Part shown: one piece after another, positions 1 to 64,000 of the stretch
Position numbering within the stretch: the stretch's first letter is position 1
How the letters are laid out: each line of letters starts with the position of its first letter
Origin: an uncultured Acidimicrobiales bacterium
GTDB taxonomy: Bacteria > Actinomycetota > Acidimicrobiia > Acidimicrobiales > SHLQ01
Assembly: GCA_938038815.1 (NCBI GenBank)
Contig: CALHTF010000013.1
Location: 36,588 to 100,587, forward strand
Length of the DNA: 64,000 bases
Direction: 5' to 3'
Notes under the pieces: model-generated
The model's database searches: none
Told to the model about the DNA's origin: nothing
The model's input: only the letters and a program-made list of their open reading frames with translations
Position numbers and translations under genes: made by a program

Positions 1-728
1 GCGATGATCTCGGCCCACGGTTCGTCGATGAACTTCTGCTGGCCCGCCCGGGTACCGGGCGTGTGGTAGGCCAGCGGGATCGTCGAGCCGTTTTTGCGCA
101 ATCCTTCGGCCATGTTCGCCCAAACCTGCGGGTCTTCTTCGGACTGGGTGCGATCACACCAGTTGTCGCCGCCCAGCACCCAAAGCTTCAGCGCTGGATG
201 GTCGCCGATCTCCCGGTCGAGTTGTTCGCCCAACCACGTTGCATTCGATGCCTTCAGAACCCCTTCGTTCATGCCGCATGGCTGGCCGGGCTCCACATCG
301 TTGAGGTAGGAGACTCCCCACATCGCAACCATCGCCACATCGATGCCGTGCTGCTCGGCCAGGTCGAGCATGTTTCGTACCTGGAGGGCGTAGTTGAGAT
401 CGAGTTGGAACTGACCATCGACCAAGCGGGCGGCCGTATGCCCGTTGGGGTTCTTGATCTCTAAGCCCCCAAGATTGAAATACGACAACCACACCTCGTC
501 GAAACCGACCTCGGACAGATAGCCGAAGTACTCGTCGACCTGTTCAAGGGTCGCCAGGCTCGGCAACTCCCATGCGGTATCGCCAAGCGGAATCGAGTTC
601 TGAGCGGCTGCTGGGCGCACCGGAACCACGGTCACCAGGGCGAGCAGCATCGCTACGGCGAGCAGAAACGAGAGCGCTCCTTTTACCGAGCGACCTGCGG
701 CGTTACGAGCCGATGTTGGGGGGATCAC
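1..728 (-). CDS. Secreted DUF4038 / GH140-like glycoside hydrolase, 3' end outside window
   Basis: Manual minus-strand translation, absent from the ORF track because no stop lies in the window. It reads V-IPPTSARNAAGRSVKGALSFLLAVAMLLALVTVVPVRPAAAQNSIPLGDTAWELPSLATLEQVDEYFGYLSEVGFDEVW...LWVLGGDNW...LAYHTPG. The N-terminus is a signal peptide. The GDTAWEL / GGD / YH motifs are remembered from the DUF4038 family. GTG start at 728 is tentative. Confidence 0.55.
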   Translation of the reverse strand, partial: MIPPTSARNAAGRSVKGALSFLLAVAMLLALVTVVPVRPAAAQNSIPLGDTAWELPSLATLEQVDEYFGYLSEVGFDEVWLSYFNLGGLEIKNPNGHTAARLVDGQFQLDLNYALQVRNMLDLAEQHGIDVAMVAMWGVSYLNDVEPGQPCGMNEGVLKASNATWLGEQLDREIGDHPALKLWVLGGDNWCDRTQSEEDPQVWANMAEGLRKNGSTIPLAYHTPGTRAGQQKFIDEPWAEII

Positions 729-787
729 AAGTTCCAGTAGTACCACGTGACGCGAAAAGGGTCGAAGTGCCAACCGAAGAGAAGGAC

Positions 788-1486
788 CTAGTCGCCTACC
801 TTGGGTAACCAGGTCGCGATGTTGACGATCCACTTGTCGATCCAATCTTCATCGTCGGCGCCGGCCGGCGGAGCGTCGACACTCGAGGTCTGCTCCACGG
901 GCTGGCCCGAGGACTTCTGCTGGCCGACATTGGCGTGCAGCGGAGTTGCCTCGACTACCGGTTCGGATGCGGACGCAACAACTGGTTCGGCTGTCTCTTC
1001 CTCTTCGACCATTGGTTCGGGGGTCGAGTCGGTCGGCGGTTCCGGCGACTCCGGGGCGGGGGTCTCCGAGGCGTCGGTCCCGGCGTGCCCGCCCTCGGGT
1101 GCGTCGGTGTCGCTCGTCACCGAAGCGGCGGCGGTAGCGACGCCGGTGGCGGCTGCTCGGGCGGCAATGTGCTTGGTCGGGGGCGGGGGTTCGCTCGATA
1201 GCTTGGCCTGGGCGCCCGGATCGATACGGGTGCTCTCGGAATCGCCGTACACGTGACCGGTCACGTTGCCGCTAATGCGGACTCGACCGCCTCGGTTGAT
1301 CACGTCGTGGCCCACGGTTCCGGTAATCAGCACGTCGCCTTCTTCGACCACTACCGACCCGATAACCATGCCGGGCAAGTGGAGTCCTCCTCCGGCGACC
1401 AGCAGGTCGCCGGTAACCGTGCCGGTAAGTCGGGTGGGTACGTCGAGTCGGTGATCGCCGACCACAACCTCGTCAAGCTCTTGCAT
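788..1486 (-). CDS. Bactofilin-domain protein with long acidic Pro/Thr/Glu-rich tail
   Basis: The N-terminal ~95 aa show a Gly/Val-rich beta-helix repeat pattern typical of bactofilin (DUF583): TGTVTGDLLVAGGGLHLPGMVIGSVVVEEGDVLITGTVGHDVINRGGRVRISGNVTGHVYG. The remainder is low complexity. Confidence 0.65.
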   Translation of the reverse strand: MQELDEVVVGDHRLDVPTRLTGTVTGDLLVAGGGLHLPGMVIGSVVVEEGDVLITGTVGHDVINRGGRVRISGNVTGHVYGDSESTRIDPGAQAKLSSEPPPPTKHIAARAAATGVATAAASVTSDTDAPEGGHAGTDASETPAPESPEPPTDSTPEPMVEEEETAEPVVASASEPVVEATPLHANVGQQKSSGQPVEQTSSVDAPPAGADDEDWIDKWIVNIATWLPKVGD

Positions 1487-1606
1487 GGGAAAGTCCTACC
1501 GTGTCTATTCTTCAACGTGCAGCGTTTCTGATCGCACGTAGCCCGCCCAGAGCGGGTCAACCGCGAAAATTTCGTCGAATCGGACCTTAGTGGGCGGCGA
1601 TGGGGA

Positions 1607-2206
1607 TCAACCCGGTGGGCCGATACACACAAACTTGGGAGCGGTGGGTAACGGCACGGCGTGGGTGCCTGGGCGGCTCACGCAATCCTGGGCTTCGGCC
1701 ACGATCGCCTGAGCGATTCCGGTGGTCGAGCCGTCGCACGGTACCCGACGAATCGAACCGGCCGCTTCGGTTATGCAGTCGCCGACTTCGATCGAGACAT
1801 TGGGTCGCTGCTGCGGTTCGCCGCCGCCATTGGCAAACGCCGACAGAAAGAACAGGCCTCCCAATACGAGCAGCACGAGGATCGTGGGTGCCGACCGCAC
1901 CATGTGAAATACCGCCGGCGACGTGCCGTCGGCTTCGGGAGGCCGGTCGGGTTCTTCAACGGTGGGCTCGGGACGAGTGCCGCCAAAGTTTGGCATCGTT
2001 CGGGGGTGAAGCTGAAGGTCGTAGTCCCGCCGCTTGTCCGGGTCACCGAGCACCGCCCATGCATCGTTCACCGCACGCATTTGTTGGTCGCTGCCGCCTT
2101 GACGATCTGGATGAGCGACCTGCGCTTTGGTCAGATAGGCCGACCGAATTTCGGCCGCGGTCGCCGATTCCGCGACCCCGAGGGTGAGGTAGTGACTCGT
2201 CGTCAT
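1607..2206 (-). CDS. J-domain (DnaJ-like) membrane protein
   Basis: J-domain with HPD motif (HYLTLGVAESATAAEIRSAYLTKAQVAHPDRQGG...DPDKRRDYD), followed by one TM helix (APTILVLLVLGGLFFLSAF) and a Cys-containing C-terminal domain. Start placed at the ATG at 2206; the track start at 2260 is an alternative. Confidence 0.75.
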   Translation of the reverse strand: MTTSHYLTLGVAESATAAEIRSAYLTKAQVAHPDRQGGSDQQMRAVNDAWAVLGDPDKRRDYDLQLHPRTMPNFGGTRPEPTVEEPDRPPEADGTSPAVFHMVRSAPTILVLLVLGGLFFLSAFANGGGEPQQRPNVSIEVGDCITEAAGSIRRVPCDGSTTGIAQAIVAEAQDCVSRPGTHAVPLPTAPKFVCIGPPG

Positions 2207-2616
2207 TGGTCGAGCACCAGGCAACGGAGGTGCGATACGGGCGACATGGCCCCCAAGCATACGATGCCAAGTACGCTCGGTACGTGGCCGAGATCAAATG
2301 CGCGAAGTGCGGAGAAGAAGAGGCGCTCATTGGTGAGCGCACGGGCCCGAACAACGAAAACATCACCGTCACCTGTGAAAAGTGCGGCCTGGTCTGGGAC
2401 CGCGATTTCACGCCACGGTGTGCCACGTGCGGGACCACAAATGTGTACCCTGCGTTCCAAGCGATCCTCGACAAGTCTCGTGGCACTCAGCTCTCGATCC
2501 AGTCGATGCGCCTTGTTCACCTGTGTCCGGTGTGCGAGCCCGAAAAGCACGCCGTCTACAGCCAGACCAACTCCCCCATTCCGCCCGATACCTTGCCTGT
2601 CGAGACCAACGAGTGA
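2206..2616 (+). CDS. Small double zinc-ribbon protein (4x CxxC), hypothetical
   Basis: Four CxxC pairs are present: KCAKCG, CEKCG, CATCG and CPVCE. The stop overlaps the next gene start (GTGA at 2613-2616). The true start is uncertain; the TTG at 2206 abuts the divergent J-domain gene. Confidence 0.5.
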   Translation: MVEHQATEVRYGRHGPQAYDAKYARYVAEIKCAKCGEEEALIGERTGPNNENITVTCEKCGLVWDRDFTPRCATCGTTNVYPAFQAILDKSRGTQLSIQSMRLVHLCPVCEPEKHAVYSQTNSPIPPDTLPVETNE

Positions 2617-3404
2617 CCCAACCCAGACTCCCGCTACACCGGGCCCTTACCGTTATGGCTGTCGCCGCGGTGCTCGGCGGCCTTCTTGGCTTCGTTTTGA
2701 CCCTTCAGGATCCAGCGGCGACCGCGGAAGCCAGAATTCGGCTGAGTGACTCTGTCGGGTGGCCCGAACACGACGCCGTGCGCTTCGAAGTCGAAACGTG
2801 GATCGACGACAGCCTCGTGCAGCGGACCCAAGAACAGGTCGGTGCGGGTTTCGACGAGGTAATCGTTTCGTTCCCTCGGAACCAGGCGTATCTCGATATA
2901 CGAGCAACCGCCAGTACCGACGCCGAGGCAGTTGAGGCGGTCGAGATGATCGTCGCAGCGGTACTGCAGCGCGACGACGAAGCAACACTCGGACCGCTCC
3001 GCGCCACCGTGGCCAGCGCGTCTTCCTCGCTCGAATCGGTCAATGCCGAACTCGCCGATGCACGCGCTCGCGCCGAGAGCGGTGACTCGATCGCCGAGAT
3101 CGAGCAAGGTGCGCTTATCTGGCGGGCCGAGGAGCTCGAAGGCGCGCTAGGTGAAGCCCAACGACAGCTGAGCGAACGAGGCCCACGGATCTACCAAATC
3201 GGTGAAACCGAACCGGTCGCCGATCAGAGTCTTCGCCGGCTACGCATCGTTGGGGTCGGCGCCCTTCTCGCAGCGATAGCGGCCGGCGCCCTGCTCACGT
3301 TGCTCGCCGCTCGACCCACGCGGGAGGTCGATGACCCGCCACCAGCAGGGGCCGAGCCGACCCGCAAGGACAAGCGCAAGCCGCTTCAGCCAACCGTCAA
3401 CTGA
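2613..3404 (+). CDS. Wzz-like polysaccharide co-polymerase (chain-length determinant) family protein
   Basis: Topology is an N-terminal TM (MAVAAVLGGLLGFVL), an extracytoplasmic coiled-coil-like region, a C-terminal TM (IVGVGALLAAIAAGALLTLLAA) and a basic tail. A GTG at 2613 overlaps the upstream stop; the ATG at 2655 is an alternative start. Confidence 0.5.
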   Translation: MTQPRLPLHRALTVMAVAAVLGGLLGFVLTLQDPAATAEARIRLSDSVGWPEHDAVRFEVETWIDDSLVQRTQEQVGAGFDEVIVSFPRNQAYLDIRATASTDAEAVEAVEMIVAAVLQRDDEATLGPLRATVASASSSLESVNAELADARARAESGDSIAEIEQGALIWRAEELEGALGEAQRQLSERGPRIYQIGETEPVADQSLRRLRIVGVGALLAAIAAGALLTLLAARPTREVDDPPPAGAEPTRKDKRKPLQPTVN

Positions 3405-3427
3405 AATCAGGTGTCAGACACCTGATT
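3405..3427. repeat. 23-nt perfect palindrome AATCAGGTGTCAGACACCTGATT, copy 1, at a convergent gene junction
   Basis: Read directly. The 11-nt arms are exact reverse complements. The identical 23-mer recurs at 62719-62741. The stop of the minus-strand gene (3414-3416) lies inside it, and the plus-strand stop (3402-3404) abuts it. Confidence 0.85.
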
Positions 3428-4622
3428 CGCTTTCGGCTGGTCGGCTAGCCGGCGCAGAGCGCACGCTCGTCGCCTGCGAAAGCTGATCGGCGGCGATCGA
3501 GATACCGAACAACAGACTGGCGATTCCGGGCTGTTCGATCGGCGCATCACCGAGTCCGAACACGACCAAGACCGCCAGCAACGCTCGGACCGGGCCGGTG
3601 CTCGCCCGCCACATCGCCACCGTGGCGCCGACAAGCAGGGCCGCCGCCGGGATCCCGGCGGCCACCATTGCGTACAGCACCGTCGACTGGGTGGTCTGCC
3701 GTTTCACCGCAAAGAGACTCTCGAATCGGTACTCCCGCAGCACGGCGTCCTGGGATCCGAGTCCGTGGCCGAACAACGGCTTGTCTCGAATCGCCTCGAC
3801 CAGGGCCGCCCACAAGTCCTCGCGCCCACCACCTTGCACGATGTCGTCCCACGTGAGTTCGATCAGGCGAGAGGCATCGACCCCGAACCCGATGACGCTG
3901 ACCATGATTGCGGCCAGCGCAACGAGTACCGCCCAGGCGACGTGCGTGCTGCGACCGGTGTGCGCCAGCCCGACGGCCAACCCCACGATGGCGGCCACCG
4001 CCATCGTTCGACTGTTCGTCGCCACGATAAGCACCAAACTCACCACCACGGCGAGATGACGAAGCCACCACGCGTTGATCAGAACCGGAATACCGGCCAC
4101 CACCTTGGGTGCAAAGAGAACGATGCACGCAAACACGGTGCCGAAGAATGCGGCCATGTCTTGGGTAATCACGGCCCGATCGGCCACGTCAAACAAGCGG
4201 TCAGCGGTCAACGGGCCAAGAAGTGAAACCCCGGCCACCGCAACCGGGATACTGATCCCGACCAACAGCCCCTGAAGCGCGCCGTGCCAGCCAGCAGCGG
4301 CCACCACCGATGCGCCAACCAACACAAACGAAGCGTGCACGAGCAAGTACCAAAGCGACGTCGCCGGGTCGATGCCGAACACCGAAGCAACCGCCGCCCA
4401 GCAGCCGAGCGCACCGAGCCACCATGCTGCAGTGCGATCGATTGGCGGCCGCACCGCCCAGGTCGCACCGGTCGCTGCACCGTATGACGCAACCAAACCG
4501 ATCGCCGCACCGATGACCAGCCGGGCCGGCACCCCGATAGGGAGTCCAAGCACGGCAACGAGCGTCGCGAACGCGGCAACCGCTGGCTCTTCGAGCCCAA
4601 ACGCTCGGCGGAGGTTACGCAC
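3414..4622 (-). CDS. O-antigen ligase / Wzy-type polymerase family membrane protein
   Basis: About 10 TM helices and a large loop preceded by ATNSRTMAVAAIVGLAVGL, resembling the Wzy_C/O-antigen ligase signature. The GTG start lies 3 nt downstream of the murF stop. Confidence 0.65.
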   Translation of the reverse strand: MRNLRRAFGLEEPAVAAFATLVAVLGLPIGVPARLVIGAAIGLVASYGAATGATWAVRPPIDRTAAWWLGALGCWAAVASVFGIDPATSLWYLLVHASFVLVGASVVAAAGWHGALQGLLVGISIPVAVAGVSLLGPLTADRLFDVADRAVITQDMAAFFGTVFACIVLFAPKVVAGIPVLINAWWLRHLAVVVSLVLIVATNSRTMAVAAIVGLAVGLAHTGRSTHVAWAVLVALAAIMVSVIGFGVDASRLIELTWDDIVQGGGREDLWAALVEAIRDKPLFGHGLGSQDAVLREYRFESLFAVKRQTTQSTVLYAMVAAGIPAAALLVGATVAMWRASTGPVRALLAVLVVFGLGDAPIEQPGIASLLFGISIAADQLSQATSVRSAPASRPAESESGV

Positions 4623-4624
4623 CG

Positions 4625-5953
4625 CTAGTCACGAAGCAGTACTTCGGCCAGCACTTCGAGTCCCGCTACCCGGCTGCCCTTTACGAGCACGGCGTTGCCG
4701 GGACCAGACACTCCGAGTTCTTTGAGCTTGACGCTGGCATCGACCCGGTCGGCAACCTGGTGTTCTGCCCCGTAGTCGGGAGCGTCGATCGCGATGATCT
4801 CGATCCCGAGCATCTCGGCGACCGACGCAACCCGGCGGTGTTCTTCGAGAGCCGCGTCACCCAACTCGCCCATCACACCAAGCATGGCGACTCGCCGCTC
4901 GGCGGGGATCTTGGCCAACGACTCCAAAGCGGCGATTACCGAAAGCGGGTTCGCGTTGTAGGCATCGTTCACGACGGTGAGGCCCGACGGACTGGTGGCC
5001 ACTTCCATGCGCCAAGGCGACCACTCCGGAGCAGCGAGTCCGGCAGCGATTGTTTCGCCGGGCACCCCGACCGACAAGGCGACCGCAGCGGCCGCCGCGG
5101 CGTTGGCCACGTTGTGTTCGCCGCGAGCTCCGAGCGCGACGTCGAAGGTTTCCCAGTCGCTCTCGATCGTGAAGGTCGACGTGAGGTCGTCGTTCATCGT
5201 GACCTCGACCGCCCGAACATCGCCCATGCCGATGCCGAACGTGATCGACCGAGCCGAAGTGCGAGCGCTCATCGAAGTAACCTCGGGCACCATGGCGTTC
5301 AGGACAGCGAGCCCGTCGATCGGCAACGATTCGATCAATTCGCCTTTGCCTTGCACCACTGCTTCGAACGACCCAAACTCCGACGTGTGGGCCATGCCGA
5401 CGGTGGTCACTACGCCAATCGTGGGTTGCGCTATGTAACAAAGGAACCGAATGTGGTCGGTGCCTCGGGCACCCATCTCGACCACGGCGCACGCGGTATC
5501 GGCCGGCGCGTTAAACAACGTGAGCGGCACTCCGAGCTCGTTGTTGAGCGACTTCACGCTGGCGTGGGTCGACCGATCGGCGGCGACCGCGGCAGCGATG
5601 AGATCCTTCGTGCTGGTCTTTCCGGCCGACCCGGTAACCCCAACCACATCAGCAGCCAACCGCTTGCGGACGGCCATCCCGAGGGCTTGCAAGGCCAGTT
5701 CGGTCTCTTCCACCACGATGGCGGTGGCCGATCCGGCGACCTCGCGACCTGGTTGGGCGGTGAAGTACGCGGCCGCGCCAGACGCGACGGCTTGGTCGAC
5801 GAAGTCGTGCCCGTCGCGCTCGGCCACCACCGGCACAAACAGGTTGCCGGGTACAAGTTCTCGGGAGTCCTGGGTTGCCCCTTCGACCTCGACGTCGGGT
5901 CCGACGATGGTTCCCGAAACGGCCGCCGCGATTTCGCTCGTAAGCATGCGCAT
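4625..5953 (-). CDS. murF: UDP-N-acetylmuramoyl-tripeptide--D-alanyl-D-alanine ligase
   Basis: MRMLTSEIAAAVSGTIVG..., the Mur ligase P-loop VGVTGSAGKTSTKD, plus NNELGVPLTL and DAYNANP motifs. Start set at the ATG at 5953; the track ORF extends spuriously to 6250. Confidence 0.9.
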   Translation of the reverse strand: MRMLTSEIAAAVSGTIVGPDVEVEGATQDSRELVPGNLFVPVVAERDGHDFVDQAVASGAAAYFTAQPGREVAGSATAIVVEETELALQALGMAVRKRLAADVVGVTGSAGKTSTKDLIAAAVAADRSTHASVKSLNNELGVPLTLFNAPADTACAVVEMGARGTDHIRFLCYIAQPTIGVVTTVGMAHTSEFGSFEAVVQGKGELIESLPIDGLAVLNAMVPEVTSMSARTSARSITFGIGMGDVRAVEVTMNDDLTSTFTIESDWETFDVALGARGEHNVANAAAAAAVALSVGVPGETIAAGLAAPEWSPWRMEVATSPSGLTVVNDAYNANPLSVIAALESLAKIPAERRVAMLGVMGELGDAALEEHRRVASVAEMLGIEIIAIDAPDYGAEHQVADRVDASVKLKELGVSGPGNAVLVKGSRVAGLEVLAEVLLRD

Positions 5954-6032
5954 CCCCACAGTATTGCTCGATTCGGCCCCGGTGAGACCCCTCCTGTTTC
6001 TCGAACCGACATTGGCACTACAGTCGTCGTTC

Positions 6033-7109
6033 ATGAGCGAGCAAAAGACCCGGGTGATCGTCCTGTTTGGTGGACGTTCAGCCGAGCACGATGTTTCCTG
6101 CGTCACCGCCCGACATGTGTTGAGCGCCACCGACCCGAACAAGTACCAGGTCATCCCGATCGGCATCACCAGAGACGGTGCGTGGGTTCGGGCCGACGAT
6201 GCGCTCGCCGCCCTCAAGTCCGGCGCCGACGCACTGCCCGACGCGCTCAAGCCGGTGGGTTCTGATTTCGACCTGCTGCCATCGGTACGCCAGGCGGTTC
6301 ATGAAGGCCAGCAGGTCGTGGTCTTTCCGCTCATGCATGGGCCGCTCGGCGAAGACGGCACCATGCAGGGATTGCTCGAAATCGCCAACGTTCCCTACGT
6401 CGGTGCCGGCGTGCTCGGCTCGGCCCTGGCGATGGACAAGATCAAAGCCAAAGAGACCGCGGCGTATCACGGGATTGCCCAAGCCAATTGGCGAGGCCTG
6501 CACGCCACCGAGGTGCACGACACAACCGCTGACGAACTCATCGCCGAGCTTGGTCTTCCGTTGTGGATCAAGCCCGCCAATATGGGTTCGTCGATCGGGG
6601 TCAGCCGGGCCTATAACGCCGACGAGGTTCGGGCCGGACTCGACCTCGCTGCGTCGTACGACGAGTGGATCGTGGCCGAAGAAAACGTCGATGGTCGCGA
6701 GATCGAGATGGCCGTGCTCGGCAACCTTGAACCCGAAGTCTCGTTGCCCGGAGAAATCGAGCCGACCGAAGGGTTCTACAGCTACAGCGACAAGTACATC
6801 GACGGGTCGGCCGGACTCTTGATCCCCGCTCCCCTGTCCGATGCCGAGATCGCTGAGGCCCAAGCACTCGCCGTCAAAGCCTTCAAGGCCTTGCGATGCG
6901 AAGGCATGGCCCGGGCCGACTTCTTCTACGACGCCGGCGGTCGAGGCTGGCTACTCAACGAACTCAACACGATTCCGGGCTTTACGCCGATCTCGATGTA
7001 CCCAAAGATGTGGGAAGCATCCGGACTCGAGTATTCGGCACTCATCGACCGACTGGTCGAGCTAGCGATCGAACGATTCGAACGTCGTCCACGACGGACC
7101 GATCACTAG
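6033..7109 (+). CDS. ddl: D-alanine--D-alanine ligase
   Basis: MSEQKTRVIVLFGGRSAEHDVSCVTA..., HGPLGEDGTMQGLLE, and an ATP-grasp C-terminus ending in NELNTIPGFT. Start set at the ATG at 6033, in frame within track ORF 5451..7109. Confidence 0.9.
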   Translation: MSEQKTRVIVLFGGRSAEHDVSCVTARHVLSATDPNKYQVIPIGITRDGAWVRADDALAALKSGADALPDALKPVGSDFDLLPSVRQAVHEGQQVVVFPLMHGPLGEDGTMQGLLEIANVPYVGAGVLGSALAMDKIKAKETAAYHGIAQANWRGLHATEVHDTTADELIAELGLPLWIKPANMGSSIGVSRAYNADEVRAGLDLAASYDEWIVAEENVDGREIEMAVLGNLEPEVSLPGEIEPTEGFYSYSDKYIDGSAGLLIPAPLSDAEIAEAQALAVKAFKALRCEGMARADFFYDAGGRGWLLNELNTIPGFTPISMYPKMWEASGLEYSALIDRLVELAIERFERRPRRTDH

Positions 7110-8035
7110 CTCGGCTTCGACTTGTTCTCGCCCCGCTTCAGCAAGATCAGCGGCACCAGAAAGACGGCGGCCAGCACGGCGGCAATGAGTAGGTAGACGC
7201 CAAGCCCCGACCCTTCCTGCTCGATGTTCGGTACGAGTTGGGCTTCGCCTTGGGCGGCCTCTTCGGTTGGCTCGTCGACTGGGTCTACGGGCTCTGGTGC
7301 GTCTTCGATCACGACGATGCTCGTCGGGACCGGCTCGACTTCTTCTTCGATCGCATCGGGAGGGTCCTCGACCGGTGGTTCGATCGTGGTCGCCTGCTCG
7401 GGCAACAAGAAGGTGCTTTCGGGTTCAGACGACGGCGGCGCAACCGTGGTTTCGGTTGCGCCATCGGTGGGCTGGGAGGTGGTGGGCGCCGGTGCTGCGG
7501 TGGTTACCCGGGGAACGCCGTCGACTTCGCCTCGACGGGCCGCCATCTGTTCAAGGCCAACCGTCAGTCCTGCGGTGTACGCGCCCTCGCCGAATTGAGG
7601 GTTCATGATGCGATTGAGAATGACATCGATCGAGTCATCGAGCGACGGCGCCCAACCCGGTCCGTACTTCACCCGGGTGGCTTTGTCGTCGATCGACACC
7701 CCGATGACCAAAAGGTCGCCCACGTAGTTGCCGATGACGTCGACCCATCCACAGTCGGCGGCGAGCTGGGCCAAGGCGTCATCGAGCGACCCTGGTGTCG
7801 AGTCCCAAACCCGGACCCGCACCGGACCAAACTTTTCAGCGTCCGACGCGGCGATTACTACCGGCGTTGCGTCACCGAGCTGGGTGCTGTTGTCGACCAC
7901 GATCGACTCGCAATCGAACGCCACGCGGTCGGCTGAGGCGAGCGACGGGATCAGCACGCTCGAGACCACCAGTGCTACCAGCGCGACGCAAAGGCCGACG
8001 AGCGGGCGAGGAGTACGGAGATCGATGCTGGTCAC
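7106..8035 (-). CDS. TPM-domain (TLP18.3/Psb32-like) membrane-anchored protein with acidic Pro-rich linker
   Basis: N-terminal TM/signal (LVGLCVALVALVVSSVLIPSLASA). A TPM-like core follows (DLLVIGVSIDDKATRVKYGPGWAPSLDD...GEGAYTAGL), then a C-terminal TM (GVYLLIAAVLAAVFLVPLILL). GTG start at 8035 is tentative. Confidence 0.55.
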   Translation of the reverse strand: MTSIDLRTPRPLVGLCVALVALVVSSVLIPSLASADRVAFDCESIVVDNSTQLGDATPVVIAASDAEKFGPVRVRVWDSTPGSLDDALAQLAADCGWVDVIGNYVGDLLVIGVSIDDKATRVKYGPGWAPSLDDSIDVILNRIMNPQFGEGAYTAGLTVGLEQMAARRGEVDGVPRVTTAAPAPTTSQPTDGATETTVAPPSSEPESTFLLPEQATTIEPPVEDPPDAIEEEVEPVPTSIVVIEDAPEPVDPVDEPTEEAAQGEAQLVPNIEQEGSGLGVYLLIAAVLAAVFLVPLILLKRGENKSKPS

Positions 8036-8108
8036 AATTTCCAATCGGCAGCCCGACAGTGAAGACAAGGATGAGACAACGGACGGGGTGGAGGGGATCT
8101 CCTGGGGT

Positions 8109-8699
8109 TCAGGCAACCAGAGCGGAGTGCAGGAACCGCAGCAGTTCTTGTCGTCGGTGCACCATCGATCGTAGCGTCGGCTCGATCCCGAGGGCCCGCG
8201 ACACCTCAACCTCGGTGGCTACCCCCACGATGGTCGAGTACGCCGACAGCATCACGATGTTGGCATCGGCTTGCTGGAAGCGCCCGGCCCGCATCTCTCG
8301 CTTGAGAAACAGTCGCCCGCGGGCGATCAACGGTTCCATCTGGGTGGTCAGGCGGTGAGCGGTGGACGAACCGGGGCGACTGACCTCCCGCAGAAGCCCG
8401 AGCAGTTCTGGCCGCGCGAGAGCTAGGCGGAACATGCGGCGTACGAGCGCCTCGACCCCGTCCCAGCCCGGCCCGGCGTCGACAAGGGCGTCTTCAATCG
8501 TGGTGCGGAAGTCCTGGCCCGCCTGGTCGACGACCGCTGCGAGCAAAACTTCTTTAGAGGGAAAGTGGTACAGAATCGTCTGCTTCCGGATCCCGAGATC
8601 GCGGGCCAGCGCATCGAGGGAGGTGGCGTCGTATCCGTTGGTACCAAACGACGCGGTGGCGGCGAGCAGCACCCGTTCTTTGGTCGAAAGATCATTCAC
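8109..8699 (-). CDS. TetR/AcrR family transcriptional regulator
   Basis: N-terminal HTH: KERVLLAATASFGTNGYDATSLDALARDLGIRKQTILYHFPSKEVLL. Confidence 0.85.
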   Translation of the reverse strand: MNDLSTKERVLLAATASFGTNGYDATSLDALARDLGIRKQTILYHFPSKEVLLAAVVDQAGQDFRTTIEDALVDAGPGWDGVEALVRRMFRLALARPELLGLLREVSRPGSSTAHRLTTQMEPLIARGRLFLKREMRAGRFQQADANIVMLSAYSTIVGVATEVEVSRALGIEPTLRSMVHRRQELLRFLHSALVA

Positions 8700-8743
8700 T
8701 GACCAAATGGTAGAGAACGGTTGGCGTTTGGTAGAAATGCAGC
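8700..8743. promoter_or_regulatory. Divergent TetR / FAR-operon intergenic region with TGGTAGA direct repeat and ACCAAA..TTTGGT inverted repeat
   Basis: Sequence gaccaaaTGGTAGAgaacggttggcgtTTGGTAGAaatgcagc lies between the divergent start codons at 8699 and 8744. The operator role is inferred only. Confidence 0.25.
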
Positions 8744-11080
8744 GTGATACCTGAGCAACTGGCGGGCAAGCGCATCGCCATCACCGGTTCGACCGGATTC
8801 TTAGGGACCGCCCTGGTCGAGCGGCTGCTTCGTAGCGCGCCCGACTGTGAGCTGGTCCTGTTTGTGCGACCCGGACGACGAGGTGCCTCCGCCCGGGTCA
8901 AACGCGACATTCTCAAAAACAACGCCTTCGATCGCTTGCGCGACGAGTGGGGCGACGAGTTCGACTCGATCTGCGAAGCCCGGGTGCACGGCTACCCCGG
9001 CGACGTCGGCACCGACGGACTCGGCCTCGACGATGAGGGCCGGGCTGCCTTGGCAAGCTGCGACATCGTCATTCACTCCGCGGCCGCCGTGTCGTTCGAC
9101 TCCCCAATCGACCTGGCCGTCGAAGTCAATCTGCTCGGTCCAGTGCGGGTCGCCGAAACCCTCCACGAGCTCGGTGCGTCGCCCCATCTAGTGGCCGTCT
9201 CCACCTGTTACGTGGCCGGAAGCCGCCGCGGCGCAGCACCCGAAGAAGCGGTCGACGACAGCCCGTTCTACGTCGATGTCAATTGGCGCAACGAAGTCGA
9301 CGCCGCCCGTCGAGCTCGCACCGAATTCGAAGACAAAAGTCGCGAGGTCGAGCGACTCGAGGAGTTCACCAATCGGGCCACCTCGGAGCTCGGCGCCGCT
9401 GGACGACCAGCGATCGCCGCCAAGACCGAGCAATTCCGCAGCCGGTGGGTCATCGACCAACTCGCCGAGGCTGGCCGAGCCCGGGCTTCCTCGCTTGGCT
9501 TCCCCGACTCCTACGCCTACACCAAGGCCTTGGGCGAGGTCGCGCTGGCCGAAGTCCGAGGCGACCTTCCGGTATCGACGGTGCGCCCCGCGATCATTGA
9601 GTCTGCGATGGCCGAACCGGTACCCGGCTGGATCCGCGGCTTTCGCATGGCCGAACCGATCATCATCAGCTACGCCCGAGGCCTGCTTCCCGAATTCCCC
9701 GGCGTGCCCGAGGGCATCGTCGATGTGATTCCGGTCGACATGGTCGTCGCTGCGATCTGTGCGGTCGCCGCCCGTGGGCCGATCGAGACCGAGTCGGGCA
9801 AACCCGACATCACCCAGGTCGCCACCGGATCGATCAACCCTCTTCGTTACGGCCGCCTCGTCGACCTCGCCGAAGCGTGGTTCACCGCCAATCCCTTGTA
9901 CGACGAACTCGGCCAGCCCATTGCGGTTCCCGAGTTCTCCTTCCCGGGCCGCGGCCGGGTTCAGCGCCAACTCAGCCGGGCCAGCACATCGCTCGAGCGG
10001 GCCGACAAGGCCCTGTCGATGCTGCCACTTCGAGGCAAGCCTGCCATGTACACCGCCGGGCTCGGCGAACAGAAAGAACAGGTCGAGGCCGCCACCGGAT
10101 ACGTCGAGTTGTACGGCGCCTACGCCGAGTGCGAGGCCGTGTACGGGCTCGACCGACTCATTGCGCTTTGGGAGTCGCTCGACGCCGACGATCAAGAAGC
10201 CTTCGCCTTTGACCCTCGGGTTATCGAATGGTCGACCTATGTCACCGAGGTGCATTTCCCCTCGGTGGTGAAAGCCGGTCGCGTAAAGACGACCCCAGGC
10301 CGCAAGACCGGCCCGACTCGGGCCGAACGCCTGCGGGGCCAGGTTCTCGACGAGCGCCGCGAACTTGCCGTCTTTGACCTCGAGAACACCCTTATCGCCA
10401 GCAACGTGGTCACCTCGTACGCGTGGCTCGCGAGCCGCCAACTCCCCGACCGCGACCGGGGGCGGTTTGTGATGCGGACCCTGATGGAAGCCCCTGCGCT
10501 GCTTGCGCTCGACCGCCAAGACCGCAGCGACTTCCTGCGCCACTTCTATCGGCGCTTCGAGCACGCCAGCGTCGATCAACTCGAAGCCGACTCGGCCGAA
10601 ATGTTCAGCGACCTGATCTTGGCGAAGTCGTTCCCCGCCGCTATTCGACGGGTCCGGGCCCATCGGGCCGCAGGACACCGCACGCTGCTGATCACCGGCG
10701 CCCTCGACCTGGTGGTCAAACCCCTCGAGCCGCTGTTCGACGACATCATCGCCGCCAAACTTGGCGAGACCACCGACAAGACCGACCGGCTTACCTACGA
10801 CGGCAAGCTCACCCGCGTGCCACCGACCGGCGAAGCCCGGTACCAGGCCTTGGCCGACTATGCCGCGGAACACGATCTCAACCTTCGGGAGGCGGTCGCC
10901 TACGCCGACTCGGCGAGCGACCTCCCCATGCTCGAAGCGGTCGGGTTCCCCGTGGCGGTAAACCCCGAAACCAAACTGGCCTCGATCGCCCGCAAACGCG
11001 GGTGGCTGGTCGAACTCTTCGCCAAAGCGCCCGGCGGCCCTCGCAAACTCATTCCACTCGCACCCAGGAGATCTGCCTGA
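8744..11080 (+). CDS. Fatty acyl-CoA reductase (NAD_binding_4 / male-sterility type) fused to a HAD-IB hydrolase domain
   Basis: N-terminal Rossmann motif ITGSTGFLGTALVERLL plus YAYTKALGE (YxxxK). The C-terminal half has HAD motifs: VFDLENTLI (DxxxT-like), LITGALD and YADSASDLPML. The architecture resembles mycobacterial AcrA1-type proteins, from memory. Confidence 0.8.
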   Translation: MIPEQLAGKRIAITGSTGFLGTALVERLLRSAPDCELVLFVRPGRRGASARVKRDILKNNAFDRLRDEWGDEFDSICEARVHGYPGDVGTDGLGLDDEGRAALASCDIVIHSAAAVSFDSPIDLAVEVNLLGPVRVAETLHELGASPHLVAVSTCYVAGSRRGAAPEEAVDDSPFYVDVNWRNEVDAARRARTEFEDKSREVERLEEFTNRATSELGAAGRPAIAAKTEQFRSRWVIDQLAEAGRARASSLGFPDSYAYTKALGEVALAEVRGDLPVSTVRPAIIESAMAEPVPGWIRGFRMAEPIIISYARGLLPEFPGVPEGIVDVIPVDMVVAAICAVAARGPIETESGKPDITQVATGSINPLRYGRLVDLAEAWFTANPLYDELGQPIAVPEFSFPGRGRVQRQLSRASTSLERADKALSMLPLRGKPAMYTAGLGEQKEQVEAATGYVELYGAYAECEAVYGLDRLIALWESLDADDQEAFAFDPRVIEWSTYVTEVHFPSVVKAGRVKTTPGRKTGPTRAERLRGQVLDERRELAVFDLENTLIASNVVTSYAWLASRQLPDRDRGRFVMRTLMEAPALLALDRQDRSDFLRHFYRRFEHASVDQLEADSAEMFSDLILAKSFPAAIRRVRAHRAAGHRTLLITGALDLVVKPLEPLFDDIIAAKLGETTDKTDRLTYDGKLTRVPPTGEARYQALADYAAEHDLNLREAVAYADSASDLPMLEAVGFPVAVNPETKLASIARKRGWLVELFAKAPGGPRKLIPLAPRRSA

Positions 11081-12696
11081 TGGCAAGCCAGCCCAAACGG
11101 GCGCCTCGCCCCGGACTCGTACTCGACGTCGACCGGTCAACCCCGCCCGTTTTGTTCCACCACGGCGAAGGGTTCCGCCTAGAAAAGCTGCCGCCTGAGC
11201 GGTCGCGGATTATCTATCCCGCCGAACCATTGCCCGGCCTGGCCGACCCCGACGGCGCAATTCGCGACGCGCTCGCCAACCCAACCGGCGACAGCGAACC
11301 GCTGCACGCACTGTTGTTCGCCGGCATGAAGCTGACGATTGCGTTCGACGACATCTCGTTGCCGCTGCCGTCGATGCAAAAGCCCGACATCCGCCAGCGC
11401 ATCATCGAAGCGGTACTCGACCTCGCGGCCGCTGCTGGGGTTGACGATGTCCACCTCATCGCCGCACTCGCCCTGCACCGCCGGATGACCGAACCCGAGT
11501 TGCGCCACGCGGTCGGCGACCGGGTGTACGACGCCTTTGCCCCGCAGGGGTCGTTGTACAACCACGACGCCGAAGACCCCGACGGCATGGTCATCTTGGG
11601 CCAAACCCCTCACGGAGAAGACGTACAGATCTCCAAGCGGGCAGCCGAAAGCGATCTGGTCGTGTACGTCAACATCAACATCGTGTCGATGGACGGCGGC
11701 TGGAAATCGACCGCTACCGGACTCAGCGGCTACCAAGCGCTCAAGCATCATCACAACCCGGAAACGATGCGCAACACCAAGTCGATGATGGACAAAGACA
11801 ACAGCGAGCTGCACCGCTCGAACTGGCGTCAGGGCAAAGTCCTCAAAGACTCCGACCTCAAGATCTTCCAAATCGAGACCACGATCAACAACAACACGTT
11901 CGGCCACGATGGCCCGATGTCGGTGCTGCAAAAGCGCGAGTGGGAATGGTCGCCACGCGACCGCGCCTCGTTTCTGGCGATGCAGACCGGGCTCAAAGCA
12001 ATGTCGGGCCGAGCTCGTCGCAATGTCTTCCAGAGCTGGAAGGCACCCTATGAGATGACCTCGGTACAGGCCGGCGAGGTAGAAGCCGTCCACGACAAAA
12101 CGATCGAGAACGTCTACAAACAGCATCTCGTTCCGGTCGAGGGACAAACCGACATCATGACGATGGGCCTGCCGTACATCTGCCCGTATAACGTCAACTC
12201 GATCATGAACCCCATTCTGGTGATGTGCCTGGGACTGGGGTACTTCTTCAACATGTACAAGGGTCGTCCGCTGGTGCGCGAAGGTGGCGTGCTCATCATG
12301 AGCCACCCGACGCCGTGGGAGTTCCACCCGGTTCATCACCCGAGTTACATCGATTTCTTCGAGCAGGTCCTCACCGAAACGAAGGACCCGTCGGAGATGA
12401 GCGAGAAGTACGAAAAGCAGTTCGCCGAAGACGAGTGGTACCGCCACCTGTACCGGACCTCCTACGCCTACCACGGCGTGCACCCGTTCTACATGTGGTA
12501 CTGGGGCGCTCATGCGCTCGAACATCTCGGCCAGGTCATCATCGTGGGCGGCGATACTCGCTCGGTCCGCCGCCTTGGTTTCCGGCCGGCGTCGACGCTC
12601 AACGATGCGCTCGAGATGGCCACCGATGTGGTTGGCCCCCAGCCGACGATCACCCACTATCACAACCCGCCGATCCTTATGGCCGACGTGACGTGA
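11080..12696 (+). CDS. LarA-like (lactate racemase N-terminal / DUF2088) domain protein
   Basis: The ATG at 11080 overlaps the upstream TGA (TGATG). LarA-like blocks are present: LTIAFDDISLPLPSMQKPDIRQRIIEAVLD..VHLIAALALHRRMTEPE and VNINIVSMDGGWKSTATGLSGYQALKHHHN. Confidence 0.7.
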   Translation: MASQPKRAPRPGLVLDVDRSTPPVLFHHGEGFRLEKLPPERSRIIYPAEPLPGLADPDGAIRDALANPTGDSEPLHALLFAGMKLTIAFDDISLPLPSMQKPDIRQRIIEAVLDLAAAAGVDDVHLIAALALHRRMTEPELRHAVGDRVYDAFAPQGSLYNHDAEDPDGMVILGQTPHGEDVQISKRAAESDLVVYVNINIVSMDGGWKSTATGLSGYQALKHHHNPETMRNTKSMMDKDNSELHRSNWRQGKVLKDSDLKIFQIETTINNNTFGHDGPMSVLQKREWEWSPRDRASFLAMQTGLKAMSGRARRNVFQSWKAPYEMTSVQAGEVEAVHDKTIENVYKQHLVPVEGQTDIMTMGLPYICPYNVNSIMNPILVMCLGLGYFFNMYKGRPLVREGGVLIMSHPTPWEFHPVHHPSYIDFFEQVLTETKDPSEMSEKYEKQFAEDEWYRHLYRTSYAYHGVHPFYMWYWGAHALEHLGQVIIVGGDTRSVRRLGFRPASTLNDALEMATDVVGPQPTITHYHNPPILMADVT

Positions 12697-13613
12697 CCTT
12701 CGAACTGAAGCGCCCGCAGATCAAGAAGCCGCTCGCCAAGCTGCCGTTTCCGCTGCGCGCCCCGTCGACCCCGCTTTCGGTCGAACCGCTTCCGGCCGAC
12801 GAAAACACCGGAGCAAACTACGACACCGAGTGGGCTCGGTCGCCGGGTGCCCGGGCCTTCCGCGGCGCGTTGACCACTGCGGTCATGAAGCCGGCGATGA
12901 CCATGCTCGCTTCGCCCACGGTCAAGGGTCTCGACCGACTCGACAGCCTCGACGGTCCAGCGATTTTCGCGGCGAACCACCACAGCCATCTCGACACCCC
13001 ATTGCTGATCACCACGATCCCCGAACCATGGCGCAGCGAACTCGTGGTCGGCGGCGCGGCCGACTACTTCTTCAGCTCGCGAGCCAAAGGCGCCGTAGCA
13101 GCCCTCACGCTGGCCGCGTTTCCCGTCGAGCGCGACAGCACCGGACGCAAGACCGTCGATCTGGCAGCCGAAATGCTCGACGAAGGTTGGAGCATCTTGA
13201 TCTACCCCGAAGGCGGCCGGAGCCCCGATGGTTGGGGCCAACCCTTTCGACGCGGCGCGGCCTACCTTTCGAAGCGCTGCGATGTGCCGGTGGTACCGAT
13301 CCATGTCGAAGGCACGGGTCGCATCCTGCGCAAGGGCCGCAAACTGCCGAACCCCTCAACGTCGAAGATCACCTTCGGCGCGCCGGTCAAGGCCAACGAG
13401 GGCGAACGAACCGCCAGCCTCAGCGAGCGGCTCGAGGCATCGGTCGCCGAGCTTGCCGATGAAGCCACCACCGACTGGTGGACGGCCCGCCAGCGGGCCC
13501 ACGCTGGCACCACTCCCCCAATGCACGGCCCCAACGCCGGAGCCTGGCGCCGGGTGTGGGCGCTCGACCAAGACCGCCGCAACAAACCGAAACGAACCTG
13601 GCCCCGGCTCTAA
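12693..13613 (+). CDS. Lysophospholipid / 1-acyl-sn-glycerol-3-phosphate acyltransferase (PlsC family)
   Basis: The GTG at 12693 overlaps the upstream stop (GTGA). Acyltransferase motifs are present: HxxxxD box FAANHHSHLDTPLL, plus FPVERD and IYPEGGRS. Confidence 0.8.
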   Translation: MTFELKRPQIKKPLAKLPFPLRAPSTPLSVEPLPADENTGANYDTEWARSPGARAFRGALTTAVMKPAMTMLASPTVKGLDRLDSLDGPAIFAANHHSHLDTPLLITTIPEPWRSELVVGGAADYFFSSRAKGAVAALTLAAFPVERDSTGRKTVDLAAEMLDEGWSILIYPEGGRSPDGWGQPFRRGAAYLSKRCDVPVVPIHVEGTGRILRKGRKLPNPSTSKITFGAPVKANEGERTASLSERLEASVAELADEATTDWWTARQRAHAGTTPPMHGPNAGAWRRVWALDQDRRNKPKRTWPRL

Positions 13614-13683
13614 CCCCAGAATCCCAACTCGGATGCGTACCGGTCGTTCGAGCAGCACTTTTGCATCCGAGTTCGGGGGATTT

Positions 13684-15171
13684 TTAGGTTGGTTCGAGAC
13701 TCACCGGCGCCGGGGTCTCGATCATCGAGAACGCCAACAGCGCAACGAAAAGGTCAGTGCTCGCTCGGAGGGTGAGATGTTGATCGATCGGCAGCAACAG
13801 CGCGATCGCTACTACCGCCCCAAATGCCGCGGTTGCCGGTGCCGCGACCCAGGGGTCGTCCGAGCGCGTGCGTTCGAGGGTCTGGTAGCCCGCCACCAAC
13901 AAGAACACGACGGCGGCCGCCAACAAGAAGATGCCACCGACCCACAGCAACCACAGGTAACCGCTTTCGAGGAAGACCTCCTCGCCCACCACCAAGTCGT
14001 TGTCGGCGGTGACATCGAGTCGGACTCCGAGGAGCCAGTCTTCGATCGTACCGAACTCGGGAAGATAGAACCGCTCGAGGTTGTCGATCCGGGTCCGCCA
14101 GCTGATCGGCAGTCCGGAGCCTTCAGCGAATTCATCGATGCGGGCCTGAATCTGAGGCCACACCACAAAGGCCCCCACCGCCAGGGTGGCGGGAACCCCG
14201 AGCAACAGTTTCGTGCGCCCGGTCAGCACCGCAACGACCACCACCATGATGATGAGCGCGGCGACCGGCGAGAACTGGCCGGACGACAGAACGCCCACAG
14301 AGAACACCACCGAAGCACCTACGAGTCCGACGGTCCAGAGCCGCTGGTCACGAACTCGGGCCCCAAAGGGCGTCTCAAGATGCTTGGCCAACAAGGTGAG
14401 CGATACCGGCAGATGGAAGGCGATCAGCATGCCGAAGATGATGGCGTTACCGATGGTCGAGCTTCCCCGCCCGGAAAGCAGATAGTCGGTTTCTTGATAG
14501 CCGAGCGCCAGCAGGAGTTCGGCGACTTGGGCATTGATAAAGGCTTGGGCCACCCCGACCGTGGTGACGACCAGGCCGACCGCTCCGGTAAGCAACAGCC
14601 CGAACTGCACCTGTTTGCTGGTGCGCACAAGGCTGCGGAGCAGAATGAACAGGACGAAGTACTTCGGCAAGATGATGACCTGCCCGAGCCCCGCGCCCCC
14701 GACTGGTCGCCCCCGGCCAATCGCGAGCAAGACCGGGATGACCGACCCGGTGATCGCCAGCACCAAGAACGCCCAGTCGATCGGTTGGAGCTGTAACCGA
14801 ACCCGCTTGCCCGACCAGAGGGCAGGGATTGCGCCGACACCGACGCCGGCGAGCGTCGAGAACAAGAACAGTTCGTGGGGGCGCAAGAACGGCACCGGCA
14901 CGCCCCGGGCGAATCCGGCGAGCAGCGGGGTCGCGACCAGGATCATCGCCACACCGAGCAGCGGCCAGCGCGCCACCAACGCCACGGTGATCAAGCCGAG
15001 AACCGCAACGACTCCCAGCGGCCCAGCGGCCACGATCGCCAGCGCGCCGAACACCCCCACGATCCCAAGCGCGAGGGCGAGAGTTACGCCGGGAGGTTGG
15101 TCGGCCGCTGTCGCGTCGACGTCGGAGGGAGCGAGCACGTTGGTGGAGTTAGCGGCGGGGCCGGACCGCAA
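13684..15171 (-). CDS. Polytopic membrane protein, Wzy / O-antigen polymerase-like
   Basis: At least 11 predicted TM helices with one large loop (QIQARIDEFAEGSGLPISWRTRIDNLERFYLPEFG...). It lies immediately downstream of, and overlaps, a Wzz-like gene. Assigned by topology and context only. Confidence 0.5.
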   Translation of the reverse strand: MRSGPAANSTNVLAPSDVDATAADQPPGVTLALALGIVGVFGALAIVAAGPLGVVAVLGLITVALVARWPLLGVAMILVATPLLAGFARGVPVPFLRPHELFLFSTLAGVGVGAIPALWSGKRVRLQLQPIDWAFLVLAITGSVIPVLLAIGRGRPVGGAGLGQVIILPKYFVLFILLRSLVRTSKQVQFGLLLTGAVGLVVTTVGVAQAFINAQVAELLLALGYQETDYLLSGRGSSTIGNAIIFGMLIAFHLPVSLTLLAKHLETPFGARVRDQRLWTVGLVGASVVFSVGVLSSGQFSPVAALIIMVVVVAVLTGRTKLLLGVPATLAVGAFVVWPQIQARIDEFAEGSGLPISWRTRIDNLERFYLPEFGTIEDWLLGVRLDVTADNDLVVGEEVFLESGYLWLLWVGGIFLLAAAVVFLLVAGYQTLERTRSDDPWVAAPATAAFGAVVAIALLLPIDQHLTLRASTDLFVALLAFSMIETPAPVSLEPT

Positions 15172-15943
15172 ACAACAAGGCGAGACCAGCGAGGCACAAG
15201 CCAGCGATCAATCCCAACGCTCCGGCCTGCATCGGGCGAGGCTCAACCGGCCCGTCAGAGACCCATGAGGTTCCGAGTTGCTCGGCAACAACAACGGGCG
15301 TGTTGGGCCGCAGGTTGTTAAAGAGCCCAACCTGCACACCCATGTCGTCGACCACGAGTTGGTAGGCGGCGGTGAGCTCGTCGACAAGTTCGCTCTCGCC
15401 CTCGGCCGAGGCCGTGGCGATCTGGTCGAGCAAGTCGTTGCGTTTCACTTGAAGTTTGTTGATCTCGTCGATCGTTCCGTCGAGTCCGGGGACCTCGAGG
15501 CGACCTTCGACGCTAGCGAGGTACGCATCGACATAAGCCTGGACCACCGATTCGGCCACCTCGGGCGACTCGTTGCGAAAGCCGATCCGCACCGCCGTGC
15601 TCTGCTCGTTGATGCCGGCGGTAATGCCCTCGATCGTGAGGTGGTCGAGCACCACCGCTTGGTCGAGACCGGCGTCGGCGGCGACCTGCTCAGCCAGCGC
15701 CCGGCTTTGGGCCTTTACCTCTTGGGTCGCCATAAGCCGGTCGGTCGTACCGAACGACGGATTGACGATCTGATGGGTCACCTCAGCTTCGGCCAGGTAC
15801 CGCTCGGTACCGAGCGACGCCAAGAAAAAGGCCAGGACAGCGGGGAGAAGGACCAACAGCGGCAGCAGGGCAAAGATCCGTGATCGCTGGCGGCGCGGCG
15901 CGCTGGTTTGGGGGGTCTCGGGGGAAGAGCTCACAGGGTCCAT
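15149..15943 (-). CDS. Wzz-like polysaccharide co-polymerase (chain-length determinant) protein
   Basis: Start set at the ATG at 15943 (MDPVSSSPE...). N-terminal TM (IFALLPLLVLLPAVLAFFLA) followed by a Wzz-like block (AEAEVTHQIV..TAVRIGFRNESPEVAESVVQAYVDAYL). C-terminal TM (ALGLIAGLCLAGLALLFAV). Confidence 0.6.
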   Translation of the reverse strand: MDPVSSSPETPQTSAPRRQRSRIFALLPLLVLLPAVLAFFLASLGTERYLAEAEVTHQIVNPSFGTTDRLMATQEVKAQSRALAEQVAADAGLDQAVVLDHLTIEGITAGINEQSTAVRIGFRNESPEVAESVVQAYVDAYLASVEGRLEVPGLDGTIDEINKLQVKRNDLLDQIATASAEGESELVDELTAAYQLVVDDMGVQVGLFNNLRPNTPVVVAEQLGTSWVSDGPVEPRPMQAGALGLIAGLCLAGLALLFAVRPRR

Positions 15944-15996
15944 GGTGGAAGCATTCGCCCCAACTAGCAAGTACTTGTCGCGATCGTCGGCTGCAA

Positions 15997-16758
15997 TCAC
16001 GGGGCTTCGTTGGCGGTCGTTCCGTCGACCAGGCGAAGCCCGTGGGGGTTGAGGGTGGCCGACGGGGCCGACAGCTCGACAAAGAACTCGGTGAGGTGGG
16101 CCGGGAATACGTGCTCGCTGACCAGCACGGGTTGACCGTCGACATCGTTGGTCGTGCGGTGCACCACCAACACCGGCGAACCGACCGGGATGTCGAGCAG
16201 GTTGGCATCGGTCGGGCTCACCGCCTGAGCAGCGATGGTTTGGGTCGCCCCCCCGAGCGTGACCGGCAAGAGCTGATGGAACGTTGCCGACTCGACATCG
16301 GCGCGGGACAGATCGGCGCCCAAAGCCTCGCCACACCACACGGTCACCCGCGCCAGAGCCAACCCGTCGCTCACGTTGCGACGCTTTACTTCCAGAACTG
16401 CGCCGTCGCCGAGGGTGGCCGCCACCCATGCCGGAGGTTCGACGAACCCAAAGCCGAGCACGTCGCGTTCGGAGGTGGCGGCAAAGTCGGCGAATTGATC
16501 GTCGAGGGTGCCGAGTTGTTCGAGGCTTTGCTGCACGGGTTTGGCAGCGACGAGCCAGCCGAATCCTTGCCGGGAGTCGACCAACCCGTCGGTGCGCAAC
16601 ATGTCGAGAGCTTTGCGAATGGTGACCCGGCTGGCGTCGAACTCTGAGGAGAGTTCAGCCTCGGACGGCAGTACCTGACCGGCGGTCAGTTGCCCGCGTT
16701 CGATGCGGGTTCGCAACTCGTCGGCGATCGCGCGATATCGAATAACTCTCGAAGCCAT
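15997..16758 (-). CDS. GntR family (HutC/UTRA subfamily) transcriptional regulator
   Basis: Winged HTH YRAIADELRTRIERGQLTAGQVLPSEAELSSEFDASRVTIRKALDMLRTDGLV, followed by a UTRA-like C-terminal domain. Confidence 0.85.
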   Translation of the reverse strand: MASRVIRYRAIADELRTRIERGQLTAGQVLPSEAELSSEFDASRVTIRKALDMLRTDGLVDSRQGFGWLVAAKPVQQSLEQLGTLDDQFADFAATSERDVLGFGFVEPPAWVAATLGDGAVLEVKRRNVSDGLALARVTVWCGEALGADLSRADVESATFHQLLPVTLGGATQTIAAQAVSPTDANLLDIPVGSPVLVVHRTTNDVDGQPVLVSEHVFPAHLTEFFVELSAPSATLNPHGLRLVDGTTANEAP

Positions 16759-16761
16759 ACA

Positions 16762-16820
16762 CCACTTGTATCATACTTGACTTCAAAACCCAACTTGTAT
16801 TATGGTTGTATTGCAATATC
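16762..16820. promoter_or_regulatory. A/T-rich divergent promoter region with three TTGTAT repeats and an ATTGCAAT palindrome (candidate GntR operators)
   Basis: Sequence ccacTTGTATcatacttgacttcaaaacccaacTTGTATtatggTTGTATtgcaatatc. GTAT-C-ATAC and ATTGCAAT are palindromic. The region sits between the GntR gene and aconitase. Confidence 0.35.
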
Positions 16821-16906
16821 GGCGGGCCCAGTCCGTACAATCCCCTGCAGGCTCGCAAAGCTGAACTAGAACGTTAGAGAAATCCAAGAGAAGAAGGAAT
16901 CGCCAG

Positions 16907-19204
16907 ATGGCAGTCCAAGCAGAAACCCCCATCGAACTCATCAACGGCGTCTACGCCACCCTCGATGAGCGCCTCGGTGCAGCCCGCGAACGGTTTGGTC
17001 GAGGCCTGACCTTCGCCGAGAAGATCCTCATCAACCACCTCGACTCCCCCGATCAAGAACTCGAACGCGGCGACTCCTATGTCGACCTTCGCCCCGACCG
17101 AGTTGCCATGCAGGACGCCACCGCCCAGATGGCGTGGCTTCAGTTCATGACCGCCGGCCTCTCCGAAGTGCAGGTTCCCACCACCACCCACTGCGACCAC
17201 CTGATCCAAGCTCGCGAGGACGGCAAAACCGACCTGCTCACCGCAGCCAGCACCAACTCAGAGGTCTATGACTTCCTCGAGTCGGTGAGCGCCAAGTACG
17301 GCGGCGGCTTCTGGGGCCCGGGTTCGGGAATCATCCACCAGGTAGTGCTCGAGCAGTACGCCTTCCCAGGCGGCATGCTCATCGGCACCGATTCGCACAC
17401 CCCCAACGGCGGCGGACTCGCCATGGTCGCCATCGGTGTCGGCGGCGCCGACGCGGTCGATGTCATGACCGGCTTCCCCTGGAACGTGCGCTGGCCCAAG
17501 CTCATCGGCATCCACCTCACCGGCGAACTCAGCGGCTGGGCCGCTCCCAAAGACATCATCTTGAAGGTCGCCGACATCCTTACCGTCAAGGGCGGCACCG
17601 GAGCGATCGTCGAGTACTTCGGCGAAGGCGCCAACAGCCTAAGCGCAACCGGCAAGGCCACCATCTGCAACATGGGTGCCGAAATCGGCGCCACCACATC
17701 GTTGTTCGCCTACGACGATGCCACCGCCCGGTACCTCAAGAGCACCGGCCGCGAAGCCATGGCCGATGCCGCCAACGCCGTCGCCCATCACCTTCGGGCC
17801 GACGACGAAGTCTTCGCCGATCCGTCGAAGTATTTCGATCAGGTCATCGAGATCGACCTCAGCACCCTTACGCCGCACATCAACGGCCCGCACACTCCGG
17901 ACCTCGCTCGCGAAGTGAAGGCGCTCGGCGCCGAAGCCAAGGCCGAAGGTTGGCCGAACGAGATCAGCGCAGCGCTTATCGGCAGCTGCACCAACTCGTC
18001 GTACGAAGACATCACCCGGGCCGCCTCGATCGCCCGCGACGCTGTAGCCAAGGGCCTTACGGCCAAGACCAAGCTGATGATTACCCCGGGTTCCGAACAG
18101 GTCCGAGCCACCATCGAACGCGACGGCTTGCTGGCCGACTTCGAAGCCCTCGGTGCCGTGGTCCTGGCGAACGCCTGCGGCCCGTGCATCGGCCAGTGGG
18201 ACCGCTCGGGCGACCCGAACCACAAAGAGGGCACGCCCAACGTCATCGTCACCTCGTACAACCGCAACTTCCCCAAGCGCAACGACGGCGACCCCGCCAC
18301 CCTCGCCTTTGTGACGTCTCCCGAGACCGTGATGGCGCTTGCGCTATCGGGAACGGTCGACTTCGACCCGATCGACGGCACCCTCACCAACGACGCCGGC
18401 GAAGAGGTTTCGTTGAACGTACCGATCGGCATCGAACTGCCCGAACAAGGCTTCACCCCGGGCGAGAACATGTTCATCGCTCCCCCAGAAGACGGTTCGG
18501 GCACCGAGGTTGTGGTCTCGCCCACCTCCGATCGTCTGCAACTGCTTACCCCCTTCCCAGCGTGGGACGGCAACGACTTTGAAAACCTGCCGATTCTCGT
18601 CAAGGCCCAGGGCAAGTTCACGACCGACCACATCTCGATGGCTGGTCCATGGCTCAAGTACCGCGGTCACCTCGAGAACATTTCGGGCAACCTGTACCTT
18701 GGAGCGGTCAACGCGTTCCGTAAAGAAGACGGCAGCGAATACGAAGTCGGTTTCGGCGTCAACCACCTGACCGGAGCGGTCGAGCGGTACCCCGAGATCG
18801 CCAAGCAGTACCACGAAGCCGGACAACAATGGGTCGTCATCGGCGACGAGAACATGGGCGAAGGCTCGAGCCGCGAACACGCCGCAATGGAACCCCGCTT
18901 CCGCCTCGGCATGATCGCCATCGCTCGAAGCTTTGCTCGGATCCACGAGACCAACCTGAAGAAGCAGGGCATGGTGCCGCTGACCTTCGCCGACCCGGCC
19001 GACTACGACAAGATCAACGAATCCGACCGCATTGCGGTACGCGGTCTCGCCAATCTCGAACCCGACACGCCGGTTACGGTCGAAGTCACCACCCCCGAGG
19101 GCGAAACCTGGAGCTTCCTCGGAAACCACACGTTCAGCGAAGACCAAATCGAATGGTTCAAAGAAGGCAGTGCCCTCAACATCATTCGCAAGCGCTCCGC
19201 CTAA
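16907..19204 (+). CDS. acn: Aconitate hydratase (short, ~765 aa form)
   Basis: [53 protein letters not shown] and a C-terminal swivel domain are present. An RBS-like aagaaggaa precedes the ATG. Confidence 0.9.
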
Positions 19205-19273
19205 CGAACGCTCAGCAAAAAGTGAACGTGGTGCCCGGGCTTCCGCTCGGGCATCACATGCTTTTCCGCTGAG

Positions 19274-20839
19274 TTAGCCGAAGGTGCAGGTGTCGCCACC
19301 GGTCATCGACCGCAGGCGGATGTTGTTGTTCGTTCCACCGGTCGAACCGTAGATCGGCCCCTGGTCGTTCAAGCGGTAGGTCTGGTTGTCCGCGTCGACC
19401 ACGAGGCCATCGCCGTAGAACGGTTCGAGGTCCTTCGCCCGCACCCCAACGCCGGCTCCCCGTTTGGTGACCAACCCCTCGGGCGCAGCGGTTCGCCGGT
19501 TCTCGACGTGCCATTGCACAAACCGGCGCGGACCCGATCCGTCGGCTTGTTCGCCCGCAAAGATCAACTGCAGATCGCCAATCGCAACAATCCGAACCTC
19601 TGGCGCCTCGCACCGAGCGTCGGGGCCAAACCCGGAATCACTGCTCGGGAACCCGGCGGCTATCGCTACCTGCTCGAGCGCAGCGTCAGCATCGAAACCA
19701 AACGGAACGTTCGCTTCATCGCCCGAGTCAGGTGCCAACACGATGCCGCGACCGCTCAGTGCAATCGGCCCCGGCCCTTCGAGTTCGGGCAGCGTGGTGG
19801 TGGTCGTGCTGGTGGTGGTCGACGTGCTCGTCGTGGTCGGTGTCACCGTCGTTTGGGTAACCGTCGTTTGGGTGGCAGTGGTCTCGACCGCCGGTGTTGT
19901 CGTCCCCACGCCATCGATGGTGGTCGTTGCCGAAGACGAGTTGTTGTTCGACGAACGAATCTGTAGGAACAACAAGCCGGCCAGCACCGCAAGGGTGGCT
20001 GCCGCTACCGCAATTGCGAGATACCAACCTCGCGACGACGACTTCGCCGGTTGTGGAGCGACGCGTCGCTGGGTCGGAGCCGGCGGCGCCACGGCGGGCG
20101 CGCTCGCCACCACCGGCACCGGTTCGGTATCGCCGAAATCATCGTCGGCCTCAAAGACCGTGTCGGGTCCTTCGGGGTCATAGATCGATTCGATCGTCGT
20201 GGGTTTGGGCGGAGGCTCCGGCAACGGACCTTCGAGATCTTCTCGGGTGACGAGCGGCATCGGGACCGGCTGGGTCAGTTCGAGCCCGTCCTCCAACGCC
20301 TTCGACGACAAGACCGCTGCGCCGTAGGCGCCGAGGTAGGCCGGTTCGAGTTGATCGCCGCCCTCCGATAATGCACTGGCGATCGCAATGGCCTCATTCG
20401 AGGCACTGAGCGTGATGTTGGTGATGCCCGCCCGGCCAGCAGCAGAAACCAAGGCGCTGGTCTCGTTACCGCGCCACGCCGCAGGATACGAGATCACCAC
20501 GTGCTGGGGCGGCTCACCGAACCGCTCGGCCGCTACCGCCACAACTTGTTCCAACAGTGCGCTGACCAGAACCTCGCCGGTGATCTGACGACCGTTGATG
20601 TCGGTCAGCGACGACCGTGAAAGCAATGCCAGCGGATCTTCGACAAACCCGCCCGGCTCAACCGCCGCGGCTTCGATAGCCGCCTCGCCGGCCGACACCG
20701 CGCCGGCTACCGAAACGTGAGCGACGGTGGCCATCGCGGCCGCGTTCTGCCCAACCGCCAGCAGGCGAACCTCTCGGTCGGCCAGGCTGGCAGCCATAGT
20801 TATAGACGCGCCGATGTCGATACCCAGGCGGTAAGCCAT
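19274..20839 (-). CDS. Membrane-anchored protein: truncated Hsp70/actin-like N-domain, TM helix, Thr-rich linker, extracytoplasmic C-domain
   Basis: N-terminus YRLGIDIGASITMAA...HVVISYPAAWRG resembles the DnaK phosphate-1 and connect motifs. The TM is WYLAIAVAAATLAVLAGLLFL. A TTTSTSTTTSTTTTT linker follows. The start overlaps the upstream stop by 1 nt (TAATG). Confidence 0.55.
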   Translation of the reverse strand: MAYRLGIDIGASITMAASLADREVRLLAVGQNAAAMATVAHVSVAGAVSAGEAAIEAAAVEPGGFVEDPLALLSRSSLTDINGRQITGEVLVSALLEQVVAVAAERFGEPPQHVVISYPAAWRGNETSALVSAAGRAGITNITLSASNEAIAIASALSEGGDQLEPAYLGAYGAAVLSSKALEDGLELTQPVPMPLVTREDLEGPLPEPPPKPTTIESIYDPEGPDTVFEADDDFGDTEPVPVVASAPAVAPPAPTQRRVAPQPAKSSSRGWYLAIAVAAATLAVLAGLLFLQIRSSNNNSSSATTTIDGVGTTTPAVETTATQTTVTQTTVTPTTTSTSTTTSTTTTTLPELEGPGPIALSGRGIVLAPDSGDEANVPFGFDADAALEQVAIAAGFPSSDSGFGPDARCEAPEVRIVAIGDLQLIFAGEQADGSGPRRFVQWHVENRRTAAPEGLVTKRGAGVGVRAKDLEPFYGDGLVVDADNQTYRLNDQGPIYGSTGGTNNNIRLRSMTGGDTCTFG

Positions 20840-22362
20840 TAGGAAACTTTTAGTTCCTCAGGGGCTTTGCCGGCGGGATAGGTACGGGCCAACTGTTCGG
20901 GGGTCGGGTCGACCTTGTCCGAGGCTTCGGGCGGCAGTTCGGCGCGAATCGCGTCCATGATCGCGGCGACCACTTTCTGCTCGCGCTTTTGGACCTGGGC
21001 TTTGGTCAGCTTCTTCGACGATTTCTTAGTCGACTTCTTGGCGCTCGACTTCTTTGACTTGGTGGCCGGAACCTTCATCGCTTTGGTGAGGTCGACCGGA
21101 GGGCCAAGCCGCACCCGCACTTTGGGCGGGCTGGTGATGTTCCACACCGCGGGGAGCTTTGCGTTACGGGGCCACACATCTTCGGATCCCCACAAGCCAA
21201 GAGGGATCACCGGCGCTCCGGTCTCGATCGCCAGGCGAGCAACACCGGGTCGACCTTCGAGTTCGGGGTCGAAGAACTTTGGCCCTCGCGGGATGGTGCC
21301 CTCGGGCAAGATAACGACAACCTCGCCTGCTTCGAGCGCCGAGATTGCCCGTTCGAGAGGTTCGCCCGAACCCGAACCTCGGTCGACCCGAATCGTGCCG
21401 AGTGACTTTACTACCTGCCCAACCACCGGTGCATCGACGACCTCTTTCTTGGCGAGGAATCGCACCGGCCGACCGACTCGGGCCATCGCGAAGCCGATAA
21501 CCAGCGGGTCGAAGTAGCTGCGGTGATTCGCCGCAATGATGACCGGTCCCTCTTTCGGCACAAAGTCGGTGCCGTCGATGTCGAACCGGGCGTAGGGAAC
21601 CATCTCGGGGCGAGCAACGGCGAGCACGGCCTCTTGGGGTTCGGTTCCGAGCACCTTTGGGACACCGTCGGGCACGTCGAGGTAGGCAACCGGCCACCGC
21701 ATGGCGGTCGCCGCAACCAACAGGCGGGGGTCGGGGTTGACCGCGACCGGATGTTCGACGGCCCGCAGAAGCGGAAGGTCGTACCGGCTATCGGAGTAGG
21801 CGTAACTCGATGCGAGATCGACCCCGTTCTCCTCGCACCATTCAGCGACGGCGTCGCGTTTACCGGGCCCCCACACGTAGTGGCCATCGACGGTGCCGTC
21901 GTACTTGCCTTTGCTCTCGCCGTACTTGGTGGCGATCACGTCGTCGAGGCCCAGCAGGTCGCCGAGCGGCTTGCAGACCGTCATCGGACTCGTGGTTGCC
22001 ATAACCACCTTGCGTCCTTCTTCGCGGTGCCAGTCGATCAACTGACGGGCATAGGGCTGCAGTAGCGGTTCGAGTTGTTCGGCTGCGGCTTGGCCGGCCT
22101 GGGCGACCTTTTTGGCATCCCATCCTTTCGAGAACCGGATCCCGAATCGAGCAAGAGCCATCGACGGACGGTTCTCGCCGACCAGGTCAAAAAGGCCGAA
22201 CAAGGCGTCTTCGACCGGTGACTTTGCGGTGGTGAGCAACCCGACGTCGCGCAGCGCTTGGGAAACCACGGGGCCGCTGGCCCCGGCCAGCAGCGTCCGG
22301 TCAAGGTCGAAGAATGCTGCATTCGTTGCACGTTGCTTTGATTTGGCCACAGGTTCTCCCAT
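20839..22362 (-). CDS. plsC: Bifunctional HAD-IB phosphatase-like / 1-acyl-sn-glycerol-3-phosphate acyltransferase (Rv2483c PlsC-like fusion)
   Basis: Start set at the ATG at 22362 (MGEPVAKSK). HAD motifs are FFDLDRTLL and YSDSRYDLPLL. Acyltransferase motifs are AANHRSYFDPLV (HxxxxD), IRVDRG and ILPEGT. The tail is Lys-rich. Confidence 0.8.
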   Translation of the reverse strand: MGEPVAKSKQRATNAAFFDLDRTLLAGASGPVVSQALRDVGLLTTAKSPVEDALFGLFDLVGENRPSMALARFGIRFSKGWDAKKVAQAGQAAAEQLEPLLQPYARQLIDWHREEGRKVVMATTSPMTVCKPLGDLLGLDDVIATKYGESKGKYDGTVDGHYVWGPGKRDAVAEWCEENGVDLASSYAYSDSRYDLPLLRAVEHPVAVNPDPRLLVAATAMRWPVAYLDVPDGVPKVLGTEPQEAVLAVARPEMVPYARFDIDGTDFVPKEGPVIIAANHRSYFDPLVIGFAMARVGRPVRFLAKKEVVDAPVVGQVVKSLGTIRVDRGSGSGEPLERAISALEAGEVVVILPEGTIPRGPKFFDPELEGRPGVARLAIETGAPVIPLGLWGSEDVWPRNAKLPAVWNITSPPKVRVRLGPPVDLTKAMKVPATKSKKSSAKKSTKKSSKKLTKAQVQKREQKVVAAIMDAIRAELPPEASDKVDPTPEQLARTYPAGKAPEELKVS

Positions 22363-22428
22363 CGGCGTCCCGCAAGGCGAGGTTACCCTGTTGGTCGAAA
22401 TTTGGCCGAAACACCGCACCGCGAAAGA

Positions 22429-22482
22429 TGCCGCCAGAGAAAAGCACCGCCAAAAATGCCGCCAAAAATACCGCAAAACGCA
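22429..22482. repeat. Degenerate ~12-nt tandem repeat with phased A-tracts (TGCCGCCAAAAA-like x4)
   Basis: Sequence TGCCGCCAGAGAAAAG CACCGCCAAAAA TGCCGCCAAAAA TACCGCAAAACG. It lies in the divergent plsC-like / LysR intergenic region. Further A-tracts occur upstream at about 22397, 22409 and 22424. Confidence 0.6.
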
Positions 22483-22660
22483 GAACAGACCGGAAGGGGG
22501 ATTCCGGTCCGTTCTCTTCGACTTGGATCGGGGGGAACCAGATCTGGTCGGATGTGCGAGCCAGTGAGGGGGATCACTGTTTTGCTCGTTAGAGAAAGTA
22601 TTCACGAAGTCCCAATATCTGTCCAACAGTTCCTATGGATAACTGGTATCATTTTCACAG

Positions 22661-23590
22661 ATGGACCTCCGACAACTCCGAGCACTGGCCGCGGTCGCGG
22701 AACACCAGTCGTTCTCCGCCGCCGCACGAGCACTGCACACCGTTCAGTCGAACGTGTCGAACCACATCGCTCGGCTGGAACGCGAACTCGGGTCGACCCT
22801 CATCGACCGCAAGACCGGCCAACTCACCGCCGAGGGTGAGGTCGTGCTGAAACGGGCCAACCGGATCAGCGACGAACTCGACGCGATCGAGGCCGATGTC
22901 GCCGGCCTGCGTCACGACATTCACGGATCGATCCGGTTCGGCATTATCGGCACCACCGCCCGGTGGCTAGTTCCGCCACTGCTCGACGCGCTCGACCAGA
23001 CCCACCCGGGCGTGCAGCTCATCATTGTCGACGCCACAACCACATCGTTGATCCCCCAGCTTCAGTCCGGCGCCCTCAAAGCAGCGCTGGTCAACCTCCC
23101 GGTCGACGACCCCGAGGTCGCCACCCACGAGCTCTTCCTTGAAGATCGTCTTGTGGTTACCCCACTCGATCACGAGCTGGCGCAATTCGACGAGATCTCG
23201 CTCGCCGAGCTGACCCAGTTCCCGCTGTTGCTCAGCCCGGTCGGCACGCAGCTGCGCGACACACTCGATGCAGCAGCCCAAAAGCTTGGCACGACCCTGA
23301 CCGCATCGGCCGAAGTCGACGGCATGCGCCTGATGGCCTCGCTTGCGTTCCAGGGCTACTCCCCCGCCATCTTGCCGGCAAGCGCCGCCCCCAGTTGGCT
23401 CAAAGGCGACTGGAAAAGGGTCTATGTCACCGAGCTGAGCAAGCGGGGCGTCGGCCTAGCCACCAGCGCAAATGCCGCACCGTCGGCAACCGATCAAGCG
23501 TTTTACAGCGTGTTGTCCGAAGTGATTCAAGAACAGGTTCCGAACCACGAAGGGCTCTCGCTCAACCCCCAGGCATCAGCTTTGCGCTAG
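22661..23590 (+). CDS. LysR family transcriptional regulator
   Basis: MDLRQLRALAAVAEHQSFSAAARALHTVQSNVSNHIARLERELGSTLIDR HTH plus a LysR substrate-binding domain. Confidence 0.88.
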   Translation: MDLRQLRALAAVAEHQSFSAAARALHTVQSNVSNHIARLERELGSTLIDRKTGQLTAEGEVVLKRANRISDELDAIEADVAGLRHDIHGSIRFGIIGTTARWLVPPLLDALDQTHPGVQLIIVDATTTSLIPQLQSGALKAALVNLPVDDPEVATHELFLEDRLVVTPLDHELAQFDEISLAELTQFPLLLSPVGTQLRDTLDAAAQKLGTTLTASAEVDGMRLMASLAFQGYSPAILPASAAPSWLKGDWKRVYVTELSKRGVGLATSANAAPSATDQAFYSVLSEVIQEQVPNHEGLSLNPQASALR

Positions 23591-23639
23591 CGGCTGGCCT
23601 GGTTGCGGTTACCCACTGGTTAGCTGCGAGCATGCTCCC

Positions 23640-24998
23640 ATGACTCCCCAGGTTGGGCTTCGCACCGGAACCCCCGGCACCTCGACGTCGCGTTTTGTCG
23701 CCGCCGACCCAGCGACAAATTCACCCGCTCGCGTTCATGCTGGCATCAGCGCCGCCGACCAGCGCATCGGCCTGACCTCCGATGAGGGATTCGATCTGCG
23801 AGCGGCGGCCACCTTGGCCCTCGAGCGCCGAGTTCCACTCGTGATCGAACTGGCGGCCTTTGGGCCATCGGTCGATGAAGGCATCGCGGCACTCGACGGC
23901 TGGGGCCAAGCAGCCCGCGCCCTCGTTCGATGCTCGGGCGTGGTGCCGACCATTGCACTGGTTACCGGCCCAGTGGTCGCCGGCCCCTCGTTACTGCTCG
24001 GCCTGGTCGACATCGTCGTGATGGTCAACGACAGCTACAGCTTTGTGAGCGGACCCCGCATGGTCGCCGAGTTCACCGGTCAGCCAGTCGATAGCGCCGA
24101 CCTGGGCGGGGCATCGGTGCACGACCGCACCAGCGGGGTGGCGAGCTTTGTGGCCGCAACCGTCGAGGAAGCGCACGAGATCGTCGACGAAGTACTCACC
24201 TTTGTTCCGGCGAGCATCGACGAACTTCCCAAGATCATCGAGACAAACGATCCGATCGACCGCCTTTTGCCCGACGTCTATGGGATCATCCCCGACACGC
24301 CCACCGGCAGCTACGACGTTCGCGACATCATCACCGAGGTGGTCGACGACGGCGTTCTCCTCGAACTTCGCGAGGCGTGGGCCGCCAATCTGGTGACCGG
24401 CCTGGCGTCGATCGGCGGCATGGCGGTGGGGATCGTCGCCAACCAACCACAAACCGTCGCCGGAACCCTCGACATCGCGGCGTCGCAAAAGGGCGGCGGG
24501 TTTGTCGGGTTCTGCGACAGCTTCAACCTGCCCATCGTCACCTTTGTCGATACGTCGGGTTTTTACCCAGGTAAAGATCTCGAATGGCGCGGCATGATCC
24601 GCTACGGCGCCCAGCTCGCCTTTGCCTACGCCCGGGCAACCGTGCCCCGGGTGGCCGTGACGCTACGAAAGTCCTACGGCGGCGCCTACATCGTCATGGA
24701 CTCCAAGTACATCGGCAACGATCTCTCCTATGCCTGGCCCAGCGCCGAAATCGCCGTCATGGGCGCCAAGGGAGCGGTCGAGATCCTTCACCGCCGAGCG
24801 TCCGAACAAGAACGAGCCCAACATCAGGCCGAGTACGAGGAGCGACTCCTCAATCCCTACATCGCCGCCGAACGGGGGTCGATCGAGGGGGTAATCGACC
24901 CAGCCGAAACCCGATCGCTAGTGGCGAATTCACTCCAAACGCTGCGCACCAAACGCGAACGACTACCCCGCCGTCGCCACGACAACTTGCCGCTGTAA
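23640..24998 (+). CDS. Acyl-CoA carboxylase carboxyltransferase (beta) subunit family protein
   Basis: C-terminal carboxyltransferase blocks are present: GGFVGFCDSFNLPIVTFVDTSGFYPGKDLEWRGMIRYGAQLAFAY and LRKSYGGAYIVMDSKYIGND..WPSAEIAVMGAKGAVEI. The N-terminal ~60 aa are atypical. Confidence 0.8.
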   Translation: MTPQVGLRTGTPGTSTSRFVAADPATNSPARVHAGISAADQRIGLTSDEGFDLRAAATLALERRVPLVIELAAFGPSVDEGIAALDGWGQAARALVRCSGVVPTIALVTGPVVAGPSLLLGLVDIVVMVNDSYSFVSGPRMVAEFTGQPVDSADLGGASVHDRTSGVASFVAATVEEAHEIVDEVLTFVPASIDELPKIIETNDPIDRLLPDVYGIIPDTPTGSYDVRDIITEVVDDGVLLELREAWAANLVTGLASIGGMAVGIVANQPQTVAGTLDIAASQKGGGFVGFCDSFNLPIVTFVDTSGFYPGKDLEWRGMIRYGAQLAFAYARATVPRVAVTLRKSYGGAYIVMDSKYIGNDLSYAWPSAEIAVMGAKGAVEILHRRASEQERAQHQAEYEERLLNPYIAAERGSIEGVIDPAETRSLVANSLQTLRTKRERLPRRRHDNLPL

Positions 24999-25065
24999 AG
25001 AAGTTGGCCGCAAACCGCGGCGTGAAGTGTCGTTTCGACAGCGGTCGCGACTAGTGTCTCGTACG

Positions 25066-25094
25066 AAGCAGCATCAGCGCTGATCGCTGCTTTT
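25066..25094 (+). terminator. Intrinsic terminator-like hairpin after the carboxyltransferase gene
   Basis: AAGCAGCATCAGC/GCTGATcGCTGCTT long stem followed by TTTTC. Confidence 0.5.
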
Positions 25095-25117
25095 CATGCT
25101 GGCCCTGCGCCCCGCTC

Positions 25118-26497
25118 ATGGTTTTGCCCGATATGCCGAAGGCTTACATAGCCGCGTGGCTACAAAACCAAGTTTTCGCAGCAGCACCCGAAATCCCTAA
25201 CGCAAGAGGAACCCGACCCGACGTGGCCGACAGCATCACAATTACCGACAACCGCAGTGGCGAATCGCTCGAGATTCCGATCGAAAACGGTGGCGTCGAC
25301 GCCGCAAAGTGGCGCGATCTTCTCCCGGGTGTTTGGTTTCACGACCCCGGTTTCGCGACCACATCCAATGCCGCCAGCTCGATCACTGACCTCAACGGAA
25401 TCGACGGCATCCTCCGTTACCGCGGGTATCCGATCGAACAGTTGGCCGAGCAGTCGAACTTTCTCGAGGTTGCGTACCTACTGATCCACGGCGAGCTGCC
25501 GAACCAGGACGAATACGACAACTGGGCCCACGAGATCACGCACCACACCTACGTGCACGAGAACTTCCGCAAGCGCTTCAACGACGCGTTCCATTACAAC
25601 GCTCACCCGATGGGCATGCTCGTTTCGGGCATCGCTGGGCTTTCGACCTTCTACCCAGAAGCCAAAGAGATCGAAGACCCCGAGATACGCATGAAGCAGA
25701 TCGTGCGCCTCATCGCCAAGGTACCGACCCTCGCTGCGGCGGCGTATCGCTACAGCCAAGGCTTGCCGTTCATCTTCCCCGACAACAACCTGCCCTACGC
25801 AGCAAACTTCTTGTCGATGATGTACCGGGTCGCCAAGCCGAGCTTTGAGGCTGACCCGGTGCTCACCAAGGCCCTCGACCTGTTGTTCATCCTCCACGCC
25901 GATCACGAGCAGAACTGCTCGACCACCGCAGCGCGAGTTGTGGGATCGAGCCACGCCGACCCGTACTCGTCGGTCGCCGCTGGTTGCGCCGCCCTCTATG
26001 GCCCCCGCCACGGTGGCGCCAACGAGGCCGTGTTGAACATGCTCAACGACATCGGCTCCTACGACCAGATCGACGACTTCATCGAGTCGGTCAAGCGGGG
26101 CGAAGGTCGCCTGATGGGCTTTGGCCACCGGGTGTACAAGAGCTACGACCCACGAGCGACCCTCATCAAGAAGGCCGCCCACGACGTGTTTGAGGTAACC
26201 GGACGGAACCCGATGCTCGACATGGCGCTCAAGCTCGAAGAGGTTGCGTTGTCCGATGAATACTTCATCAGCCGCAACCTTTACCCGAACGTCGACTTCT
26301 ACTCGGGCCTGATCTACCAGTCGATGGGCTTCCCGACCGAGATGTTCACCGTGCTCTTTGCCATTGGTCGCACCGCGGGTTGGCTCGCCCACTGGAAAGA
26401 AATGCTCGAGCAGAATTCACGCATTGCTCGGCCCCGCCAGCTGTACGTCGGCGAAGGTGAACGGCCTTTTGTCCCCATGGCCGAGCGGTCCGCATAA
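25118..26497 (+). CDS. gltA: Citrate synthase (type II)
   Basis: LFILHADHEQNCSTTAARVVGSS, YGPRHGGANEAV and GFGHRVYKSYDPRA catalytic blocks are present. Confidence 0.92.
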   Translation: MVLPDMPKAYIAAWLQNQVFAAAPEIPNARGTRPDVADSITITDNRSGESLEIPIENGGVDAAKWRDLLPGVWFHDPGFATTSNAASSITDLNGIDGILRYRGYPIEQLAEQSNFLEVAYLLIHGELPNQDEYDNWAHEITHHTYVHENFRKRFNDAFHYNAHPMGMLVSGIAGLSTFYPEAKEIEDPEIRMKQIVRLIAKVPTLAAAAYRYSQGLPFIFPDNNLPYAANFLSMMYRVAKPSFEADPVLTKALDLLFILHADHEQNCSTTAARVVGSSHADPYSSVAAGCAALYGPRHGGANEAVLNMLNDIGSYDQIDDFIESVKRGEGRLMGFGHRVYKSYDPRATLIKKAAHDVFEVTGRNPMLDMALKLEEVALSDEYFISRNLYPNVDFYSGLIYQSMGFPTEMFTVLFAIGRTAGWLAHWKEMLEQNSRIARPRQLYVGEGERPFVPMAERSA

Positions 26498-26769
26498 GCA
26501 GCCTCCATCCGGAGCCAAACCAGCCCCGCGAGGGCAATTGCGCACGTACAGCGTTGATCCGCTAAGATTTCGTCGCTCTCCGTGTTTTCTCGTGGAGCCC
26601 CCCAGACCGGCTATTTGCCCTAGGCATTTTCACCGCACGGACACATCTTTGTGAACGGGCAAAACATGAAATATGCCGAAAAGCAGTGACCGGGCTTGAA
26701 ACGCATCATAAAGTTTGGCACCCTCTGGTGTTGAAGGCGTCCAAGCACTCATCCCCCTAAGGACTATCA

Positions 26770-27264
26770 ATGCGGCCATCACTACCCATCCGATTGCTCA
26801 CAAGCGTGGCGTTGCTCAGCCTCGTGCTTGCGTTGCTCCCGGCCCCAGCGGTCGACGCCCAAGGCTCAAACAAAAACATCCTTGTCAAGGTCACCGTCGC
26901 TGCCCAGAACAACGGCGGCTGGATCACCCTAGTTTCGGGTGGCGGAACGCCATCGGACGGCACCACGCTGCCGGCGAACCAGCGCAAGGTCACCATTCAG
27001 TGGAAGTCAAAGACGGTAAGCAGCCTCGACAAGGTTGCCCTTAGCTACACCTGCAAGGACCCGTCGGACCCCGATAACCCCGACAAGTGGCGCACCAAGT
27101 GGAAGCAGACCAACGTCGGTAACCTTCCGGTCCCCGGCAAACTTTCGCTGAAGCTCCCGACCGACTCGGAGAACTGCCTCGTCGTGTCGGGTGTCGATGC
27201 CCCGTACACCGGCGAGCGCCCGGGCAAAATCAACCTCACGCTCAAGACCATCAAGCGTAAGTAG
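26770..27264 (+). CDS. Small secreted Lys-rich hypothetical protein
   Basis: Signal peptide MRPSLPIRLLTSVALLSLVLALLPAPAVDAQG. An RBS-like aagga lies 8 nt upstream. The mature part has two Cys and no motif I recognise. Confidence 0.5.
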   Translation: MRPSLPIRLLTSVALLSLVLALLPAPAVDAQGSNKNILVKVTVAAQNNGGWITLVSGGGTPSDGTTLPANQRKVTIQWKSKTVSSLDKVALSYTCKDPSDPDNPDKWRTKWKQTNVGNLPVPGKLSLKLPTDSENCLVVSGVDAPYTGERPGKINLTLKTIKRK

Positions 27265-27364
27265 CACCGATCGCTCAGCTGGCTGTCACTTAGGGGAGTG
27301 CACTGGCTGATCACCAAACTTGCAACCACCTCGGCCTTTTGGCCGGGGCGGTTTCGCGTTTTGG

Positions 27365-28474
27365 CTACCGGACCTCGTAGTAGAGGTTTGCCGGGTCACC
27401 AAAGTCATGTTGTTCAAAGTGCTCAAAGCCTGCGTCGCGACACATCTGTTCGGCGACCGGCGGGCTAAAGCCCAAGGTGCCGAGGCCGGCGCCGCCGGGT
27501 TCGGACATCGCCGACGACATGCAGCTCGATACCGAAAACCCGTAGTGCATGGCGAGCATCGGGTTCTTGTGGTTCTTGACGAAGTCGCCCGATGATCGGA
27601 TGTCTTTGATCAGCCAACACGCACCCGGCTTCATCGCGGCCTTTATCGAGGCGATCACCTCGGCCGGTCGAGTCATGTCGTGGATGCAATCAAAGGTGTA
27701 CATGAAGTCATAGGTGGGCTCGCTGGGAAGGTCTTCGCCGCCGGCATGAATGAACTCGATATTGGTAAGGCCGTCGTCGGCTGCTTTCTCTCGAGCAATC
27801 GTCAGAGCGTTGATCGACGGGTCATAACCATGGAAGGTCGAGTTGGGGAACGCCTTGGCAAGGGTCCGCAACGCCAGGCCGGCGCCGCAACCCACGTCGG
27901 CCACCGCCGCTCCGGCTTCGAGTTGGGTCTGCACACCATCGAGCGCCGGGATGATCTGGGGTACAAAAGCGATCCGGGCCCACGGTCCGAGCATGCGTTC
28001 GGTCCGGTGAGCGCCATTCGGGCCAAGCTGATCCCACGAGAGGCCAATCCCGGTGGTAAACGCCTCGGCGAGCTTGGTGACGATCTCTGGTTCCTGGGGT
28101 GCAGCGAAGGCGCCGGCGGCAAAGAACAAGCTGTGGTTCTCATCGGCGAGCACCGAAGCGCCCACCTCGGTGAGTTCAAAGGTCTCGGCGTCGGCGTCGT
28201 AGGAAAGTAACTTCGCTGCTTCCTGACCCCGAAGCCATTCGAGGATCCAACGCGGATGGTAGCCCGTCTGCTCGGCCACTTGGTCTGCGGTGAGCGGGCC
28301 TTTGCCCGCCAAGAATCGGTAGAGGCCTAGCCGGTCGCCCAGATGGATCATCAGCGACACCATCTCGCCCATCTTGTAGTTGTAGACCGTGAAGGCAAAT
28401 GCCGATGCCTCATCGGGGTCGACGCCGCTTGTGTCGAGGTTTGAGATGTCAAAGTCTGGTGCTTGATCAGCCAT
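27365..28474 (-). CDS. Class I SAM-dependent methyltransferase with N-terminal winged-helix-like domain
   Basis: SAM motif I VADVGCGAGLALRTLA, then the acidic loop HGYDPS, and FDCIHDM. Start set at the ATG at 28474 (MADQAPDF). Confidence 0.75.
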   Translation of the reverse strand: MADQAPDFDISNLDTSGVDPDEASAFAFTVYNYKMGEMVSLMIHLGDRLGLYRFLAGKGPLTADQVAEQTGYHPRWILEWLRGQEAAKLLSYDADAETFELTEVGASVLADENHSLFFAAGAFAAPQEPEIVTKLAEAFTTGIGLSWDQLGPNGAHRTERMLGPWARIAFVPQIIPALDGVQTQLEAGAAVADVGCGAGLALRTLAKAFPNSTFHGYDPSINALTIAREKAADDGLTNIEFIHAGGEDLPSEPTYDFMYTFDCIHDMTRPAEVIASIKAAMKPGACWLIKDIRSSGDFVKNHKNPMLAMHYGFSVSSCMSSAMSEPGGAGLGTLGFSPPVAEQMCRDAGFEHFEQHDFGDPANLYYEVR

Positions 28475-28588
28475 AGGCCGATCCTTGCACACCGCTACCG
28501 GCAATCGAAAAAACCTGATTGCTCTACTACTGTGACCACACGTCGGCGATTGGTCGACTTCGCTAGTTCAGGGGGAACAGCACAAACG

Positions 28589-30124
28589 ATGGAAGTAGCA
28601 CTCACCATCCGCGATCACATCGAACGGGCCGCACTGGTCTACGGCGACCGGGTCGGCATCGTCGACGAACCTATGCAACCGTCGGCCCCGCTACCGGACC
28701 TCACCTACCGTGAGACCCTCACCCGAGCGAAGGCGCTCGCCGCCGGGCTCGAGAAGGCTGGTATCGCTCACGGCAGCCGGGTTGCCATGGTGTCGCAGAA
28801 CGCCGCCCGCCTGCTCGTTTTTTTGTACGGCGTGCCCGGCTGGGGCCGAGTGGCCGTGCCGGTGAACTTCCGCTTGAGCCCCGCCGAGGTGCAGTACATC
28901 GTCGATCACTCGGGAGCCGAAATCACCCTGATCGACCCCGAACTCATGGAGGCCCACAGCGGTCTACAGAACACCAAGGTGATCGAGATTGGGTCAGCCG
29001 AAGAAGAAGCGTTGTTCGACTTTGATTCCGAACCCACCGACTGGGAGTGGGACGAGAACGCTACCGCCACGGTCAACTACACCAGCGGCACTACCGCCCG
29101 CCCCAAGGGCGTCGAGATGACCCACCGAAACCTGTGGGTCAATGCGGCCACGTTTGGCTGGCAGGCCGGGGTGAACGACCGCGACGTGTACCTGCACACC
29201 CTTCCGATGTTTCACTGCAACGGTTGGGGTATGCCGTTCGCCGTCGCCGGCATGGGGGTGAAACAGGTGGTGTTGCGAAAGGTCGACGGGGCCGAGATCC
29301 TGCGGCGGGTCGAGTCTCATGGCGTGACGCTCATGTGCGGAGCGCCTGCGGTTCTCGCCGCCATCCTTGAGGCCGCCGCCGACTGGGACGGCGAGGTGCC
29401 CGGCAAGGGAACCGTCCGAATCGTTTGTGCGGGTGCGCCACCCCCAACGGTGGTTATCGAACGCTGCGAGACCGAACTCGGCTGGGAATTCATCCAGATC
29501 TACGGCCTCACCGAAACCGCTCCCCTGCTCACCATGAGCCGCTGCCGATCCGAGTGGGACGATCTCACCCCCAACGAACGGGCCCAAAAGCTGAGTCGCG
29601 CCGGCGCACCGGCGCTCGGGGTTCGGATCAAGACCAGCCAGTCGGGCGAGTTCTTGGCCCAAAGCAACGTGGTGCTCAAGAGCTACTGGGAACAACCCGA
29701 CGCCACCGCCCAGGCACTGGAGGGCGGCTGGTTCCATACCGGCGACGGTGGCGTGGTCGACGACGAAAACTATGTCGTCATCTCCGACCGGAAGAAAGAC
29801 GTCATCATCTCGGGCGGCGAAAACGTTTCGTCGATCGAGGTCGAGGATGCCTTGTTTAGCCATCCCGCCGTCTCGGAGGTTGCGGTCATCGGCGTCCCGC
29901 ACGAGAAGTGGGGAGAAACCGTATTCGCGCTCGTCGTGTTGAGCGACGGTCAGGAAGCGACCGAACAGCAACTGATCGACCATTGCCGCGAGTTGCTCGC
30001 CCACTATAAGTGTCCAACCTCGATCGAGTTCCGCGACGAACTCGCCCGCACGGCGACGGGCAAGCTCCAGAAGTTCAAACTGCGCGAGCCGTACTGGGCT
30101 GGCATGGAGAAGAACATCAACTAG
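28589..30124 (+). CDS. AMP-dependent acyl-CoA synthetase / ligase
   Basis: AMP-binding motif NYTSGTTARPKGV, plus YGLTET, GWFHTGDGG and a C-terminal TATGKLQK. The ATG at 28589 is preceded by GGGGGAA. Confidence 0.85.
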   Translation: MEVALTIRDHIERAALVYGDRVGIVDEPMQPSAPLPDLTYRETLTRAKALAAGLEKAGIAHGSRVAMVSQNAARLLVFLYGVPGWGRVAVPVNFRLSPAEVQYIVDHSGAEITLIDPELMEAHSGLQNTKVIEIGSAEEEALFDFDSEPTDWEWDENATATVNYTSGTTARPKGVEMTHRNLWVNAATFGWQAGVNDRDVYLHTLPMFHCNGWGMPFAVAGMGVKQVVLRKVDGAEILRRVESHGVTLMCGAPAVLAAILEAAADWDGEVPGKGTVRIVCAGAPPPTVVIERCETELGWEFIQIYGLTETAPLLTMSRCRSEWDDLTPNERAQKLSRAGAPALGVRIKTSQSGEFLAQSNVVLKSYWEQPDATAQALEGGWFHTGDGGVVDDENYVVISDRKKDVIISGGENVSSIEVEDALFSHPAVSEVAVIGVPHEKWGETVFALVVLSDGQEATEQQLIDHCRELLAHYKCPTSIEFRDELARTATGKLQKFKLREPYWAGMEKNIN

Positions 30125-30135
30125 TCTGAGCCGCT

Positions 30136-30591
30136 ATGAATGTTGGCGATATCGCATCTGATTTCACCGCCCCAGACCAAACAGGGACCAACCTCACGTT
30201 GAGCACCCTGCTTGAGGAAGGGCCCGTGGTCCTGTTCTTCTATCCGAAGGCCATGACCCCTGGTTGAACCAAGGAAAGCTGTCATTTCCGTGACCTGGAG
30301 AGCGAGTTCGCAGAACTCGGTGCCCAGCGAGTGGGAATCAGCGCTGACTCGGTGAGTCGGCAGAAGGAATTCGACGACCTGAACTCCCTCGGGTTCCCGT
30401 TGTTGTCCGACGGCGATAAGTCGATCGCCAAGGCGTTTGGCGTCAAACGATTCGGCCCGGTGCCGTCCAAGCGCGCCACATTTGTCATCGACACCGACCG
30501 CAAGGTCCTGGCGGCGGTGGCCAGCGAAACGTCGATGACCGACCACGCCGACAAGGCCCTTGAAGCCTTGGCCGCCCGCCACGCCGGATGA
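30136..30591 (+). CDS. bcp: Bcp/PrxQ-type peroxiredoxin with in-frame TGA (30265-30267) at the peroxidatic Cys position; candidate selenoprotein or recent pseudogene
   Basis: Manual translation gives MNVGDIASDFTAPDQTGTNLTLSTLLEEGPVVLFFYPKAMTPG-TGA-TKESCHFRDLESEFAELGAQRVGISADSVSRQKEF..., in frame with track ORF 30331..30591. It matches the remembered E. coli Bcp block FYPKAMTPGCTVQAC. Confidence 0.7.
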
Positions 30592-31028
30592 GGATCTCGT
30601 TAGGTTCTGATCACGCCGGGTACGACCTCAAGTCGCACCTGGTCGAGTTCCTCGGCGCGGCCGGCCACGACATCGTCGACTGCGGCACCGATTCGACCGA
30701 GTCGGTCGACTACCCCGAGTTCTGCGCCAACGCGGCCCGAGCGGTGGTAGCCGGCGACGCCGATTTCGCCATTGTCATGGGCGGCTCTGGCCAAGGCGAA
30801 CAGTTGGCCGCCAACAAGGTCAAAGGCGTGCGAGCCGCGCTGTGTAACGACCTCTACACCGCCCGGATGGCCCGCGAACACAACGATGCCAACGTGCTTT
30901 CCATCGGCGCACGGGTGGTTGGGCTCGGCCTCGCCGAAGAGATCGTCACGTTGTTTCTCACGACCGACTTTGAGGGCGGCCGCCACCAGCGCCGGGTCGA
31001 CCAGGTCATGGCGATCGAGAAGGACTAA
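30588..31028 (+). CDS. rpiB: Ribose-5-phosphate isomerase B
   Basis: MRISLGSDHAGYDLK..., GGSGQGEQLAANKVKGVRAAL and HNDANVLSIGARV match the RpiB/LacAB family. The ATG overlaps the bcp stop (ATGA). Confidence 0.9.
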   Translation: MRISLGSDHAGYDLKSHLVEFLGAAGHDIVDCGTDSTESVDYPEFCANAARAVVAGDADFAIVMGGSGQGEQLAANKVKGVRAALCNDLYTARMAREHNDANVLSIGARVVGLGLAEEIVTLFLTTDFEGGRHQRRVDQVMAIEKD

Positions 31029-31036
31029 CCCTTTCG

Positions 31037-32248
31037 CTAGGGCTTAAAGAACGCCGGGCTCGTCGCTTTCGGCGGGATGGCGTCGAGCGGTACCGCTAGT
31101 TCGTCGACGGTTGGGCCGTGTTCGGCGGCCAACGGGGCCAGAGCATCGAGGTCGAAACCGTAGACTTCGGCCGCGTTCGTGGCGAGGACTTTGCGCATTT
31201 CGTCCTCGGACCAGTCGTGCATACCCCGTCGAATCGCTTCGCGACTGAACGGGTAGGTGCCTTCGTGGTGTGGGTAGTCGGTTCCCCACATTACCCGGTC
31301 GACGCCGATCTTCTTGATGGCCTTGCACTCGCCGGGGCTCGGGAAGCTCGCGCCGATCCAGACATTTCGGTTGAAGTACTCGCTGGGCTTGTTGGGCAGC
31401 ACAATCTCGGCGGGGAACCCGAGCTCGCCGACCCGTCCCGAAACCATTTGCCCGTGATAGGCGTCCATTCGGCGAAGCACCTCGACCGCCCAGGCAACGC
31501 CCTGTTCGGTCATGACGAACTTGAGCCTCGGGAAACGCTCGAACACGCCGGACATGATGAGGTGGCTGAGCGACCGGTTGGCGAAGAAGCCAACCTCCAT
31601 CAGGTACATCAGCTTGGCGGCTGGAGCGTCGCCGTAGTCGGGCGTGCCGTTTCCGCCGTGTTGGGTAATGACGATGTCGTGGTCTTGGCACACCGCCCAC
31701 AGCGGGTCGTAGTGCGGGTGGAACAGCGGCGCTATACCGAGGTCGGGCGGTACCGACGGCAACATCACGCTCTTGAAGCCGTTCTCGGCCGACCACTTCA
31801 CCGTTTCGATCGCCGTATCGAGGTCGTTGAGAAAGAGCTGGGTGAGGCCAACCCGCCGCTCGGGGTACACGCTGCACCAGTCCTTGAGCCACCGGTTGTG
31901 TGCTCGGAGGCCTGCTTCACGACGCTCGAGGTCGCGGGCCTCGGTGGGCGGGTACGAGATGAGCTGTCCCGTCGGGAAGAACGGTGGCACGGTGTTCGGG
32001 AAGACCACCTCGGCCACGATGCCATCCTCGTGCATCTCGCGTACTCGACGATCGTCGTCCCAGTTGCGGTCTTTGGTGTTGTCCTGCAGATCGCGAAACG
32101 GGTTCTTGTAGGCGCCACGCCACTCGGCAAACTCATCGGCCCATTCGGCCTCGAGGTACTCCTCGTACATGGCCATTCGGCCGCCAGCGTGGGTGTCCGA
32201 CGAGATGATCGTGTAGCGATCGGTGGTTGCTGCGCTCATTGGGTGCAC
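31037..32248 (-). CDS. Amidohydrolase_2 (ACMSD-like, TIM-barrel metal-dependent hydrolase) family protein
   Basis: ISSDTHAG at the N-terminus, VITQHGG, and MWGTDYPHHEG near the C-terminus are typical of PF04909-type enzymes. Confidence 0.72.
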   Translation of the reverse strand: MHPMSAATTDRYTIISSDTHAGGRMAMYEEYLEAEWADEFAEWRGAYKNPFRDLQDNTKDRNWDDDRRVREMHEDGIVAEVVFPNTVPPFFPTGQLISYPPTEARDLERREAGLRAHNRWLKDWCSVYPERRVGLTQLFLNDLDTAIETVKWSAENGFKSVMLPSVPPDLGIAPLFHPHYDPLWAVCQDHDIVITQHGGNGTPDYGDAPAAKLMYLMEVGFFANRSLSHLIMSGVFERFPRLKFVMTEQGVAWAVEVLRRMDAYHGQMVSGRVGELGFPAEIVLPNKPSEYFNRNVWIGASFPSPGECKAIKKIGVDRVMWGTDYPHHEGTYPFSREAIRRGMHDWSEDEMRKVLATNAAEVYGFDLDALAPLAAEHGPTVDELAVPLDAIPPKATSPAFFKP

Positions 32249-32343
32249 TCCAAAATCGATAGGTACCTGAACACAGGTCTACCACCCACGCGCCCACCTC
32301 ACTTAGGCTGGCCCGGCTCTACCCGGGCGCAACCTCGATCGAA

Positions 32344-33488
32344 TTGGGACCCATGTCGACTCAACCCCCTGCACCTGGCTGGTGGCAAGCTAGCGATGGG
32401 AACTGGTACCCGCCAGAGCAACACCCGACGTTCGAACAACCCCCAGCGCAACCGGTCGAGCCAACGCCGTCGGGCTTCGACGCCGCACCGCCCCCGGGCT
32501 GGTGGCGAGCCAACGATGGCAACTGGTACCCACCCCAGGAACCACCGTCGACCGCAACCGGCCCGGTGCCTTCCCCTTCCCAATCCCCTGCGCCGACGCC
32601 TCCGCCGTTGCCACCTACCCAACCAGCGGTTGATCAGCCGCCGACCCCTCCGCCAGCCCCGGCGCAGTACCGTCGGCCGGACCACCACCGGCCCCGTACC
32701 CGACCCCCACAGCAGCACCGCATCCCGCCCCGGCAACCCCTCAACCGTCGGTTGCCGGAGCGCCAGCCAATCAAGGGGGTTGGGCTGGCCTGTCGGGGGG
32801 AAAGAAGGCGGGCATTCTCACCGGAGGCGCACTGGCCGGTCTGCTGTTCGTCGGTTTGGTGATTCCGTCACCCGACGATGCGCCCGAAGACGTCGTTACC
32901 ACGACTCCGACCCCAGCTACCGCGCCAGCCCTTACTGCGCCGATCACCGTACCCGCCACGATCGCACCGGCGACCACCGTTGCGCCGGTTACCGTTCCCG
33001 CTAGCACCGCCGCGCCGACAACGGTGACCCCGACCACAACGGCGCAAACGACCATTGCGCCCACCACGACCGCGGCACCACCGACCGACGACGAAGCGGC
33101 TGCCGTAGCGGTGTCGCTGTGGGCCAACCAGTACGAAGACGAGGTATCGGATTGGGTCAACTGGTGGCCGGGTCTGGTCGGCGACGTCAGTGAACTAGCA
33201 AACGATGGCGACGTGCTCGGCATCACCAATCGGTGCCAGACCGAACTCGATGACCTCATCGATGTCGAGGGCCCGTACGCGTCGATGCTCTTGCTCGCGT
33301 TGCCCGCCGTACCCGACCCCGAGTTGATGAGCCATCTCGACGATGCGACATCCGCCCAGGCCAACTTCATCGACGAGTGCATCAGCCTCGACCTCGAGAC
33401 CGCAGCCGAGTCTGCGGGCCGAGCCAACGACGCGGTCGATCGAGCGACTCAACGTTTGGGCGAACTGCTCGAGATCACCGGGTCATAG
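32344..33488 (+). pseudogene. Frameshifted membrane protein: two GWW-x3-DGNWYPP repeats, Pro-rich linker, TM helix, Thr/Pro-rich linker, extracytoplasmic helical domain
   Basis: Frame A (32344..) is sensible up to ...PPTPPPAPAQY, then becomes Arg-rich nonsense. A second frame opens at 32634 and reads ...PAPYPTPTAAPHPAPATPQPSVAGAPANQGGWAGLSGGKKAGILTGGALAGLLFVGLVIPSPDD..., continuing into track ORF 32856..33488. That ORF's only start (TTG) falls in the middle of the TM helix. Confidence 0.55.
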
Positions 33489-33505
33489 CGCTACCGGCCG
33501 CAGCG

Positions 33506-35179
33506 CTAACCGTTCGAACGTCCGTCTCGCCGAATGGACTTCGGCGCGGACGAACCCTTCTGGCCGCCACCCTTCGGGCCCGACCGCTTGTCCGCCGCCT
33601 TGGGATTCGATGGGGCCCGACGCTTGCCTTTGTTCTTCTTGGCCGCTTGGTCCGACCAGCGATTCTTGTTGCTCTTTGGCTTGCGCTTTTTGGGTTTGGC
33701 AACCGCTCGACCGGCCGTGCGCGGCCGCTCCTGGGGCGTCGGGCGCCGCTTCTTTGCCCGTGCCTCGCGTTCCGCGTCGCGTTCTTCTTGCGCCTGGCGT
33801 TCTTCGCGTTCTTCAACCTGGCGGTCGTAGGCCTTCAGCTCTTTCTTGTATCGCTTCTTCTCGCCCTTGGGGACCACGTCGCGAACACCATCGTTCTGGC
33901 GGACCCGTTTGGGCTTGGGCTTTTCGGGCCGACCCCGACCGCCTCGGCGGGGTGTTGGCTGCCGCGACGGGGGACGGCGTTCGGCCACCGCATCCTTACC
34001 GAACTCGGCGTCAAAGTCGCGGGTTTCGTGCGACCGCACGATGGCGTCGGGCAGATCGGCGATCTTCAGATCGTCGAACTCCACCTCCATACCGAGCGAC
34101 TTCTGCAGGCCCTTGGCCTTGCCCCGCTTTTCGGGGATGATGAGCGAAATAACGACGCCGCTCGCGCCGGCCCGGCCGGTGCGCCCCGACCGGTGCACAT
34201 AGTCCTTGTCCGACTCGGGCGGATCGAAGTGCATGACCATCGCCACGTTGTCGACATGGATACCGCGAGCGGCCACGTCGGTTGCGACCAACACATGAGC
34301 GTGGCCTTTGGTGAATGCTCGTAGGGCTCGTTCGCGCTGGGCTTGGCTGCGGTCGCCGTGAATCGCAACCGCCTCAACGCCGAGCTTTAACAGGTTCTTG
34401 GCGACGCGTTCGCAGCCTCGTCGGGTTCGACAGAACACGATCGACGATTCGTAGCGGCCCAAGATGCTGGCGGCGAGGTCGGTGCGGCCTTTGCTGTTGA
34501 CCTCGTACCAAAAGTGTTCGACGTCACCCGATTCGCCCTCGGCCGACCGAACCTCGACCCGCAGCGGGTTGTTCTGGTACCGCCGCACCAGCGAGTCGAC
34601 TTCGCGGTCGAGGGTGGCCGAAAAGAGCAAGGTGCGACGGTCTTCGGAGGTCTGGTCGAGGATCCGCTTCACGGTCACTAGGAAGCCCATATCGGCCATC
34701 CGGTCGGCCTCGTCGACCACCACGATGTCGACGCTGCTGAGATTGCACGCTCGCCGACCTATGAGGTCTTCGAGTCGCCCCGGACAGGCGACAAGAATAT
34801 CGACGCCTTTGGCGAGTGCTTTGATGTCGCGTTCGATGTTGGTGCCGCCATAGACGGTGAGGATCGACCGCCCCTTGGCCTTGGCCAACGGAGCGAGTTC
34901 CGACTTGATCTGTTGGGCCAACTCACGGGTCGGCGACAAGATGAGCGCCCGCGGTTTGTACTTGGTGGATGGTTCGACCAACTCGACCGTCGGCACACCA
35001 AAGGCCAAGGTTTTACCCGACCCCGTCGGCGCCTTGCCGCAGATGTCGTCGCCGGCGAGAGCGGCCTCGATGGTTTCGACTTGGATCGGGAACGCCTCGG
35101 TGATGTCGCGTTCGGCCAGTGCGGCAACCACCGGTTCTGACACGCCGAGTTCGGCGAACGTCACTGCACTGGTTGCCAT
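33506..35179 (-). CDS. DEAD-box ATP-dependent RNA helicase with basic C-terminal tail
   Basis: Q-motif region FAELGV, then APTGSGKTLAF, PTRELA, VVDEADRMADMGF, SAT and HRSGRTGRAG. The C-terminal extension is Arg/Lys-rich. Confidence 0.9.
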   Translation of the reverse strand: MATSAVTFAELGVSEPVVAALAERDITEAFPIQVETIEAALAGDDICGKAPTGSGKTLAFGVPTVELVEPSTKYKPRALILSPTRELAQQIKSELAPLAKAKGRSILTVYGGTNIERDIKALAKGVDILVACPGRLEDLIGRRACNLSSVDIVVVDEADRMADMGFLVTVKRILDQTSEDRRTLLFSATLDREVDSLVRRYQNNPLRVEVRSAEGESGDVEHFWYEVNSKGRTDLAASILGRYESSIVFCRTRRGCERVAKNLLKLGVEAVAIHGDRSQAQRERALRAFTKGHAHVLVATDVAARGIHVDNVAMVMHFDPPESDKDYVHRSGRTGRAGASGVVISLIIPEKRGKAKGLQKSLGMEVEFDDLKIADLPDAIVRSHETRDFDAEFGKDAVAERRPPSRQPTPRRGGRGRPEKPKPKRVRQNDGVRDVVPKGEKKRYKKELKAYDRQVEEREERQAQEERDAEREARAKKRRPTPQERPRTAGRAVAKPKKRKPKSNKNRWSDQAAKKNKGKRRAPSNPKAADKRSGPKGGGQKGSSAPKSIRRDGRSNG

Positions 35180-35184
35180 GGGCT

Positions 35185-37068
35185 CTACCCCGCTGCTTCT
35201 GCTTCTCGCGCTCGCTTCAGGTTCTTTTGTACACGGGCCCGAGCGGTTGCATCGAGTTCAACCTTGCGAAGCCGGATCTTGTCGGGGGTGACCTCGACGC
35301 ACTCGTCGTCGCCGATGAACTCCAGCGACTGTTCGAGCGAGAACTTGGTCGCGGGGGTGATCTTCACCGTGTCGTCGGAGCCGGCGGCCCGAATGTTGGT
35401 GTGGGCCTTGTCCTTGCAGATGTTGACGTCCATGTCGCCGGCCTTCGGGGTTTCCCCAACGACCATGCCTTCGTAGACGTCGTCGCCAACCTCGACGAAG
35501 AACGCGCCACGGTCTTGCAACTTGACGATCGCGTTACTCGAGGCGTTGCCCGAACGGTCGGCGATCATCGAACCCTTGTGACGAGAGGTGATCTCGCCCT
35601 GCCAGGGGACCCAACCGTCGAACACGTGGTTCACCAGACCGGTGCCACGAGTTTCGGTAAGAAAGTCGGTGCGGAACCCGATCAGGCCGCGCGCCGGAAT
35701 GGTGTAGTCCATCCGCACCCAGCCGTTGCTGTGGTTGGTGATCTCCAACATGTTTCCTCGGCGAGGGGCAAGCAGCTGGGTTACGCCACCGACGAACTCC
35801 TCGGGGATGTCGATCGTGAGGCGTTCGTTGGGCTCGTGCAGGGCGCCGTCGATTTCACGGGTAACAACCTGGGGCTTCCCAACGGTCAATTCGAAACCTT
35901 CACGACGCATCATCTCGACCAGCACAGCGAGCTGCAGCTCGCCTCGGCCCTGGACCTCCCAGGCATCGGGCCGGTCGAGGTCAAGAACGCGAAGCGAGAC
36001 GTTACCGATGAGTTCTTTGTCGAGTCGGTCCTTCACCTGGCGGGCGGTGAGCTTCGTACCGCCGCTGCGGCCCGCCATCGGCGACGTGTTGATACCGATG
36101 GTCATCGACAGGCTTGGTTCGTCGACGGTAATGAGCGGCATCGGACGTGGGTCGTCGGGAGCGCACAGGGTTTCGCCGATCGTGACCTCGGGAAGACCCG
36201 CAACGGCGATGAGCTCGCCGGCCGAAGCCTCGGTGGCCTCAACCCGTTGGTGGCTTTCGGTTACATAGAGCTCGGTGATCTTGGCGTTTTGGCTCGTGCC
36301 GTCGGTCTTGCACCACGAAACGCTCTGCCCCTTCTTGATCGTGCCGTTGATCATCTTGCAGATCGCCAGACGGCCCACGTAGGCCGAGGCATCGAGGTTG
36401 GTGACCCAGGCCTGGACCGGGTGACCCTCTTCGTAGGTCGGGGCCGGCACCCGCTCGAGGATGGTGTCGAACAGCGGCTTGAGGTCGGTGCCGGGGGTAT
36501 CGAGATCGAGGGTCGCCTGGCCGTCGCGGGCGACGGTGTACACGATCGGGAAGTCGATTTGGTGCTCGTCGGCATCGATATCGAGAAAGAGGTCTTCGAC
36601 CTCGGCAACCACCTCGGCGATACGAGCGTCGGGACGGTCGATCTTGTTGATGACCAACACAACCGGCAGATCGGCATCGAGCGCCTTACGAAGCACAAAG
36701 CGGGTTTGGGGCAGTGGACCCTCACTGGCGTCGACGAGCAGCACCACACCATCGACCATCGTGAGCGCTCGTTCGACCTCGCCACCAAAGTCGGCGTGAC
36801 CCGGTGTATCGACCACGTTCACCTTGGTGTCGCCCCAGGTGATGGCGGTGTTCTTGGCCAGGATGGTGATGCCCTTTTCCTTCTCGAGGTCCATCGAGTC
36901 CATGACCCGCTCTTCCATCTCCTGATGGCCCGAGAATGCACCAGCTTGCTGCAGCATTCCGTCGACGAGCGTGGTTTTTCCGTGGTCGACGTGGGCAATG
37001 ATCGCGATGTTGCGGATGTCGTCTCGCGTCGAAAGGGTGGCGGGGGGCGCGGTTGTTGAAGAGGTCAC
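35185..37068 (-). CDS. typA: Translational GTPase TypA/BipA
   Basis: IRNIAIIAHVDHGKTTLVD, DTPGHADFGGEVER and NKIDRPDAR are present, with EF-G-like domains and a BipA-specific C-terminal domain. Confidence 0.92.
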   Translation of the reverse strand: MTSSTTAPPATLSTRDDIRNIAIIAHVDHGKTTLVDGMLQQAGAFSGHQEMEERVMDSMDLEKEKGITILAKNTAITWGDTKVNVVDTPGHADFGGEVERALTMVDGVVLLVDASEGPLPQTRFVLRKALDADLPVVLVINKIDRPDARIAEVVAEVEDLFLDIDADEHQIDFPIVYTVARDGQATLDLDTPGTDLKPLFDTILERVPAPTYEEGHPVQAWVTNLDASAYVGRLAICKMINGTIKKGQSVSWCKTDGTSQNAKITELYVTESHQRVEATEASAGELIAVAGLPEVTIGETLCAPDDPRPMPLITVDEPSLSMTIGINTSPMAGRSGGTKLTARQVKDRLDKELIGNVSLRVLDLDRPDAWEVQGRGELQLAVLVEMMRREGFELTVGKPQVVTREIDGALHEPNERLTIDIPEEFVGGVTQLLAPRRGNMLEITNHSNGWVRMDYTIPARGLIGFRTDFLTETRGTGLVNHVFDGWVPWQGEITSRHKGSMIADRSGNASSNAIVKLQDRGAFFVEVGDDVYEGMVVGETPKAGDMDVNICKDKAHTNIRAAGSDDTVKITPATKFSLEQSLEFIGDDECVEVTPDKIRLRKVELDATARARVQKNLKRAREAEAAG

Positions 37069-37162
37069 CTACCAATGATGGTGGGTCGGGGGCCAAAACC
37101 CGCACCAGACGCCCGAAGTCACAGATTCGTATAGCACCGGTTCGACGTGCTCAGATAGCGAA

Positions 37163-38365
37163 ATGAGCGCAGAATCACCGACCTCCGAACCAAACGACGC
37201 CGCAATTGAAGCCGACGCCAAAGCTCGCCTTCTCGACGGCCGAGCCTGGGACGACTTTTGCGACACCTTGAAGCTGGCCGGGCAGATCGTTATCCGCGAA
37301 ACTCCCGATGGCGACGAACAAGACCGGGTCGAGGGCTTCCGGTACCTCACCCGCATGATGTTGATGGCCAACTTCCGGGCCATCGAACGCACCGTGCCCA
37401 CCGCTCCGCAACCAATCTGGTTCATCCGCCCACCCCTGAAAGGCGGTATCGGCGTCCAGTCACCCAATCAGGACCACGTGGTGCAACCGGTCGATGGGCG
37501 ATACAAGTTCAAGGTCACCGGTCAGCGCAACAACGTGCCCCATGTGCACATGTCGGCGTGGACTCCTCCAATCCCGGCCGATGTCGGCGCTCGAGCGACC
37601 GGCCTGGCCGCCGAGTCGATGCTCGAGGAGTTCAATCCGAACAATGCCATCACACCCTTCACTGCCAACCTCGACGACTTCTCCGATGACGACGGCAACG
37701 TCGAGTTCGTTATGGCGGTCGAGGAACAACCGGGCAACTGGTTTCCGCTCGCACCGGGAACTCGTGAGCTGATGATCCGGGCGGTGTACGACGACCGCGA
37801 TACCCAGAAGGCCCCGAAGCTGATGATCGAGCGGATCGACGATGTCGTCGACCCGGAGACGCCGACTCCCGCCGACATGAGCGCTCGACTCGCCAATGCC
37901 GCCCAGCTCGTTTTGGGCCTACAGGCCGATTACGCCGACTGGACCCAAGAGCTCAAAGCCGGCGGCGAGAACACGCTCGAACACACGGTCGAGACGTACA
38001 AGCGCATCGGTGGGTCGCCCGACGACCGCCACTTTGAGTTCGGGTACTGGCGGGTGGCCGAGGACGAGGCACTCGTGATCGAGTTTGAGACGCCGGTGTG
38101 TCAGCACTGGAACTTCCAGCTGTGTAACCACTGGATGGAAAACCTCGCCGATTACGTGACTGGCAAGGGATACCTCTCCGCCGAGCAGGCCACCACTACC
38201 CCGCCGAATCGGGTTCGTATCGTGGTGTGCAACAGCGACCCGGGCGTACCGAACTGGGTCGACCCCGGACCGGCGAATCATGGCGTGATGGGCCTGCGGT
38301 TCATCCTTCCGGAGTCCGAACCTCAGATCACGAGCACCCTGGTAAAGAAGGCCGACCTGTCGTGA
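37163..38365 (+). CDS. Conserved hypothetical protein (DUF1214-like by recollection)
   Basis: 400-aa soluble protein. The [15 protein letters not shown] and [14 protein letters not shown] segments recall DUF1214/DUF1254 proteins. The assignment is weak. Confidence 0.4.
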
Positions 38366-39801
38366 GCCTGGCCGACGACGCCTCGATCGCTCGACTGGAT
38401 GCGACCGGACTCGCCGAACTCGTCCGCAATGGAGAGGTCAGCCCGACCGAGCTGATCGAGCGTTCGATCGAGTTGACCGAGCGGTTCGATCCCGACATCA
38501 ACGCGGTGATCCATCCGGCCTTCGATAAGGGCCGAGCCACTGCGGCGGGCGACCTGCCCGACGGGCCGTTTCGCGGCGTACCTATGCTCATCAAAGATTT
38601 GTGGCCGGCGAGCGCCGGCGACCCGTTTCACCTCGGCGTCAAAGGACTGAAAGACGCTGGTTACCGGCACCCTGGGGACAGCCACATCGTTACCCGGTAC
38701 CGAGACGCGGGCTTTGTGCTGTTTGGCCGCACGAATACCCCCGAGCTTGGCCTGGCGGCCACGACCGAACCTCTGGCATTCGGCCCCACACGAAACCCCT
38801 GGAATCTCGACCACGGTGCGGGCGGGTCGAGCGGCGGGTCGGCAGCGGCCGTGGCGGCCGGCATTCTCCCGGCGGCCAACGCAAGCGACGGCGGTGGGTC
38901 GATTCGAATTCCGGCTGCCATGACTGGCCTGGTTGGCCTCAAGCCATCTCGCGGTCGGGTGCCGATGGGCCCGCTCAACGAGGAATGGAGCGCCTCAACC
39001 CAGCACGTGGTGTGTCACACGATGCGTGACGCGGCCAACATCCTCGACGTCACCGCGATTCCGACCCTCGGCGACGGCGTGGTCGCTCCATCGGTGGGCC
39101 GGCCGTTTGCCGAGTTTCTCGACCTCGACATCGGTCAACTTCGGGTCGGGATCCTCACCCACAGCAACCGACTCGAGGTCCACCCAGAGTGTGTCGAGGC
39201 GACGACCACGACCGCCCGCCAGCTCGAAGCGCTTGGTCATATCGTCGAGCCGGCGTTCCCGGCTGCTCTGCACGACCCTGACCTCCCGAGTTCGTTTCCC
39301 GCTATTTGGGCGTCCAGCACCGCTCATACCTTGAACCGGATCGGCGAGTGGCTGGGCCGCGAGGTCACCGCCGACGACGTCGAGCCCGGCACCTGGATGA
39401 TGGCCCAGGTGGCCAAGACGATCAGCGGGGTCGACCTCCAGGCGGCACAAAGCGGCCAAGCCCGCTTCCGGCGGGCGGTGACCGCGTGGTGGGAAGACTT
39501 CGACCTACTCCTGACCCCAACCACCGCCGAACCGCCTCCCAAGATCGGCCAACTGTGCAGTACTCCCGGTGATCCAATGGGCGCGTCGAAGGGGTCGATT
39601 CCCTACGCGGTGTTCACCGCCCCGTTCAACGTCAGCGGCCAACCAGCAATCTCGCTGCCGGTTCACCGGACGACGGACGGGCTTCCTGTTGGAGCGCAAC
39701 TGGTCGGGGCGTACGGCCGCGAGGACCTTCTGCTTGCGGTCGGCGCCCAACTCGAGACCGCAATCGATTGGGCAAGCCAGCGGTCACCGATGCATCCGTA
39801 G
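38362..39801 (+). CDS. Amidase (amidase-signature family)
   Basis: The GTG at 38362 overlaps the upstream stop (GTGA). The amidase-signature block [33 protein letters not shown] is present, and KD..W lies upstream of it. Confidence 0.85.
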
Positions 39802-39833
39802 CGTCGGTGGTTGTTGAGTGAAAGACTGCAGCC

Positions 39834-40085
39834 ATGAGTGAAGACCTGGAAAAAGCCCGCAAGAAGCTCGACAAAGAGTTCGCCGACATCCAAGAGGCGC
39901 TCGGCGAGATTCACGTGGCGTTCGACGCCGTCCGCAATGCGGGACCCGAAGACAACATCCATGACCTTCTGGCCGAGCTGGAAAAGAAGGTGAAGAACGC
40001 CCGCGACGGTGGCGTAGTGGGATCAGGCGCAAACTCCCACCGCCGAGCGCTGGCCAAGTACAACGAGTTGATCGCCGAGGGGTAG
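39834..40085 (+). CDS. Small helical hypothetical protein (83 aa)
   Basis: Charged, coiled-coil-like sequence (EDLEKARKKLDKEFADIQEALGE...) followed by a strong hairpin. No motif recognised. Confidence 0.45.
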   Translation: MSEDLEKARKKLDKEFADIQEALGEIHVAFDAVRNAGPEDNIHDLLAELEKKVKNARDGGVVGSGANSHRRALAKYNELIAEG

Positions 40086-40106
40086 CCCACCACCGCATTC
40101 ACGAAC

Positions 40107-40138
40107 GAGAAGGCGCTCACCGAAGCGAGCGCCTTCTC
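40107..40138 (+). terminator. 12-bp-stem hairpin downstream of the small ORF
   Basis: GAGAAGGCGCTC-accgaagc-GAGCGCCTTCTC. There is no U-tract. Confidence 0.4.
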
Positions 40139-40160
40139 CATCGTGGGGGACTGTCCACGA

Positions 40161-40179
40161 TGGCTAACAACGTTAGCCC
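40161..40179. promoter_or_regulatory. 19-bp palindrome TGGCTAAC-AAC-GTTAGCCA upstream of a TetR gene (candidate operator)
   Basis: Perfect 8-bp arms, located about 65 bp upstream of the TetR start at 40242. Confidence 0.35.
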
Positions 40180-40241
40180 ACGCTCGAGCGGTAGGCGATG
40201 TGCCGGATGTCAATCCCCTGACCTGCGCAAACTAAGGTAAT

Positions 40242-40892
40242 TTGATGCCACGAGCGGGAATTGATCGACACAAGGTTCTCGCGGCAGCGTTACAGCTAGC
40301 CGACGACGAAGGGCTCGACGCCCTCACCATGCGCAAGCTCGGGACCGTTCTAGGCGTCGAGGCGCCGTCGCTGTACAAGCACGTATCGGGCAAACCCGAC
40401 ATCCTCGATGGCCTCACCGAACTGGTGTACGGCGAGGTGGTCGTCCCCGGCGGCGACGAGCCGTGGCAGGAACGACTCGAGATGTACTCCCAATCGTTTC
40501 GGGCCGCACTCCTGGGCCACCCGAACGTGGCCCCAGTGTGCGCGATCCGCCCAGTCTTTAGCCCGTCGACCCTCAAGATCGTCGAACAGGCATTGCGCGA
40601 GTTCTCCGGCATTGGACTACCTGCCCACGAAGCACTGCATGCGCTGAACGCACTGATCGCCATGGTCGTGGGCCACGTGTTGACCGAGTTGGCCACCACG
40701 CCAGCCTTTGGTGGAACCGACCCGGAGAAGCTCGCCGAAATTCGCAGCGCACTCCCGGCCAACGAGTTTCCGTACGTGGCGAACACACTCGCCCAGGGGC
40801 CTATCGATCGCGACGCGGAGTTCGCGCTCGGCGTAAAGATCTACACCGCCGGGCTAGAGAAATACATCAGCGACGAATCGCCTCAGTTGTAG
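40242..40892 (+). CDS. TetR family transcriptional regulator (TetR(D)-like C-terminal domain)
   Basis: HTH KVLAAALQLADDEGLDALTMRKLGTVLGVEAPSLYKHVSGKPDIL. Confidence 0.8.
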   Translation: MMPRAGIDRHKVLAAALQLADDEGLDALTMRKLGTVLGVEAPSLYKHVSGKPDILDGLTELVYGEVVVPGGDEPWQERLEMYSQSFRAALLGHPNVAPVCAIRPVFSPSTLKIVEQALREFSGIGLPAHEALHALNALIAMVVGHVLTELATTPAFGGTDPEKLAEIRSALPANEFPYVANTLAQGPIDRDAEFALGVKIYTAGLEKYISDESPQL

Positions 40893-41842
40893 TCGACCCC
40901 GGTGAGCTCCACCGACTGTCGCCACAGCTCGGCTGCTCCCTGCTCGTCATAGGCCCACGGCGCGTATCCAACTCGCGGGTCGTACGATTCGGCGATCGCG
41001 GGGGCCACGCGGCAGTCAGCAAGGAACTTGCCTTTCGCCTCGTTGGGCAACTCCGGAGCAGTCGCCGCCCAGACCGAGGTTGCCGCACCTTGGGGGATCG
41101 TCTTCATCGGCATAGGACCGCCACCCTTTGACGAAGCCTTCTTCTGCATGGCCACCAGGTCGTCGCGGGTGAGATGCCGCGCGAGGTCGGTGGCGATAGC
41201 GCCCGGGTGCAGCGCAAACACCGACAGGTTGGGGCGACGACGCTGCAGCTCGGTGGCGAACCACACGTTCGCGGTCTTGGACTGCGAATAGGAAGCGAAC
41301 TTGTCGTACTCCCGGGTCTCCCAGTTGAGGTCGGTCAGGTCGACCGTCTCGCGCAGATGGGCCGACGAACTAACCGACACCACACGCGCCGCCTCGGCGA
41401 GAACCGGCTCGATCTGGGCAGACAACGCAAAGTGTCCAAGGTGATTCGTGCCGGTCTGCATCTCGAACCCGTCGGCGGTACGCAGGTGTGGACACATCAT
41501 CACCCCAGCGTTGTTGATCTGCACGTCGATCGGCGCGCCGTCGAGAATCTGCGCCGCCCCTTCGCGGACGCTGGCGAGCGAGGCGAGGTCGCACATCACC
41601 GAACGGACCGAACTCCCGGGCACCTCCGCAGCCAATGTTGCGACAGCCGCATCGAGCTTTTTCCGGTCGCGACCGGTAATCGTGATCGCCGCCCCGACCG
41701 AGGCGAGCGCCCGGGCGGTTTCGAGCCCAAGCCCACCGGTCCCGCCCGTCACCAGCATGTGTTGGCCATCGAGATGCACACCCTTGAGCACGTCGCTGGT
41801 TGTTGACTCTGGGCCGAAACCCACGTTCGATTTACTTGCCAT
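40883..41842 (-). CDS. Short-chain dehydrogenase/reductase (SDR) family oxidoreductase
   Basis: VTGGTGGLGLETARALA, NNAG and YSQSKTAN (YxxxK) are present. Start set at the ATG at 41842, preceded by GGGGGA; the track TTG at 41854 is an alternative. Confidence 0.85.
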   Translation of the reverse strand: MASKSNVGFGPESTTSDVLKGVHLDGQHMLVTGGTGGLGLETARALASVGAAITITGRDRKKLDAAVATLAAEVPGSSVRSVMCDLASLASVREGAAQILDGAPIDVQINNAGVMMCPHLRTADGFEMQTGTNHLGHFALSAQIEPVLAEAARVVSVSSSAHLRETVDLTDLNWETREYDKFASYSQSKTANVWFATELQRRRPNLSVFALHPGAIATDLARHLTRDDLVAMQKKASSKGGGPMPMKTIPQGAATSVWAATAPELPNEAKGKFLADCRVAPAIAESYDPRVGYAPWAYDEQGAAELWRQSVELTGVDYN

Positions 41843-41917
41843 CAGATCCCCCAAAGTTTGACCGGCTCAGCCACGGCGAACGTACCCCAAACATCGGCGA
41901 GGCGAGGAAACCAATCC

Positions 41918-41948
41918 TTGACTTCGACCCGGCTTGAAGTTCTACCCT
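41918..41948 (+). promoter_or_regulatory. MerR-type promoter: TTGACT, 19-bp spacer containing ACTTC-N11-GAAGT dyad, then TACCCT
   Basis: Sequence TTGACT tcgacccggcttgaagttc TACCCT, with an ATG at 41955 seven nt after the -10 element. The MerR regulator gene is second in the operon. Confidence 0.5.
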
Positions 41949-41954
41949 GACATC

Positions 41955-42266
41955 ATGGAATCAACCTCGACTCCCCCACCAGTAGTTTGCACCCTCACCC
42001 TAGGCAAGCGTGCCGAACGCGAACTCGAGTGGTCCGATGTCGCGGAGCTCGCCATCGACACCACCAAGATCCCGGGCGGTATCGAAGCGACCTTTCCGGC
42101 CAACCTGACCGACCAACTGCGCGACCTCGTCGACCGCGAAACCGCATGCTGTGGCACCTGGCTGACGAGCACCCTCACCACCGACGGCGATCTCATCCGG
42201 CTCTCGCTCACCACCGAGAACCCTGAGGGTCTGAAGCTCATCTCGGCCATGGCCGCAACCTCGTGA
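41955..42266 (+). CDS. Small Cys-containing hypothetical protein (C12, vicinal CC), probably leaderless
   Basis: MESTSTPPPVVCTLTLGK...DRETACCGTWLTS... Start moved to the ATG at 41955 because the track TTG at 41934 lies inside the promoter spacer. The stop overlaps the MerR start (GTGA). Confidence 0.5.
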   Translation: MESTSTPPPVVCTLTLGKRAERELEWSDVAELAIDTTKIPGGIEATFPANLTDQLRDLVDRETACCGTWLTSTLTTDGDLIRLSLTTENPEGLKLISAMAATS

Positions 42267-42637
42267 GCACCGAGCTGCTCTCCATTGGCCAAGTTGCGCA
42301 GACCACCGGCGTGACCACCTCCGCGCTGCGGTACTACGACGAGCGAGGTCTCATCAGCGTCGCCGAACGGGTGGGCGGGCAACGGCGCTTTACCTCCGAC
42401 ACGGTTGGCCGAGTCAATTTTGTGCAGCGATGCCAAGACGCCGGATTCTCGTTGGATGAGATCGCCGCCATCCTCGACGATTCATCGGGCAACTGGCGAG
42501 CGGTGGTGGAGAACAAGATCGCCGAGCTCACCAACCGTCGAGACCACCTCACCTCGGTTATCGACCTGCTCCACGAGGTACAGAACTGCGGATGCACTAT
42601 CGTCGCCGACTGCCCGGTGCGTCTGGCGCCTCGTTAG
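42263..42637 (+). CDS. MerR family transcriptional regulator with C-terminal Cys cluster
   Basis: HTH LSIGQVAQTTGVTTSALRYYDERGLI, a coiled-coil dimerisation helix, and a C-terminal QNCGCTIVADCP. Confidence 0.85.
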   Translation: MSTELLSIGQVAQTTGVTTSALRYYDERGLISVAERVGGQRRFTSDTVGRVNFVQRCQDAGFSLDEIAAILDDSSGNWRAVVENKIAELTNRRDHLTSVIDLLHEVQNCGCTIVADCPVRLAPR

Positions 42638-42643
42638 GGTCGA

Positions 42644-43708
42644 TCAGTTAATTGCGTACGGGCGGTTGTTCGCTGGCTGAGCACCGTGGCGTGGGTCGGG
42701 CACCGTGGTTGCTTGGTCGACATGGTCGGCGAAGTACCGCACGACACCCGCCTGCTCGAGCAACCCGTCGAGCGCCGGCGACCGGGCCTCAACGTAGCGG
42801 GCCAGCATCACTCCCCTGGCCGCGTCGAGGAACGGCGTCGAATCGATCGAGGCGGAGATGCCGTCGCCAAAGTCGACGGCCGCCGACCCGGTAACCGTCG
42901 CTTGCGCCACCCACGGCAGGTAGTGACGACCAGCTTCGGCGATCACGGCAAGTAAGGATTCGGGCACATCGCTAGGGTCGATCCAGTCGCCGAACGACTG
43001 CTTCTGAGGTTGCACCAGTCGGTGGGTATGGGCAACGGCGGCGGCACCGTGTTCATCGACCAAGGCTCGACAGTAGGGGTCGCCCACGAAGTGAGCCGCG
43101 TTGGCCCCGAATACGGCAAAGTCACCAACGCATGGTCGCCCACCGAGCAGGTACCCATCGCCGAGGTGCGCATCAAGCGCTTGGAACCAGGGCACGAGCG
43201 ACTCGTTCATCCATGCGTCGATGTTCTCGGCCGTTACCCCAAGCCGCGGGAGGCTGTTGGTCATCGTTTCGACGACGTTGGCCCGGGTGAGGTCGCCGGG
43301 AAATCCGACGACCACCGAGAGTTCTTCGGCGATCTGCCAGCCGGCAGCTTGGGTGTTGTCGGGGTAACTCCACCGACTGCCGACTGCCGGCCGGTAGAAC
43401 CACTCGTCGGAGAAGTCATCGATCAGGTACGACAGAAACCGCAGGGTCGGATCGGCGGGCTGCACGCTGCGGTCGGCGGACGACGTGAGGTCGAGGTGCT
43501 CGATGATGGTCGTCGAGTCCCACAAGAAAACCCCGTCCGGGTCGGTCACTACCGGAATCCCGCCGGTCCAGCCCGCGGCCTGGGCCTCGGGATGGTGGTG
43601 CGGCGGGCAGGGTTCCAACCGCCAGGGACGATCGGTGTAGTCGAGATACCCCACCACCTTGCGAGTGAAGTACGACCGGGTTAACCCATGCACGATGTAC
43701 GGCGTCAT
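42644..43708 (-). CDS. Glutathione S-transferase-like protein (N- and C-terminal GST-like domains, extended)
   Basis: The N-terminus is thioredoxin-like (IVHGLTRSYFTRKVVGYLDY...IPVVTDPDGVFLWDSTTIIEHL), followed by a helical domain. Assigned by pattern only. Confidence 0.55.
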   Translation of the reverse strand: MTPYIVHGLTRSYFTRKVVGYLDYTDRPWRLEPCPPHHHPEAQAAGWTGGIPVVTDPDGVFLWDSTTIIEHLDLTSSADRSVQPADPTLRFLSYLIDDFSDEWFYRPAVGSRWSYPDNTQAAGWQIAEELSVVVGFPGDLTRANVVETMTNSLPRLGVTAENIDAWMNESLVPWFQALDAHLGDGYLLGGRPCVGDFAVFGANAAHFVGDPYCRALVDEHGAAAVAHTHRLVQPQKQSFGDWIDPSDVPESLLAVIAEAGRHYLPWVAQATVTGSAAVDFGDGISASIDSTPFLDAARGVMLARYVEARSPALDGLLEQAGVVRYFADHVDQATTVPDPRHGAQPANNRPYAIN

Positions 43709-44018
43709 CCCCGGAGCCTAATCACCAGACCTAACAGCCACGAAAAGTCCAAACGCACCTTCCGGGTCAAGCCCCCGATTCCCACGCAGAGCGCGATTCG
43801 AGCGTCCGCATGCCGGTTTTGCCCTAGAATCCTACTCTCTGCGTTCGGTGCCAAGCTCCAGTGCCGGTCGGTCTTCGGTCCTGGCGGACCTACGAGCCTT
43901 AGCGAGTTGCTTCGCAACTCGGGATTGGGCCGACGCGAGGGACGTTTTCGGTGGAGCGCAGCGGAACCGGAAACTCCGACAGGATCGAAGCCCGTCAGGG
44001 CTGAGACCGACGGTCTCT

Positions 44019-44621
44019 TTAGAGTTCTACGTCTCGGCGGCCTGATAGGGCTCGGCCGAGGGTTAGTTCGTCGGCGTATTCGAGGTCGCCGCCTACGGGT
44101 AGGCCGCTGGCGATTCGGGTGGTGCGGATTCCCATTGGTCGGATCCGGCTCACCAGGTGCATGGCGGTTGCCTCACCCTCGATATTGGGGTTCATGCACA
44201 AGATGACCTCGCGCACACCCTCAGCCTCGAGGCGAGCCATCAGCTCGCGGATCCGCAACTGATCGGGGCCAATGCCATCGATGGGGCTAATCGCCCCTTG
44301 CAAGACGTGATAGCGGCCCCCGAATTCGCCGGTGCGTTCGATCGCCACGATGTCGCGGGGCTCCTCGACTACACACAACACCTCGGTTGGACGCCGGGCG
44401 TCGGTGCAAATCTCGCACTCGGCGCCGATCTCGGCGATGTTGAAACACCGCGGACAAAAACCGATCCGGTCCTTTACCTCAACAACCGCGTGCACCAACC
44501 GGTGCGCTTCCTCGCGCGACACCAAAAGCAGGTGGAACGCGATGCGTTGGGCCGACTTTGGACCCACGCCCGGCAGCCGGCCGAGCGTATCGATCAGTTC
44601 TTGAACCGGTGCTGCGTACAA
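44019..44621 (-). CDS. recR: Recombination protein RecR
   Basis: LIDTLGRLPGVGPKSAQRIAFHLL, the zinc finger CPRCFNIAE..CEIC, and a Toprim domain are present. Confidence 0.92.
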   Translation of the reverse strand: MYAAPVQELIDTLGRLPGVGPKSAQRIAFHLLLVSREEAHRLVHAVVEVKDRIGFCPRCFNIAEIGAECEICTDARRPTEVLCVVEEPRDIVAIERTGEFGGRYHVLQGAISPIDGIGPDQLRIRELMARLEAEGVREVILCMNPNIEGEATAMHLVSRIRPMGIRTTRIASGLPVGGDLEYADELTLGRALSGRRDVEL

Positions 44622-44627
44622 GAGGGG

Positions 44628-44960
44628 TTACTCGCCGCCGCCACCGAGGAGTCCGCCGAGATCCATCCCACCCAAGTCCATTCCACCGAGCATGTCGCCC
44701 TGGCCTTCGGCAATCTGCTCGGACGCATCGCGAAGGGCAGCGAGCACCAAGTCTTGGAGCATCTCGATGTCGCTCGGGTCGACCACGCTCGGGTCGATGG
44801 TGATCGACTGGTATTCGTAGTGGCCGTTGACTTCGACCTTCACCATGCCGCCGCCGGCTTGGCCGGTAACGACCTCGGCCGCGGCCTCTTGGGCGCCAGC
44901 CATCATCTCTTGGGCCTGCGACAACAGGGCACTCAGGTCGGGCATTTGTTGGTCACTCAC
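44628..44960 (-). CDS. ybaB: YbaB/EbfC family nucleoid-associated protein
   Basis: LLSQAQEMMAGAQEAAAEVVTGQAGGGMVKVEVNGHYEYQSITIDPSVVDPSDIEMLQDLVLAAL. The GTG at 44960 has GAAGGA 8 nt upstream. It sits in the conserved dnaX-ybaB-recR order. Confidence 0.85.
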   Translation of the reverse strand: MSDQQMPDLSALLSQAQEMMAGAQEAAAEVVTGQAGGGMVKVEVNGHYEYQSITIDPSVVDPSDIEMLQDLVLAALRDASEQIAEGQGDMLGGMDLGGMDLGGLLGGGGE

Positions 44961-45025
44961 AGCAAAATCCTTCTTGGCAAACAAACAGGGGCCCGCAACA
45001 GCGACGGGCCACGACCAGAGCTTAG

Positions 45026-47077
45026 TTACTCGTCGTCCTGTACGAGCTCCGCACCGGGGAATGCTTTGGTGAGCTTGTCGATCGCGCTGCCGTCGTTGGT
45101 GGGAGCGTCGGAGAGCTCGCTGACATCGACGACCTCGTCTTCGAGCTCGACCGGTTCGGGTTTGCGTTGCGGCTGGGGGCGGGGCTCGGGCGACGATCCG
45201 ACATTTGAACCGTCGGGGACCCGGCCACCGCTGGCTCCCGAAACGAGTTCGATCGGCACCGGTCGACCAAAGTGGGCCGCCAGCGACTCTTCGACTTCGC
45301 CCTGGACTTCCTCGCAGCGCTTCCGGTGAGGTTCGTTGGGGAGGTTGACCACCACGGCTGGTCCGTCGCTCGACACGAACTCGGCGATGCCGAATCGGGA
45401 GCGGGCCCGACCAGACACGTTGCTCAGGATGCCTTCTTTCCACACTGCGGCGATCTCGTCCGGTGTGGGAAGCGGGCCGCCAGCAGCGGGAGCCGGTGAC
45501 GCTTCGGCGACCGGCTCAGGTTCGGGCACTTGTTCGACCGGCGGTTCCTCGGCTGCCGGCGCGACCGCAGGTTCAGGCGTCGACTCGGCGGCCGGGGGCG
45601 CTTCGGCCTCGACGACCGGCTCGGGCGCTGGCTCGGCGGGAGGGGGACTGGGCGCATCGGCGGCGGGCGGCGGGGTTGGGGCGGATTCGCCCAACGGTGG
45701 CGGTGGGGTGGGTGGGCCATCCTCGACCGGAGCCTCGACCGCCTTGGGGGCCGAAGGTGCGGCACCACCGCGGCCAAGTTTGGCGGCCAACGTGGCCCGA
45801 GCTGCGGCGGCGGGGCCTTGGCCTCCAGCCGGCGCGGGTGCGGGCGGTGCGGGGGCGGGTGATTCTGGGGTTTGCGGGGCGATCGGTGCTGGTGCTGGAG
45901 CGGCATCGCCAACTGCAGGTGCCTCACGCGCTGGGGCCGGGGCGGGTGCCGCGGGGGCCGCTGCCGAAGCTACTCCGCTGGCGAGTGCCTGTTCGAGTTT
46001 GGCGATTCGACTCACCAGGCCTTCGACCGACGTGTCGGCGTCGGCCCGAGTCAGCTTCACCAAGGCAACTTCGAGATCGACACGCGGGTCGGGCGCCTGG
46101 CGCATTTCGACCAACGACGTACCGACCAACTCAAGCGCCCGGGTGAGCGTGGCGGGCGCCAACAACTCGGCGTAGTGCTCGGCCCGGGTGAGGTCGCTTT
46201 GGGAAAGGTGCGGCACCTCGCTGCCCATGGCAACAAGGAACACTTCGCGCAATGCATCGATGAGGTTCTCGCCGATTACCCGGGGGTCGAAGCCCCGATT
46301 GGTCGCGTCCGATACCGCGGTGAGGGCCTTCGCTGCGTCGCCGGTGGCCAACGCTTCGAGAAGATCGGTGGTGGAGTTGTCGGCGGCGCCGACGCCACCG
46401 GCCGCCACTACTTGATCGAGCGCCGACAGCGTGTCGCGAGCCGATCCTCCGCCGGCCCGAATGACGTATTCGATCATTGCGTCGTCGACATCGAGCCCGG
46501 CGTCGGCGGAGATTTCGGTGACGAGGTCGGTGATCTGCTCGGCCGACAACAGCGTGAGTTCGAGGTGCTGGGTGCGGCTGCGGATCGTGGGCACCACCTT
46601 GTGCGGCTCGGTGGTGGCGAGCACAAAGGTGACGTGAGCCGGCGGCTCTTCAAGGGTCTTAAGGAGCGCGTTCTCCGCACCGGAGGTGAGCATGTGGACC
46701 TCATCGAGGAGGTACACCTTGTTGCGGCCGGGGGTACCGAGCGCAACCTTGGCGAGCAGGTCGCGAATGTCGTCGACCTTGTTGTTCGAGGCCGCATCGA
46801 GTTCGTGAAGGTCGAACGAACTTCCCGACTCGATCGAGGTGCACGAGTCGCACTCGCCGCACGGTTCGCCGTCGGAAACGTTCTCGCAGTTGAGTACCTT
46901 GGCCAGCAGTCGCGCCGTGGTGGTTTTGCCGGTGCCTCGGGGGCCACTCAAGAGATAGGCGTGGCCAACCCGTTCTTCACGTACTGCGTTCTGGATGGTG
47001 CGAACGACGTGTTCTTGGCCCTTGACCTCGGAGAATCGACGAGGCCGGTAGCGACGGTAAAGCGACTGGTACTCCAT
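45026..47077 (-). CDS. dnaX: DNA polymerase III subunits gamma/tau
   Basis: YRRYRPRRFSEVKGQEHV, GPRGTGKTTTARLLAK, the Zn module CGECDSC, and DEVHMLT are present. The Pro/Ala-rich tau linker is long. Confidence 0.92.
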   Translation of the reverse strand: MEYQSLYRRYRPRRFSEVKGQEHVVRTIQNAVREERVGHAYLLSGPRGTGKTTTARLLAKVLNCENVSDGEPCGECDSCTSIESGSSFDLHELDAASNNKVDDIRDLLAKVALGTPGRNKVYLLDEVHMLTSGAENALLKTLEEPPAHVTFVLATTEPHKVVPTIRSRTQHLELTLLSAEQITDLVTEISADAGLDVDDAMIEYVIRAGGGSARDTLSALDQVVAAGGVGAADNSTTDLLEALATGDAAKALTAVSDATNRGFDPRVIGENLIDALREVFLVAMGSEVPHLSQSDLTRAEHYAELLAPATLTRALELVGTSLVEMRQAPDPRVDLEVALVKLTRADADTSVEGLVSRIAKLEQALASGVASAAAPAAPAPAPAREAPAVGDAAPAPAPIAPQTPESPAPAPPAPAPAGGQGPAAAARATLAAKLGRGGAAPSAPKAVEAPVEDGPPTPPPPLGESAPTPPPAADAPSPPPAEPAPEPVVEAEAPPAAESTPEPAVAPAAEEPPVEQVPEPEPVAEASPAPAAGGPLPTPDEIAAVWKEGILSNVSGRARSRFGIAEFVSSDGPAVVVNLPNEPHRKRCEEVQGEVEESLAAHFGRPVPIELVSGASGGRVPDGSNVGSSPEPRPQPQRKPEPVELEDEVVDVSELSDAPTNDGSAIDKLTKAFPGAELVQDDE

Positions 47078-47140
47078 TGGACGCGCGAGCCTAGTGCCCT
47101 TCTCTGACAGCCACCGACCGAGGGGCGCTACAGTGCGGCC

Positions 47141-48049
47141 ATGCGCATCGGAATCAACGGATCAGGCCTGCTCGCAAACCCAAACCTCGGCGTTATGCAT
47201 GCCGATATCGCGGCCGCCGAGGCCGACGGGCTGAAGTCGTATTGGCTCGCCCAAACCGGCGGCGTCGACGCCCTTACGGTGTTTGCTTCCCACGGCGACA
47301 CGAACTCCGAACTCGAACTCGGCACCGCCGTGATCCCCACGTGGGTCACCCACCCGCAGGTGATGGCAGGCCAAGCGCTTACCACCCAGGCCGCCGTCGG
47401 CGGTCGCCTGGTGCTCGGGCTGGGCCTGGCCCACGAGCCGTCGGTTACCGAGCGATGGAAGATGAAATGGGAACGCCCGGTTCGCCAGATGATCGACTAC
47501 CTCGACATCATCCAGCCGCTGATCGCCGACGGCAAGGTTGAGCACGACGGATACTTCTGGAGCTTTGCCGGCGAAATGCCAAAGTTCGATGGGCCAGCCC
47601 CCAAGGTCATGATCGCCGCGCTGGGCGAACAGATGCTGCGTCTTGCCGGCAAGCGAACCGACGGCACGATCCTGTGGTGTGTCGGCCCGAAGACGGTCGA
47701 GCAACACATCGCCCCGATCATCAACGAGGCGGCCGACAAGGCGGGCCGCGACAAGCCGTCGATCGTGTGCTCGATCCCGGTGTGGGTCACCGATAATCCT
47801 GAGCCAGCCCGCGAGTTTCTCGGGCAGATTCTCTCGGTCTACGCCGAGCTACCGAGTTATCGCCGGGTGCTCGATATCGAAGGCCTGCATGGCTTGGGCG
47901 ATCTGTCGATCGTTGGTTCTGAAGATGAGGTAGCCGAGGGGATCGCGGCGGTGGCCGCCGCCGGAGCCACCGACTTCACCGCGGTACCGATGGGCGCCGA
48001 CCCCGACGAGATCGCCCGTACCCGCGCCGCGATCCTGGCGGCGAACTAG
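47141..48049 (+). CDS. Luciferase-like (LLM class) F420-dependent oxidoreductase
   Basis: MRIGINGSG..., LELGTAVIPTWVTHP, LGLGLAHEP and a GSEDEVAEGI tail are typical of the actinobacterial LLM family. Confidence 0.78.
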   Translation: MRIGINGSGLLANPNLGVMHADIAAAEADGLKSYWLAQTGGVDALTVFASHGDTNSELELGTAVIPTWVTHPQVMAGQALTTQAAVGGRLVLGLGLAHEPSVTERWKMKWERPVRQMIDYLDIIQPLIADGKVEHDGYFWSFAGEMPKFDGPAPKVMIAALGEQMLRLAGKRTDGTILWCVGPKTVEQHIAPIINEAADKAGRDKPSIVCSIPVWVTDNPEPAREFLGQILSVYAELPSYRRVLDIEGLHGLGDLSIVGSEDEVAEGIAAVAAAGATDFTAVPMGADPDEIARTRAAILAAN

Positions 48050-48906
48050 TCCGCCCAGCGGGCGTCGAACTCCCACACGTCTTCAAAGCCCATGAGCGAG
48101 TGCATCTCGCCGATGCCGTTCGCGCCCGAGCTTGTGCCGGCGTCTCGCAGCTGCGCATAGGCCTGCTGTAGAGCATCGGTGGCGGCCAGCAAGCCGGTAA
48201 CGGGGAACAGCGCGATCGTGAACCCGAGTTCGCCGAGTCGTTGGGCCGACAGGGTGGGTGAGAACCCGCCTTCGACCATGTTGGCCAGTACTGGCGCATC
48301 GATTTCGTTCGCCACCCGGGCGAACTCTTCTTCGTTTTCGGGCGACTCGACAAAAACGATGTCGGCGCCTGCCGCAGCGTAGGCTTGGCCTCGGGCGATG
48401 GCTTCGTCGAGCCCCAACGACGACCGCGAGTCGGTGCGGGCAATGACCAAGAAGTCGTCGTGCTGGCGGGCTTCGACCGCTACTTCGACCTTGGCCACCA
48501 TGTCGGCCATCGGGATAACCCGCCGGCCTTTGGCGTGGCCGCACTTCTTGGGAAATTCCTGATCTTCGATCTGTAGTGCTGCGGCGCCGGCGGCCTCGTA
48601 TCCCTTCACGGTGTGGGCCACGTTGAGGAGCCCACCGAAGCCGGTGTCGGCGTCGGCGATGAGGGGTGCGCTGGTGCCGGCGGCGATGGTTCGGACTCGG
48701 TCGACCATGTCGGCGTAGCTGGCGAGGCCGGCGTCGGGTAGGCCAAGGTGCGACGCCGAGATTCCGTACCCGGTCATATAGAGCGCGTCGAAGCCGGCCT
48801 GGTCGGCTACCCGAGCCGACACCATGTCGAATACACCGGGTGCGGTGGTGAGCTGGCCGGCTCGCACCCTCGATGCCAGGGCGGCCCGTTTGTCGGCGGC
48901 GTTCAT
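48046..48906 (-). CDS. Isocitrate lyase / PEP mutase superfamily enzyme (2-methylisocitrate lyase or carboxyvinyl-carboxyphosphonate phosphorylmutase-like)
   Basis: Start set at the ATG at 48906. APGVFDMVSARVADQAGFDALYMTGYG, ADADTGFGG, LQIEDQEFPKKCGH and ARTD are present. Confidence 0.8.
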   Translation of the reverse strand: MNAADKRAALASRVRAGQLTTAPGVFDMVSARVADQAGFDALYMTGYGISASHLGLPDAGLASYADMVDRVRTIAAGTSAPLIADADTGFGGLLNVAHTVKGYEAAGAAALQIEDQEFPKKCGHAKGRRVIPMADMVAKVEVAVEARQHDDFLVIARTDSRSSLGLDEAIARGQAYAAAGADIVFVESPENEEEFARVANEIDAPVLANMVEGGFSPTLSAQRLGELGFTIALFPVTGLLAATDALQQAYAQLRDAGTSSGANGIGEMHSLMGFEDVWEFDARWAD

Positions 48907-48949
48907 TACTCCAGCATGACACCCCACCGCTGGCACCTCCGCACGGGCC

Positions 48950-49819
48950 TTAGGTTGAGCGGGCTTCGGTTCGTTCGAGGTACACCGAGTAGATGCCGGT
49001 GATGAAGATGATCGAGATGCCAACGATCGTCAACAGGTCGGGGATCTCGTCGAAGAGCACGATGCCGAGGATCACCGCGCCGATCAGGGTCGTGTACCGA
49101 AAGGGGGCCGACACGCTGAGGTCGCCCACCCGAACCGTTTGGATCGTGAAGTAGTACCCGAAGTAGAGCGACGAGAACGCGAGCGTGATCAGGCCGAGCT
49201 GACCGAGGGTGACAGAGCCCCATCCGGCGGCCAGTGCGAGCACTGCGGTCACCAAGGTCATGCCCACAGCGGTGACAAAGCCGATGGAGACAGCCGGAAT
49301 TTCGGCCGGGACATCGCGGGTCGAGAGCTCTCGGATCACCAAGACTGCGGCCGCGGCAACGACCAGCAACGAGGCGGCGGAGAACCCGTCGGTCGCCGGC
49401 CTGATGACGATGACCACACCGACAAACCCGAGGGCCACGGTGAGGTAGCGCAACATGCTCACCCGTTCCTTCAGTACCACGGCGGCCGCCATGGTGACGG
49501 CGAACGGTACGAGCAACAGGATTGCTTGGGCGTTAGCAAACTCGATTCGAACCACCGCGGCGAAGAACAGCACGCCGGCCAGCATTTCGGCGGCCACCCG
49601 CTTGAGCACCGACGATTGCAGATGAGAGGTCTGGAATGATTCGCCCCGCAGCTGACCAACGGCGTACATCAGTACCGCGAGACCAGCGCTGCGCATGCAA
49701 AGGACTTGGTACACATCGAGGCCTTGATCGGACACTTTGCGGACCAGAGAGTCGTTCACCACATACCCGATCGAGCCGAGCACCATGTACAGCGACCCGC
49801 GGGCGTTTTGCGACATCAC
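48950..49819 (-). CDS. EamA/DMT superfamily transporter
   Basis: Ten TM helices arranged as two EamA-like halves. Confidence 0.78.
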   Translation of the reverse strand: MMSQNARGSLYMVLGSIGYVVNDSLVRKVSDQGLDVYQVLCMRSAGLAVLMYAVGQLRGESFQTSHLQSSVLKRVAAEMLAGVLFFAAVVRIEFANAQAILLLVPFAVTMAAAVVLKERVSMLRYLTVALGFVGVVIVIRPATDGFSAASLLVVAAAAVLVIRELSTRDVPAEIPAVSIGFVTAVGMTLVTAVLALAAGWGSVTLGQLGLITLAFSSLYFGYYFTIQTVRVGDLSVSAPFRYTTLIGAVILGIVLFDEIPDLLTIVGISIIFITGIYSVYLERTEARST

Positions 49820-49907
49820 GGTTGTCTATCGCACCGAGCGGGCCACCTCGGGACCGAGGGATGGTCGGCGGGGAAATGTTTTGCGCGGTCGGCGGGTTTT
49901 GCTGGTC

Positions 49908-50318
49908 ATGACTCAAGACTCTCTCCCCAACGGACTTATCGAGACCACCGGATCCGGCACTACCGCCGAGGCCGCCGACCGACTCGTCGCCGCCATCGAA
50001 GGAAACGAAAAGCTTCGGCTCATCGCTCGGGTCGATCATTCGGCGGGCGCCGAGAGTGTGGGCCTCGAACTCGCCCCGACCACCGAAGTCTTCTTCGGCA
50101 ACCCCGCGCTCGGCACCCCGCTGATGCACATCGCCCCGACCGTCGCGATCGACCTGCCCCAGAAGATGCTCATCATCGAGACCGACGCTGGCGTTCGGGT
50201 GCTGCATAACGATCCGGCGTACTTGGCCGAGCGTCACGGTATCCCCGCCGACGCGCCTCAACTCGGAGTTGTTGCGGGCGCGCTGCAAAACCTGGCAAAC
50301 GTCGCCGCTGGCATCTAA
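49908..50318 (+). CDS. DUF302 domain protein
   Basis: Start set at the ATG at 49908. IARVDHSAGAESVGLELAPTTEVFFGNPALGTPLM...LPQKMLI resembles the DUF302 pattern. Confidence 0.65.
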   Translation: MTQDSLPNGLIETTGSGTTAEAADRLVAAIEGNEKLRLIARVDHSAGAESVGLELAPTTEVFFGNPALGTPLMHIAPTVAIDLPQKMLIIETDAGVRVLHNDPAYLAERHGIPADAPQLGVVAGALQNLANVAAGI

Positions 50319-50342
50319 GGCCTGGTTGGCGCACCGGCCATA

Positions 50343-50373
50343 CTCGCTACGAGGAGGGACCCCTCGTAGCGAG
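50343..50373 (+). terminator. 12-bp-stem hairpin after the DUF302 gene
   Basis: CTCGCTACGAGG-agggacc-CCTCGTAGCGAG. Confidence 0.5.
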
Positions 50374-50796
50374 CACGGCCAAATGCACGGTCACCGCCAC
50401 CAAATGTCAGGCCCGCCAACACAAATGGACGTGTGTTGGTGATAGGACGACCGGTTGAAAGTGGAACTCAGTGGAGAAGTAAACAGGCTCACTCGCGCTT
50501 CCGCCCGCGCTCATCGAAGGTCAGCCAATCGGTGCGTAACACCGTGCCCCGCCAGCGCAAAGGCTGACCGTCGATCAAGAAGTGAAGCCACCCGCACTCT
50601 GAAAATCCCGCTTTCTTGACTGTGACTTTGCCCAGTGTAAGTCTAAGCAAGTGTTCCTTGCAAGTCTGACTTATGAACGAACACCTGGACAATTCGCCAG
50701 GCCGGTTGATCAAAACCAACGGACAAACCGCGCGCTCCAAACGATGACGTCTGTCGGGGAAGTACTGTGCGGCGGCTTCCGCTACCGTCATTCGTG

Positions 50797-51594
50797 ATGG
50801 CGGATCCTGGAACCACACCGCGAAAGCGTCGCTCGAGAACCGAACTCCGACGCCTCATGCTCGAAGCCGGCCTTGAGTTGATGGCCGCCCAACAGCGAAA
50901 CGTCGATGCCGACGCGCTCAACTACAAATCGGTTTTCGACCACCTTCAGGCGACTCGCGATATCCGGGTCACGTATGCCTCGGTGCACGAACGCATCTGG
51001 TCGAGCCAACGGGCCTACCAACTCGACGTCCTGCGCAAAGCCGCCGAAGCACTTCCGGCCGCGACCTTCCTGAGCCGCGGCGCGGCGGCCGAAGTGGTGA
51101 GCAACGCCGACATCGAATCCGACGAAGGACGCCGGGCCGCGACCCGTGAGATGATCCGGGTGTCGTGCAACGGCGACATCTCTAACTCCGACATCACCCT
51201 CAGCGTGTACCGCTCGATCCGCATGGCGTTGGTTGGCCTCGACGAGTCCGACCCCGAGTACCCGCTGATCGAGCAAGCCATCGAAGAAACCCGGGTGGAG
51301 ATCGGCGCCCGCTACGTCGAACTGTTCCACGGACTCGCTTCGGCATTGCGACTGCGACCCAAGCCATGGCTCGACACCGACCTCGACACCGTGATGTATC
51401 GACTCTTCGCTCAGGTCGTTGCGCTGGCCGACGGCTTCGCCATCGATGGCCCCGACGAGAACCGAATGGAACTACCCACCGGCCTCAACGGTGAGCTCCA
51501 AGATTGGCACCTCTACAGCTGGTCGGTCTGGAGCGCCGCCCAAGCAGTGTTCGAACTAGACGGCGAAATGCCCGACAACGAACGGCACTTGTAG
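50797..51594 (+). CDS. Hypothetical protein, possibly an atypical TetR-like regulator
   Basis: The N-terminus (RKRRSRTELRRLMLEAGLELMAAQ...NYKSVFDHLQATRDIRVTYASVHERIWSSQRAYQLDVL) loosely follows the TetR HTH pattern. The rest is helical. Start at the ATG at 50797; the track GTG at 50767 is an alternative. Confidence 0.4.
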   Translation: MADPGTTPRKRRSRTELRRLMLEAGLELMAAQQRNVDADALNYKSVFDHLQATRDIRVTYASVHERIWSSQRAYQLDVLRKAAEALPAATFLSRGAAAEVVSNADIESDEGRRAATREMIRVSCNGDISNSDITLSVYRSIRMALVGLDESDPEYPLIEQAIEETRVEIGARYVELFHGLASALRLRPKPWLDTDLDTVMYRLFAQVVALADGFAIDGPDENRMELPTGLNGELQDWHLYSWSVWSAAQAVFELDGEMPDNERHL

Positions 51595-51658
51595 TCCAAA
51601 ACCAAGCGTCCTCACTTTCCATCGTTCGACGAGGCCGACGACTACTAGCTCGCCTTCT

Positions 51659-51687
51659 GAGTTCTAGGCCCCTGGGGCCTAGAACTC
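51659..51687. repeat. GC-core hairpin A (GAGTTCTAGGCCCC-T-GGGGCCTAGAACTC)
   Basis: Perfect 14-bp arms. It is a paralogue of hairpin B 40 nt away, with compensatory arm changes. Confidence 0.7.
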
Positions 51688-51725
51688 GGTAAGGGCTTCA
51701 ATCCGCCAGCACTCACCGACTCGAC

Positions 51726-51751
51726 GTTTCCGGCCCCCTGGGGCCGGAAAC
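51726..51751. repeat. GC-core hairpin B (GTTTCCGGCCCC-CT-GGGGCCGGAAAC)
   Basis: Perfect 12-bp arms. It is followed by TCGGT, as is hairpin A, and lies 26 nt beyond the 3' end of tRNA-Ser. Confidence 0.7.
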
Positions 51752-51777
51752 TCGGTTAGTGAGCGCAGCGAACGGCG

Positions 51778-51862
51778 CGGAGGAGGTGGGATTCGAACCC
51801 ACGGTAGGTCTCCCTACACACGCTTTCCAAGCGTGCCGGATCGGCCGCTCTCGCACTCCTCC
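51778..51862 (-). tRNA. tRNA-Ser (anticodon GGA), no encoded CCA
   Basis: The reverse complement reads GGAGGAGUGCGAGAGCGGCCGAUCCGGCACGCUUGGAAAGCGUGUGUAGGGAGACCUACCGUGGGUUCGAAUCCCACCUCCUCCG. It shows a 7-bp acceptor stem, the anticodon loop UUGGAAA, a long variable arm, and a GGUUCGAAUCC T-loop. Confidence 0.9.
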
Positions 51863-51927
51863 GTGTTTCCCCGACGAGTCGGGTTAACGAGTTGTCAGGG
51901 TATCCTGCTTTTGACCCGTTCTGGAAT

Positions 51928-52033
51928 GTGGCGACCGGGTCCTGTGCAATTGAGTTCTGTGAACCGAGTCAGGGCCGGAAGGCAGCAGCTCTCAGCGGAA
52001 AACTCGATGTGCCGCAGATCGCCTGGTCGTCAC
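51928..52033 (+). ncRNA. ffs: Signal recognition particle RNA (small bacterial 4.5S type)
   Basis: AGUCAGGGCCGGAAGGCAGCAGCUC matches the conserved domain IV motif (E. coli GGUCAGGUCCGGAAGGAAGCAGCC), with the GGAA tetraloop at 51977-51980. The ends pair as GUGGCGACC (51928-36) with GGUCGUCAC (52025-33). Internal helices are CUGUGC/GCCGCAG and GAGUU/AACUC. Confidence 0.78.
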
Positions 52034-52067
52034 TTTCGAGAACGGGTCTTTTTCGTTCTCGGCCGGC

Positions 52068-55000
52068 CTACTCCGACGGCTCGGGGTTGGTGACCGATTC
52101 GGGCCATTCGAGGGTGTTGGTCATCGTTACGGTCGCCCCGGCGCTCTTGCCGAACGAGATCGGAACCCGGGCGCTGTCGCGGCCGGTGGTGGTGTAGATC
52201 ACACAGTCGTCGGTGCAGAACCGCTGTATCCCGATAAACGACCGAAACGATTGGGCAGCCACGAAGTCGAACGTGAAGGCTCCGGTGTCGTCGACCAGCA
52301 CCGTCGCCAGCGGGAACTCCCCACACTCGCTAGCCCAGTCGCTGCCGCCATTTCCCGGTTCGCCGGGGAGTGTCGGCACGTCGGCTTTGCAGACCCCAAA
52401 AGACAGCCAAGATCCGGGGGCCCAGTGCTTGCCGCTAAGCGTGATGCGGTCGCCGTTCGTCAAGTCCGTTGTGGGCGTAGCCGCTAGTTCGGGGGCCGGA
52501 AACGGTTGGGCGTTGGCGTCGAACGACAGCGCGAGTCGCTGCTCCTTAGAGCTCTGAGCGAGGTCGACGGTTGCGTATCGAACCTGCAGCACACAGGTCG
52601 CCTTCGCGCAGTCGGTGTCGCCGACTTCTCGGCGCACTTGGCCTGCCAGCGTGGTGGTCGAAGTCCGCGAATCTGGACGAGACAGAGTGATCCGTTGACA
52701 ATCGACCAGTTCGTCGTCGGCCGCTTCGACGCACTGCATCACGTCGTAGCTCGTCACAAAGCCATCGATCTCGATGGTGATCGGATTCCGGTCGACCAGC
52801 CCACTAGATGGGGCGACCGAGATCGTTGGCGCCTTGACTCGACGAGCCGACTTGTCGATCCGAACCCGAATCGATGCGGCGACTCGTTGATCCTTGCCGC
52901 GCAACACCACCCAACACGAGACCTTCGTGCAGTCGCGGCCGCGCACATCGCGGCTCACGGCGGCCGTCAATTCGATCGGACCATCGAGGGTCGATTCATC
53001 CGATGTCGCCATGAAGCGACAGCCGTTACCGTCAACCGGGTTTTCATAGACGCACTGCGAAACCGTCACGCCCCCGAAGTCGCCACCGACGGCGATCTGA
53101 ATATCTTCGCCGTCGACGAGCTTGCGGGTCTTCGACAACGTGAACGATGTCTTGGGCGGTGCTGGCTCGGAACTGGCGAACTTCACGCGTGCCGAGTCGC
53201 TCCAGCGGCCTTCAAACTGGTTGAACACAAACACATTGCAGCCCCGACCCTTTGCGCAATCGACGCGTTTGCCATCGCGATAGACGTACCGCGGGAGCGA
53301 AACCTTGGCCATCGAGTCGGTGCCATCGGTGGTCCACGCTCCGCCGAGGACGGTGCAACCATCGGTGTAAAGGTAGGTGTTGGCCTGGGAGCTCGAGATG
53401 CCCAAGGCACATTGCTTCGCGTTGAAGCCACCGACAAAGTCGTTCACCCGCAACTCGACCTCTTGGCGGTTCGACAACCCAGTGTTGGGCTCGATGTTCA
53501 GCGCGGGCGGCGAGGGCGGCTCGAAGTTCGGGTCGAACGAGATCGCCTTGCGAAGCACCAGTTCAGCGCCGTTCGTGACCACGGCTTGCAGCTCACAGTT
53601 CTTGGCCTTTTCGCCGCAGTCGACGCGGGTGCCCGCCACGTCGATCACTCGGGCAACGCTGTACTCGATCGAGAACTTTGCCTTCGAGATCTCTTCAAAG
53701 GAACCGGTGATTCCACAGGTCGTGCCCCGCGGACATTGGTTGATCGCTATCGACGTACCCGGCGTCATGCCGGTAAACGACATCCGCACGATGTCGCCGT
53801 GGCTGAGGTTCTTTGCCTTGTTGAGCTTCAACTTTGGTTTGGCCGGGGCGCCTTCGTCGACCAGGGTCAACGCCCGAGCCGGACCAACCTGACCAACACC
53901 TGGCACCCACGTGACGATGTTGCACGCCCCGGGCTTCGCCGCGCAGTCGATCATCTCTTGGACTGGCTGACCGCTGTCCCAATTGGTCCGCGACAGCATC
54001 CGCAAAACACGACCGGTGATCTTTACCCCCTCGGCCGGCAACAACGAAACGGCGTCGCCGTTTTCAAACCCGTACCATCCGCCGACCGCTCGACAACCCG
54101 CGCCACGGCCGGTTCGGACCTCGCCCGGACATTGGAACACGGTCACATCGTCGACCGACCCCTGCACCTTCGCCCAGACTTTGGCGCCGTCGGTGAGTCG
54201 CTTGAGGTTCTTTGAATACTTCACCGACGGTTTCGGTATCGGCTCGTTGGTCCGGGCAAAGCGCAATCCAGTGCTGCTCACCAACCCGCCATTGGAAAAG
54301 ACCGAAATCGAGCACGCATTCGCCGCCGCCGCGCAATCGAAAACTTCTCCGTCGAGGTTCAGCGCCCGCGTGAGCGTTACTACCTCCGCGCCGGACTCAA
54401 ACAACCCTTGGGCGAGTCGGCGACATCCGGGAGCCCACTGCTCGGTCGGGGCGCCAGGGCATTGCAGAAAGTTGAAGTAATAGTTCCGCGAGCCGTTCTC
54501 GAGGTTGTCCAAGGTCACCGTCACTTCGGACCGGTCAACAAAGCCGCCCCGTGGCGAAAGGGTGACCTTTGGTGGTTTGGGCGGCTTCACCGACGGGTCG
54601 AAATGCAGCGGCGCTTCGACCGTTTCGTCGCCGTGGTTAACCCGAAGCGTGCAGGCTCCAGCGCGGGCGCCGCAGTCGACTCGCTGTCCGCCGACCGAGA
54701 CCATCCGCTGCACGTTGACCATGCCAAAGAACTCGCCGTTCGGGCCAAGGTCGGAGTAGTAGTTGGCGCCGAAGTCACAGTCGTCGTGGGAGTTTGCCCG
54801 CACCGCCGCACACTGTTGGATCCACGCGTTGGGATTAAACACAAAGCCAGTACCGGTCACCGTGACCCGGTCGCCGTCGACCAAATTGCGGGCCGGTTTC
54901 ACCTTGATCGACGGTGGGGTCGGAATCGGCGCACTCGGATCGAAGGTCACGTTTGCGGTGCCCGACCGGTTGCTGTCGTCGCCCCCGTTGGCGAGGCTCA

Positions 55001-55397
55001 CGACGGCAAACATGCATCCGTCGGTCGCGCAGTCGAAGGGGCCGTCATCGGTCTGGATCTGGCGACGGGCCGAAAACTCGAGCCGAAATTCGCCTTGTTC
55101 GTTTGCGCCGCCCGCCACGACGATCCCGTTATCGCACCCGCGGTCGGCGGTGGCTGTACGACGACACTGAAACCCGATCACGCCGCTCCAGGCCGGCACC
55201 CCAGACCCGGTGACCACAACCCGATCGCCGGTAACCAGGTCGTCCGCAGGTGCCGCGGTGATCGAAATCGAATTGTCACCAAAGCCGCCCTGGGCGCCGG
55301 CGATCTCGTCTCCCGCCGAGGCCAAAAGCAGGGTGAAGCCACCGATCAACCCGATCGCAAAACCCAAAAGACGACGTCCATTTCGGGTACTCAACAT
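52068..55397 (-). CDS. Large secreted protein composed of nine tandem neocarzinostatin-family (Ig-like, two-disulfide) domains
   Basis: The ATG at 55397 is preceded by GGGGAG. Signal/TM: RRLLGFAIGLIGGFTLLLASAG. There are nine ~105-125-aa repeats, each with L-x-DG-x-V-x-V-x-G, then QC...C, then DC....C, ending in F(D). For example, ISVAPSSGLVDRNPITIEIDGFVTSYDVMQC..DC..DCAKATCVLQV resembles the neocarzinostatin apoprotein TVTPSSGLSDGTVVKVAGAGL..QC..AC..DCTTAACQVGL. Confidence 0.75.
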   Translation of the reverse strand: MLSTRNGRRLLGFAIGLIGGFTLLLASAGDEIAGAQGGFGDNSISITAAPADDLVTGDRVVVTGSGVPAWSGVIGFQCRRTATADRGCDNGIVVAGGANEQGEFRLEFSARRQIQTDDGPFDCATDGCMFAVVSLANGGDDSNRSGTANVTFDPSAPIPTPPSIKVKPARNLVDGDRVTVTGTGFVFNPNAWIQQCAAVRANSHDDCDFGANYYSDLGPNGEFFGMVNVQRMVSVGGQRVDCGARAGACTLRVNHGDETVEAPLHFDPSVKPPKPPKVTLSPRGGFVDRSEVTVTLDNLENGSRNYYFNFLQCPGAPTEQWAPGCRRLAQGLFESGAEVVTLTRALNLDGEVFDCAAAANACSISVFSNGGLVSSTGLRFARTNEPIPKPSVKYSKNLKRLTDGAKVWAKVQGSVDDVTVFQCPGEVRTGRGAGCRAVGGWYGFENGDAVSLLPAEGVKITGRVLRMLSRTNWDSGQPVQEMIDCAAKPGACNIVTWVPGVGQVGPARALTLVDEGAPAKPKLKLNKAKNLSHGDIVRMSFTGMTPGTSIAINQCPRGTTCGITGSFEEISKAKFSIEYSVARVIDVAGTRVDCGEKAKNCELQAVVTNGAELVLRKAISFDPNFEPPSPPALNIEPNTGLSNRQEVELRVNDFVGGFNAKQCALGISSSQANTYLYTDGCTVLGGAWTTDGTDSMAKVSLPRYVYRDGKRVDCAKGRGCNVFVFNQFEGRWSDSARVKFASSEPAPPKTSFTLSKTRKLVDGEDIQIAVGGDFGGVTVSQCVYENPVDGNGCRFMATSDESTLDGPIELTAAVSRDVRGRDCTKVSCWVVLRGKDQRVAASIRVRIDKSARRVKAPTISVAPSSGLVDRNPITIEIDGFVTSYDVMQCVEAADDELVDCQRITLSRPDSRTSTTTLAGQVRREVGDTDCAKATCVLQVRYATVDLAQSSKEQRLALSFDANAQPFPAPELAATPTTDLTNGDRITLSGKHWAPGSWLSFGVCKADVPTLPGEPGNGGSDWASECGEFPLATVLVDDTGAFTFDFVAAQSFRSFIGIQRFCTDDCVIYTTTGRDSARVPISFGKSAGATVTMTNTLEWPESVTNPEPSE

Positions 55398-55486
55398 GAC
55401 TGCTCCCCAGATGTGGCTGCAGCGCGCCATCCGCCGGTCGGTGGCCGCTACTAGGTCAGACGTTAGCGGAGGAGCATTAGTTCATC

Positions 55487-55915
55487 TCATTTGAGAAGAA
55501 GCTCGGCACACGCTTCCTCTTTGACCCGCCAGGTCACCTCGAACTCGTGGTTGAGCCTTGCATCGGCGCCCACGTTGTACAGCGAAGCGCATGCCCCGGC
55601 CTTCGGGTCGGCGGTGCCGAACACGACCCGGCCAACCCGGGCTTGTGACGCCGCACCCGCGCACATGACGCACGGTTCGAGGGTCACGACGAGGGTGGCG
55701 CCAGTCAGTCGCCAGCTGCCTACCTTTGCTGCTGCGTCGCGCAAGGCAAGGATCTCGGCGTGAGCGGTGGGGTCGCCGGTGAGTTCGCGCTCGTTGTGAC
55801 GGCTCGCCAAGAGTTCGCCATCGAGCATCACAACCGCGCCTACGGGAACGTCGTCATGTTCGAGGGCGGCGCGGGCCTCAGCCAGTGCCAGGACCATCAG
55901 CTCGTCATCAGTCAT
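55487..55915 (-). CDS. tadA: tRNA-specific adenosine deaminase
   Basis: The deaminase motifs HAEILALR and TLEPCVMCAGA (CMP/dCMP zinc-binding type) are present. Length is 142 aa. Confidence 0.9.
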   Translation of the reverse strand: MTDDELMVLALAEARAALEHDDVPVGAVVMLDGELLASRHNERELTGDPTAHAEILALRDAAAKVGSWRLTGATLVVTLEPCVMCAGAASQARVGRVVFGTADPKAGACASLYNVGADARLNHEFEVTWRVKEEACAELLLK

Positions 55916-55964
55916 GCGGGCACCTTATTTGACGAACCCTGAAACGTCCGAGTAGCCAAGCGCT

Positions 55965-57218
55965 ATGTCAGTACTTACTCGTGAAGAAGTTGTCGCCGAA
56001 GTCGAAGCCTGGATCGACGACACCTGGGACGAATCGCTCACCGTCGCCGAATGGTGGCAAGCGATGGCCGACGCCCGCTACAGCCACCCCATGTTGCCCG
56101 AAAACGCTGGCGGCCGAGGCTACGACCGAGCGCTAAGTCGAGCCGTTCACCAGACCATGGGCAAGAAGGGTGTGATCGGCCCGCCGATCGGCCTGGGCAC
56201 TATGCTCGCCGCGCCAACCATCGCCGCGCACGGCACCCAGGAACAGATCGACAAGTTCATTCCATCGATCCTCAACGGACAACAAGGCTGGTGCCAGCTG
56301 TTCTCCGAACCAGGCGCTGGTTCGGACCTCGCCGGGTTGGCCGCCAAGGCTGAACGCGACGGCGACGAGTGGATCGTCAACGGCCAAAAGGTGTGGACCT
56401 CAAGCGGCCAGTTCGCCGACCTCGGTATGCTCATCGCCCGCACCGACCCCGACCAGCCCAAGCACACCGGCATCACCTACTTCGTGATCGACATGCACCA
56501 AGACGGTGTCGACGTGCGTCCGCTGGTCGAGATGACCGGCGCCGCGCTGTTCAACGAGGTGTTCCTCACCGACGCTCGGGTCCACGAAGACGACCGCATC
56601 GCCGAGCTCGGCAACGGCTGGCGAGTCGCGAACACCACGCTCATGGAGGAGCGGGCCACCCTCGGCGCCGGCGGCACCGGAGCCATCGGCGTTCAACCTG
56701 GCAAGCTCGGAAAGAACCTCGAAAAGAACGTGGGCGAGTTGGTCACCAAGTTTGGTGGCGGCAACCGCCAAGCCGCTCATGCATCGTCGAGTGTTTCGGA
56801 GAAGTACATCGGGTTGGCCCAAAAGCTGGGCAACATCGACCAGCCGGTCATCCGCCAGAAGCTGATGCACCTGCACATTCTCGAACAGATCAATAAGTTC
56901 AACATTGCCCGGGCCAAGACCCGGCAGAACCTCACCGGCGGCGAAGGCAACATCGCCAAGCTGCTCAACGCCGAGACCAACCGTCAGTACCGCGAGGTGG
57001 GGCTGGCGATTCTGGGCGCCGACGGCATGATCATGGGCCCCGACACTCCCGGCGGCGGCATGGTGCAGAACCTGGCGCTGTTCTCCCCCGCTCCTTCTAT
57101 CTACGGCGGTACCGACCAGGTGCAGCGCAACATCATCGGCGAACGGGTGCTCGGCTTACCGAAAGAACCCGGCCCCGCCAAAGACACCCCATTTAGCGAA
57201 CTCCCAAAGAACCAGTAG
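55965..57218 (+). CDS. Acyl-CoA dehydrogenase family protein
   Basis: WCQLFSEPGAGSDLAGL, GQKVWTS and a C-terminal IYGGTDQVQRNIIGERVLGLP are present. Confidence 0.85.
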   Translation: MSVLTREEVVAEVEAWIDDTWDESLTVAEWWQAMADARYSHPMLPENAGGRGYDRALSRAVHQTMGKKGVIGPPIGLGTMLAAPTIAAHGTQEQIDKFIPSILNGQQGWCQLFSEPGAGSDLAGLAAKAERDGDEWIVNGQKVWTSSGQFADLGMLIARTDPDQPKHTGITYFVIDMHQDGVDVRPLVEMTGAALFNEVFLTDARVHEDDRIAELGNGWRVANTTLMEERATLGAGGTGAIGVQPGKLGKNLEKNVGELVTKFGGGNRQAAHASSSVSEKYIGLAQKLGNIDQPVIRQKLMHLHILEQINKFNIARAKTRQNLTGGEGNIAKLLNAETNRQYREVGLAILGADGMIMGPDTPGGGMVQNLALFSPAPSIYGGTDQVQRNIIGERVLGLPKEPGPAKDTPFSELPKNQ

Positions 57219-57227
57219 GTAACTTCC

Positions 57228-58016
57228 ATGAGCGAAAAGCAACGCACGGTAGCCAACCTGATCGCCGCCCTCGACTCGTTTGAGGCGTTCACTTCTGATC
57301 TCACCGAGGACGAGTGGGCCACTCAGTCGTTGTGCCCTGACTGGACGATCCACGGTTTGGTCGCCCACATCGCGGCGATCGAACACATGATGGCGGGCTG
57401 GGCTCCAACGTCGCTCGACGAGCCGGTGCCGTTCGAAAAGGCCGGCGAATTCATGGCCGAGGTGGCCGACCTTTCGGGCGCCGATCTGCACGCTCGGGCG
57501 AGCGAGATCTTCGCCACCCGTCGCGCCGAACTCGCGGCGCTCACCGACGAGCAATTCGACACACCAGCGAACACCCCGGTCGGCCCGCAAACCTACGGCC
57601 GCTTTCTCGCTATTCGGATCTTTGATGTGTGGGTCCACGAGCAAGATGCACGGATGCCGCTCGGCAAACCCGGCAACGCCGGTGGCCCAGTGGCCGAACA
57701 AGCGCTGGAGGAGATTCATGGCTCCCTCGGCTACATCGTGGGCAAGAAGATCGGCCTCGAAGACGGTAAGGGAATCACCTTCAACCTCACTGGCCCGGTC
57801 GAGCAGTCGTTGCACGTAAAGGTCGACGGCCGCGCCGGGGTTGTGGAGTCACTCGACTCCCCCGATGTCACGGTCACCACCGATTCGCTCACCTTCTGCC
57901 TGCTGGCCTGCGGCCGGATCGACCCTCAGGGGCCGATCGACGAAGGCAAGATCTCCTGGTCGGGCGACGACGAAATCGGCGAACGCGCAGCCCGCAACCT
58001 CCGCTTCACGATGTAG
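57228..58016 (+). CDS. Mycothiol-dependent maleylpyruvate isomerase-like (DinB/TIGR03083) family protein
   Basis: The N-terminal DinB-like pattern LSEDEWATQSLCPDWTIHGLVAHI is followed by a C-terminal SCP2-like region. Confidence 0.72.
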   Translation: MSEKQRTVANLIAALDSFEAFTSDLTEDEWATQSLCPDWTIHGLVAHIAAIEHMMAGWAPTSLDEPVPFEKAGEFMAEVADLSGADLHARASEIFATRRAELAALTDEQFDTPANTPVGPQTYGRFLAIRIFDVWVHEQDARMPLGKPGNAGGPVAEQALEEIHGSLGYIVGKKIGLEDGKGITFNLTGPVEQSLHVKVDGRAGVVESLDSPDVTVTTDSLTFCLLACGRIDPQGPIDEGKISWSGDDEIGERAARNLRFTM

Positions 58017-58025
58017 CCAAAAGTA

Positions 58026-58058
58026 AGAACGCGGGGTCTGACCCCGCGTTCTTTCTTT
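58026..58058. terminator. Bidirectional intrinsic terminator between convergent genes
   Basis: AGAACGCGGGG-tctga-CCCCGCGTTCT followed by TTCTTTTG. An A-rich tract upstream gives a U-tract on the other strand. Confidence 0.7.
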
Positions 58059-58063
58059 TGCGG

Positions 58064-58747
58064 TTAGGCGACGAAGTTTCCTCGACTCCTCGCAAACAGG
58101 GTTGCGAAGTAGGCGATGCTCGTCGCCGCGGCGGCCACATAGGTCAGGGCCGCGGCGCGCAGAACCTTCTCTACGCCTTCGCGCTGTTCGGGGTCCGACA
58201 GACCTAACCGTTCGAGGTTGTCGAGCGCTCGCTTGCTGGCATTGAACTCGACCGGCAGGGTGGCGATCTGGAACAGCATCATCCCGGCGAGCAAGAACAC
58301 GCCGATCCGTAGCAGGGTGCCGTTGCCAAAGAGCATTCCGACGATGGCGACCATGGGACCGAACCGAGCACCGAGGGCCGCCATCGGCACCAGGAACTTC
58401 CGCAGCTTCAACCGCAGGTCGTCGTTTGCGTCCTGTAGGGCATGGCCCGCCTCGTGCGCCGATACGGCCATCGCCGCAACGCTTGTCGTGCTGAAGTTGG
58501 TCTTGGAAAGCCGCAGGATGTCTTTGACCGGGTCGTAGTGGTCGGTGAGCTTGCCCCGCACCCGCTGGATCTCCACATGGGTCACGCCGTTGTCGCGCAG
58601 AATCGCATCGGCGGTCTGCGCGCCGGTCACGCCGTACTGGTTCTCTACCTGACTCCAGATCCGGTATGTGCGCTTCAGCTTCCACTTCACAAAGAACGAT
58701 CCGCCAAAGGCAATCGCCGCAATCAGATAGATAAAGCCCGTGCTCAT
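58064..58747 (-). CDS. Membrane zinc metallopeptidase (PF04298-type)
   Basis: HEAGHALQ (HExxH) plus flanking TM helices. The N-terminal pattern matches the putative neutral zinc metallopeptidase family. Confidence 0.8.
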   Translation of the reverse strand: MSTGFIYLIAAIAFGGSFFVKWKLKRTYRIWSQVENQYGVTGAQTADAILRDNGVTHVEIQRVRGKLTDHYDPVKDILRLSKTNFSTTSVAAMAVSAHEAGHALQDANDDLRLKLRKFLVPMAALGARFGPMVAIVGMLFGNGTLLRIGVFLLAGMMLFQIATLPVEFNASKRALDNLERLGLSDPEQREGVEKVLRAAALTYVAAAATSIAYFATLFARSRGNFVA

Positions 58748-58865
58748 GGGGCCAACCCTAGGGTCAGAGTCTCGAAAGGTCGATGTTGGAGAGTCCGGCT
58801 CTCGGCAACGCAGACGGCGTTTTGACTGGGGACTCTCACCTCGTGTCCTGTAAAACTCGTGCTAC

Positions 58866-59858
58866 ATGTTTCTTCGTCAAACCCCCGACGAGACGGCGAT
58901 CGACGAAGTCTTCGCCGCCTTCTTCTCTGCTGAGTGTTCGCCCGAGCGAGTGCGCTCGGCGGCCACGCTCGGCTTCGACTCCTCTGCCTGGACTCGACTG
59001 GTCGAGACCGGCGCTCCGGCGATGGCCTGCCCCGAGTCGGTGGGAGGTGGCGGTAGCGATCTTCGCACCCTCGGACTGGCCGTAACTCACTTGGGACGAA
59101 CTATTGCGCCGGTGCCGCTGATCGAGCATGCGGTAACGACCCGACTTCTTGCCTCGGCGGGCGCATCGGCCGACCTGCTGCAACCACTCATCGACGGTTC
59201 GACCATCGCCACTCTGTGCCTGCATCCTGGCGACTCCGAACGACTGGTACCGGCGGGCGCGGTGGCCGCGATGGTTGTCGGTTCGGTCGATGGTCAGGTC
59301 ACGGCGGCTACCGCCGACGCTCCGATGGAAGCACTCGCCAATGTTGCCGACCTGCCGTTGGCTCGCAGAGCTGCCGGAGGAGTCGTTGTCGGCCCAGACG
59401 ACGGGCACTTCGCTCGGGCCCAGTCTGAATGGAAGGCCCTCATGGCGACCGCTCTTGCGGGTATGGCGACTGAAGCGCTGCGACTCGGTGTCGAGTACGC
59501 CAAAGAGCGCGAGCAGTTCGGGGTGAAGATCGGAACCTTTCAAGCGGTGCAGCACGGCTTGGCTACCTCATCGACCAATGTCGAAGGCGCCCAGTTGCTG
59601 GCCGCCCGGGCGCTGTGGGCGCTCGACACCGACCAACCCGACGCCCACTCCTTGGCGTCGATGGCCTTGGTGTTCTGCGCCGAAGCCGCTCAGCTCGCCA
59701 GCGCCAACAGTCTGCAATTTCACGGCGGGTACGGCTTCGCCGAGGAGTACGACATTCAGCTTTACTACCGGCGGGCGAAGGGTTGGCCACAGCAGATGTC
59801 GTCGTCGACCGTCGAGCTGGCGACCCTGGCCGATCTTGTTCTTCCGGGAGGCAAGTAG
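58866..59858 (+). CDS. Acyl-CoA dehydrogenase-like protein, short form (candidate non-catalytic partner of the next gene)
   Basis: The C-terminal ACAD domain is clear (RLGVEYAKEREQFGVKIGTFQAVQH...QFHGGYGFAEEYDIQLYYRRAK), but the N-terminal half is short and divergent. The next ACAD gene starts immediately after the stop (TAG 59856-58, ATG 59859). Confidence 0.7.
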   Translation: MFLRQTPDETAIDEVFAAFFSAECSPERVRSAATLGFDSSAWTRLVETGAPAMACPESVGGGGSDLRTLGLAVTHLGRTIAPVPLIEHAVTTRLLASAGASADLLQPLIDGSTIATLCLHPGDSERLVPAGAVAAMVVGSVDGQVTAATADAPMEALANVADLPLARRAAGGVVVGPDDGHFARAQSEWKALMATALAGMATEALRLGVEYAKEREQFGVKIGTFQAVQHGLATSSTNVEGAQLLAARALWALDTDQPDAHSLASMALVFCAEAAQLASANSLQFHGGYGFAEEYDIQLYYRRAKGWPQQMSSSTVELATLADLVLPGGK

Positions 59859-61022
59859 ATGGACTTCTCGTTCTCGGCCGACGCCGAAGAGTTCCGGGTT
59901 GAGGTCAAAGCGTTCCTCGACGAACACCTGACCCCCGATGTTTTCCTCGGCACCCGCGACGGCACGATCCACAACGACGCCTTGCACAAGAAGATGGCCG
60001 ACAAGGGTTGGATCGACGGCTCGATTCCGGCCGAACTTGGTGGCGGCGGCCGCGACCCGCTCGACATGTTGGTGTTGATCGAAGAGCTCCAGCTTGCCGG
60101 TGCACCGTGTGACGGTATGGCGGTGGCTGCGGTCGTGGCGGCAATCATCTTGGAACTCGGCAACGACCACCTCAAAGAAACGGTTGTGCCGCGCATCATC
60201 GACGGCGAATCGCTGTGCTCGTTTGGCTACACCGAACCCGACTTTGGTTCCGACGTTGCCTCGGCCACCACCGCCGCGGTGCGCGACGGCGACGACTGGG
60301 TCATCAACGGCCAGAAGATGTGGACCACCATGGCCCATGTTGCCGACTTCGTGCTGCTGCTCACCCGCACCAACCACGACGTGCCCAAACACAAGGGCCT
60401 TACCTTCTTTGTGGTTCCGCTCGACACGCCCGGCATCGAGATTCAGCCGGTGCACACCATGGGCACCGAGCGCTCGAACGCCACGTTCTACGACAACGTT
60501 CGCATCGACGATAAGTGGCGCATCGGCGAGGTCGATGGCGGTTGGGCGGTAATGAAGTCGGCGCTCAAGTTCGAACGTGGCATCGCCGGCGGACAGTTCC
60601 CGTCGGCCACCCTGATCGACGCCGCCGTGCGGGCGGCGCAAACCAATGTGCGGCCCGACGGCACAAAGGCCATCGACGATCCGGTGGTCCGTCAACAGAT
60701 CGCCCGGGCAATGATCGACCTCGAGGTCGCCCGCTGCTTTGCGTATAACACCGCCTTCCTGGCCAGCGAAGGGGTGATGTTCGGGGTAGAAGGCTCGATG
60801 ACCAAGCTGTTTGTGAGCGAGTCGTACAAGAAGCACAGCAACTGGTTCTTCGACATGCTCGGACCCGATGGCCTGCTGTCGCTCGACACGCCGGGCGCTC
60901 CCGAAGGCGGACACATCGAAGAGCACTTCCGCCACGCCCCGGTCACCACCATCTACGGCGGCACCAGCGAGATCTCTCGCAACCTGATCGCCACCTCGCA
61001 CCTCGGCTTGCCCCGCAGTTAG
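59859..61022 (+). CDS. Acyl-CoA dehydrogenase
   Basis: FGYTEPDFGSDVASA, NGQKMWTT and TIYGGTSEISRNLIA are present. Confidence 0.85.
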   Translation: MDFSFSADAEEFRVEVKAFLDEHLTPDVFLGTRDGTIHNDALHKKMADKGWIDGSIPAELGGGGRDPLDMLVLIEELQLAGAPCDGMAVAAVVAAIILELGNDHLKETVVPRIIDGESLCSFGYTEPDFGSDVASATTAAVRDGDDWVINGQKMWTTMAHVADFVLLLTRTNHDVPKHKGLTFFVVPLDTPGIEIQPVHTMGTERSNATFYDNVRIDDKWRIGEVDGGWAVMKSALKFERGIAGGQFPSATLIDAAVRAAQTNVRPDGTKAIDDPVVRQQIARAMIDLEVARCFAYNTAFLASEGVMFGVEGSMTKLFVSESYKKHSNWFFDMLGPDGLLSLDTPGAPEGGHIEEHFRHAPVTTIYGGTSEISRNLIATSHLGLPRS

Positions 61023-61066
61023 CCGGTCAGTTTCCGGCAAATTGCGGCGCCGACTACGTTCGTCGG

Positions 61067-62707
61067 GTGATCAACTTCGCCTCCCTTTGGGAACAAATTG
61101 CCACCGAGTTTCCCGACGCCGACGCCGTGGGCGACGCCAACCACATCCGGACGTGGGGTGAGTTCGACGACCGAGCCGCTCGGCTGGCTGCTGCGTTGAC
61201 GGACGGTGGCGTTGGCCACGACGACAAGGTTGCGCTGTACCTCTACAACGGCAACGAGTACCTCGAGGCGCAGTACGCCGCCTTCAAGAACCGGGCCGTG
61301 CCCGCCAACGTGAACTACCGGTACTTGGTGGCCGAGCTCGTGTACCTGCTGACCAACGCCGATGCGAAGGCCGTGTTCTTCGACTCGACGCTGGTCGAAC
61401 GAATACTCGAAGCTGCGCCCCAGTGCCCCGACCTGGCGATGATGATTCAGGTCGGCGGCGAGGTGAGCGACGAAGCCGCAGCGGCAGGCGTGGTGGCGTA
61501 TGAGTCGCTGATCGAATCGAACGAACCGGCGCCTCGAATCGAGCGCTCACCCGACGACCTGTGGTTCCTCTACACCGGCGGAACCACCGGTAACCCGAAG
61601 GCGGTCATGTGGCCCCACAGCGGGATGGCCGCCGCCATGCACACCTACTACCGGGCCCTCAAACGCCCACCGGTGGCCAGCTCGGTCGAGGAAGCCATGG
61701 TTGCCGTGCGCCAGGTGCACGAGCGCAACCGCACCCAACGCATGTTGGCCGCTGCGCCCCTTATGCACGGCACCTCGGGTATCAGCGCGCTGCACACGTT
61801 GTCGCTCGGCGGTTACGTCGACTGCCTCGGCGAACGGAACTTCGATGCCGACGAACTGTGGAGCCACGTGCAAGAGCGCAAGCTCACGTTCCTCACGATC
61901 GTGGGCGACGCGTTCTGCCGACCGATGCTCGAAGCACTGCGAGGCGCCAAAGAGGCCGGGAAACCGTACGAACTGTCGACGCTGTTTCAGGTGATGTCGT
62001 CGGGCGTTATTTGGAGCTCGGCGCTGAAGGAAGAGTTGTTGACCTACCGCGACTGCTCGCTGATCGACTCGTTGGGGTCGAGCGAGGGCGTGGGCTTTGC
62101 CAGCAACATCACCCGCAAGGCCGAGGTGGCCGAGCTCAAGACCGCCAAGTTCACCGCCGGCGACAACACGATCGTGATCAGCGACGACGGCCGCAAGATC
62201 GAGCCCGGCTCCGACGAAATCGGCAAGCTCGCCCTCACCGGGTCGATTCCGATCGGGTACTTCAAGGATCCGGTCAAGACCGACGAGACCTTCCCCGAGT
62301 TCTTCGGCAAGCGCTGGTCGATCCCCGGCGACTACGCCACCATCAACGCCGACGGCACCATCAACCTGTTGGGCCGTGGTTCGGTGTCGATCAACTCCGG
62401 TGGCGAGAAGATCTACCCCGAAGAGGTGGAGGAAGCGGTGAAGTCTCACGCCGCTGTGCAGGACTGCAACGCGGTCGGCGTACCCGACGAACGTTGGGGC
62501 CAAGCGGTGGTTGCGGTGGTCGAGATGGCGCCGGGGGCAGCCGCCGACGATGCCGAAATCATCGAGCACGTGAAGAACACCATCGCCCGGTACAAGGCAC
62601 CCAAACACTTGGTGCGGGTCGACAACTTCGCCCGCAGCACCAACGGCAAAAGCGACTACAAGTGGGCGAAGAAGGCCGCCTACGAAGCCCTAGGTTTCGA
62701 CGAGTAG
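61067..62707 (+). CDS. AMP-dependent acyl-CoA synthetase (FadD-like)
   Basis: LYTGGTTGNPKAVMW, GSSEG, IPGDYA and the C-terminal NGKSDYKW are present. Confidence 0.85.
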   Translation: MINFASLWEQIATEFPDADAVGDANHIRTWGEFDDRAARLAAALTDGGVGHDDKVALYLYNGNEYLEAQYAAFKNRAVPANVNYRYLVAELVYLLTNADAKAVFFDSTLVERILEAAPQCPDLAMMIQVGGEVSDEAAAAGVVAYESLIESNEPAPRIERSPDDLWFLYTGGTTGNPKAVMWPHSGMAAAMHTYYRALKRPPVASSVEEAMVAVRQVHERNRTQRMLAAAPLMHGTSGISALHTLSLGGYVDCLGERNFDADELWSHVQERKLTFLTIVGDAFCRPMLEALRGAKEAGKPYELSTLFQVMSSGVIWSSALKEELLTYRDCSLIDSLGSSEGVGFASNITRKAEVAELKTAKFTAGDNTIVISDDGRKIEPGSDEIGKLALTGSIPIGYFKDPVKTDETFPEFFGKRWSIPGDYATINADGTINLLGRGSVSINSGGEKIYPEEVEEAVKSHAAVQDCNAVGVPDERWGQAVVAVVEMAPGAAADDAEIIEHVKNTIARYKAPKHLVRVDNFARSTNGKSDYKWAKKAAYEALGFDE

Positions 62708-62711
62708 TCCT

Positions 62712-62748
62712 CAAACTGAATCAGGTGTCAGACACCTGATTCAGTTTG
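62712..62748. repeat. 37-nt perfect palindrome containing copy 2 of the AATCAGGTGTCAGACACCTGATT core
   Basis: CAAACTGAATCAGGTGTC-A-GACACCTGATTCAGTTTG has 18-bp arms. It fills the 42-nt gap between the convergent stops at 62707 and 62750. Confidence 0.85.
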
Positions 62749-62749
62749 G

Positions 62750-64000
62750 TTAACAGGTTCGCTTGGTTGGGTTGTCGACGGTTGGTCGGCCGTGGCTGGT
62801 GATGGTGGCCGGTAGCAGGCAGTACTTCTTCTTACCGTTGGGCCGGATCTCGACTCGGGCCACCCCGGTGTCGGCCGACGCAGCGCTGAGCTTGGGCCAC
62901 ACAAAGTTGCCGAGGCTGTAGAAGATTACGCCGTCGCCATACGCCTCGACCGGCTGAATGCGATGTGGGTGGTGACCAAAGACGATGTCGGCGCCGGCGT
63001 CGATCATCGCCCGGCCGCGGTCGGTTTGGGATTGGTTGTGTTGGGTCACGCCCTCGCGTCCCCAGTGGATCGAGACCACCACAAGGTCGGCGTTCTCCTT
63101 CGCCGTAGCAACCGCTTGCTGCATGGCGGCGATGTCGTAGCCGTTGGCCACCCCGGCCCGGTTGTCGTCGGCCAACCACCACAGGTGGCGGGCCTCAACG
63201 AACCCGGCAAACCCGAGCACGGCGACCCGCCAACCGTTGATAGCCAGGTACACGGGCTGGTTGGCGTCGGCCGCGTTGTTGCCGGCCCCTACCTCGGGCA
63301 GCCCGACGTCCCACATCTGTTCGATGCCGTCGAGCAATCCGGTAACGCCGTAGTCGAGCGCATGGTTGTTGGCTTGGCTAGCAACGTCGACCCCCGCATC
63401 GAGAAACGGTCCGAACGCATCGGGGTCGCACCGAAAGTTGAAGTTCTTCGGCACGGCCCGACCAAGGCGGCTCGCCGTACATTCGAGGTTGATGACCGTC
63501 AGGTCGTCTTCGGTGAACAGCCCGTCGAGTCCGCCGAACGCTTGGGTGTAGTCGGGTGCGCCGCCGTTGGTTTGGTACCACCAGGGGTCGGCCCGAACAT
63601 CGCCGGTGCCTTGGACGACGAGGCGTCCCTTCTTCCACTGCTTCGCCCGTTTGAGGTTATGCACGAGCTTGCAGCCGATGATGGTGGGCGGGTTGTTGCC
63701 AACTCGGTCGACCGCCTCGGCGCACACCCGGGTGGTACCCCAGCCCGACAGTTTGGCCGCCCCGACAAAGCCGTGTTTGTCGCCCGCCGAGGGGTAGAGG
63801 CGACCCACATCTTCGCGAACCAGGTTGGCCTTAACGGTTCTCGCCCGCGGCTTGCCGTCGACGATCGCCCGCACCTGCAACGCCTTGTTTGTGTCGGGGT
63901 CGATCGCCCAACCCGAGAGGCGGGCGACCCCGTTGCGGCCGATAGTGACCTTGTCGAGGCTGCCGATCGGTGAGGCGGTCGCGCCCTGGGCGCCGATGGG
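62750..64000 (-). CDS. CapA/PGA_cap family metallophosphoesterase-like protein with N-terminal extension, 5' end outside window
   Basis: CapA-like blocks are present: VINLECT, ASQANNHALDYG and IVFGHHPHRIQP. The reading frame stays open upstream of the track start (…PIGSLDKVTIGRNGVARLSGWAIDPDTNKALQVRAIVDG…) to the window edge. Confidence 0.7.
   Translation of the reverse strand, partial: PIGAQGATASPIGSLDKVTIGRNGVARLSGWAIDPDTNKALQVRAIVDGKPRARTVKANLVREDVGRLYPSAGDKHGFVGAAKLSGWGTTRVCAEAVDRVGNNPPTIIGCKLVHNLKRAKQWKKGRLVVQGTGDVRADPWWYQTNGGAPDYTQAFGGLDGLFTEDDLTVINLECTASRLGRAVPKNFNFRCDPDAFGPFLDAGVDVASQANNHALDYGVTGLLDGIEQMWDVGLPEVGAGNNAADANQPVYLAINGWRVAVLGFAGFVEARHLWWLADDNRAGVANGYDIAAMQQAVATAKENADLVVVSIHWGREGVTQHNQSQTDRGRAMIDAGADIVFGHHPHRIQPVEAYGDGVIFYSLGNFVWPKLSAASADTGVARVEIRPNGKKKYCLLPATITSHGRPTVDNPTKRTC

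Follow-up and report, generated by a model that had tools for sequence, protein, structure and literature searches.

Results

The window, that is, the whole 64-kb stretch of DNA analysed here, holds a three-gene lipid operon and, facing away from it, the gene of a transcriptional regulator. The operon is real and widely conserved in Acidimicrobiia. Its features, together with one paralogous gene that lies outside the operon and is given for context only, are as follows:

8109-8699, minus strand: TetR-family regulator (TetR_N, E=5.9e-13), divergent from the operon
8700-8714: putative operator 1, TGACCA-AA-TGGTAGA, with the first TGGTAGA (8708-8714) inside
8727-8735: putative operator 2, reduced to its right half (TTTGGTAGA), with the second TGGTAGA (8729-8735) inside
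8744-11080, plus strand: gene 1, FAR::HAD-IB fusion, 778 aa (Pfam and NCBIfam matches)
11080-12696, plus strand: gene 2, LarA homologue (LarAH14/15/16 family, ElbC-type), 538 aa (Lar_N, E=3e-35)
12693-13613, plus strand: gene 3, PlsC/AGPAT-type acyltransferase, 306 aa, last gene of the operon (PF01553, E=1.2e-17)
20839-22362, minus strand: paralogous HAD-IB::PlsC fusion (HAD, E=6e-28; Acyltransferase, E=8e-27)

Overlapping stop and start codons, read from the sequence, join genes 1 and 2 (TGATG, 11078-11082) and genes 2 and 3 (GTGA, 12693-12696), and an AGGAG lies ~10 nt 5' of the gene 2 ATG. The first-pass annotation had described three translationally coupled genes under a divergent TetR, with two TGGTAGA repeats in a 44-bp intergenic region. 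All of its coordinates and features hold: the overlaps support the coupling, and the sequence and the TetR_N match bear out the regulator and its repeats.

The spacer between the TetR gene and gene 1 occupies positions 8700-8743. By themselves, two TGGTAGA 7-mers in 44 bp are weakly significant (an estimated chance of ~0.04). They are, however, part of a palindrome, TCTACCA-NN-TGGTAGA, which is kept between TetR and FAR in about all of the 56 related loci (out of 80) with a divergent TetR orthologue, and the repeats are therefore not due to chance. Operator 1 is the local form of this palindrome. One palindrome plus a right half is also what the closest relative (L003) shows, and a further locus (L004) has two full palindromes. 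The locus thus combines a TetR HTH with a conserved palindromic operator in the spacer, as in a TetR-regulated divergent operon, and the repressor is predicted to bind the palindrome, which overlaps the divergent promoter region.

Gene 1 is divided into a fatty acyl-CoA/ACP reductase (FAR, aa ~1-520) and a HAD-IB hydrolase (aa ~540-760). Pfam places NAD_binding_4 at aa 13-338 (E=8.5e-52), followed by a weak Sterile match, and HAD at aa 542-731 (E=1.1e-24); the score against TIGR01490 (HAD-IB) is 98.2 bits, with a cutoff of 98.3. Both FAR motifs are present, GSTGFLG of the Rossmann fold and YAYTK (YxxxK). In HAD phosphatases motif I reads DxDx(T/V), where Asp+2 is the acid/base residue. Here motif I is an atypical DLENT, kept in 76 related loci, while motif IV (DSASD) is present. 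Gene 3 carries the motifs of a PlsC/AGPAT enzyme, HHSHLD (the HxxxxD box) at aa 96-101 and PEGGR at aa 172-176. In the operon, Pfam gave no match to AMP-binding, PP-binding or SDR domains. Two AMP-binding genes (28463-30124 and 61067-62707) lie elsewhere in the window, unlinked to the operon.

The HAD-IB::PlsC fusion elsewhere in the window is real, and its HAD and acyltransferase motifs are canonical (DLDRT and HRSYFD). It had been taken as a Rosetta-stone hint that the HAD domain of gene 1 and the acyltransferase of gene 3 work on one phosphorylated lipid intermediate. This idea is reinforced by fusions seen in other groups: FAR::AGPAT in Chloroflexota and the ElbD-like FAR::ACS::AGPAT in Myxococcota.

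Gene 2 scores 892 bits against NCBIfam NF052592 (LarAH14/15/16), above the equivalog cutoff of 740, and hhalign aligns it to LarA over 367 columns with a probability of 99.5%. When its AF2 model (pLDDT 89.8) was searched with Foldseek, all significant matches (19/19) were LarA-family structures, the best being PDB 9q3k (TM 0.75/0.84). The residues that bind the nickel-pincer nucleotide (NPN) are intact, namely K209 (LarA K184, the cofactor tether), H225 (H200, a Ni ligand) and D91 (D72, ribose), and the three are invariant in 18 diverse "intact" homologues. The first catalytic His is kept as well (H133, LarA H108), in the motif LHRR. Equivalents of D91, H133, K209 and H225 occur in 120/120 of the closest homologues, from Acidimicrobiia, and in 118/118 myxobacterial ones, to which gene 2 is ~48% identical. 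Domain search and residue mapping thus confirm that the middle gene has the LarA fold and its cofactor-binding residues.

The rest of the active site departs from LarA. The second catalytic His (LarA H174) is absent from gene 2, where the profile alignment places it within a 4-residue deletion. A gap at this position is the signature of LarAH group 14 (Desguin 2020), and groups 14 and 15 are both described as lacking this residue (PMC12611868). The carboxylate-binding residues are not conserved either: R75 is replaced by L94, and Y294, Q295 and K298 are not retained. Gene 2 is therefore not a classical 2-hydroxyacid racemase, and the racemase or epimerase activity first suggested for it is unlikely. 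In some orthologous operons (L089 and L090), the residues corresponding to H133, K209 and H225 are gone from the full-length LarA homologue, while the FAR and AGPAT motifs are intact. NPN catalysis therefore cannot be essential to every version of the pathway.

Among solved structures, gene 2 is best matched by LarA_Sp and LarA_Bw (PDB 9q2u/9q3k and 9q3j; Gatreddi et al. 2025; LarAH group 17; phmmer E=1.8e-32). In both, as in gene 2, the Asp, Lys and His that bind NPN are present together with one catalytic His, the second being absent, and a phosphorylated substrate is suspected. One of the single-His LarA-like enzymes has been solved with NPN bound, and the gene neighbours of these enzymes include triose-phosphate and glycolytic enzymes. 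Identity to gene 2 is ~20-23%, and the details differ: group 17 has Asn for His174 and Lys for R75, whereas gene 2 has a loop that is 4 residues shorter and Leu for R75. Group 17 genes also lie among glycolytic and sugar genes, not among lipid genes as here.

The gene association itself was known before. LarAH group 14 is tabulated as linked to COG0204, COG0560 and COG3320 (Desguin 2020 Table S1), and NF052592 covers the family under the name "NPN-dependent hydroxyacid isomerase". Gene 2 shares the neighbourhood of this group and its residue signature (D, Leu for R75, H, gap at H174, K, H), differs from it in nothing essential and is a further member. It is 58% identical to Franean1_4168 of Frankia (LarAH14), which was purified, given NPN and tried on seven hydroxyacid isomerisations; no assay showed activity, and the assays were limited to 2-hydroxyacids. 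Group 16 of Desguin (K184→G) is also found in a COG0204/COG0560 context.

The absence of the cofactor genes from the window, noted in the first-pass annotation, was borne out: neither a Pfam scan of about 50 ORFs covering the 64 kb nor tblastn with LarB/C/E of L. plantarum and Embleya returned larB, larC or larE from it. None was found within ±10 kb of 80 orthologous loci. In the LarC search, the best 120 matches were all from class Actinomycetes.

The three genes are co-conserved. Neither of the two findings that the first-pass annotation had named as refuting its reading was thus obtained, a middle gene of another fold without the cofactor-binding residues or a lack of co-conservation in related genomes. 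FAR::HAD upstream and AGPAT downstream of the LarA homologue are co-linear in 80/80 Acidimicrobiia loci wherever the contig reaches; AGPAT follows directly 3' in 79 of them, and the contig of the other one stops at the LarAH gene. A Zn-ADH gene accompanies 36 of the 80 relatives and is absent from the window. Relatives of gene 2 occur in at least 588 GTDB species genomes.

It had also been claimed that no described pathway inserts a LarA-type gene among such enzymes. This does not stand. The gene elbC is MXAN_1529 (locus tags, PMC13012113), and MXAN_1529 belongs to LarAH group 15 (Desguin 2020 Dataset S2); the myxobacterial Elb system, offered as the comparator, therefore already has a LarA homologue. 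What is new here is that M. xanthus ElbC is recognised as a member of LarAH group 15, and the window operon as a domain-shuffled elb-like module.

The elbA-E genes of M. xanthus (MXAN_1531-1527; Lorenzen 2014; MIBiG BGC0000871) are tightly linked and, as here, encode a FAR-like reductase, an AGPAT, the HAD protein ElbB and the LarA homologue ElbC, which has the same single-His, no-carboxylate-site signature as gene 2. A Myxococcota elb locus (L002) comprises a HAD protein of 232 aa, a Lar_N protein of 543 aa, a 1267-aa protein with NAD_binding_4, Sterile, AMP-binding and Acyltransferase domains, and an Epimerase/3β-HSD gene. The FAR part of gene 1 (aa 8-510) aligns with the N-terminus of the ElbD-like protein over ~500 aa, the Sterile-like C-terminal part included (27% identity, E=1e-37); its HAD domain aligns with the ElbB-like protein (30%, E=1e-23), and gene 3 with the AGPAT domain of the ElbD-like protein (25%, E=6e-11). 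Gene 1 is the counterpart of the ElbD FAR domain plus ElbB, gene 2 of ElbC, and gene 3 of the ElbD AGPAT domain, and the homology of the Acidimicrobiia operon to elb is well supported. An ElbD-type FAR, an AGPAT, an ElbB-type HAD and an ElbC-type LarA homologue are thus found in one locus. Two further loci, one of Chloroflexota (L085: Zn-ADH, LarAH, DAGK, FAR::AGPAT, HAD, PlsY) and L088 (LarAH, GPAT-like acyltransferase), are independent domain permutations from the same parts.

The window operon also differs from elb of M. xanthus. Its FAR is fused to HAD and its AGPAT is a separate gene; it has no acyl-CoA synthetase (ACS) or ACP domain; it has no ElbA/ElbE NAD-dependent epimerase-type gene, in place of which some relatives have Zn-ADH; it lies under a divergent TetR; and it belongs to a class without reported ether lipids.

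Discussion

The operon is best explained as the Acidimicrobiia version of the elb-type module, with the same catalytic domains differently split among genes. In M. xanthus, elbD is needed for alkyl and vinyl ether lipids, while ElbC is given as of "unknown function" (PMC9131029; PMC13012113). The M. xanthus FAR product is apparently an aldehyde, and the ether-forming step has no assigned enzyme. An ether-lipid product of the window operon may reasonably be inferred. The fuller reading, in which the pathway makes ether glycerolipids and the LarA homologue moves a hydride, without net redox, on a glycerol-phosphate-type intermediate, stands in our judgement at even chances.

For the chemistry of the LarA homologue we offer the following hypothesis. 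The FAR domain would reduce a fatty acyl thioester to an aldehyde or alcohol. The LarA homologue would act on the C2-hydroxyl of the glycerol-phosphate-type intermediate, with a hydride passing for a time to its tethered nickel-pincer nucleotide ("hidden redox"). In this way the fatty aldehyde or alcohol could form an alkyl ether at sn-1 with neither net redox nor inversion of configuration, which would account both for a single catalytic His being enough and for the loss of the carboxylate-binding residues. AGPAT would then acylate the lyso-intermediate and the HAD domain would remove or handle the phosphate, giving a 1-O-alkyl(-2-acyl) glycerolipid. The eukaryotic route (FAR1, GNPAT, AGPS, alkyl-DHAP reductase, AGPAT) likewise relies on a FAR and an acyltransferase of AGPAT type and builds on a phosphorylated C3 backbone. 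The proposed step would take the place of AGPS (plus the reductase), with a nickel-pincer enzyme as the ether-forming catalyst; no homologue of the FAD-dependent AGPS was found in the operon or window.

Several observations count against the ether-glycerolipid pathway. The operon has no ACS, ACP or ElbE-like reductase, its HAD motif I is DLENT, and larB/C/E were not found in the window or around the 80 loci. A literature search for ether lipids in Acidimicrobiia, Frankia or Kribbella turned up no report. In a Pontiella strain with an elbD homologue, ether lipids were not detectable (PMC11868695), and a 2022 review describes insertions in elbA, elbB, elbD and elbE and none in elbC (PMC9131029). 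The loss of His, Lys and His in some LarA homologues bears on the NPN step itself.

That loss, with FAR and AGPAT intact, also favours a LarA homologue that is not an NPN enzyme here. It would belong to a FAR/AGPAT glycerolipid pathway as a subunit that is non-catalytic or needs no cofactor, either a scaffold or a partner that binds a lipid or substrate. The K184→G group in the same COG context, the lack of larBCE nearby and the inactivity of the NPN-supplied Frankia protein point the same way. We nevertheless regard this reading as doubtful: strict retention of D91, K209, H225 and H133 in all the close and myxobacterial homologues, at ~48% overall identity, would be hard to account for if no cofactor were bound, the closest structural relatives bind NPN, and the Frankia assays covered 2-hydroxyacids only. 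A classical racemase or epimerase, acting at C2 of a 2-hydroxy acid (e.g. a 2-hydroxy fatty acid) or on the glycerol-phosphate backbone (G3P or lysoPA to the sn-1-phosphate series), would fit the superfamily and the NCBIfam name. It is nonetheless very improbable, as the second acid/base His for inversion is deleted, the carboxylate ligands are not conserved and Frankia LarAH14 performed none of the seven isomerisations.

The product, too, could be of another kind. FAR plus acyltransferase is the minimal logic of wax-ester synthesis, and the operon could make non-ether neutral or storage lipids (wax-ester-like, or an acylated fatty alcohol or diol), the FAR giving an alcohol that the PlsC-type enzyme esterifies; the lack of reported ether lipids in these taxa and the Pontiella case would agree with this. 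However, PlsC-type enzymes acylate lysophosphatidate-like acceptors, and the known bacterial wax synthases are WS/DGAT enzymes. Nor would a storage lipid account for the conserved phosphatase-type HAD domain, for the LarA homologue or for the PlsY, DAGK and GPAT neighbours in relatives, and we consider it unlikely.

Returning to the ether-glycerolipid pathway, a bolder extension is that bacteria which make ether lipids without AGPS owe the ether bond to the ElbC-type LarA homologue (LarAH 14 and 15), which would be the enzyme so far missing from this route. The single-histidine nickel-pincer enzyme would borrow the C2 hydride of glycerol phosphate (or of a 1-acyl or hemiacetal derivative) and give it back while the fatty aldehyde or alcohol made by the FAR is being coupled, or afterwards, a redox-neutral "reductive etherification" to alkyl-DHAP or alkyl-G3P. 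We put this forward tentatively, as a possibility with the balance of probability well against it.

One gene family has so far been treated in two unconnected literatures, those of NPN enzymes and of bacterial ether lipids. In the former, LarAH 14 and 15 are listed as of "unknown function", with an odd active site and beside acyltransferase and HAD genes; in the latter, ElbC is listed as "?" and the route of ElbD to the ether bond goes without explanation. Our literature search found no paper combining "ether lipid" with "lactate racemase" or "DUF2088". Seen as permutations of one module, the Acidimicrobiia operon, the Chloroflexota clusters and elbB-D provide a concrete candidate for the ether-forming step and a minimal three-gene system for reconstitution. 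If the LarA homologue should prove NPN-independent in some lineages, this would bear on how cofactor-dependent folds are repurposed. If the ElbC-type protein does form the ether bond, a LarA-fold NPN enzyme would for the first time have a role in a lipid pathway and catalyse something other than an isomerisation. Alkylglycerol lipids are used as environmental biomarkers, and the one-module view predicts that abundant Acidimicrobiia of the sea, of sponges and of activated sludge (Microthrix, Poriferisocius, Aquihabitans) may be overlooked sources of them.

Architecture and conservation of the operon

The three genes of the operon are transcribed from one strand, opposite a divergent TetR regulator. 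Pfam and NCBIfam searches matched the FAR (fatty acyl-CoA reductase), HAD-IB, Lar_N, Acyltransferase and TetR_N families, and the three-gene layout with overlapping stop and start codons, described in the first-pass annotation, was confirmed by the ORF listing and by reading the junctions. The HAD-IB::PlsC fusion reported elsewhere in the window also exists, and lies on the minus strand.

8109-8699, minus: TetR regulator (TetR_N; Pfam)
8700-8743: 44-bp spacer between TetR and gene 1 (direct sequence reading)
8744-11080, plus: gene 1, FAR::HAD fusion, NAD_binding_4 (+Sterile) and HAD-IB (Pfam, NCBIfam)
11080-12696, plus: gene 2, LarA homologue (LarAH), Lar_N (Pfam, NCBIfam)
12693-13613, plus: gene 3, PlsC-type Acyltransferase, here AGPAT (Pfam, NCBIfam)
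20839-22362, minus: HAD-IB::PlsC fusion (Pfam)

Genes 1 and 2 overlap by TGATG (11078-11082), with AGGAG 5' of the gene 2 ATG, and genes 2 and 3 overlap by GTGA (12693-12696). The FAR domain carries the motifs GSTGFLG and YAYTK, and the gene 3 acyltransferase carries the catalytic motifs HHSHLD and PEGGR. Motif I of the FAR-fused HAD reads DLENT instead of the usual DxDxT (10367-10387; gene 1 aa 542-548). Position +2, normally the acid/base Asp, is Glu, a substitution kept across the clade (76/80 related loci).

Relatives of gene 2 were sought in one genome per GTDB species and were found in at least 588 genomes, the best 80 of which were analysed. All 80 belonged to Acidimicrobiia, among them Microthrix, Aquihabitans, Salinilacustrithrix, Ca. 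Poriferisocius, Ca. Aldehydirespirator and IMCC26207, with 73-88% identity to the gene 2 product; loci from outside the class were examined one by one. Wherever the contig reached, LarAH was immediately flanked by FAR::HAD upstream and by the acyltransferase downstream, so the joint conservation of the three genes is borne out. TetR was divergent in 56 of the 80 loci. A 384-aa MDR zinc alcohol dehydrogenase lay between FAR::HAD and LarAH in 36 of them (e.g. locus L048, 8311-9462), three of which had an additional SnoaL-like ORF (L048, 9462-9995); the window operon has neither gene. Since these loci match the group 14 neighbours in Table S1 of Desguin et al. 2020 (COG0204 88%, COG0560 88%, COG1063 88%, COG3320 50%), the gene association is real and was already tabulated in that supplement, without interpretation. 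No lipid genes were seen around two more distant homologues that keep the intact residues, P0137 (42%, in an archaeal-looking locus) and P0149 (39%). The functional link of LarAH to lipid genes is thus limited to relatives of at least about 44% identity.

Upstream of the operon, a Mur-ligase gene (4625-6250, minus) and a D-Ala-D-Ala ligase gene (6030-7109, plus) form a divergent pair with overlapping maximal ORFs. This pair also stands upstream of the operon in locus L089, and synteny is therefore conserved. Elsewhere in the window, a 521-aa ORF with no Pfam match (19274-20839, minus) begins at the end of the HAD::PlsC gene and is probably co-transcribed with it, since position 20839 is common to both. 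A methyltransferase with an Rv2258c-like winged-HTH domain (27365-28504, minus) adjoins an AMP-binding ligase (28463-30124, plus), and a 1120-aa protein (52068-55430, minus) has a Neocarzinostatin-family domain at aa 175-264 (E=4e-27) as its sole Pfam match. Three acyl-CoA dehydrogenase genes in a row, an MDMPI/DinB-family protein and an AMP-binding ligase (55965-62707, plus) look like a fatty-acid or lipid catabolic cluster without a link to the operon.

A conserved predicted operator in the TetR/FAR spacer

The two TGGTAGA copies noted at the outset are both present in the 44-bp spacer and, taken alone, are weakly significant. We extracted the TetR/FAR spacers from the 56 related loci with a divergent TetR. 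Nearly all contained the palindrome TCTACCA-NN-TGGTAGA, some of them in two copies. In the window, TGACCAAATGGTAGA occupies 8700-8714 and is followed by a second site reduced to the right half, TTTGGTAGA, at 8727-8735; the closest relative, L003, has the same arrangement. Because the palindrome recurs in nearly all related spacers, the repeats are part of a conserved predicted TetR operator, and their reading as a chance or direct-repeat element was rejected.

Gene 2 encodes a LarA-like protein with a single catalytic histidine

The gene 2 product (538 aa) scored 892 bits against the NCBIfam equivalog NF052592, 'NPN-dependent hydroxyacid isomerase, LarAH14/15/16 family' (cutoff 740; NPN, nickel-pincer nucleotide). 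Its profile alignment to L. plantarum LarA spanned both domains with a probability of 99.5%. All matches of its AlphaFold model (pLDDT 89.8, pTM 0.90) in a structure search were LarA-family proteins, the best being 9q3k, a single-histidine LarA-like enzyme (TM 0.75/0.84). Residue mapping placed D91 at LarA D72 (ribose), H133 at the catalytic H108, K209 at K184 (the covalent NPN tether) and H225 at H200 (Ni ligand). The protein therefore has a LarA-like fold and an intact cofactor site. The position of LarA H174 falls inside a 4-residue deletion, L94 stands in place of R75, and Y294, Q295 and K298 are unconserved. This pattern is identical to the signature that Desguin et al. 2020 give for 'group 14'; the second catalytic His is absent from groups 14 and 15 (Desguin et al. 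2020; Gatreddi et al. 2025, PMC12611868).

The LarA-type racemase or epimerase initially proposed is thus upheld in fold and in the four cofactor and catalytic residues, but not in the second His or in R75. A Frankia LarAH14, 58% identical to the gene 2 product, was inactive in seven hydroxyacid isomerisation assays when purified and supplied with NPN. In view of the absent second His and carboxylate residues and of the inactive Frankia orthologue, a two-base racemase acting on a carboxylic acid is unlikely, and we rejected a canonical lactate or hydroxyacid racemase. A GntE-type gluconate epimerase was likewise rejected: the 'LarAH15' of a 2024 JBC paper is a Phytophthora enzyme of the GntE branch under a different numbering, and does not correspond to group 15 as defined in 2020.

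The operon is related to the myxobacterial elb ether-lipid cluster

The first-pass annotation held that no described pathway contains a LarA-type gene between FAR and AGPAT; its reading of a real operon for lipid chemistry of unassigned function stands, but such a gene is present in a described pathway, the elb cluster of Myxococcus xanthus. Since elbA-E are MXAN_1531-MXAN_1527 (2026 PNAS, PMC13012113), elbC is MXAN_1529, which Dataset S2 of Desguin et al. 2020 lists in LarAH group 15 together with STAUR_2303, sce8293, Hoch_3629 and Anaeromyxobacter proteins. The group 15 neighbours COG0451, COG0560 and COG1022 resemble the elb operon. In that operon, a HAD protein (ElbB) and a protein of 'unknown function' (ElbC) accompany two NAD-dependent epimerase-type proteins, ElbA and ElbE, and ElbD combines FAR-like, acyl-CoA synthetase (ACS), ACP and AGPAT parts (PMC9131029). 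Reviews up to 2026 draw ElbC without a function (PMC9131029, PMC13012113), and our literature search returned no paper naming 'ether lipid' together with 'lactate racemase' or 'DUF2088'. M. xanthus needs elbD to make its alkyl and vinyl ether lipids (PMC9131029); the FAR domain of ElbD apparently yields an aldehyde, and the ether bond is made by an AGPS-independent route.

P0125, a homologue 48% identical to the gene 2 product, belongs to Myxococcota. A 4-Mb Myxococcota contig encodes, in order, a HAD protein (232 aa), a Lar_N protein (543 aa), a NAD_binding_4+Sterile+AMP-binding+Acyltransferase protein (1267 aa) and an Epimerase/3β-HSD protein (323 aa). By BLASTP, the gene 1 FAR (aa 8-510) was 27% identical to the ElbD-like N-terminus (E=1e-37), the gene 1 HAD 30% identical to the ElbB-like protein (E=1e-23), and gene 3 25% identical to the ElbD-like AGPAT domain (E=6e-11). 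A third permutation, Zn-ADH, LarAH, DAG-kinase-like, FAR::AGPAT, HAD and PlsY, was found at a Chloroflexota locus. The same four modules, as assigned from sequence, recur in different fusions across three phyla, which makes a stronger Rosetta-stone case than the lone HAD::PlsC paralogue from which a shared role had originally been argued. The window operon is an elb-like module of a type characteristic of Acidimicrobiia: its domains are shuffled, it has no ACS or ACP part, and it is under TetR control.

A proposed role for LarAH in ether-bond formation

We infer that the operon makes a 1-O-alkyl glycerolipid, and hypothesize that the tethered NPN of LarAH would serve as a transient hydride sink for the C2 hydroxyl of a glycerol-phosphate-type intermediate. 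In one version, LarAH would generate an enzyme-bound DHAP-type ketone, so that a fatty alcohol could enter at C1 by an AGPS-like exchange before the hydride is given back. In the other, the acceptor of the hydride would be the dehydrated form of a hemiacetal made with the aldehyde from FAR; the resulting alkyl-DHAP would be reduced by an associated ADH or SDR, where present. Both would fit the residue pattern, since a single acid/base residue is enough for either and neither requires a carboxylate site. Group 17, which holds the closest relatives of solved structure, likewise retains NPN and one His; its members occur among triose-phosphate and glycolytic genes, and a phosphorylated ligand is suspected.

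Several observations count against this model. No ether lipids in these taxa were reported in the literature searched, and, as Pontiella shows, ether lipids need not accompany an elbD homologue (PMC11868695). The window operon is without the ACS, ACP and SDR parts of the elb cluster, and its FAR-fused HAD carries DLENT, whereas motif I is the canonical DxDxT in both the HAD::PlsC paralogue and the ElbB-like HAD. Against an NPN-based mechanism stand two orthologous operons with degenerate, full-length LarAH (48-49% identical to the gene 2 product) and intact FAR and AGPAT motifs: L089 (8001-9602; H to Q, K to H, H to N), in the same Mur-ligase/Ddl synteny, and L090 (8001-9536; H to N, H to Q). 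The losses affect one or more of the catalytic His, the Lys that tethers NPN and the His that ligates Ni; Desguin group 16 shows a similar loss. Set against these lineages, D-H-K-H was kept in 120/120 of the closest Acidimicrobiia homologues and 118/118 myxobacterial ones.

The NPN synthesis genes larB/C/E also bear against the mechanism, being absent from the window, as first claimed, and from the flanks. No LarB (AIRC), LarC (DUF111) or LarE (PP-loop) family member was among the approximately 50 window ORFs scanned with Pfam; tblastn with L. plantarum (plasmid pLP12-1) and Embleya LarB/C/E gave no match in the window or any locus; and none turned up in the 10-kb flanks of the 80 orthologous loci. 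The top 120 database matches listed for Embleya LarC were all of class Actinomycetes. The actinobacterial queries came from a larB-larE / larA-like-larC cluster on a 3.1-Mb replicon of Embleya sp. NBC_00896 (L091, 5718-11152), which has no PLSDB gene-table annotation. In locus L088 (6128-11987), a GPAT-type acyltransferase (Acyltransferase + GPAT_C) comes after a 44%-identical LarAH, with NikR and a ZnuA/ABC-3 metal transporter 1-4 kb downstream, a hint of a nickel link.

These results matter less for this window itself than for connecting NPN enzymology with ether-bond formation in the ElbD pathway, a step that this connection makes directly testable.

Follow-up and report, generated by a model that had tools for sequence, protein, structure and literature searches.

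The stretch of DNA analysed here (termed the window, 64 kb in full length) carries a prxQ/bcp gene followed by rpiB, with a three-helix RNA element lying within the prxQ coding sequence (Table 1). The prxQ frame runs from the ATG at 30136 to a TGA stop at 30589–30591, and its sole interruption is the TGA at 30265–30267, in the context ...FFYPKAMTPG-TGA-TKESCHFRD. An earlier note on this DNA had described a TGA placed at the peroxidatic cysteine of an otherwise intact 151-codon Bcp/PrxQ, with no second lesion; translation and the profile and structural alignments given below agree with this on both counts. A mechanical list of open reading frames divides the gene into two, at 30136–30267 (43 aa) and 30331–30591 (86 aa), and public gene callers likewise give ORFs of 43 and 86 aa. 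As was also stated in the note, TGA is a normal stop in neighbouring genes. Of 52 genes called roughly in the window ~15 end with it, which speaks against any global reassignment of the code.

Table 1. Positions of the prxQ gene, the RNA element and the flanking gene in the window. Offsets (+) are counted from the U of the UGA.
Feature	Position	Strand	Basis or remark
prxQ/bcp	30136..30591	+	151 codons including a single in-frame TGA; translation, Pfam, NCBIfam and PDB match
Putative Sec codon, UGA at the peroxidatic-Cys position (PxxxTxxU)	30265..30267	+	alignment to 5epf and 62 TGC/TGT homologues
Resolving Cys codon UGU	30280..30282	+	5 residues past the Sec position; overlaps the 2-nt bulge of P1
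P1 5′ strand, GCUG[UC]AUUUCC	30278..30289	+	+13..+24; pairs with 30333–30342
P2 hairpin, CUGG..CGAGUUC-GCA-GAACUCG..CCAG	30295..30327	+	+30..+62
P1 3′ strand, GGGAAUCAGC	30333..30342	+	+68..+77
P3 hairpin, GCUGACUC-GGU-GAGUCGGC	30343..30361	+	+78..+96; 8 bp, GGU triloop at 30351–30353; candidate SECIS
rpiB (ribose-5-phosphate isomerase B)	30588..31028	+	start overlaps the prxQ stop (ATGA); context, outside the recoding element

The gene product is a PrxQ-type peroxiredoxin. With Cys substituted for the stop it matches the Pfam AhpC-TSA profile (PF00578) with E = 1.2e-34 (119.3 bits; cut-off 26), residues 3–125 aligning with positions 1–122 of the 124 in the profile, and the Redoxin profile with 2.1e-20. 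It aligns over its full length with PDB entry 5epf_A (annotated 'Peroxiredoxin', 162 aa; E = 5e-52), where the TGA falls upon the Cys of TPGCTKEAC, with the second Cys 5 residues further on. The active site is P37-KAM-T41-PG-[UGA]44, corresponding to the PxxxTxxC motif with the peroxidatic residue following TPG. The resolving cysteine that the note had seen retained five residues after the TGA is Cys49; it is invariant across the Sec and Cys forms of the subfamily (that is, those with TGA, and those with TGC or TGT), as befits an atypical 2-Cys PrxQ. The best NCBIfam match is to thiol peroxidase/PrxQ, at scores beneath the equivalog cut-offs (100 bits compared with 140 for E. coli Bcp NF006960, and 85.8 compared with 260 for Deinococcus PrxQ NF053650), and the protein is thus not an equivalog of either. 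A total of 7,929 among the 8,000 candidates scored are homologues at E ≤ 0.001. From its sequence the protein is assigned to the thioredoxin-dependent peroxiredoxins, in the actinobacterial TKESCHFRD (5epf-like) subfamily.

The product of the downstream gene scores above the NCBIfam cut-offs for RpiB. The overlap of its ATG (30588) with the prxQ stop as ATGA was offered in the note as a sign that ribosomes reach the end of prxQ. The overlap is present, but it is weak evidence because it is conserved in the closest relatives only (loci L001/L002, L048 and L015 retain the prxQ–rpiB synteny), and translational coupling was dropped as an argument.

The same TGA is present in two other assemblies, which differ by a synonymous change. 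A pattern search specific for TGA at this PrxQ codon matched at least 120 species genomes of many phyla in the genome collection; among the matches listed, all are in-frame PrxQ genes that continue for ~100–115 further codons. Shuffles of the window give an expectation of 0 for the pattern, and by our own rough estimate ~0.5 chance matches would be expected in the collection, compared with at least 120 loci found. Within the TKESCHFRD subfamily the peroxidatic codon is TGA in 18, TGC in 57 and TGT in 5 of 80 metagenome loci, and TGA in all eight of the metagenome loci closest to the window gene (71–79% identity). There are 30 distinct TGA-carrying sequences in the subfamily, 29 of which form a single clade in a neighbour-joining distance tree with Cys-encoding (TGC/TGT) sister groups. 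pN/pS is 0.31 on the 5′ side of the TGA and 0.34 on its 3′ side (pS is 0.5–0.9, near saturation), and no stop occurs within 100 codons past the TGA in any of 28 relatives. This comparative evidence shows the TGA to be ancient, conserved and translated through, with both halves of the gene under equal purifying selection.

Beyond the UGA the mRNA is predicted to form an element of 84 nt (+13 to +96; 30278–30361) based upon three helices. The long-range helix P1 encloses the P2 hairpin and abuts P3, which starts 75 nt downstream of the UGA. Both the minimum free energy and centroid (−39.9) structures of the window sequence contain the P1/P2/P3 fold, and the inner half of P1 has two possible registers, one base apart. 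P3 alone has a folding energy of −10.6 kcal/mol (z = −3.46), and no other perfect 8-bp/GGU hairpin occurs in the 64 kb of the window. On this folding evidence the UGA is accompanied by a three-helix fold with a displaced SECIS-like hairpin, unlike the local hairpin of other Sec-PrxQ genes.

De novo folding with RNAalifold finds P1, P2 and P3 in the Sec forms (−13.5 kcal/mol) and nothing in the Cys forms (−0.8). Over the element 91.6% of cells are paired, compared with 26–49% in slid controls, and there are 32 double-change cells where 9.6 are expected; neither value was reached in any of 500 shuffles. The P1/P2/P3 fold has a mean energy of −26.6 kcal/mol among Sec forms, compared with +0.7 among Cys forms, and an energy of −35.7 in the window. 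On randomising synonymous codons over +12 to +98 the Sec forms give z = −2.67 (86% at p ≤ 0.05) and the Cys forms z = −0.23 (5% at p ≤ 0.05). The two sets differ with a Mann–Whitney p = 2e-12, a figure that, like those from the shuffles, overstates independence because the Sec sequences are related by descent. A basal Sec form that was left out of model building (L034), from the complete Acidimicrobiales chromosome OZ244029.1, scores 92.6 bits, against ≤78.8 for every Cys form. The invariant G–U pairs lie on the sense strand, which favours an RNA-level element over a DNA palindrome. Rfam covariance models gave chance-level matches only in the region 30200–30450 (E ≥ 0.2).

The three helices are supported in different ways. 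P1 is paired in 94.8% of cells (29 sequences), and varies little, with one compensatory pair; its main support comes from the synonymous-codon tests and the contrast between Sec and Cys forms. It has 9.48 of 10 pairs compared with 6.24 after synonymous randomisation (p ≤ 0.05 in 21 of 29 sequences), and its 3′ strand uses the Sec-specific codons GGA/GGG (Gly23) and AGY (Ser25). In P2 the upper stem is 90.6% and the lower stem 79.3% paired, with compensatory changes in three of the four lower pairs. The upper stem has 6.34 of 7 pairs in Sec forms and 4.63 in Cys forms, and synonymous-site support for P2 is weak (6 of 29 sequences). P3 is 94.4% paired with compensatory changes at five of its eight pairs, has 7.55 of 8 pairs in Sec forms compared with 2.84 in Cys forms, and departs from synonymous randomisation at p ≤ 0.05 in 27 of 29 sequences. 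Its loop is GGU in 25 of the 29; the others are GUU, GGC, GUC and, in L049, CAU. L049, from the complete Acidimicrobiales chromosome OZ244202.1, is a member of the clade that keeps the TGA, has no P3 hairpin and has a weakened P1. Taken together, the sequences show that the RNA fold is conserved, co-varying, upheld by synonymous codon choice and absent from Cys homologues, and that the strongest selection falls upon P1 and P3. When RNAalifold was applied to 0 to +77 alone the consensus was weak (−2.9 kcal/mol); the structure emerged once the region was extended to +107.

Two hairpins closer to the UGA had been put forward in the note as possible SECIS elements. Both exist, but the 74-nt stretch that contains them does not fold beyond its shuffles (z = −0.33). 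The first (30273–30289; loop 10 nt from the UGA) shows no selection beyond amino-acid content, and its 3′ arm belongs to P1. A few pairs of this hairpin and of the alternative GUCAU-UUCC-GUGAC are commoner in Sec than in Cys forms, which by itself did not resolve a fold, and the proximal region +3 to +33 has no excess structure (z = −0.36). The second (30303–30319) is real, but is merely the top of P2, the loop of which is 42 nt from the UGA. P3, the best-supported SECIS-like hairpin, had been overlooked.

The bacterial SECIS (bSECIS) consensus comprises an apical loop of 3–9 nt with a G at one of its first two positions, usually then G or U, an upper stem of 4–16 bp, a minimum free energy ≤−7.5 kcal/mol and a spacing of 16–37 nt from the UGA to the apical loop (PMC13188914 Fig. 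2). The loop (3 nt, GGU), stem (8 bp) and energy of P3 all lie within these limits. Its loop is 83 nt from the UGA, outside the permitted spacing, and comes to 18 nt only if the 65-nt insert P1–P2 is discounted. In a permissive scan of bSECIS style, 90% of the clade sequences contain a local hairpin that complies with the rules, and these hairpins are mutually non-homologous. The rules are too permissive to support a claim that such local hairpins are absent, and that claim was dropped.

The UGA at 30265–30267 is very probably decoded as selenocysteine, the identity of the inserted residue being deduced from the sequence comparisons. Peroxiredoxins of this kind (PF00578/COG1225, motif TxxU) are an established selenoprotein family (PMC13188914, PMC9312934, PMC2398784, PMC5029168), and the note had pointed to Sec-for-Cys peroxiredoxins in some bacteria and marine metagenomes. 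The gene itself is thus of a known kind, and the new part is the RNA element. By analogy with the family, Sec44 would be oxidised by peroxide to the selenenic acid, which Cys49 would then resolve to form an intramolecular selenenylsulfide, to be reduced by thioredoxin. For insertion, SelB carrying Sec-tRNASec would be recruited by an mRNA element within the coding sequence, which in this Acidimicrobiales clade would be the three-helix fold instead of a hairpin immediately past the UGA.

No tRNA-Sec was found in the window or in 202 related loci using ARAGORN and Rfam, and no selD match by tblastn in the same sequences (a weak negative, obtained with an E. coli SelD query). Neither the 64 kb of the window nor the related loci, ~1.3 Mb in all, showed a tRNA-Sec, selA, selB or selD, a negative of little weight for a genome of several Mb. 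The sole SelB-like GTPase (35185–37068) is TypA (901 bits) rather than SelB (67 bits against a cut-off of 242). Complete Sec machinery has been reported in the Actinomarinales, a sister order in the class Acidimicrobiia (bioRxiv 10.64898/2026.04.03.716425). For further selenoprotein genes in the window, a scan based on GC3 continuity across TGA gave frame artefacts only, in this 63% GC genome, and a scan for CxxU/UxxC motifs gave 290 noisy candidates. The apparent gene gaps at 6250–7106 and 11594–13262 are ordinary genes overlooked by the rough caller.

The arrangement of the helices suggests how the element might act. P1 starts where a normal SECIS stem would, and with the UGA in the A site this would be at the ribosomal mRNA entrance. 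Acting as a clamp, P1 would loop out the 65 nt of P1–P2 and so bring P3, the likely SelB-binding hairpin, to an effective spacing of ~18 nt from the UGA. We slightly favour this division of roles between P1 and P3. The fuller proposal, that this is a natural discontinuous bacterial SECIS in which a hairpin 75 nt past the UGA is delivered to the mRNA entrance by P1 looping out the insert, we regard as evenly balanced. A likely driver of such a displacement would be that the catalytic ESCHFRD codons following the UGA are unable to encode the usual hairpin.

A real Sec codon might instead be served by another signal. SelB could be recruited by P2 (loop at +45) or a weak proximal hairpin, with P1 and P3 having some other role linked to recoding, such as slowing the ribosome, hindering RF2 or protecting mRNA with queued ribosomes. 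We consider this possible, though the less probable arrangement. Pairing in P2 is more complete among Sec forms than among Cys forms, with compensatory changes in the lower stem, the region +24 to +65 has z = −1.16 compared with −0.12 in Cys forms, and the codons just 5′ of the TGA have a Sec-specific bias that suggests context effects beyond a hairpin. L049, which has the TGA and lacks P3, also forms a proximal hairpin of 6 bp, its loop being UGUC. Yet the loop of P2 is variable (GCA, GCC, GGU, AGU, UCC, UCG, AAC and others) where that of P3 is mostly GGU, and the P2 loop, 42 nt past the UGA and at the outer tip of the P1–P2 arm, would point away from the ribosome. The scant synonymous-site support for P2, the lack of excess structure in the proximal region and the concentration of selection on P1 and P3 all argue in the same direction.

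The UGA might also be translated as something other than Sec, either as Cys by a tRNA with a UCA anticodon or by near-cognate read-through stimulated by the downstream structure. A few bacteria are known to have tRNAs that insert Cys at UGA, no Sec machinery was seen in the window or the related loci, and the geometry of the element differs from that of a textbook SECIS. Against this, TGC or TGT would be simpler for Cys and is used by all the sister clades; the site is the catalytic Cys/Sec position in a family for which numerous Sec forms are documented (PMC13188914, PMC2398784), the stem and G[G|U] apical loop of P3 are of the type usual in hairpins that bind SelB (PMC13188914 Fig. 2) and the Sec machinery occurs in the same class (bioRxiv 10.64898/2026.04.03.716425). 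We therefore think such decoding improbable. A nonsense mutation, recent pseudogene or sequencing error would require just one TGY-to-TGA change and would account for the fragments given by the gene callers, but is scarcely tenable given that independent assemblies agree on the TGA, that it is kept in 30 diverged sequences forming a clade, that pN/pS is ~0.3 on either side with no further stops, and that a Sec-specific RNA structure has co-evolved with it. The preference of the note for Sec over such a lesion is thus upheld, and the alignment of orthologues that it had suggested came out the same way, TGA-bearing relatives grouping as a clade beside TGC/TGT sister groups with a co-varying, Sec-specific fold downstream. 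Equally implausible is a split gene, for which two ORFs can be called, giving a 43-aa N-terminal peptide and a C-terminal protein initiated separately at GTG 30331, the two perhaps assembling. The 21 codons that separate the TGA from the GTG (TKESCHFRDLESEFAELGAQR) rank with the most conserved of the protein and include the resolving Cys, and in a split the catalytic residue would be lost.

Decoding as Sec makes the prxQ gene a routine addition to a known selenoprotein family, and the RNA element is the point of interest. The bacterial SECIS is taught, and searched for, as a hairpin 16–37 nt from the UGA; P3 provides a testable case at 83 nt, posing the question of whether SelB needs linear or merely three-dimensional proximity. 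If the discontinuous SECIS is correct, Sec insertion in bacteria would require spatial rather than linear adjacency of SECIS and UGA. A displaced element would help to explain selenoprotein genes that are missed by structure-based tools (PMC12013277, PMC9312934). Since gene callers break Sec-prxQ in Acidimicrobiales assemblies into fragments of 43 and 86 aa, the selenoproteomes of this lineage, which is abundant in soil and the sea, are under-counted. The arrangement also suggests a design route for recombinant selenoproteins, in which the SECIS is moved off residues that must stay unaltered.

The protein has the same fold, PxxxTxxU motif and UGA at the peroxidatic position as the Prx selenoprotein family (PF00578/COG1225 Bcp, TxxU), in which Cys homologues far outnumber the Sec forms, as they do here. 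Prx is among the verified or high-confidence families, with 253 Sec sequences in GOS and 78 of the >5,200 sequenced organisms surveyed (PMC13188914, PMC9312934, PMC2398784, PMC5029168). The window gene differs from other members in belonging to a distinct actinobacterial subfamily, and in having an RNA signal that is not their local hairpin. It shares the block TPG-C/U-TKE-x-C-HFRDL and the resolving Cys at +5 with 5epf_A, a mycobacterial PrxQ/Bcp-type enzyme that has Cys in place of Sec. PrxU of Eubacterium acidaminophilum (NCBIfam NF040737), an experimentally proven Sec-peroxiredoxin, also has Sec at the peroxidatic position, but falls in another Prx subfamily (its model gives the window protein 40.4 bits, with a cut-off of 270).

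In Sec-PrxQ genes of other phyla (Acidobacteriota, Myxococcota and others) the canonical SECIS is the hairpin GGGUUGCGG-GUU-CCGCGACCU at +11 to +31, encoded by the E-G/A-C-G-F-R-D codons immediately past the UGA. This is the same gene family, and there too a G–U-containing triloop is carried on a stem of 8–9 bp; the spacing is 17 nt compared with 18 nt for P3 when P1–P2 is discounted. The E-S-C-H-F-R-D codons of the window subfamily cannot form that hairpin (~5 of 9 pairs), and model R1 gives the genes of other phyla ≤22 bits. Like the canonical bSECIS (E. coli fdhF type; the Zhang and Gladyshev consensus, PMC13188914 Fig. 2), the window element is found 3′ of the UGA and within the coding region. 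The 8-bp stem of P3 with its 3-nt loop starting GG(U) is similar, and P1 begins at +13, close to the canonical stem start, but the P3 loop lies 83 nt from the UGA rather than 16–37, with a structured insert of 65 nt (P1–P2) between. The SECIS elements of archaea and eukaryotes, located in the 3′ UTR, are likewise separated from the UGA along the sequence. They use other factors (SBP2/eEFSec and aSelB) and other motifs, and the likeness is one of analogy only. We know of no bSECIS presented by a long-range helix, and found none in the literature searched. Unlike the distal elements of archaea and eukaryotes, that in the window is situated inside the coding region, and would be placed near the UGA by base pairing.

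The frame that opens at 30136 has a single interruption, the TGA at 30265-30267, which in translation lies within FFYPKAMTPG-TGA-TKESCHFRD. With Cys placed at the stop, the protein matches the whole of the Pfam AhpC-TSA profile (E=1.2e-34) and its full length aligns with peroxiredoxin 5epf_A, a solved structure (E=5e-52); here the TGA falls opposite the Cys of TPGCTKEAC, and a second Cys follows five residues on. The nearest NCBIfam models are those of Bcp/PrxQ, and the protein scores under the equivalog cut-offs of both. The earlier note had placed the TGA at the peroxidatic Cys codon of a Bcp/PrxQ gene free of other lesions, and the translation, the Pfam match and the 5epf_A alignment bear it out on both points. 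The overlap that it described between the prxQ stop and the rpiB start (ATGA) is also present. TGA terminates ~15 of 52 genes by rough gene calling, so the code is standard, in agreement with the view that TGA is an ordinary stop in the neighbouring genes. The window has a G+C content of 63%, and its closest relatives are Acidimicrobiales MAGs. Its only SelB-like translational GTPase (35185-37068) is ruled out as SelB, with 67 bits on the selB model against a cut-off of 242.

Features of the window, with RNA offsets counted from the U of the UGA
Feature	Position	Strand	Description
PrxQ/Bcp-type peroxiredoxin gene	30136-30591	+	ATG 30136; 151 codons; terminal TGA 30589-30591
Whole RNA element	30278-30361 (+13..+96)	+	three helices, P1, P2 and P3
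P1	30278-30289 (+13..24) with 30333-30342 (+68..77)	+	GCUG[UC]AUUUCC pairs with GGGAAUCAGC
P2 hairpin	30295-30327 (+30..62)	+	inside P1; tip is the second hairpin of the earlier note (30303-30319)
P3 hairpin	30343-30361 (+78..96)	+	GCUGACUC-GGU-GAGUCGGC; zero unpaired bases between P1 and P3
TypA/BipA	35185-37068	-	901 bits; SelB-like translational GTPase
tRNA-Ser(GGA)	51777-51862	-	adjoins small SRP RNA
Small SRP RNA	51933-52031	+	adjoins tRNA-Ser(GGA)

An internal TGA could arise from a sequencing error or mark a recent pseudogene. Nearly identical DNA in two other public assemblies carries the same TGA, with one synonymous difference, and in each of them gene calling breaks the gene into ORFs of 43 and 86 aa. 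The pattern FYPxxxTPG-TGA-T....C, which requires the TGA, was scanned against one genome per species and found at least 120 loci, compared with ~0.5 expected by chance on a rough estimate. Among the matches listed, every locus is a PrxQ gene with the frame open for ~100-115 codons further, and they include Acidobacteriota, Planctomycetota, Myxococcota and Gemmatimonadota together with the order Acidimicrobiales. Metagenomes were scanned by the post-TGA peptide alone, so that Sec forms (TGA) and Cys forms (TGC or TGT) were equally findable; the 80 loci of the TKESCHFRD subfamily have TGA in 18, TGC in 57 and TGT in 5. TGA is present in all eight loci closest to the window (71-79% identity), and Cys forms reach at most 71%; a neighbour-joining tree groups 29 of the 30 distinct Sec forms in one clade, sister to the Cys clades. 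This comparison of TGA with TGC/TGT among relatives had been proposed in the earlier note.

Within the Sec clade synonymous sites are near saturation (pS 0.5-0.9), and pN/pS is 0.31 upstream of the TGA and 0.34 downstream. No stop codon occurs in the 100 codons 3′ of the TGA in any of 28 relatives, and the 21 codons from the TGA to the next possible start rank among the most conserved of the protein. Sequencing error and recent pseudogene are thus ruled out by the independent assemblies, the clade-wide TGA and the purifying selection on both sides; these, with the lack of later stops, indicate at the level of sequence that the TGA is old, maintained and translated through. The assemblies, the clade, the pN/pS ratios and an RNA fold specific to Sec forms all favour a Sec codon over a nonsense mutation or base-call error, as the earlier note had preferred. 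We infer that Sec is the inserted residue, and the TGA very probably does specify Sec in this PrxQ peroxiredoxin.

In two related loci (L001, 1814-1945 and 2009-2269; L002, 643-774 and 838-1098) the public gene calls are separate ORFs of 43 and 86 aa, each with its own AhpC-TSA match; assemblies thus systematically mis-annotate the Sec-PrxQ genes of the Acidimicrobiales clade. Other fetched loci vary in organization and sequence. L085 has two separate Sec-PrxQ genes ~4 kb apart in one genome (minus strand, reverse-complement offsets 834 and 4921), closely resembling the deltaproteobacterial L003/L005 genes. In L052 (minus strand, reverse-complement offset 7184) the translation leaves the family ~35 codons after the UGA and continues in another frame, probably a frameshift, either in a pseudogene or from an assembly error. 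L146 and L195 have TPL-U in place of TPG-U, and L129 and L179 have FYIKA, without the conserved Pro of PxxxTxxC. The contig L006 (CAXMSE010000107.1, 6.5 kb), binned as 'Gammaproteobacteria', carries a Sec-PrxQ gene typical of the Acidimicrobiales clade, P1-P3 included, and is probably mis-binned. Elsewhere in the window, ORFs 45026-47077 and 44019-44621 look by sequence like dnaX and recR, a few kb from the tRNA-Ser(GGA) and SRP RNA genes, and 52068-55430 (minus strand) is a repetitive, Cys-rich, apparently secreted ORF of 1,120 aa with ~100-aa repeats.

The RNA 3′ of the TGA is structured, and the structure is associated with the TGA. For the window's gene, the MFE and the centroid structures are both the fold of P1, P2 and P3 (-39.9 kcal/mol, z -2.26). 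De novo folding of 29 Sec sequences by RNAalifold gives P1, P3 and the upper part of P2 (-13.5 kcal/mol), while 57 Cys sequences give no fold (-0.8). Paired cells make up 91.6% of the Sec alignment (slid controls 26-49%) and 32 cells are changed on both sides against 9.6 expected, neither value being reached in 500 shuffles, although these statistics overstate independence because the Sec sequences share ancestry. Compensatory changes occur in five of the eight P3 pairs, with stem variants that include GAUCC/GGAUC, GACCA/UGGUC, GAUCA/UGAUC and GCAGAUCC/GGAUCUGC. Variation in P1 is slight, and two registers are possible for the inner half of this helix. The mean energy of the fold evaluated per sequence is -26.6 kcal/mol for Sec forms and +0.7 for Cys forms, and P3 is fully paired in 69% and 0% respectively.

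Inherited codon choice is unlikely to explain the fold, since synonymous sites are saturated. On synonymous randomization the whole element has z -2.67 in Sec forms (86% at p<=0.05) and -0.23 in Cys forms (5%). By helix, the pairs observed and expected are 9.48 and 6.24 for P1 (21 of 29 sequences significant), 7.55 and 4.55 for P3 (27/29), and 9.52 and 8.24 for P2 (6/29). Because G-U pairs are invariant and frequent, it is the sense RNA that is constrained, rather than a DNA palindrome. Under a covariance model of the element, clade members score 84-134 bits (L049, the exception, 77.2) and L034, a basal Sec form left out of the model, 92.6; Cys forms reach at most 79 bits and Sec-PrxQ of other phyla at most 22. 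The model has no match above ~22 bits in the rest of the window and its flanks, and an Rfam search of the element returned no matching family. Apart from P3, the 64-kb window has no perfect 8-bp/GGU hairpin.

A GC3-matched, codon-by-codon comparison of Sec and Cys forms places Sec-specific synonymous bias at ~-6 to +104. Ser4 is AGC in 20/20 Sec forms (AGC or AGT in 20/29 Cys forms) and His6 is CAU in 13/19 against 4/29. The third-position G+C fraction is 0.30 at Gly23 (GGA frequent) against 0.97, and 0.25 and 0.05 at Asp codons 27 and 30 against 0.83 and 0.79. In sliding randomizations the strongest signal is at +78..+119 (z -2.48 Sec, -0.57 Cys), where 79% of Sec and 14% of Cys forms lie below -1.64. 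Just 3′ of P3, outside the defined helices, codons 32 and 34 (30361-30372, +96..+107) are Sec-specific A-ending codons (CAA, GAA). Codons -2 and -1 (30259-30264) are almost always CCU GGU in the 20 GC3-matched Sec forms of the clade (third-position G+C 0.30 and 0.15; Cys forms 0.90 and 0.86). At Thr+1, ACG predominates in Sec forms and ACC in Cys forms, and GGU before the UGA is also enriched (32%) in Sec-PrxQ of other phyla. The bias next to the UGA may reflect an influence of the P site or of sequence context on recoding.

The earlier note had offered two hairpins as possible SECIS elements. Both exist and the second is the tip of P2, but the first (30273-30289) is under no selection past what the amino acids dictate by per-helix synonymous randomization. 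Structure at +3..+33 in the subfamily shows no excess over synonymous-codon randomizations (z -0.36). In L049 (5954-6064, Acidimicrobiales chromosome OZ244202.1) the TGA is kept, P3 is absent and P1 is weakened; replacement of a His by Arg gives rise to a proximal hairpin of 6 bp (+9..+24, GAAAGC-UGUC-GCUUUC). This hairpin may represent another way of providing a SECIS, or the gene may be decaying.

The bSECIS model has a stem of 4-16 bp, a loop of 3-9 nt starting with G, usually then G or U, an energy <= -7.5 kcal/mol and a UGA-to-loop distance of 16-37 nt (PMC13188914 Fig. 2). P3 agrees with the loop, stem and energy rules (GGU in 25/29 sequences, 8 bp, -10.6 kcal/mol) and fails that for spacing, at 83 nt. 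The rules are loose, since a permissive scan finds some compliant, non-conserved hairpin in 90% of sequences. P1 starts at +13 and its last base is contiguous with the first of P3. With the UGA in the A site, the start of P1 would lie approximately at the mRNA entrance of the ribosome, where canonical stems begin; formation of P1 would loop out 65 nt of P1-P2 and give an effective UGA-P3 spacing of 18 nt. This geometry led to the proposal that P3 is a putative SelB-binding hairpin and P1 a clamp presenting it at the entrance, with P2 stabilizing the junction, a mechanism that we narrowly favour.

Peroxiredoxin (PF00578/COG1225 Bcp, motif TxxU) is an established prokaryotic selenoprotein family (PMC13188914, PMC9312934), with 253 Sec-containing sequences in GOS data (PMC2398784) and seventh in breadth of distribution among such families across >5,200 sequenced organisms (PMC5029168). 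The full Sec machinery, a 'divergent' selB included, has recently been reported from all 84 complete genomes of Actinomarina, a genus of Actinomarinales, which is the sister order of Acidimicrobiales within their class (bioRxiv 10.64898/2026.04.03.716425). Considered as a selenoprotein, the window gene thus adds a member to a kind already known. It is far from the NCBIfam model of PrxU, the experimentally proven Sec-peroxiredoxin. The gene itself is of moderate interest; the RNA element, a proposed new form of bacterial SECIS with putative SelB binding, would be of high interest if experiments bear it out. Sec-PrxQ genes of other phyla have a strong hairpin directly 3′ of the UGA, typically GGGUUGCGG-GUU-CCGCGACCU at +11..+31, and of 100 such genes 59 have the start of the apical loop at +20 and 82 have it within +20 to +26. 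That hairpin codes E-G/A-C-G-F-R-D, whereas the window's subfamily has E-S-C-H-F-R-D, with which the stem cannot form. It is plausible that the catalytic codons right after the UGA leave this subfamily no freedom for a stem and that the hairpin was displaced; P3 is coded in the more permissive stretch A-D-x-V-x-R-Q, where Sec forms have Arg (CGG) and Cys forms Lys. The spacing of the canonical hairpin is 17 nt, and the effective spacing of P3 would be 18 nt.

Follow-up and report, generated by a model that had tools for sequence, protein, structure and literature searches.

The 1109-aa protein encoded on the minus strand of a 64-kb window (the whole stretch of DNA analyzed) from an uncultured Acidimicrobiales bacterium consists of an export signal, nine seven-stranded Ig-like sandwiches of the neocarzinostatin (NCS) type with two cysteine pairs each, and a tail with a W-P-E motif (Table 1). 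All nine repeats belong to the NCS fold family, as supported by Pfam, leave-one-out HMMs, ortholog profiles and AlphaFold/Foldseek, and the protein falls within a very large actinobacterial family of multi-domain proteins. It is probably a structural and binding protein of the cell surface or the extracellular space, adhesin-like or envelope-associated, in which the NCS fold serves as a general module and not as an enediyne carrier.

Table 1. Features of the gene, its product and its neighborhood; positions are counted from the first nucleotide of the window.
Feature	Position	Strand	Basis or remark
ORF of the 1109-aa protein	52068-55397	minus	64-kb window, uncultured Acidimicrobiales bacterium
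Shine-Dalgarno-like GGGGAG	55403..55408	-	read from sequence; 5-nt spacer to ATG at 55397
Signal peptide, aa 1-28	55314..55397	-	hydropathy; layout common to relatives
Short Gly/Ala-rich N-terminal linker, aa 29-43	55269..55313	-	outside every repeat model
R1, NCS-fold domain, aa 44-162	54912..55268	-	PF00960, leave-one-out HMM
R2, NCS-fold domain, aa 163-276	54570..54911	-	PF00960, NF040680, leave-one-out HMM
R3, NCS-fold domain, aa 277-390	54228..54569	-	leave-one-out HMM, ortholog profile; alone Pfam-negative
R4, NCS-fold domain, aa 391-521	53835..54227	-	leave-one-out HMM, AlphaFold/Foldseek
R5, NCS-fold domain, aa 522-631	53505..53834	-	PF00960, NF040680, leave-one-out HMM
R6, NCS-fold domain, aa 632-749	53151..53504	-	leave-one-out HMM, ortholog profile; alone Pfam-negative
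R7, NCS-fold domain, aa 750-857	52827..53150	-	leave-one-out HMM, ortholog profile; alone Pfam-negative
R8, NCS-fold domain, aa 858-969	52491..52826	-	PF00960, NF040680, leave-one-out HMM
R9 core, aa 970-1080 (R9 with tail, 970-1109)	52158..52490	-	PF00960, leave-one-out HMM
C-terminal tail with conserved W-P-E motif, aa 1081-1109	52071..52157	-	ortholog conservation
tadA-type tRNA adenosine deaminase	55487..55915	-	Pfam MafB19-deam and dCMP_cyt_deam_1
SRP RNA (ffs)	51933..52031	+	Rfam RF00169, 76.3 bits
tRNA-Ser (GGA)	51777..51862	-	ARAGORN, Rfam RF00005

The frame is uninterrupted across 1109 codons, and the GC content of the gene (0.62–0.63) equals the window average. The start at position 55397 is favored because of the GGGGAG upstream of it, and an in-frame ATG at 55430 is disfavored accordingly; both the gene-caller product (P0001) and the ortholog P0006 begin with MLST. 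In the predicted signal, the n-region is basic (RNGRR), the hydrophobic core measures 17 aa and A-S-A stands ahead of G29; residues 10–28 form the Kyte-Doolittle hydrophobicity peak of the entire protein, along which no second hydrophobic segment was found. This n-h-AxA layout is common to all orthologs and paralogs examined, with a core of up to ~23 aa in the ortholog P0008. The signal contains no cysteine and the protein is therefore not a lipoprotein; residues 1–28 could instead act as an uncleaved signal-anchor. The C-terminus carries neither an LPXTG/LAXTG sortase signal with hydrophobic stretch and basic tail nor a hydrophobic anchor, hydrophobicity being low there. Within the tail, W1098 and P1099 are invariant across five tadA-linked orthologs, and no other of the 152 family members has a WP[EKD] tail.

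Following signal and linker, nine tandem repeats of 108–140 aa each fill the protein, a layout that had been predicted from the sequence and is supported by the reading frame, the cysteine count, the repeat alignment and the leave-one-out HMMs. All 36 cysteines are distributed as exactly four per repeat; the first, third and fourth form invariant columns of the repeat alignment, the second lies one column off in R2, and all four are invariant over the 36 domains compared. The sequence motifs given for the repeats in the original prediction apply in part: four cysteines are present in nine of nine repeats and the dipeptides QC and DC in eight each, R9 carrying VC and FC instead; R2, R4 and R7 match the opening L-x-DG exactly, the others only approximately; and the end in F-D or F-x followed by a Pro-rich hinge (6–8 residues between domains) is found in R1–R8. 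R9 is the most divergent NCS-fold domain, with 22 residues in its first disulfide loop, and R4 contains a ~20-aa insertion behind the second cysteine, which is acidic and variable in orthologs. Pairwise identity between the repeats amounts to 19–34%, and TRF detected no ~330-nt DNA repeat array, just motif-level matches of 20–41 nt, in agreement with the strong divergence at the DNA level that had been proposed.

Concerning the assignment by sequence, the only Pfam family to match the full-length protein significantly is PF00960 (95 bits over five stretches; cut-off 25). Scanned singly, as had been suggested, R1 (31.7 bits), R2 (34.0 bits), R5 (26.3 bits) and R9 (26.8 bits) exceed this cut-off, the matches of R1 and R9 each spanning model positions 1–110, whereas R8 stays under it (21.3 bits) and R3, R4, R6 and R7 give no direct match. 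These four Pfam-negative repeats are placed in the family because leave-one-out HMMs and ortholog profiles link them to it. In the leave-one-out test an HMM from eight repeats scores the ninth, with 200 shuffles as control. R1–R8 reached 20–57 bits (R1 45.7, R2 56.5, R3 33.4, R4 20.4, R5 41.2, R6 45.9, R7 33.0, R8 44.8) against at most 10 bits for the best shuffle, and R9 reached 10.7 bits against at most 5.4 bits. Searching the PDB with ortholog profiles of R3, R4, R6 and R7 always resulted in an enediyne apoprotein as best match, i.e., C-1027 for R3 (E = 5.5e-4) and R7 (E = 1.1e-3), apokedarcidin for R6 (E = 4.2e-5) and kedarcidin for R4 at merely E = 0.078; the nine-repeat profile matches enediyne apoproteins at E = 6e-12 to 4e-8. 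Other Ig-like families, which had been named as possible better fits, gave no match: neither Big_1-9, CARDB, Rib, CnaB and fn3 nor other Ig-like Pfam models appeared at E ≤ 10, whether the full-length protein or a single repeat was scanned. Moreover, the repeat cysteines align with C37, C47, C88 and C93 of NCS (sequence checked by known residue numbers), the positions of the two NCS disulfides C37–C47 and C88–C93. The NCS-like identity originally read from the sequence is thus upheld.

Structure prediction for one or two repeats, which had been advised as a check, leads to the same family. The AlphaFold model of the R1–R2 di-domain (pLDDT 81.9) superimposes by Foldseek on macromomycin with a TM of 0.78 and an rmsd of 2.9 Å and on NCS with a TM of 0.74–0.76; two-domain Fab matches are generic (TM < 0.35). 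For the R4 model (pLDDT 88.6), PDB ranks 1–7 are all enediyne apoproteins (TM 0.53–0.67). In these models the seven-stranded Ig-like sandwich is closest in three dimensions to solved NCS-family structures, and in the alignment to NCS the strand order is matched and no part of the domain topology is missing, both hairpins included. R4 is also the repeat best conserved among orthologs (41–42%), and two of its Trp positions are present in all or nearly all of them (WWWWW and WNWWW in five sequences). If any domain bears a specific conserved binding site, the best candidate is R4.

At 50% identity, the matches of the profile search fall into 2818 clusters, of which 348 have E ≤ 1e-30. Each of the 150 matches listed besides the query (at least 150 clusters) contains 3–9 repeats, in most cases with four cysteines per repeat, and in 32 of the 152 family members LAxTG, the class-E sortase motif, or LPxTG precedes a hydrophobic segment and a basic tail. 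Fusion partners in relatives are BD-FAE or alpha/beta-hydrolase esterases, a beta-lactamase-family domain together with Big_9, and Calx-beta, PKD or RTX domains. Many relatives place four to six NCS repeats N-terminal to wall-anchored BD-FAE (feruloyl-esterase-like) or beta-lactamase-family hydrolases; since the repeats in the esterase fusions are distal and not between enzyme and wall anchor, a binding module fits better than a passive stalk. The Streptomyces sp. cmx-4-9 protein P0155 consists of a signal peptide, one NCS domain and LPQTG, and an NCS-like domain is present in the sortase-E-dependent wall protein CwpG of Actinoplanes missouriensis (PMC13251363). In the searched literature no functional study of any multi-repeat or sortase-anchored NCS-fold relative was found. 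The very large size of the family makes the gene less singular but of wider significance.

Judged from its sequence, the protein would not be an enediyne apoprotein, because its repeats score below the cut-off, the window holds housekeeping functions and the crevice positions appear to be the least conserved. In an enediyne cluster, tailoring genes accompany a PKSE about 1900 aa long. No enediyne PKS is present in the 64-kb window, where the largest other ORF has 778 aa and scanning of 20 ORFs revealed only functions in housekeeping or lipid metabolism, so that the claimed lack of an enediyne cluster nearby holds within 64 kb. The cut-off of 86 bits of NF040680, the NCBIfam equivalog model for enediyne antibiotic chromoproteins, is reached by no single repeat (R2 44.6, R5 31.2 at model positions 27–132, R8 28.4 and R6 18 bits; the range is 18–45 bits or no match), and the whole-protein score of 161 bits is a sum over eight stretches. 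Across five orthologs the positions equivalent to the chromophore crevice have a mean major-residue frequency of 0.52, derived with the NCS sequence checked by residue numbers and an uncertain loop alignment, compared to 0.60 for all positions and 0.80 for core positions. With the same uncertainty in the loops, the equivalents of NCS positions 33, 35, 39, 45, 52, 78, 94, 96 and 98 vary between the repeats.

The protein is very probably exported by the Sec pathway and would fold outside the cytoplasm, where 18 disulfides are predicted to form. It most probably adopts an elongated, beads-on-a-string shape of a few tens of nanometers, which in all likelihood either stays attached through an uncleaved signal-anchor or is set free and binds non-covalently to the envelope. 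Evolution appears to have kept the fold core, the cysteines and the order of nine distinct domains, while exposed surfaces including the former chromophore crevice would vary fast, as is expected of a protein facing the environment. Conserved domain order and low inter-repeat identity fit structural and binding roles alike.

The nine repeats might alternatively act as a multivalent carrier or sponge, in which nine crevices for hydrophobic ligands sequester, protect or shuttle small molecules at the surface, e.g., an antibiotic, a quinone, haem or another cofactor, or a compound resembling a siderophore. By experiment, the fold is known only for binding a labile hydrophobic chromophore tightly, and the domain topology with its two hairpins is complete. 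The NCS crevice is plastic enough for evolved testosterone binding (PMC3754942), and the testosterone-binding structures (PDB 2cbo, 2cbq, 2cbt) are among the Foldseek matches. Furthermore, the first NCS disulfide forms part of the pocket with Cys37 contacting the chromophore (PMC5952040), and the corresponding cysteine pair is invariant in all repeats. Leads also come from relatives: residues 53–167 of Corynebacterium glutamicum ThiX (PDB 7qhm chain M), a lipoprotein of the respiratory supercomplex whose soluble domain was not resolved (PMC8795186), match the nine-repeat profile at E = 1e-5 (by E-value), and in Jiangella an NCS-domain gene adjoins the haem-uptake gene HtaA (PMC13608877). However, the below-average conservation of the crevice equivalents and their differences between repeats, subject to the loop uncertainty given above, the absence of a biosynthetic or transport partner from the conserved neighborhood and the distance of every repeat from the apoprotein equivalog score render a carrier function rather unlikely.

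Similarly, the array might bind polymers or carbohydrates in the manner of carbohydrate-binding modules (CBMs), the protein being an enzyme-free adhesin to insoluble material, e.g., plant or algal cell walls, a polyester or the envelope of another cell. The hydrolases of the relatives carry their NCS repeats in the N-terminal position that carbohydrate-binding modules usually occupy, the two Trp positions are retained in the best-conserved R4, and Foldseek gave a weak match (TMq 0.42) to a domain of the Streptomyces beta-glucosidase DesR. Nevertheless, at the sequence level no CBM family matches, a glycoside hydrolase is absent among the fusion partners examined, and aromatic platforms are not general across the nine repeats, and we regard this specialization as improbable. 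We favor the more general role as a structural and binding protein of the surface.

This role is consistent with the history of the locus. As described originally, the gene lies between tadA, which is located upstream on the same strand across an 89-nt gap, and the tRNA-Ser and ffs genes, a placement confirmed by Pfam, Rfam and ARAGORN; ffs is convergent with the gene, 36 nt off its stop codon, and the arrangement recurs in L004, L006 and L007. The synteny comparison that had been recommended revealed the nine-repeat gene at the same tadA–ffs location in at least four Acidimicrobiales MAGs: L004 and L006 have it intact with its nine repeats, and contig ends truncate it in L005 and L007, which represent different species-level genomes. 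Among the tadA loci of relatives farther away, 65 could be evaluated, and the gene is absent from all 65. In these more distant metagenomic relatives tadA, tRNA-Ser and ffs are often within 500 nt, which bears out the original statement that they are frequent neighbors, in all cases without the nine-repeat gene. The protein is only 30–34% identical to its positional orthologs, compared to 66–86% for the neighbors (tadA, acyl-CoA dehydrogenase, MDMPI, Zn-peptidase and dnaX; tadA itself 69–81% in L004, L005 and L006). The same-numbered repeat of the orthologs P0006, P0007 and P0008 is the best match in 23 of 27 comparisons (49–74 bits; the exceptions are R2 in all three orthologs and R5 in one), paralogous repeats within the protein score 25–54 bits, and all 36 cysteines and the domain order are conserved in the orthologs. 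The gene has long resided at this site and is specific to the clade; the position-by-position orthology supports the proposed old age of the array, and by sequence comparison each of the nine repeat positions represents an old and distinct lineage. If the gene were instead a recently acquired or mobile insert or a relic in decay, placed at a tRNA/ffs hotspot by chance and lacking a conserved function, this could account for the absence at the 65 distant loci with their often closely spaced genes and for a divergence far faster than that of the neighbors, and tRNA genes are common insertion sites, but this explanation is highly improbable and is largely refuted by the conserved place with nine intact repeats, the open frame, the retained cysteines and domain order, the window-average GC content and the lack of integrase genes and flanking repeats in the immediate neighborhood.

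Going beyond the surface role, it is conceivable, if speculative, that the apoproteins are a small specialized offshoot of a larger actinobacterial NCS-module family, and that the poly-NCS proteins are multivalent ligand-binding devices of the surface. Each of the nine anciently distinct domains would then have a ligand of its own, either a hydrophobic small molecule or an epitope on a polymer, and the protein would be a naturally occurring capture device with nine pockets, in which R4 would be the conserved, specific binder. To our knowledge, the NCS fold is known almost only from about five single-domain antibiotic carriers and as an engineered binding scaffold. The same fold is a building block of thousands of predicted extracellular Actinomycetota proteins, with hundreds of multi-domain clusters among them and many members sortase-anchored or fused to hydrolases, and this breadth reframes the origin of the enediyne apoproteins. 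It also points to a major uncharacterized class of surface proteins in Acidimicrobiia, which are abundant in waters and soils and hard to culture, and provides a natural library of disulfide-stabilized NCS scaffolds for protein engineering. The value of the single gene is modest, i.e., a well-defined nine-domain member at a conserved locus with an inferred function.

Compared to known systems, the enediyne apoproteins (neocarzinostatin NcsA, C-1027 CagA, kedarcidin KedA, actinoxanthin and macromomycin) share the domain family, the cysteine positions and the strand order, and they are exported, as is predicted for the 1109-aa protein. Each of them is a lone domain of ~110 aa that binds a nine-membered enediyne and whose gene lies within an enediyne PKS cluster, whereas here nine domains with sub-equivalog scores are joined in one chain, the conserved context is housekeeping without a PKS in the window, and the crevice-equivalent positions are not conserved in the five orthologs as far as the uncertain loop alignment allows. 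CwpG, P0155 and the LAxTG relatives have in common with the protein the domain family, an N-terminal signal peptide, the predicted extracellular location and the absence of an enediyne context; their repeats number one to seven and an LAxTG/LPxTG sorting signal is present at the C-terminus, in contrast to nine repeats and a W-P-E tail without sorting signal. Gram-positive tandem Ig proteins (Rib, SasG G5-E, Big and CnaB stalks) and titin are likewise strings of beta-sandwiches with short linkers, the surface proteins among them project from the cell as might the 1109-aa protein by its predicted architecture, and neighboring domains are of low identity in both, a feature that in Ig strings is linked to avoiding inter-domain misfolding. 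The fold family differs from that of the Rib, Big and CnaB proteins, none of whose models match; two disulfides per domain are predicted in place of isopeptide bonds or Ca2+, and the repeats are not homogenized. Finally, ThiX is likewise an actinobacterial NCS-like protein with no enediyne link, extracytoplasmic and membrane-tethered as the 1109-aa protein may be, and differs from it as a single, lipid-anchored domain that is part of the cytochrome bcc-aa3 supercomplex.

The 1109-residue poly-NCS protein (NCS, neocarzinostatin) was originally predicted to consist of nine tandem four-cysteine repeats, and this description is confirmed by the repeat alignment. The protein contains 36 cysteines, and each of its nine consecutive segments of 108–140 amino acids (R1 to R9) has exactly four; the alignment of these segments shows three invariant cysteine columns, a fourth column displaced in one row, and shared QC and DC dipeptides, an L-x-D-G opening and an F-D plus proline-rich ending. 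Pairwise identity between the repeats is 19–34%. In a leave-one-out test, in which an HMM of eight repeats was scored against the ninth, R1 to R8 reached 20–57 bits and R9 reached 10.7 bits, while the best of 200 shuffled controls did not exceed 10 bits, which argues that the repeat pattern in the sequence is not due to chance. A tandem array of ~330 nt was not found in the DNA of the gene, where only motif matches of 20–41 nt occur, so that the repeats are as strongly diverged at the DNA level as had been noticed and a recent amplification is ruled out. The start at 55397 assumed in the original prediction is better than the upstream in-frame ATG at 55430, because it is preceded by a GGGGAG motif with a 5-nt spacer and because MLST is the N-terminus of both the public gene call P0001 and the ortholog P0006. 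P0001, a protein from a public Logan contig reported as 100% identical, has an aspartate in place of the asparagine at position 727 in R6, its one mismatch, so that the window and the contig of P0001 come from different assemblies or strains. A scan for promoters and terminators between the gene and ffs found none, a result that is uninformative for a high-GC actinobacterium.

Coordinates of the poly-NCS gene, its elements and other features in the window
Feature	Position	Strand	Remark
Poly-NCS ORF	52068-55397	-	1109 aa
Longer in-frame ATG variant	52068-55430	-	
GGGGAG motif	55403-55408		upstream of ATG 55397
R4, with insertion after the second Cys	53835-54227	-	aa 391-521
Codon of residue 727 (R6)	~53215	-	N in window, D in P0001
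C-terminal tail with W-P-E motif	52071-52157	-	aa 1081-1109; W1098 and P1099 invariant in five tadA-linked orthologs
tRNA-Ser(GGA)	51777-51862		no other tRNA in 64 kb
SRP RNA (ffs)	51933-52031	+	
HAD fusion	8744-11080	+	
HAD fusion	20839-22626	-	

The Pfam family Neocarzinostatin (PF00960) is the single significant Pfam family for the whole protein (95 bits, cut-off 25). Scanned singly, R1, R2, R5 and R9 score above the cut-off and R8 reaches 21 bits, and a direct Pfam match is absent for R3, R4, R6 and R7. Other Ig-like Pfam models, to which the repeats might have matched better, gave no hit with the whole protein or any repeat even at E≤10. Moreover, in a search of the nine-repeat profile against the PDB the top eleven sequences were all solved apoproteins, i.e., enediyne chromophore carriers (C-1027, kedarcidin, neocarzinostatin, macromomycin and actinoxanthin; E=6e-12 to 4e-8). 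For the four Pfam-negative repeats, profiles built from the orthologs of each repeat found the C-1027 apoprotein as best PDB match for R3 (E=5.5e-4) and R7 (E=1.1e-3), and apokedarcidin for R6 (E=4.2e-5) and R4 (E=0.078). The AlphaFold model of R1-R2 (pLDDT 81.9), for which the di-domain alignment was still usable as input although MAFFT had put repeat pairs out of register, superimposes on macromomycin with a TM-score of 0.78 (rmsd 2.9 Å) and on neocarzinostatin with 0.74–0.76. Two-domain antibodies outrank the apoproteins by Foldseek E-value for this model, yet their TM-scores are below 0.35. Because such poor matches dominated the di-domain ranking, R4, weakest of the repeats at the sequence level, was modelled as a single domain (pLDDT 88.6), and the seven best PDB matches of this model are enediyne apoproteins. 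As rival Ig-like families score nothing and profiles and models point to the apoproteins, all nine repeats are assigned to the NCS fold, and by sequence, cysteine pattern and predicted fold the protein is a member of this Pfam fold family, as had been proposed.

Membership in the fold family does not extend to the enediyne carriers themselves. The NCBIfam equivalog model for enediyne antibiotic chromoproteins, NF040680, gives 161 bits with the whole protein, summed over eight stretches, and single repeats score 18–45 bits, none approaching the cut-off of 86. The noted absence of an enediyne cluster holds for the 64-kb window: it contains no other ORF longer than 778 aa, and the 20 scanned ORFs belong to housekeeping or lipid metabolism (tadA, acyl-CoA dehydrogenase, mycothiol-type isomerase, Zn peptidase, EamA transporter, PEP mutase-family protein, luciferase-like oxidoreductase, dnaX, aconitase, BipA, DEAD-box helicase, acyl-CoA ligase, a fatty-acyl reductase-HAD fusion, a HAD-acyltransferase, a LarA-like protein and five more without Pfam match). 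The protein thus falls outside the enediyne-apoprotein equivalog group, since its score, its multi-domain architecture and its gene context all differ from those of the group. As a side observation, two unusual fusions lie within 12 kb of each other. In one, a fatty-acyl-CoA reductase (NAD_binding_4/Sterile) is joined to a HAD hydrolase, in the other a HAD hydrolase to an acyltransferase, and the two suggest a lipid, wax or ether-lipid pathway.

Eight loci came out of a scan that took one genome for each species, seven in Acidimicrobiales/Actinomycetota MAGs and one in an unclassified 'uncultured bacterium'. In three of them (L004, L006, L007) ffs and tRNA-Ser lie behind the ortholog, and in three (L004, L005, L006) tadA lies ahead of it; the location is therefore conserved in at least four species-level genomes. 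The poly-NCS protein shares 30–34% identity with its positional orthologs, against 66–86% for the neighbours (tadA 69–81%, acyl-CoA dehydrogenase 72–74%, MDMPI 66–67%, Zn peptidase 78–83%, dnaX 86%). Each window repeat best matches the repeat of the same number in the orthologs P0006, P0007 and P0008 in 23 of 27 comparisons (49–74 bits), the exceptions being all three R2 comparisons and one of R5, and the N-terminally cut P0002 shows the same pattern offset by one; the best paralogous repeat within the protein scores 25–54 bits. This repeat-by-repeat orthology shows that the nine-domain array predates these lineages, as supposed from the divergence of the repeats, and that its domains are not interchangeable.

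Furthermore, 80 loci (47–71% identity) were obtained when metagenomes were scanned with tadA. None of the 65 with at least 400 nt downstream carries an NCS-like repeat behind tadA, and in at least 10 of these tadA lies ~60–500 nt from tRNA-Ser(CGA), tRNA-Ser(GGA) and/or ffs, in agreement with the earlier statement that these genes are often neighbours. The comparison of synteny answers the question whether the gene is an insertion: it is a clade-specific but old one into the tadA/tRNA-Ser/ffs cluster, because synteny is kept in at least four genomes and the gene is absent from the 65 metagenome loci. A recent horizontal insertion was rejected on the conserved synteny and the native GC content of the gene (0.62–0.63). 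In metagenome loci L015 to L076, two tRNA-Ser genes (CGA and GGA) usually flank tadA and ffs adjoins the cluster in either of two orders and orientations. In the window only the GGA gene is present, so that in this clade the cluster was not only interrupted but also rearranged.

The profile was also searched exhaustively against 1.84 billion cluster representatives (threshold E≤1e-3), which gave 2818 matches; 1254 of them have E≤1e-10 and 348 have E≤1e-30, and all of the 150 matches listed (query excluded) of the 2818 have 3–9 matched stretches per protein. Word-indexed protein searches with the full protein, an ortholog alignment and a 36-domain alignment returned 5, 5 and 2 matches and missed the orthologs found by the profile search. 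Among 152 re-scanned sequences, most have four cysteines per repeat, the domain number peaks at four (63 proteins), nine domains occur in 8 proteins, and 32 have an LAxTG/LPxTG motif with a hydrophobic stretch and then a basic tail behind it. Of the 152, 45 have extra segments of at least 150 aa, among them esterases of the BD-FAE or alpha/beta-hydrolase type, beta-lactamase-family hydrolases with Big_9, pairs of Calx-beta domains, and PKD and RTX repeats. Two poly-NCS genes (1012 and 955 aa) lie in tandem in one MAG, and another MAG has a paralog (L009) in addition to its tadA-linked gene (L004).

Nine relatives (P0004, P0005, P0077, P0105, P0109, P0110, P0122, P0125, P0149) combine a signal peptide, four NCS repeats, a BD-FAE esterase and an LPxTG with TM helix and basic stretch, except that P0110, unlike the other eight, is without LPxTG. 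Relatives of this type run 250–400 aa past the LPxTG/TM and end in a conserved block without Pfam match, HWI...PPMVHVW...CGRFAGVDEHGL.C, which is also found between NCS repeats in P0035 (residues 457-690). Such a mid-protein sortase signal would split the product into a wall-anchored and a membrane-anchored part. In Streptomyces sp. cmx-4-9 (L092, 1500-8660), two adjacent 219-aa genes, with no PKS within 16 kb, each code for a signal peptide, a single NCS domain and LPQTG. They stand at the end of a series of four genes on the same strand (536, 349, 385 and 653 aa) without Pfam match, and this may be a surface-structure operon. Outside enediyne biology, an NCS-like domain comes up in three papers of the searched literature, of which one is about a protein, CwpG of Actinoplanes, a SrtE-dependent wall protein with no assigned function (PMC13251363). 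Additionally, the nine-repeat profile matches residues 53-167 (of 168) of ThiX (PDB 7qhm chain M), a lipoprotein in the cytochrome bcc-aa3 supercomplex of Corynebacterium glutamicum (E=1e-5), so that the soluble domain of ThiX, which was not resolved by cryo-EM and whose activity is called unknown (PMC8795186), may have an NCS fold.

All relatives examined share an N-terminal basic n-region, a hydrophobic core and an AxA-type motif. A hydrophobicity scan of the poly-NCS protein found no second hydrophobic segment or C-terminal anchor. A lipoprotein is ruled out as the signal peptide has no cysteine, a Tat substrate as the consensus is absent after the RR and the RR is missing in orthologs, and a sortase pilin as there is no sorting signal. 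The protein would be exported via Sec and fold oxidatively outside the cell with 18 disulfides, giving nine beta-sandwich beads in an extended chain with proline-rich hinges in between, presumably attached by an uncleaved signal-anchor or by non-covalent binding. The W-P-E motif of the C-terminal tail, a candidate for such a non-covalent role, is found only in the five orthologs linked to tadA, and none of the other 147 multi-NCS proteins examined has it; the tail corresponds to no sorting signal known to Pfam or NCBIfam and may be an attachment or recognition motif.

We consider it probable that the protein is a surface-exposed general structural or binding protein, since fold core and domain order are conserved and surfaces change rapidly. 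The nine repeats were aligned with a neocarzinostatin sequence that agrees with the known numbering of C37, W39, C47, F78, C88 and C93. Crevice-equivalent positions differ between the repeats in this alignment, in which the loops are uncertainly aligned, and the mean major-residue frequency among five orthologs is 0.52 for the crevice, 0.60 for all and 0.80 for core positions; the crevice is thus the less conserved in this comparison, which is rough given few sequences and the uncertain loops. The crevice positions were taken from PMC5952040, PMC3754942 and general knowledge. A multivalent small-molecule carrier, to be weighed between the apoprotein fold and these variable crevices, is the first of two serious rivals and rather unlikely. 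The second, slightly less probable still, is a CBM-like array for substrate docking. In the wall-anchored esterase relatives the NCS repeats are N-terminal and distal, a position that speaks for a binding role of some kind rather than for a passive stalk. R4 is a candidate specific binding site, as it is the best-conserved repeat among orthologs (41–42% identity), keeps two Trp positions and has an insertion after the second cysteine that varies in length and sequence and is strongly acidic in P0006 and P0008. Given the conserved location and domain order of an old array, it is very improbable that the gene is an insertion by accident or one in decay.

Such proteins carry the automatic database label 'neocarzinostatin apoprotein domain-containing protein', so that the poly-NCS architecture is visible yet undescribed. 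The gene alone is ordinary, and it deserves attention as an entry to a large, little-studied family that is likely the evolutionary source of the apoproteins. As a surface-exposed structural or binding protein, the poly-NCS protein would come closest in its mode of action to the tandem Ig-like surface proteins known from Gram-positive bacteria, from which it differs in having a different, disulfide-stapled fold.
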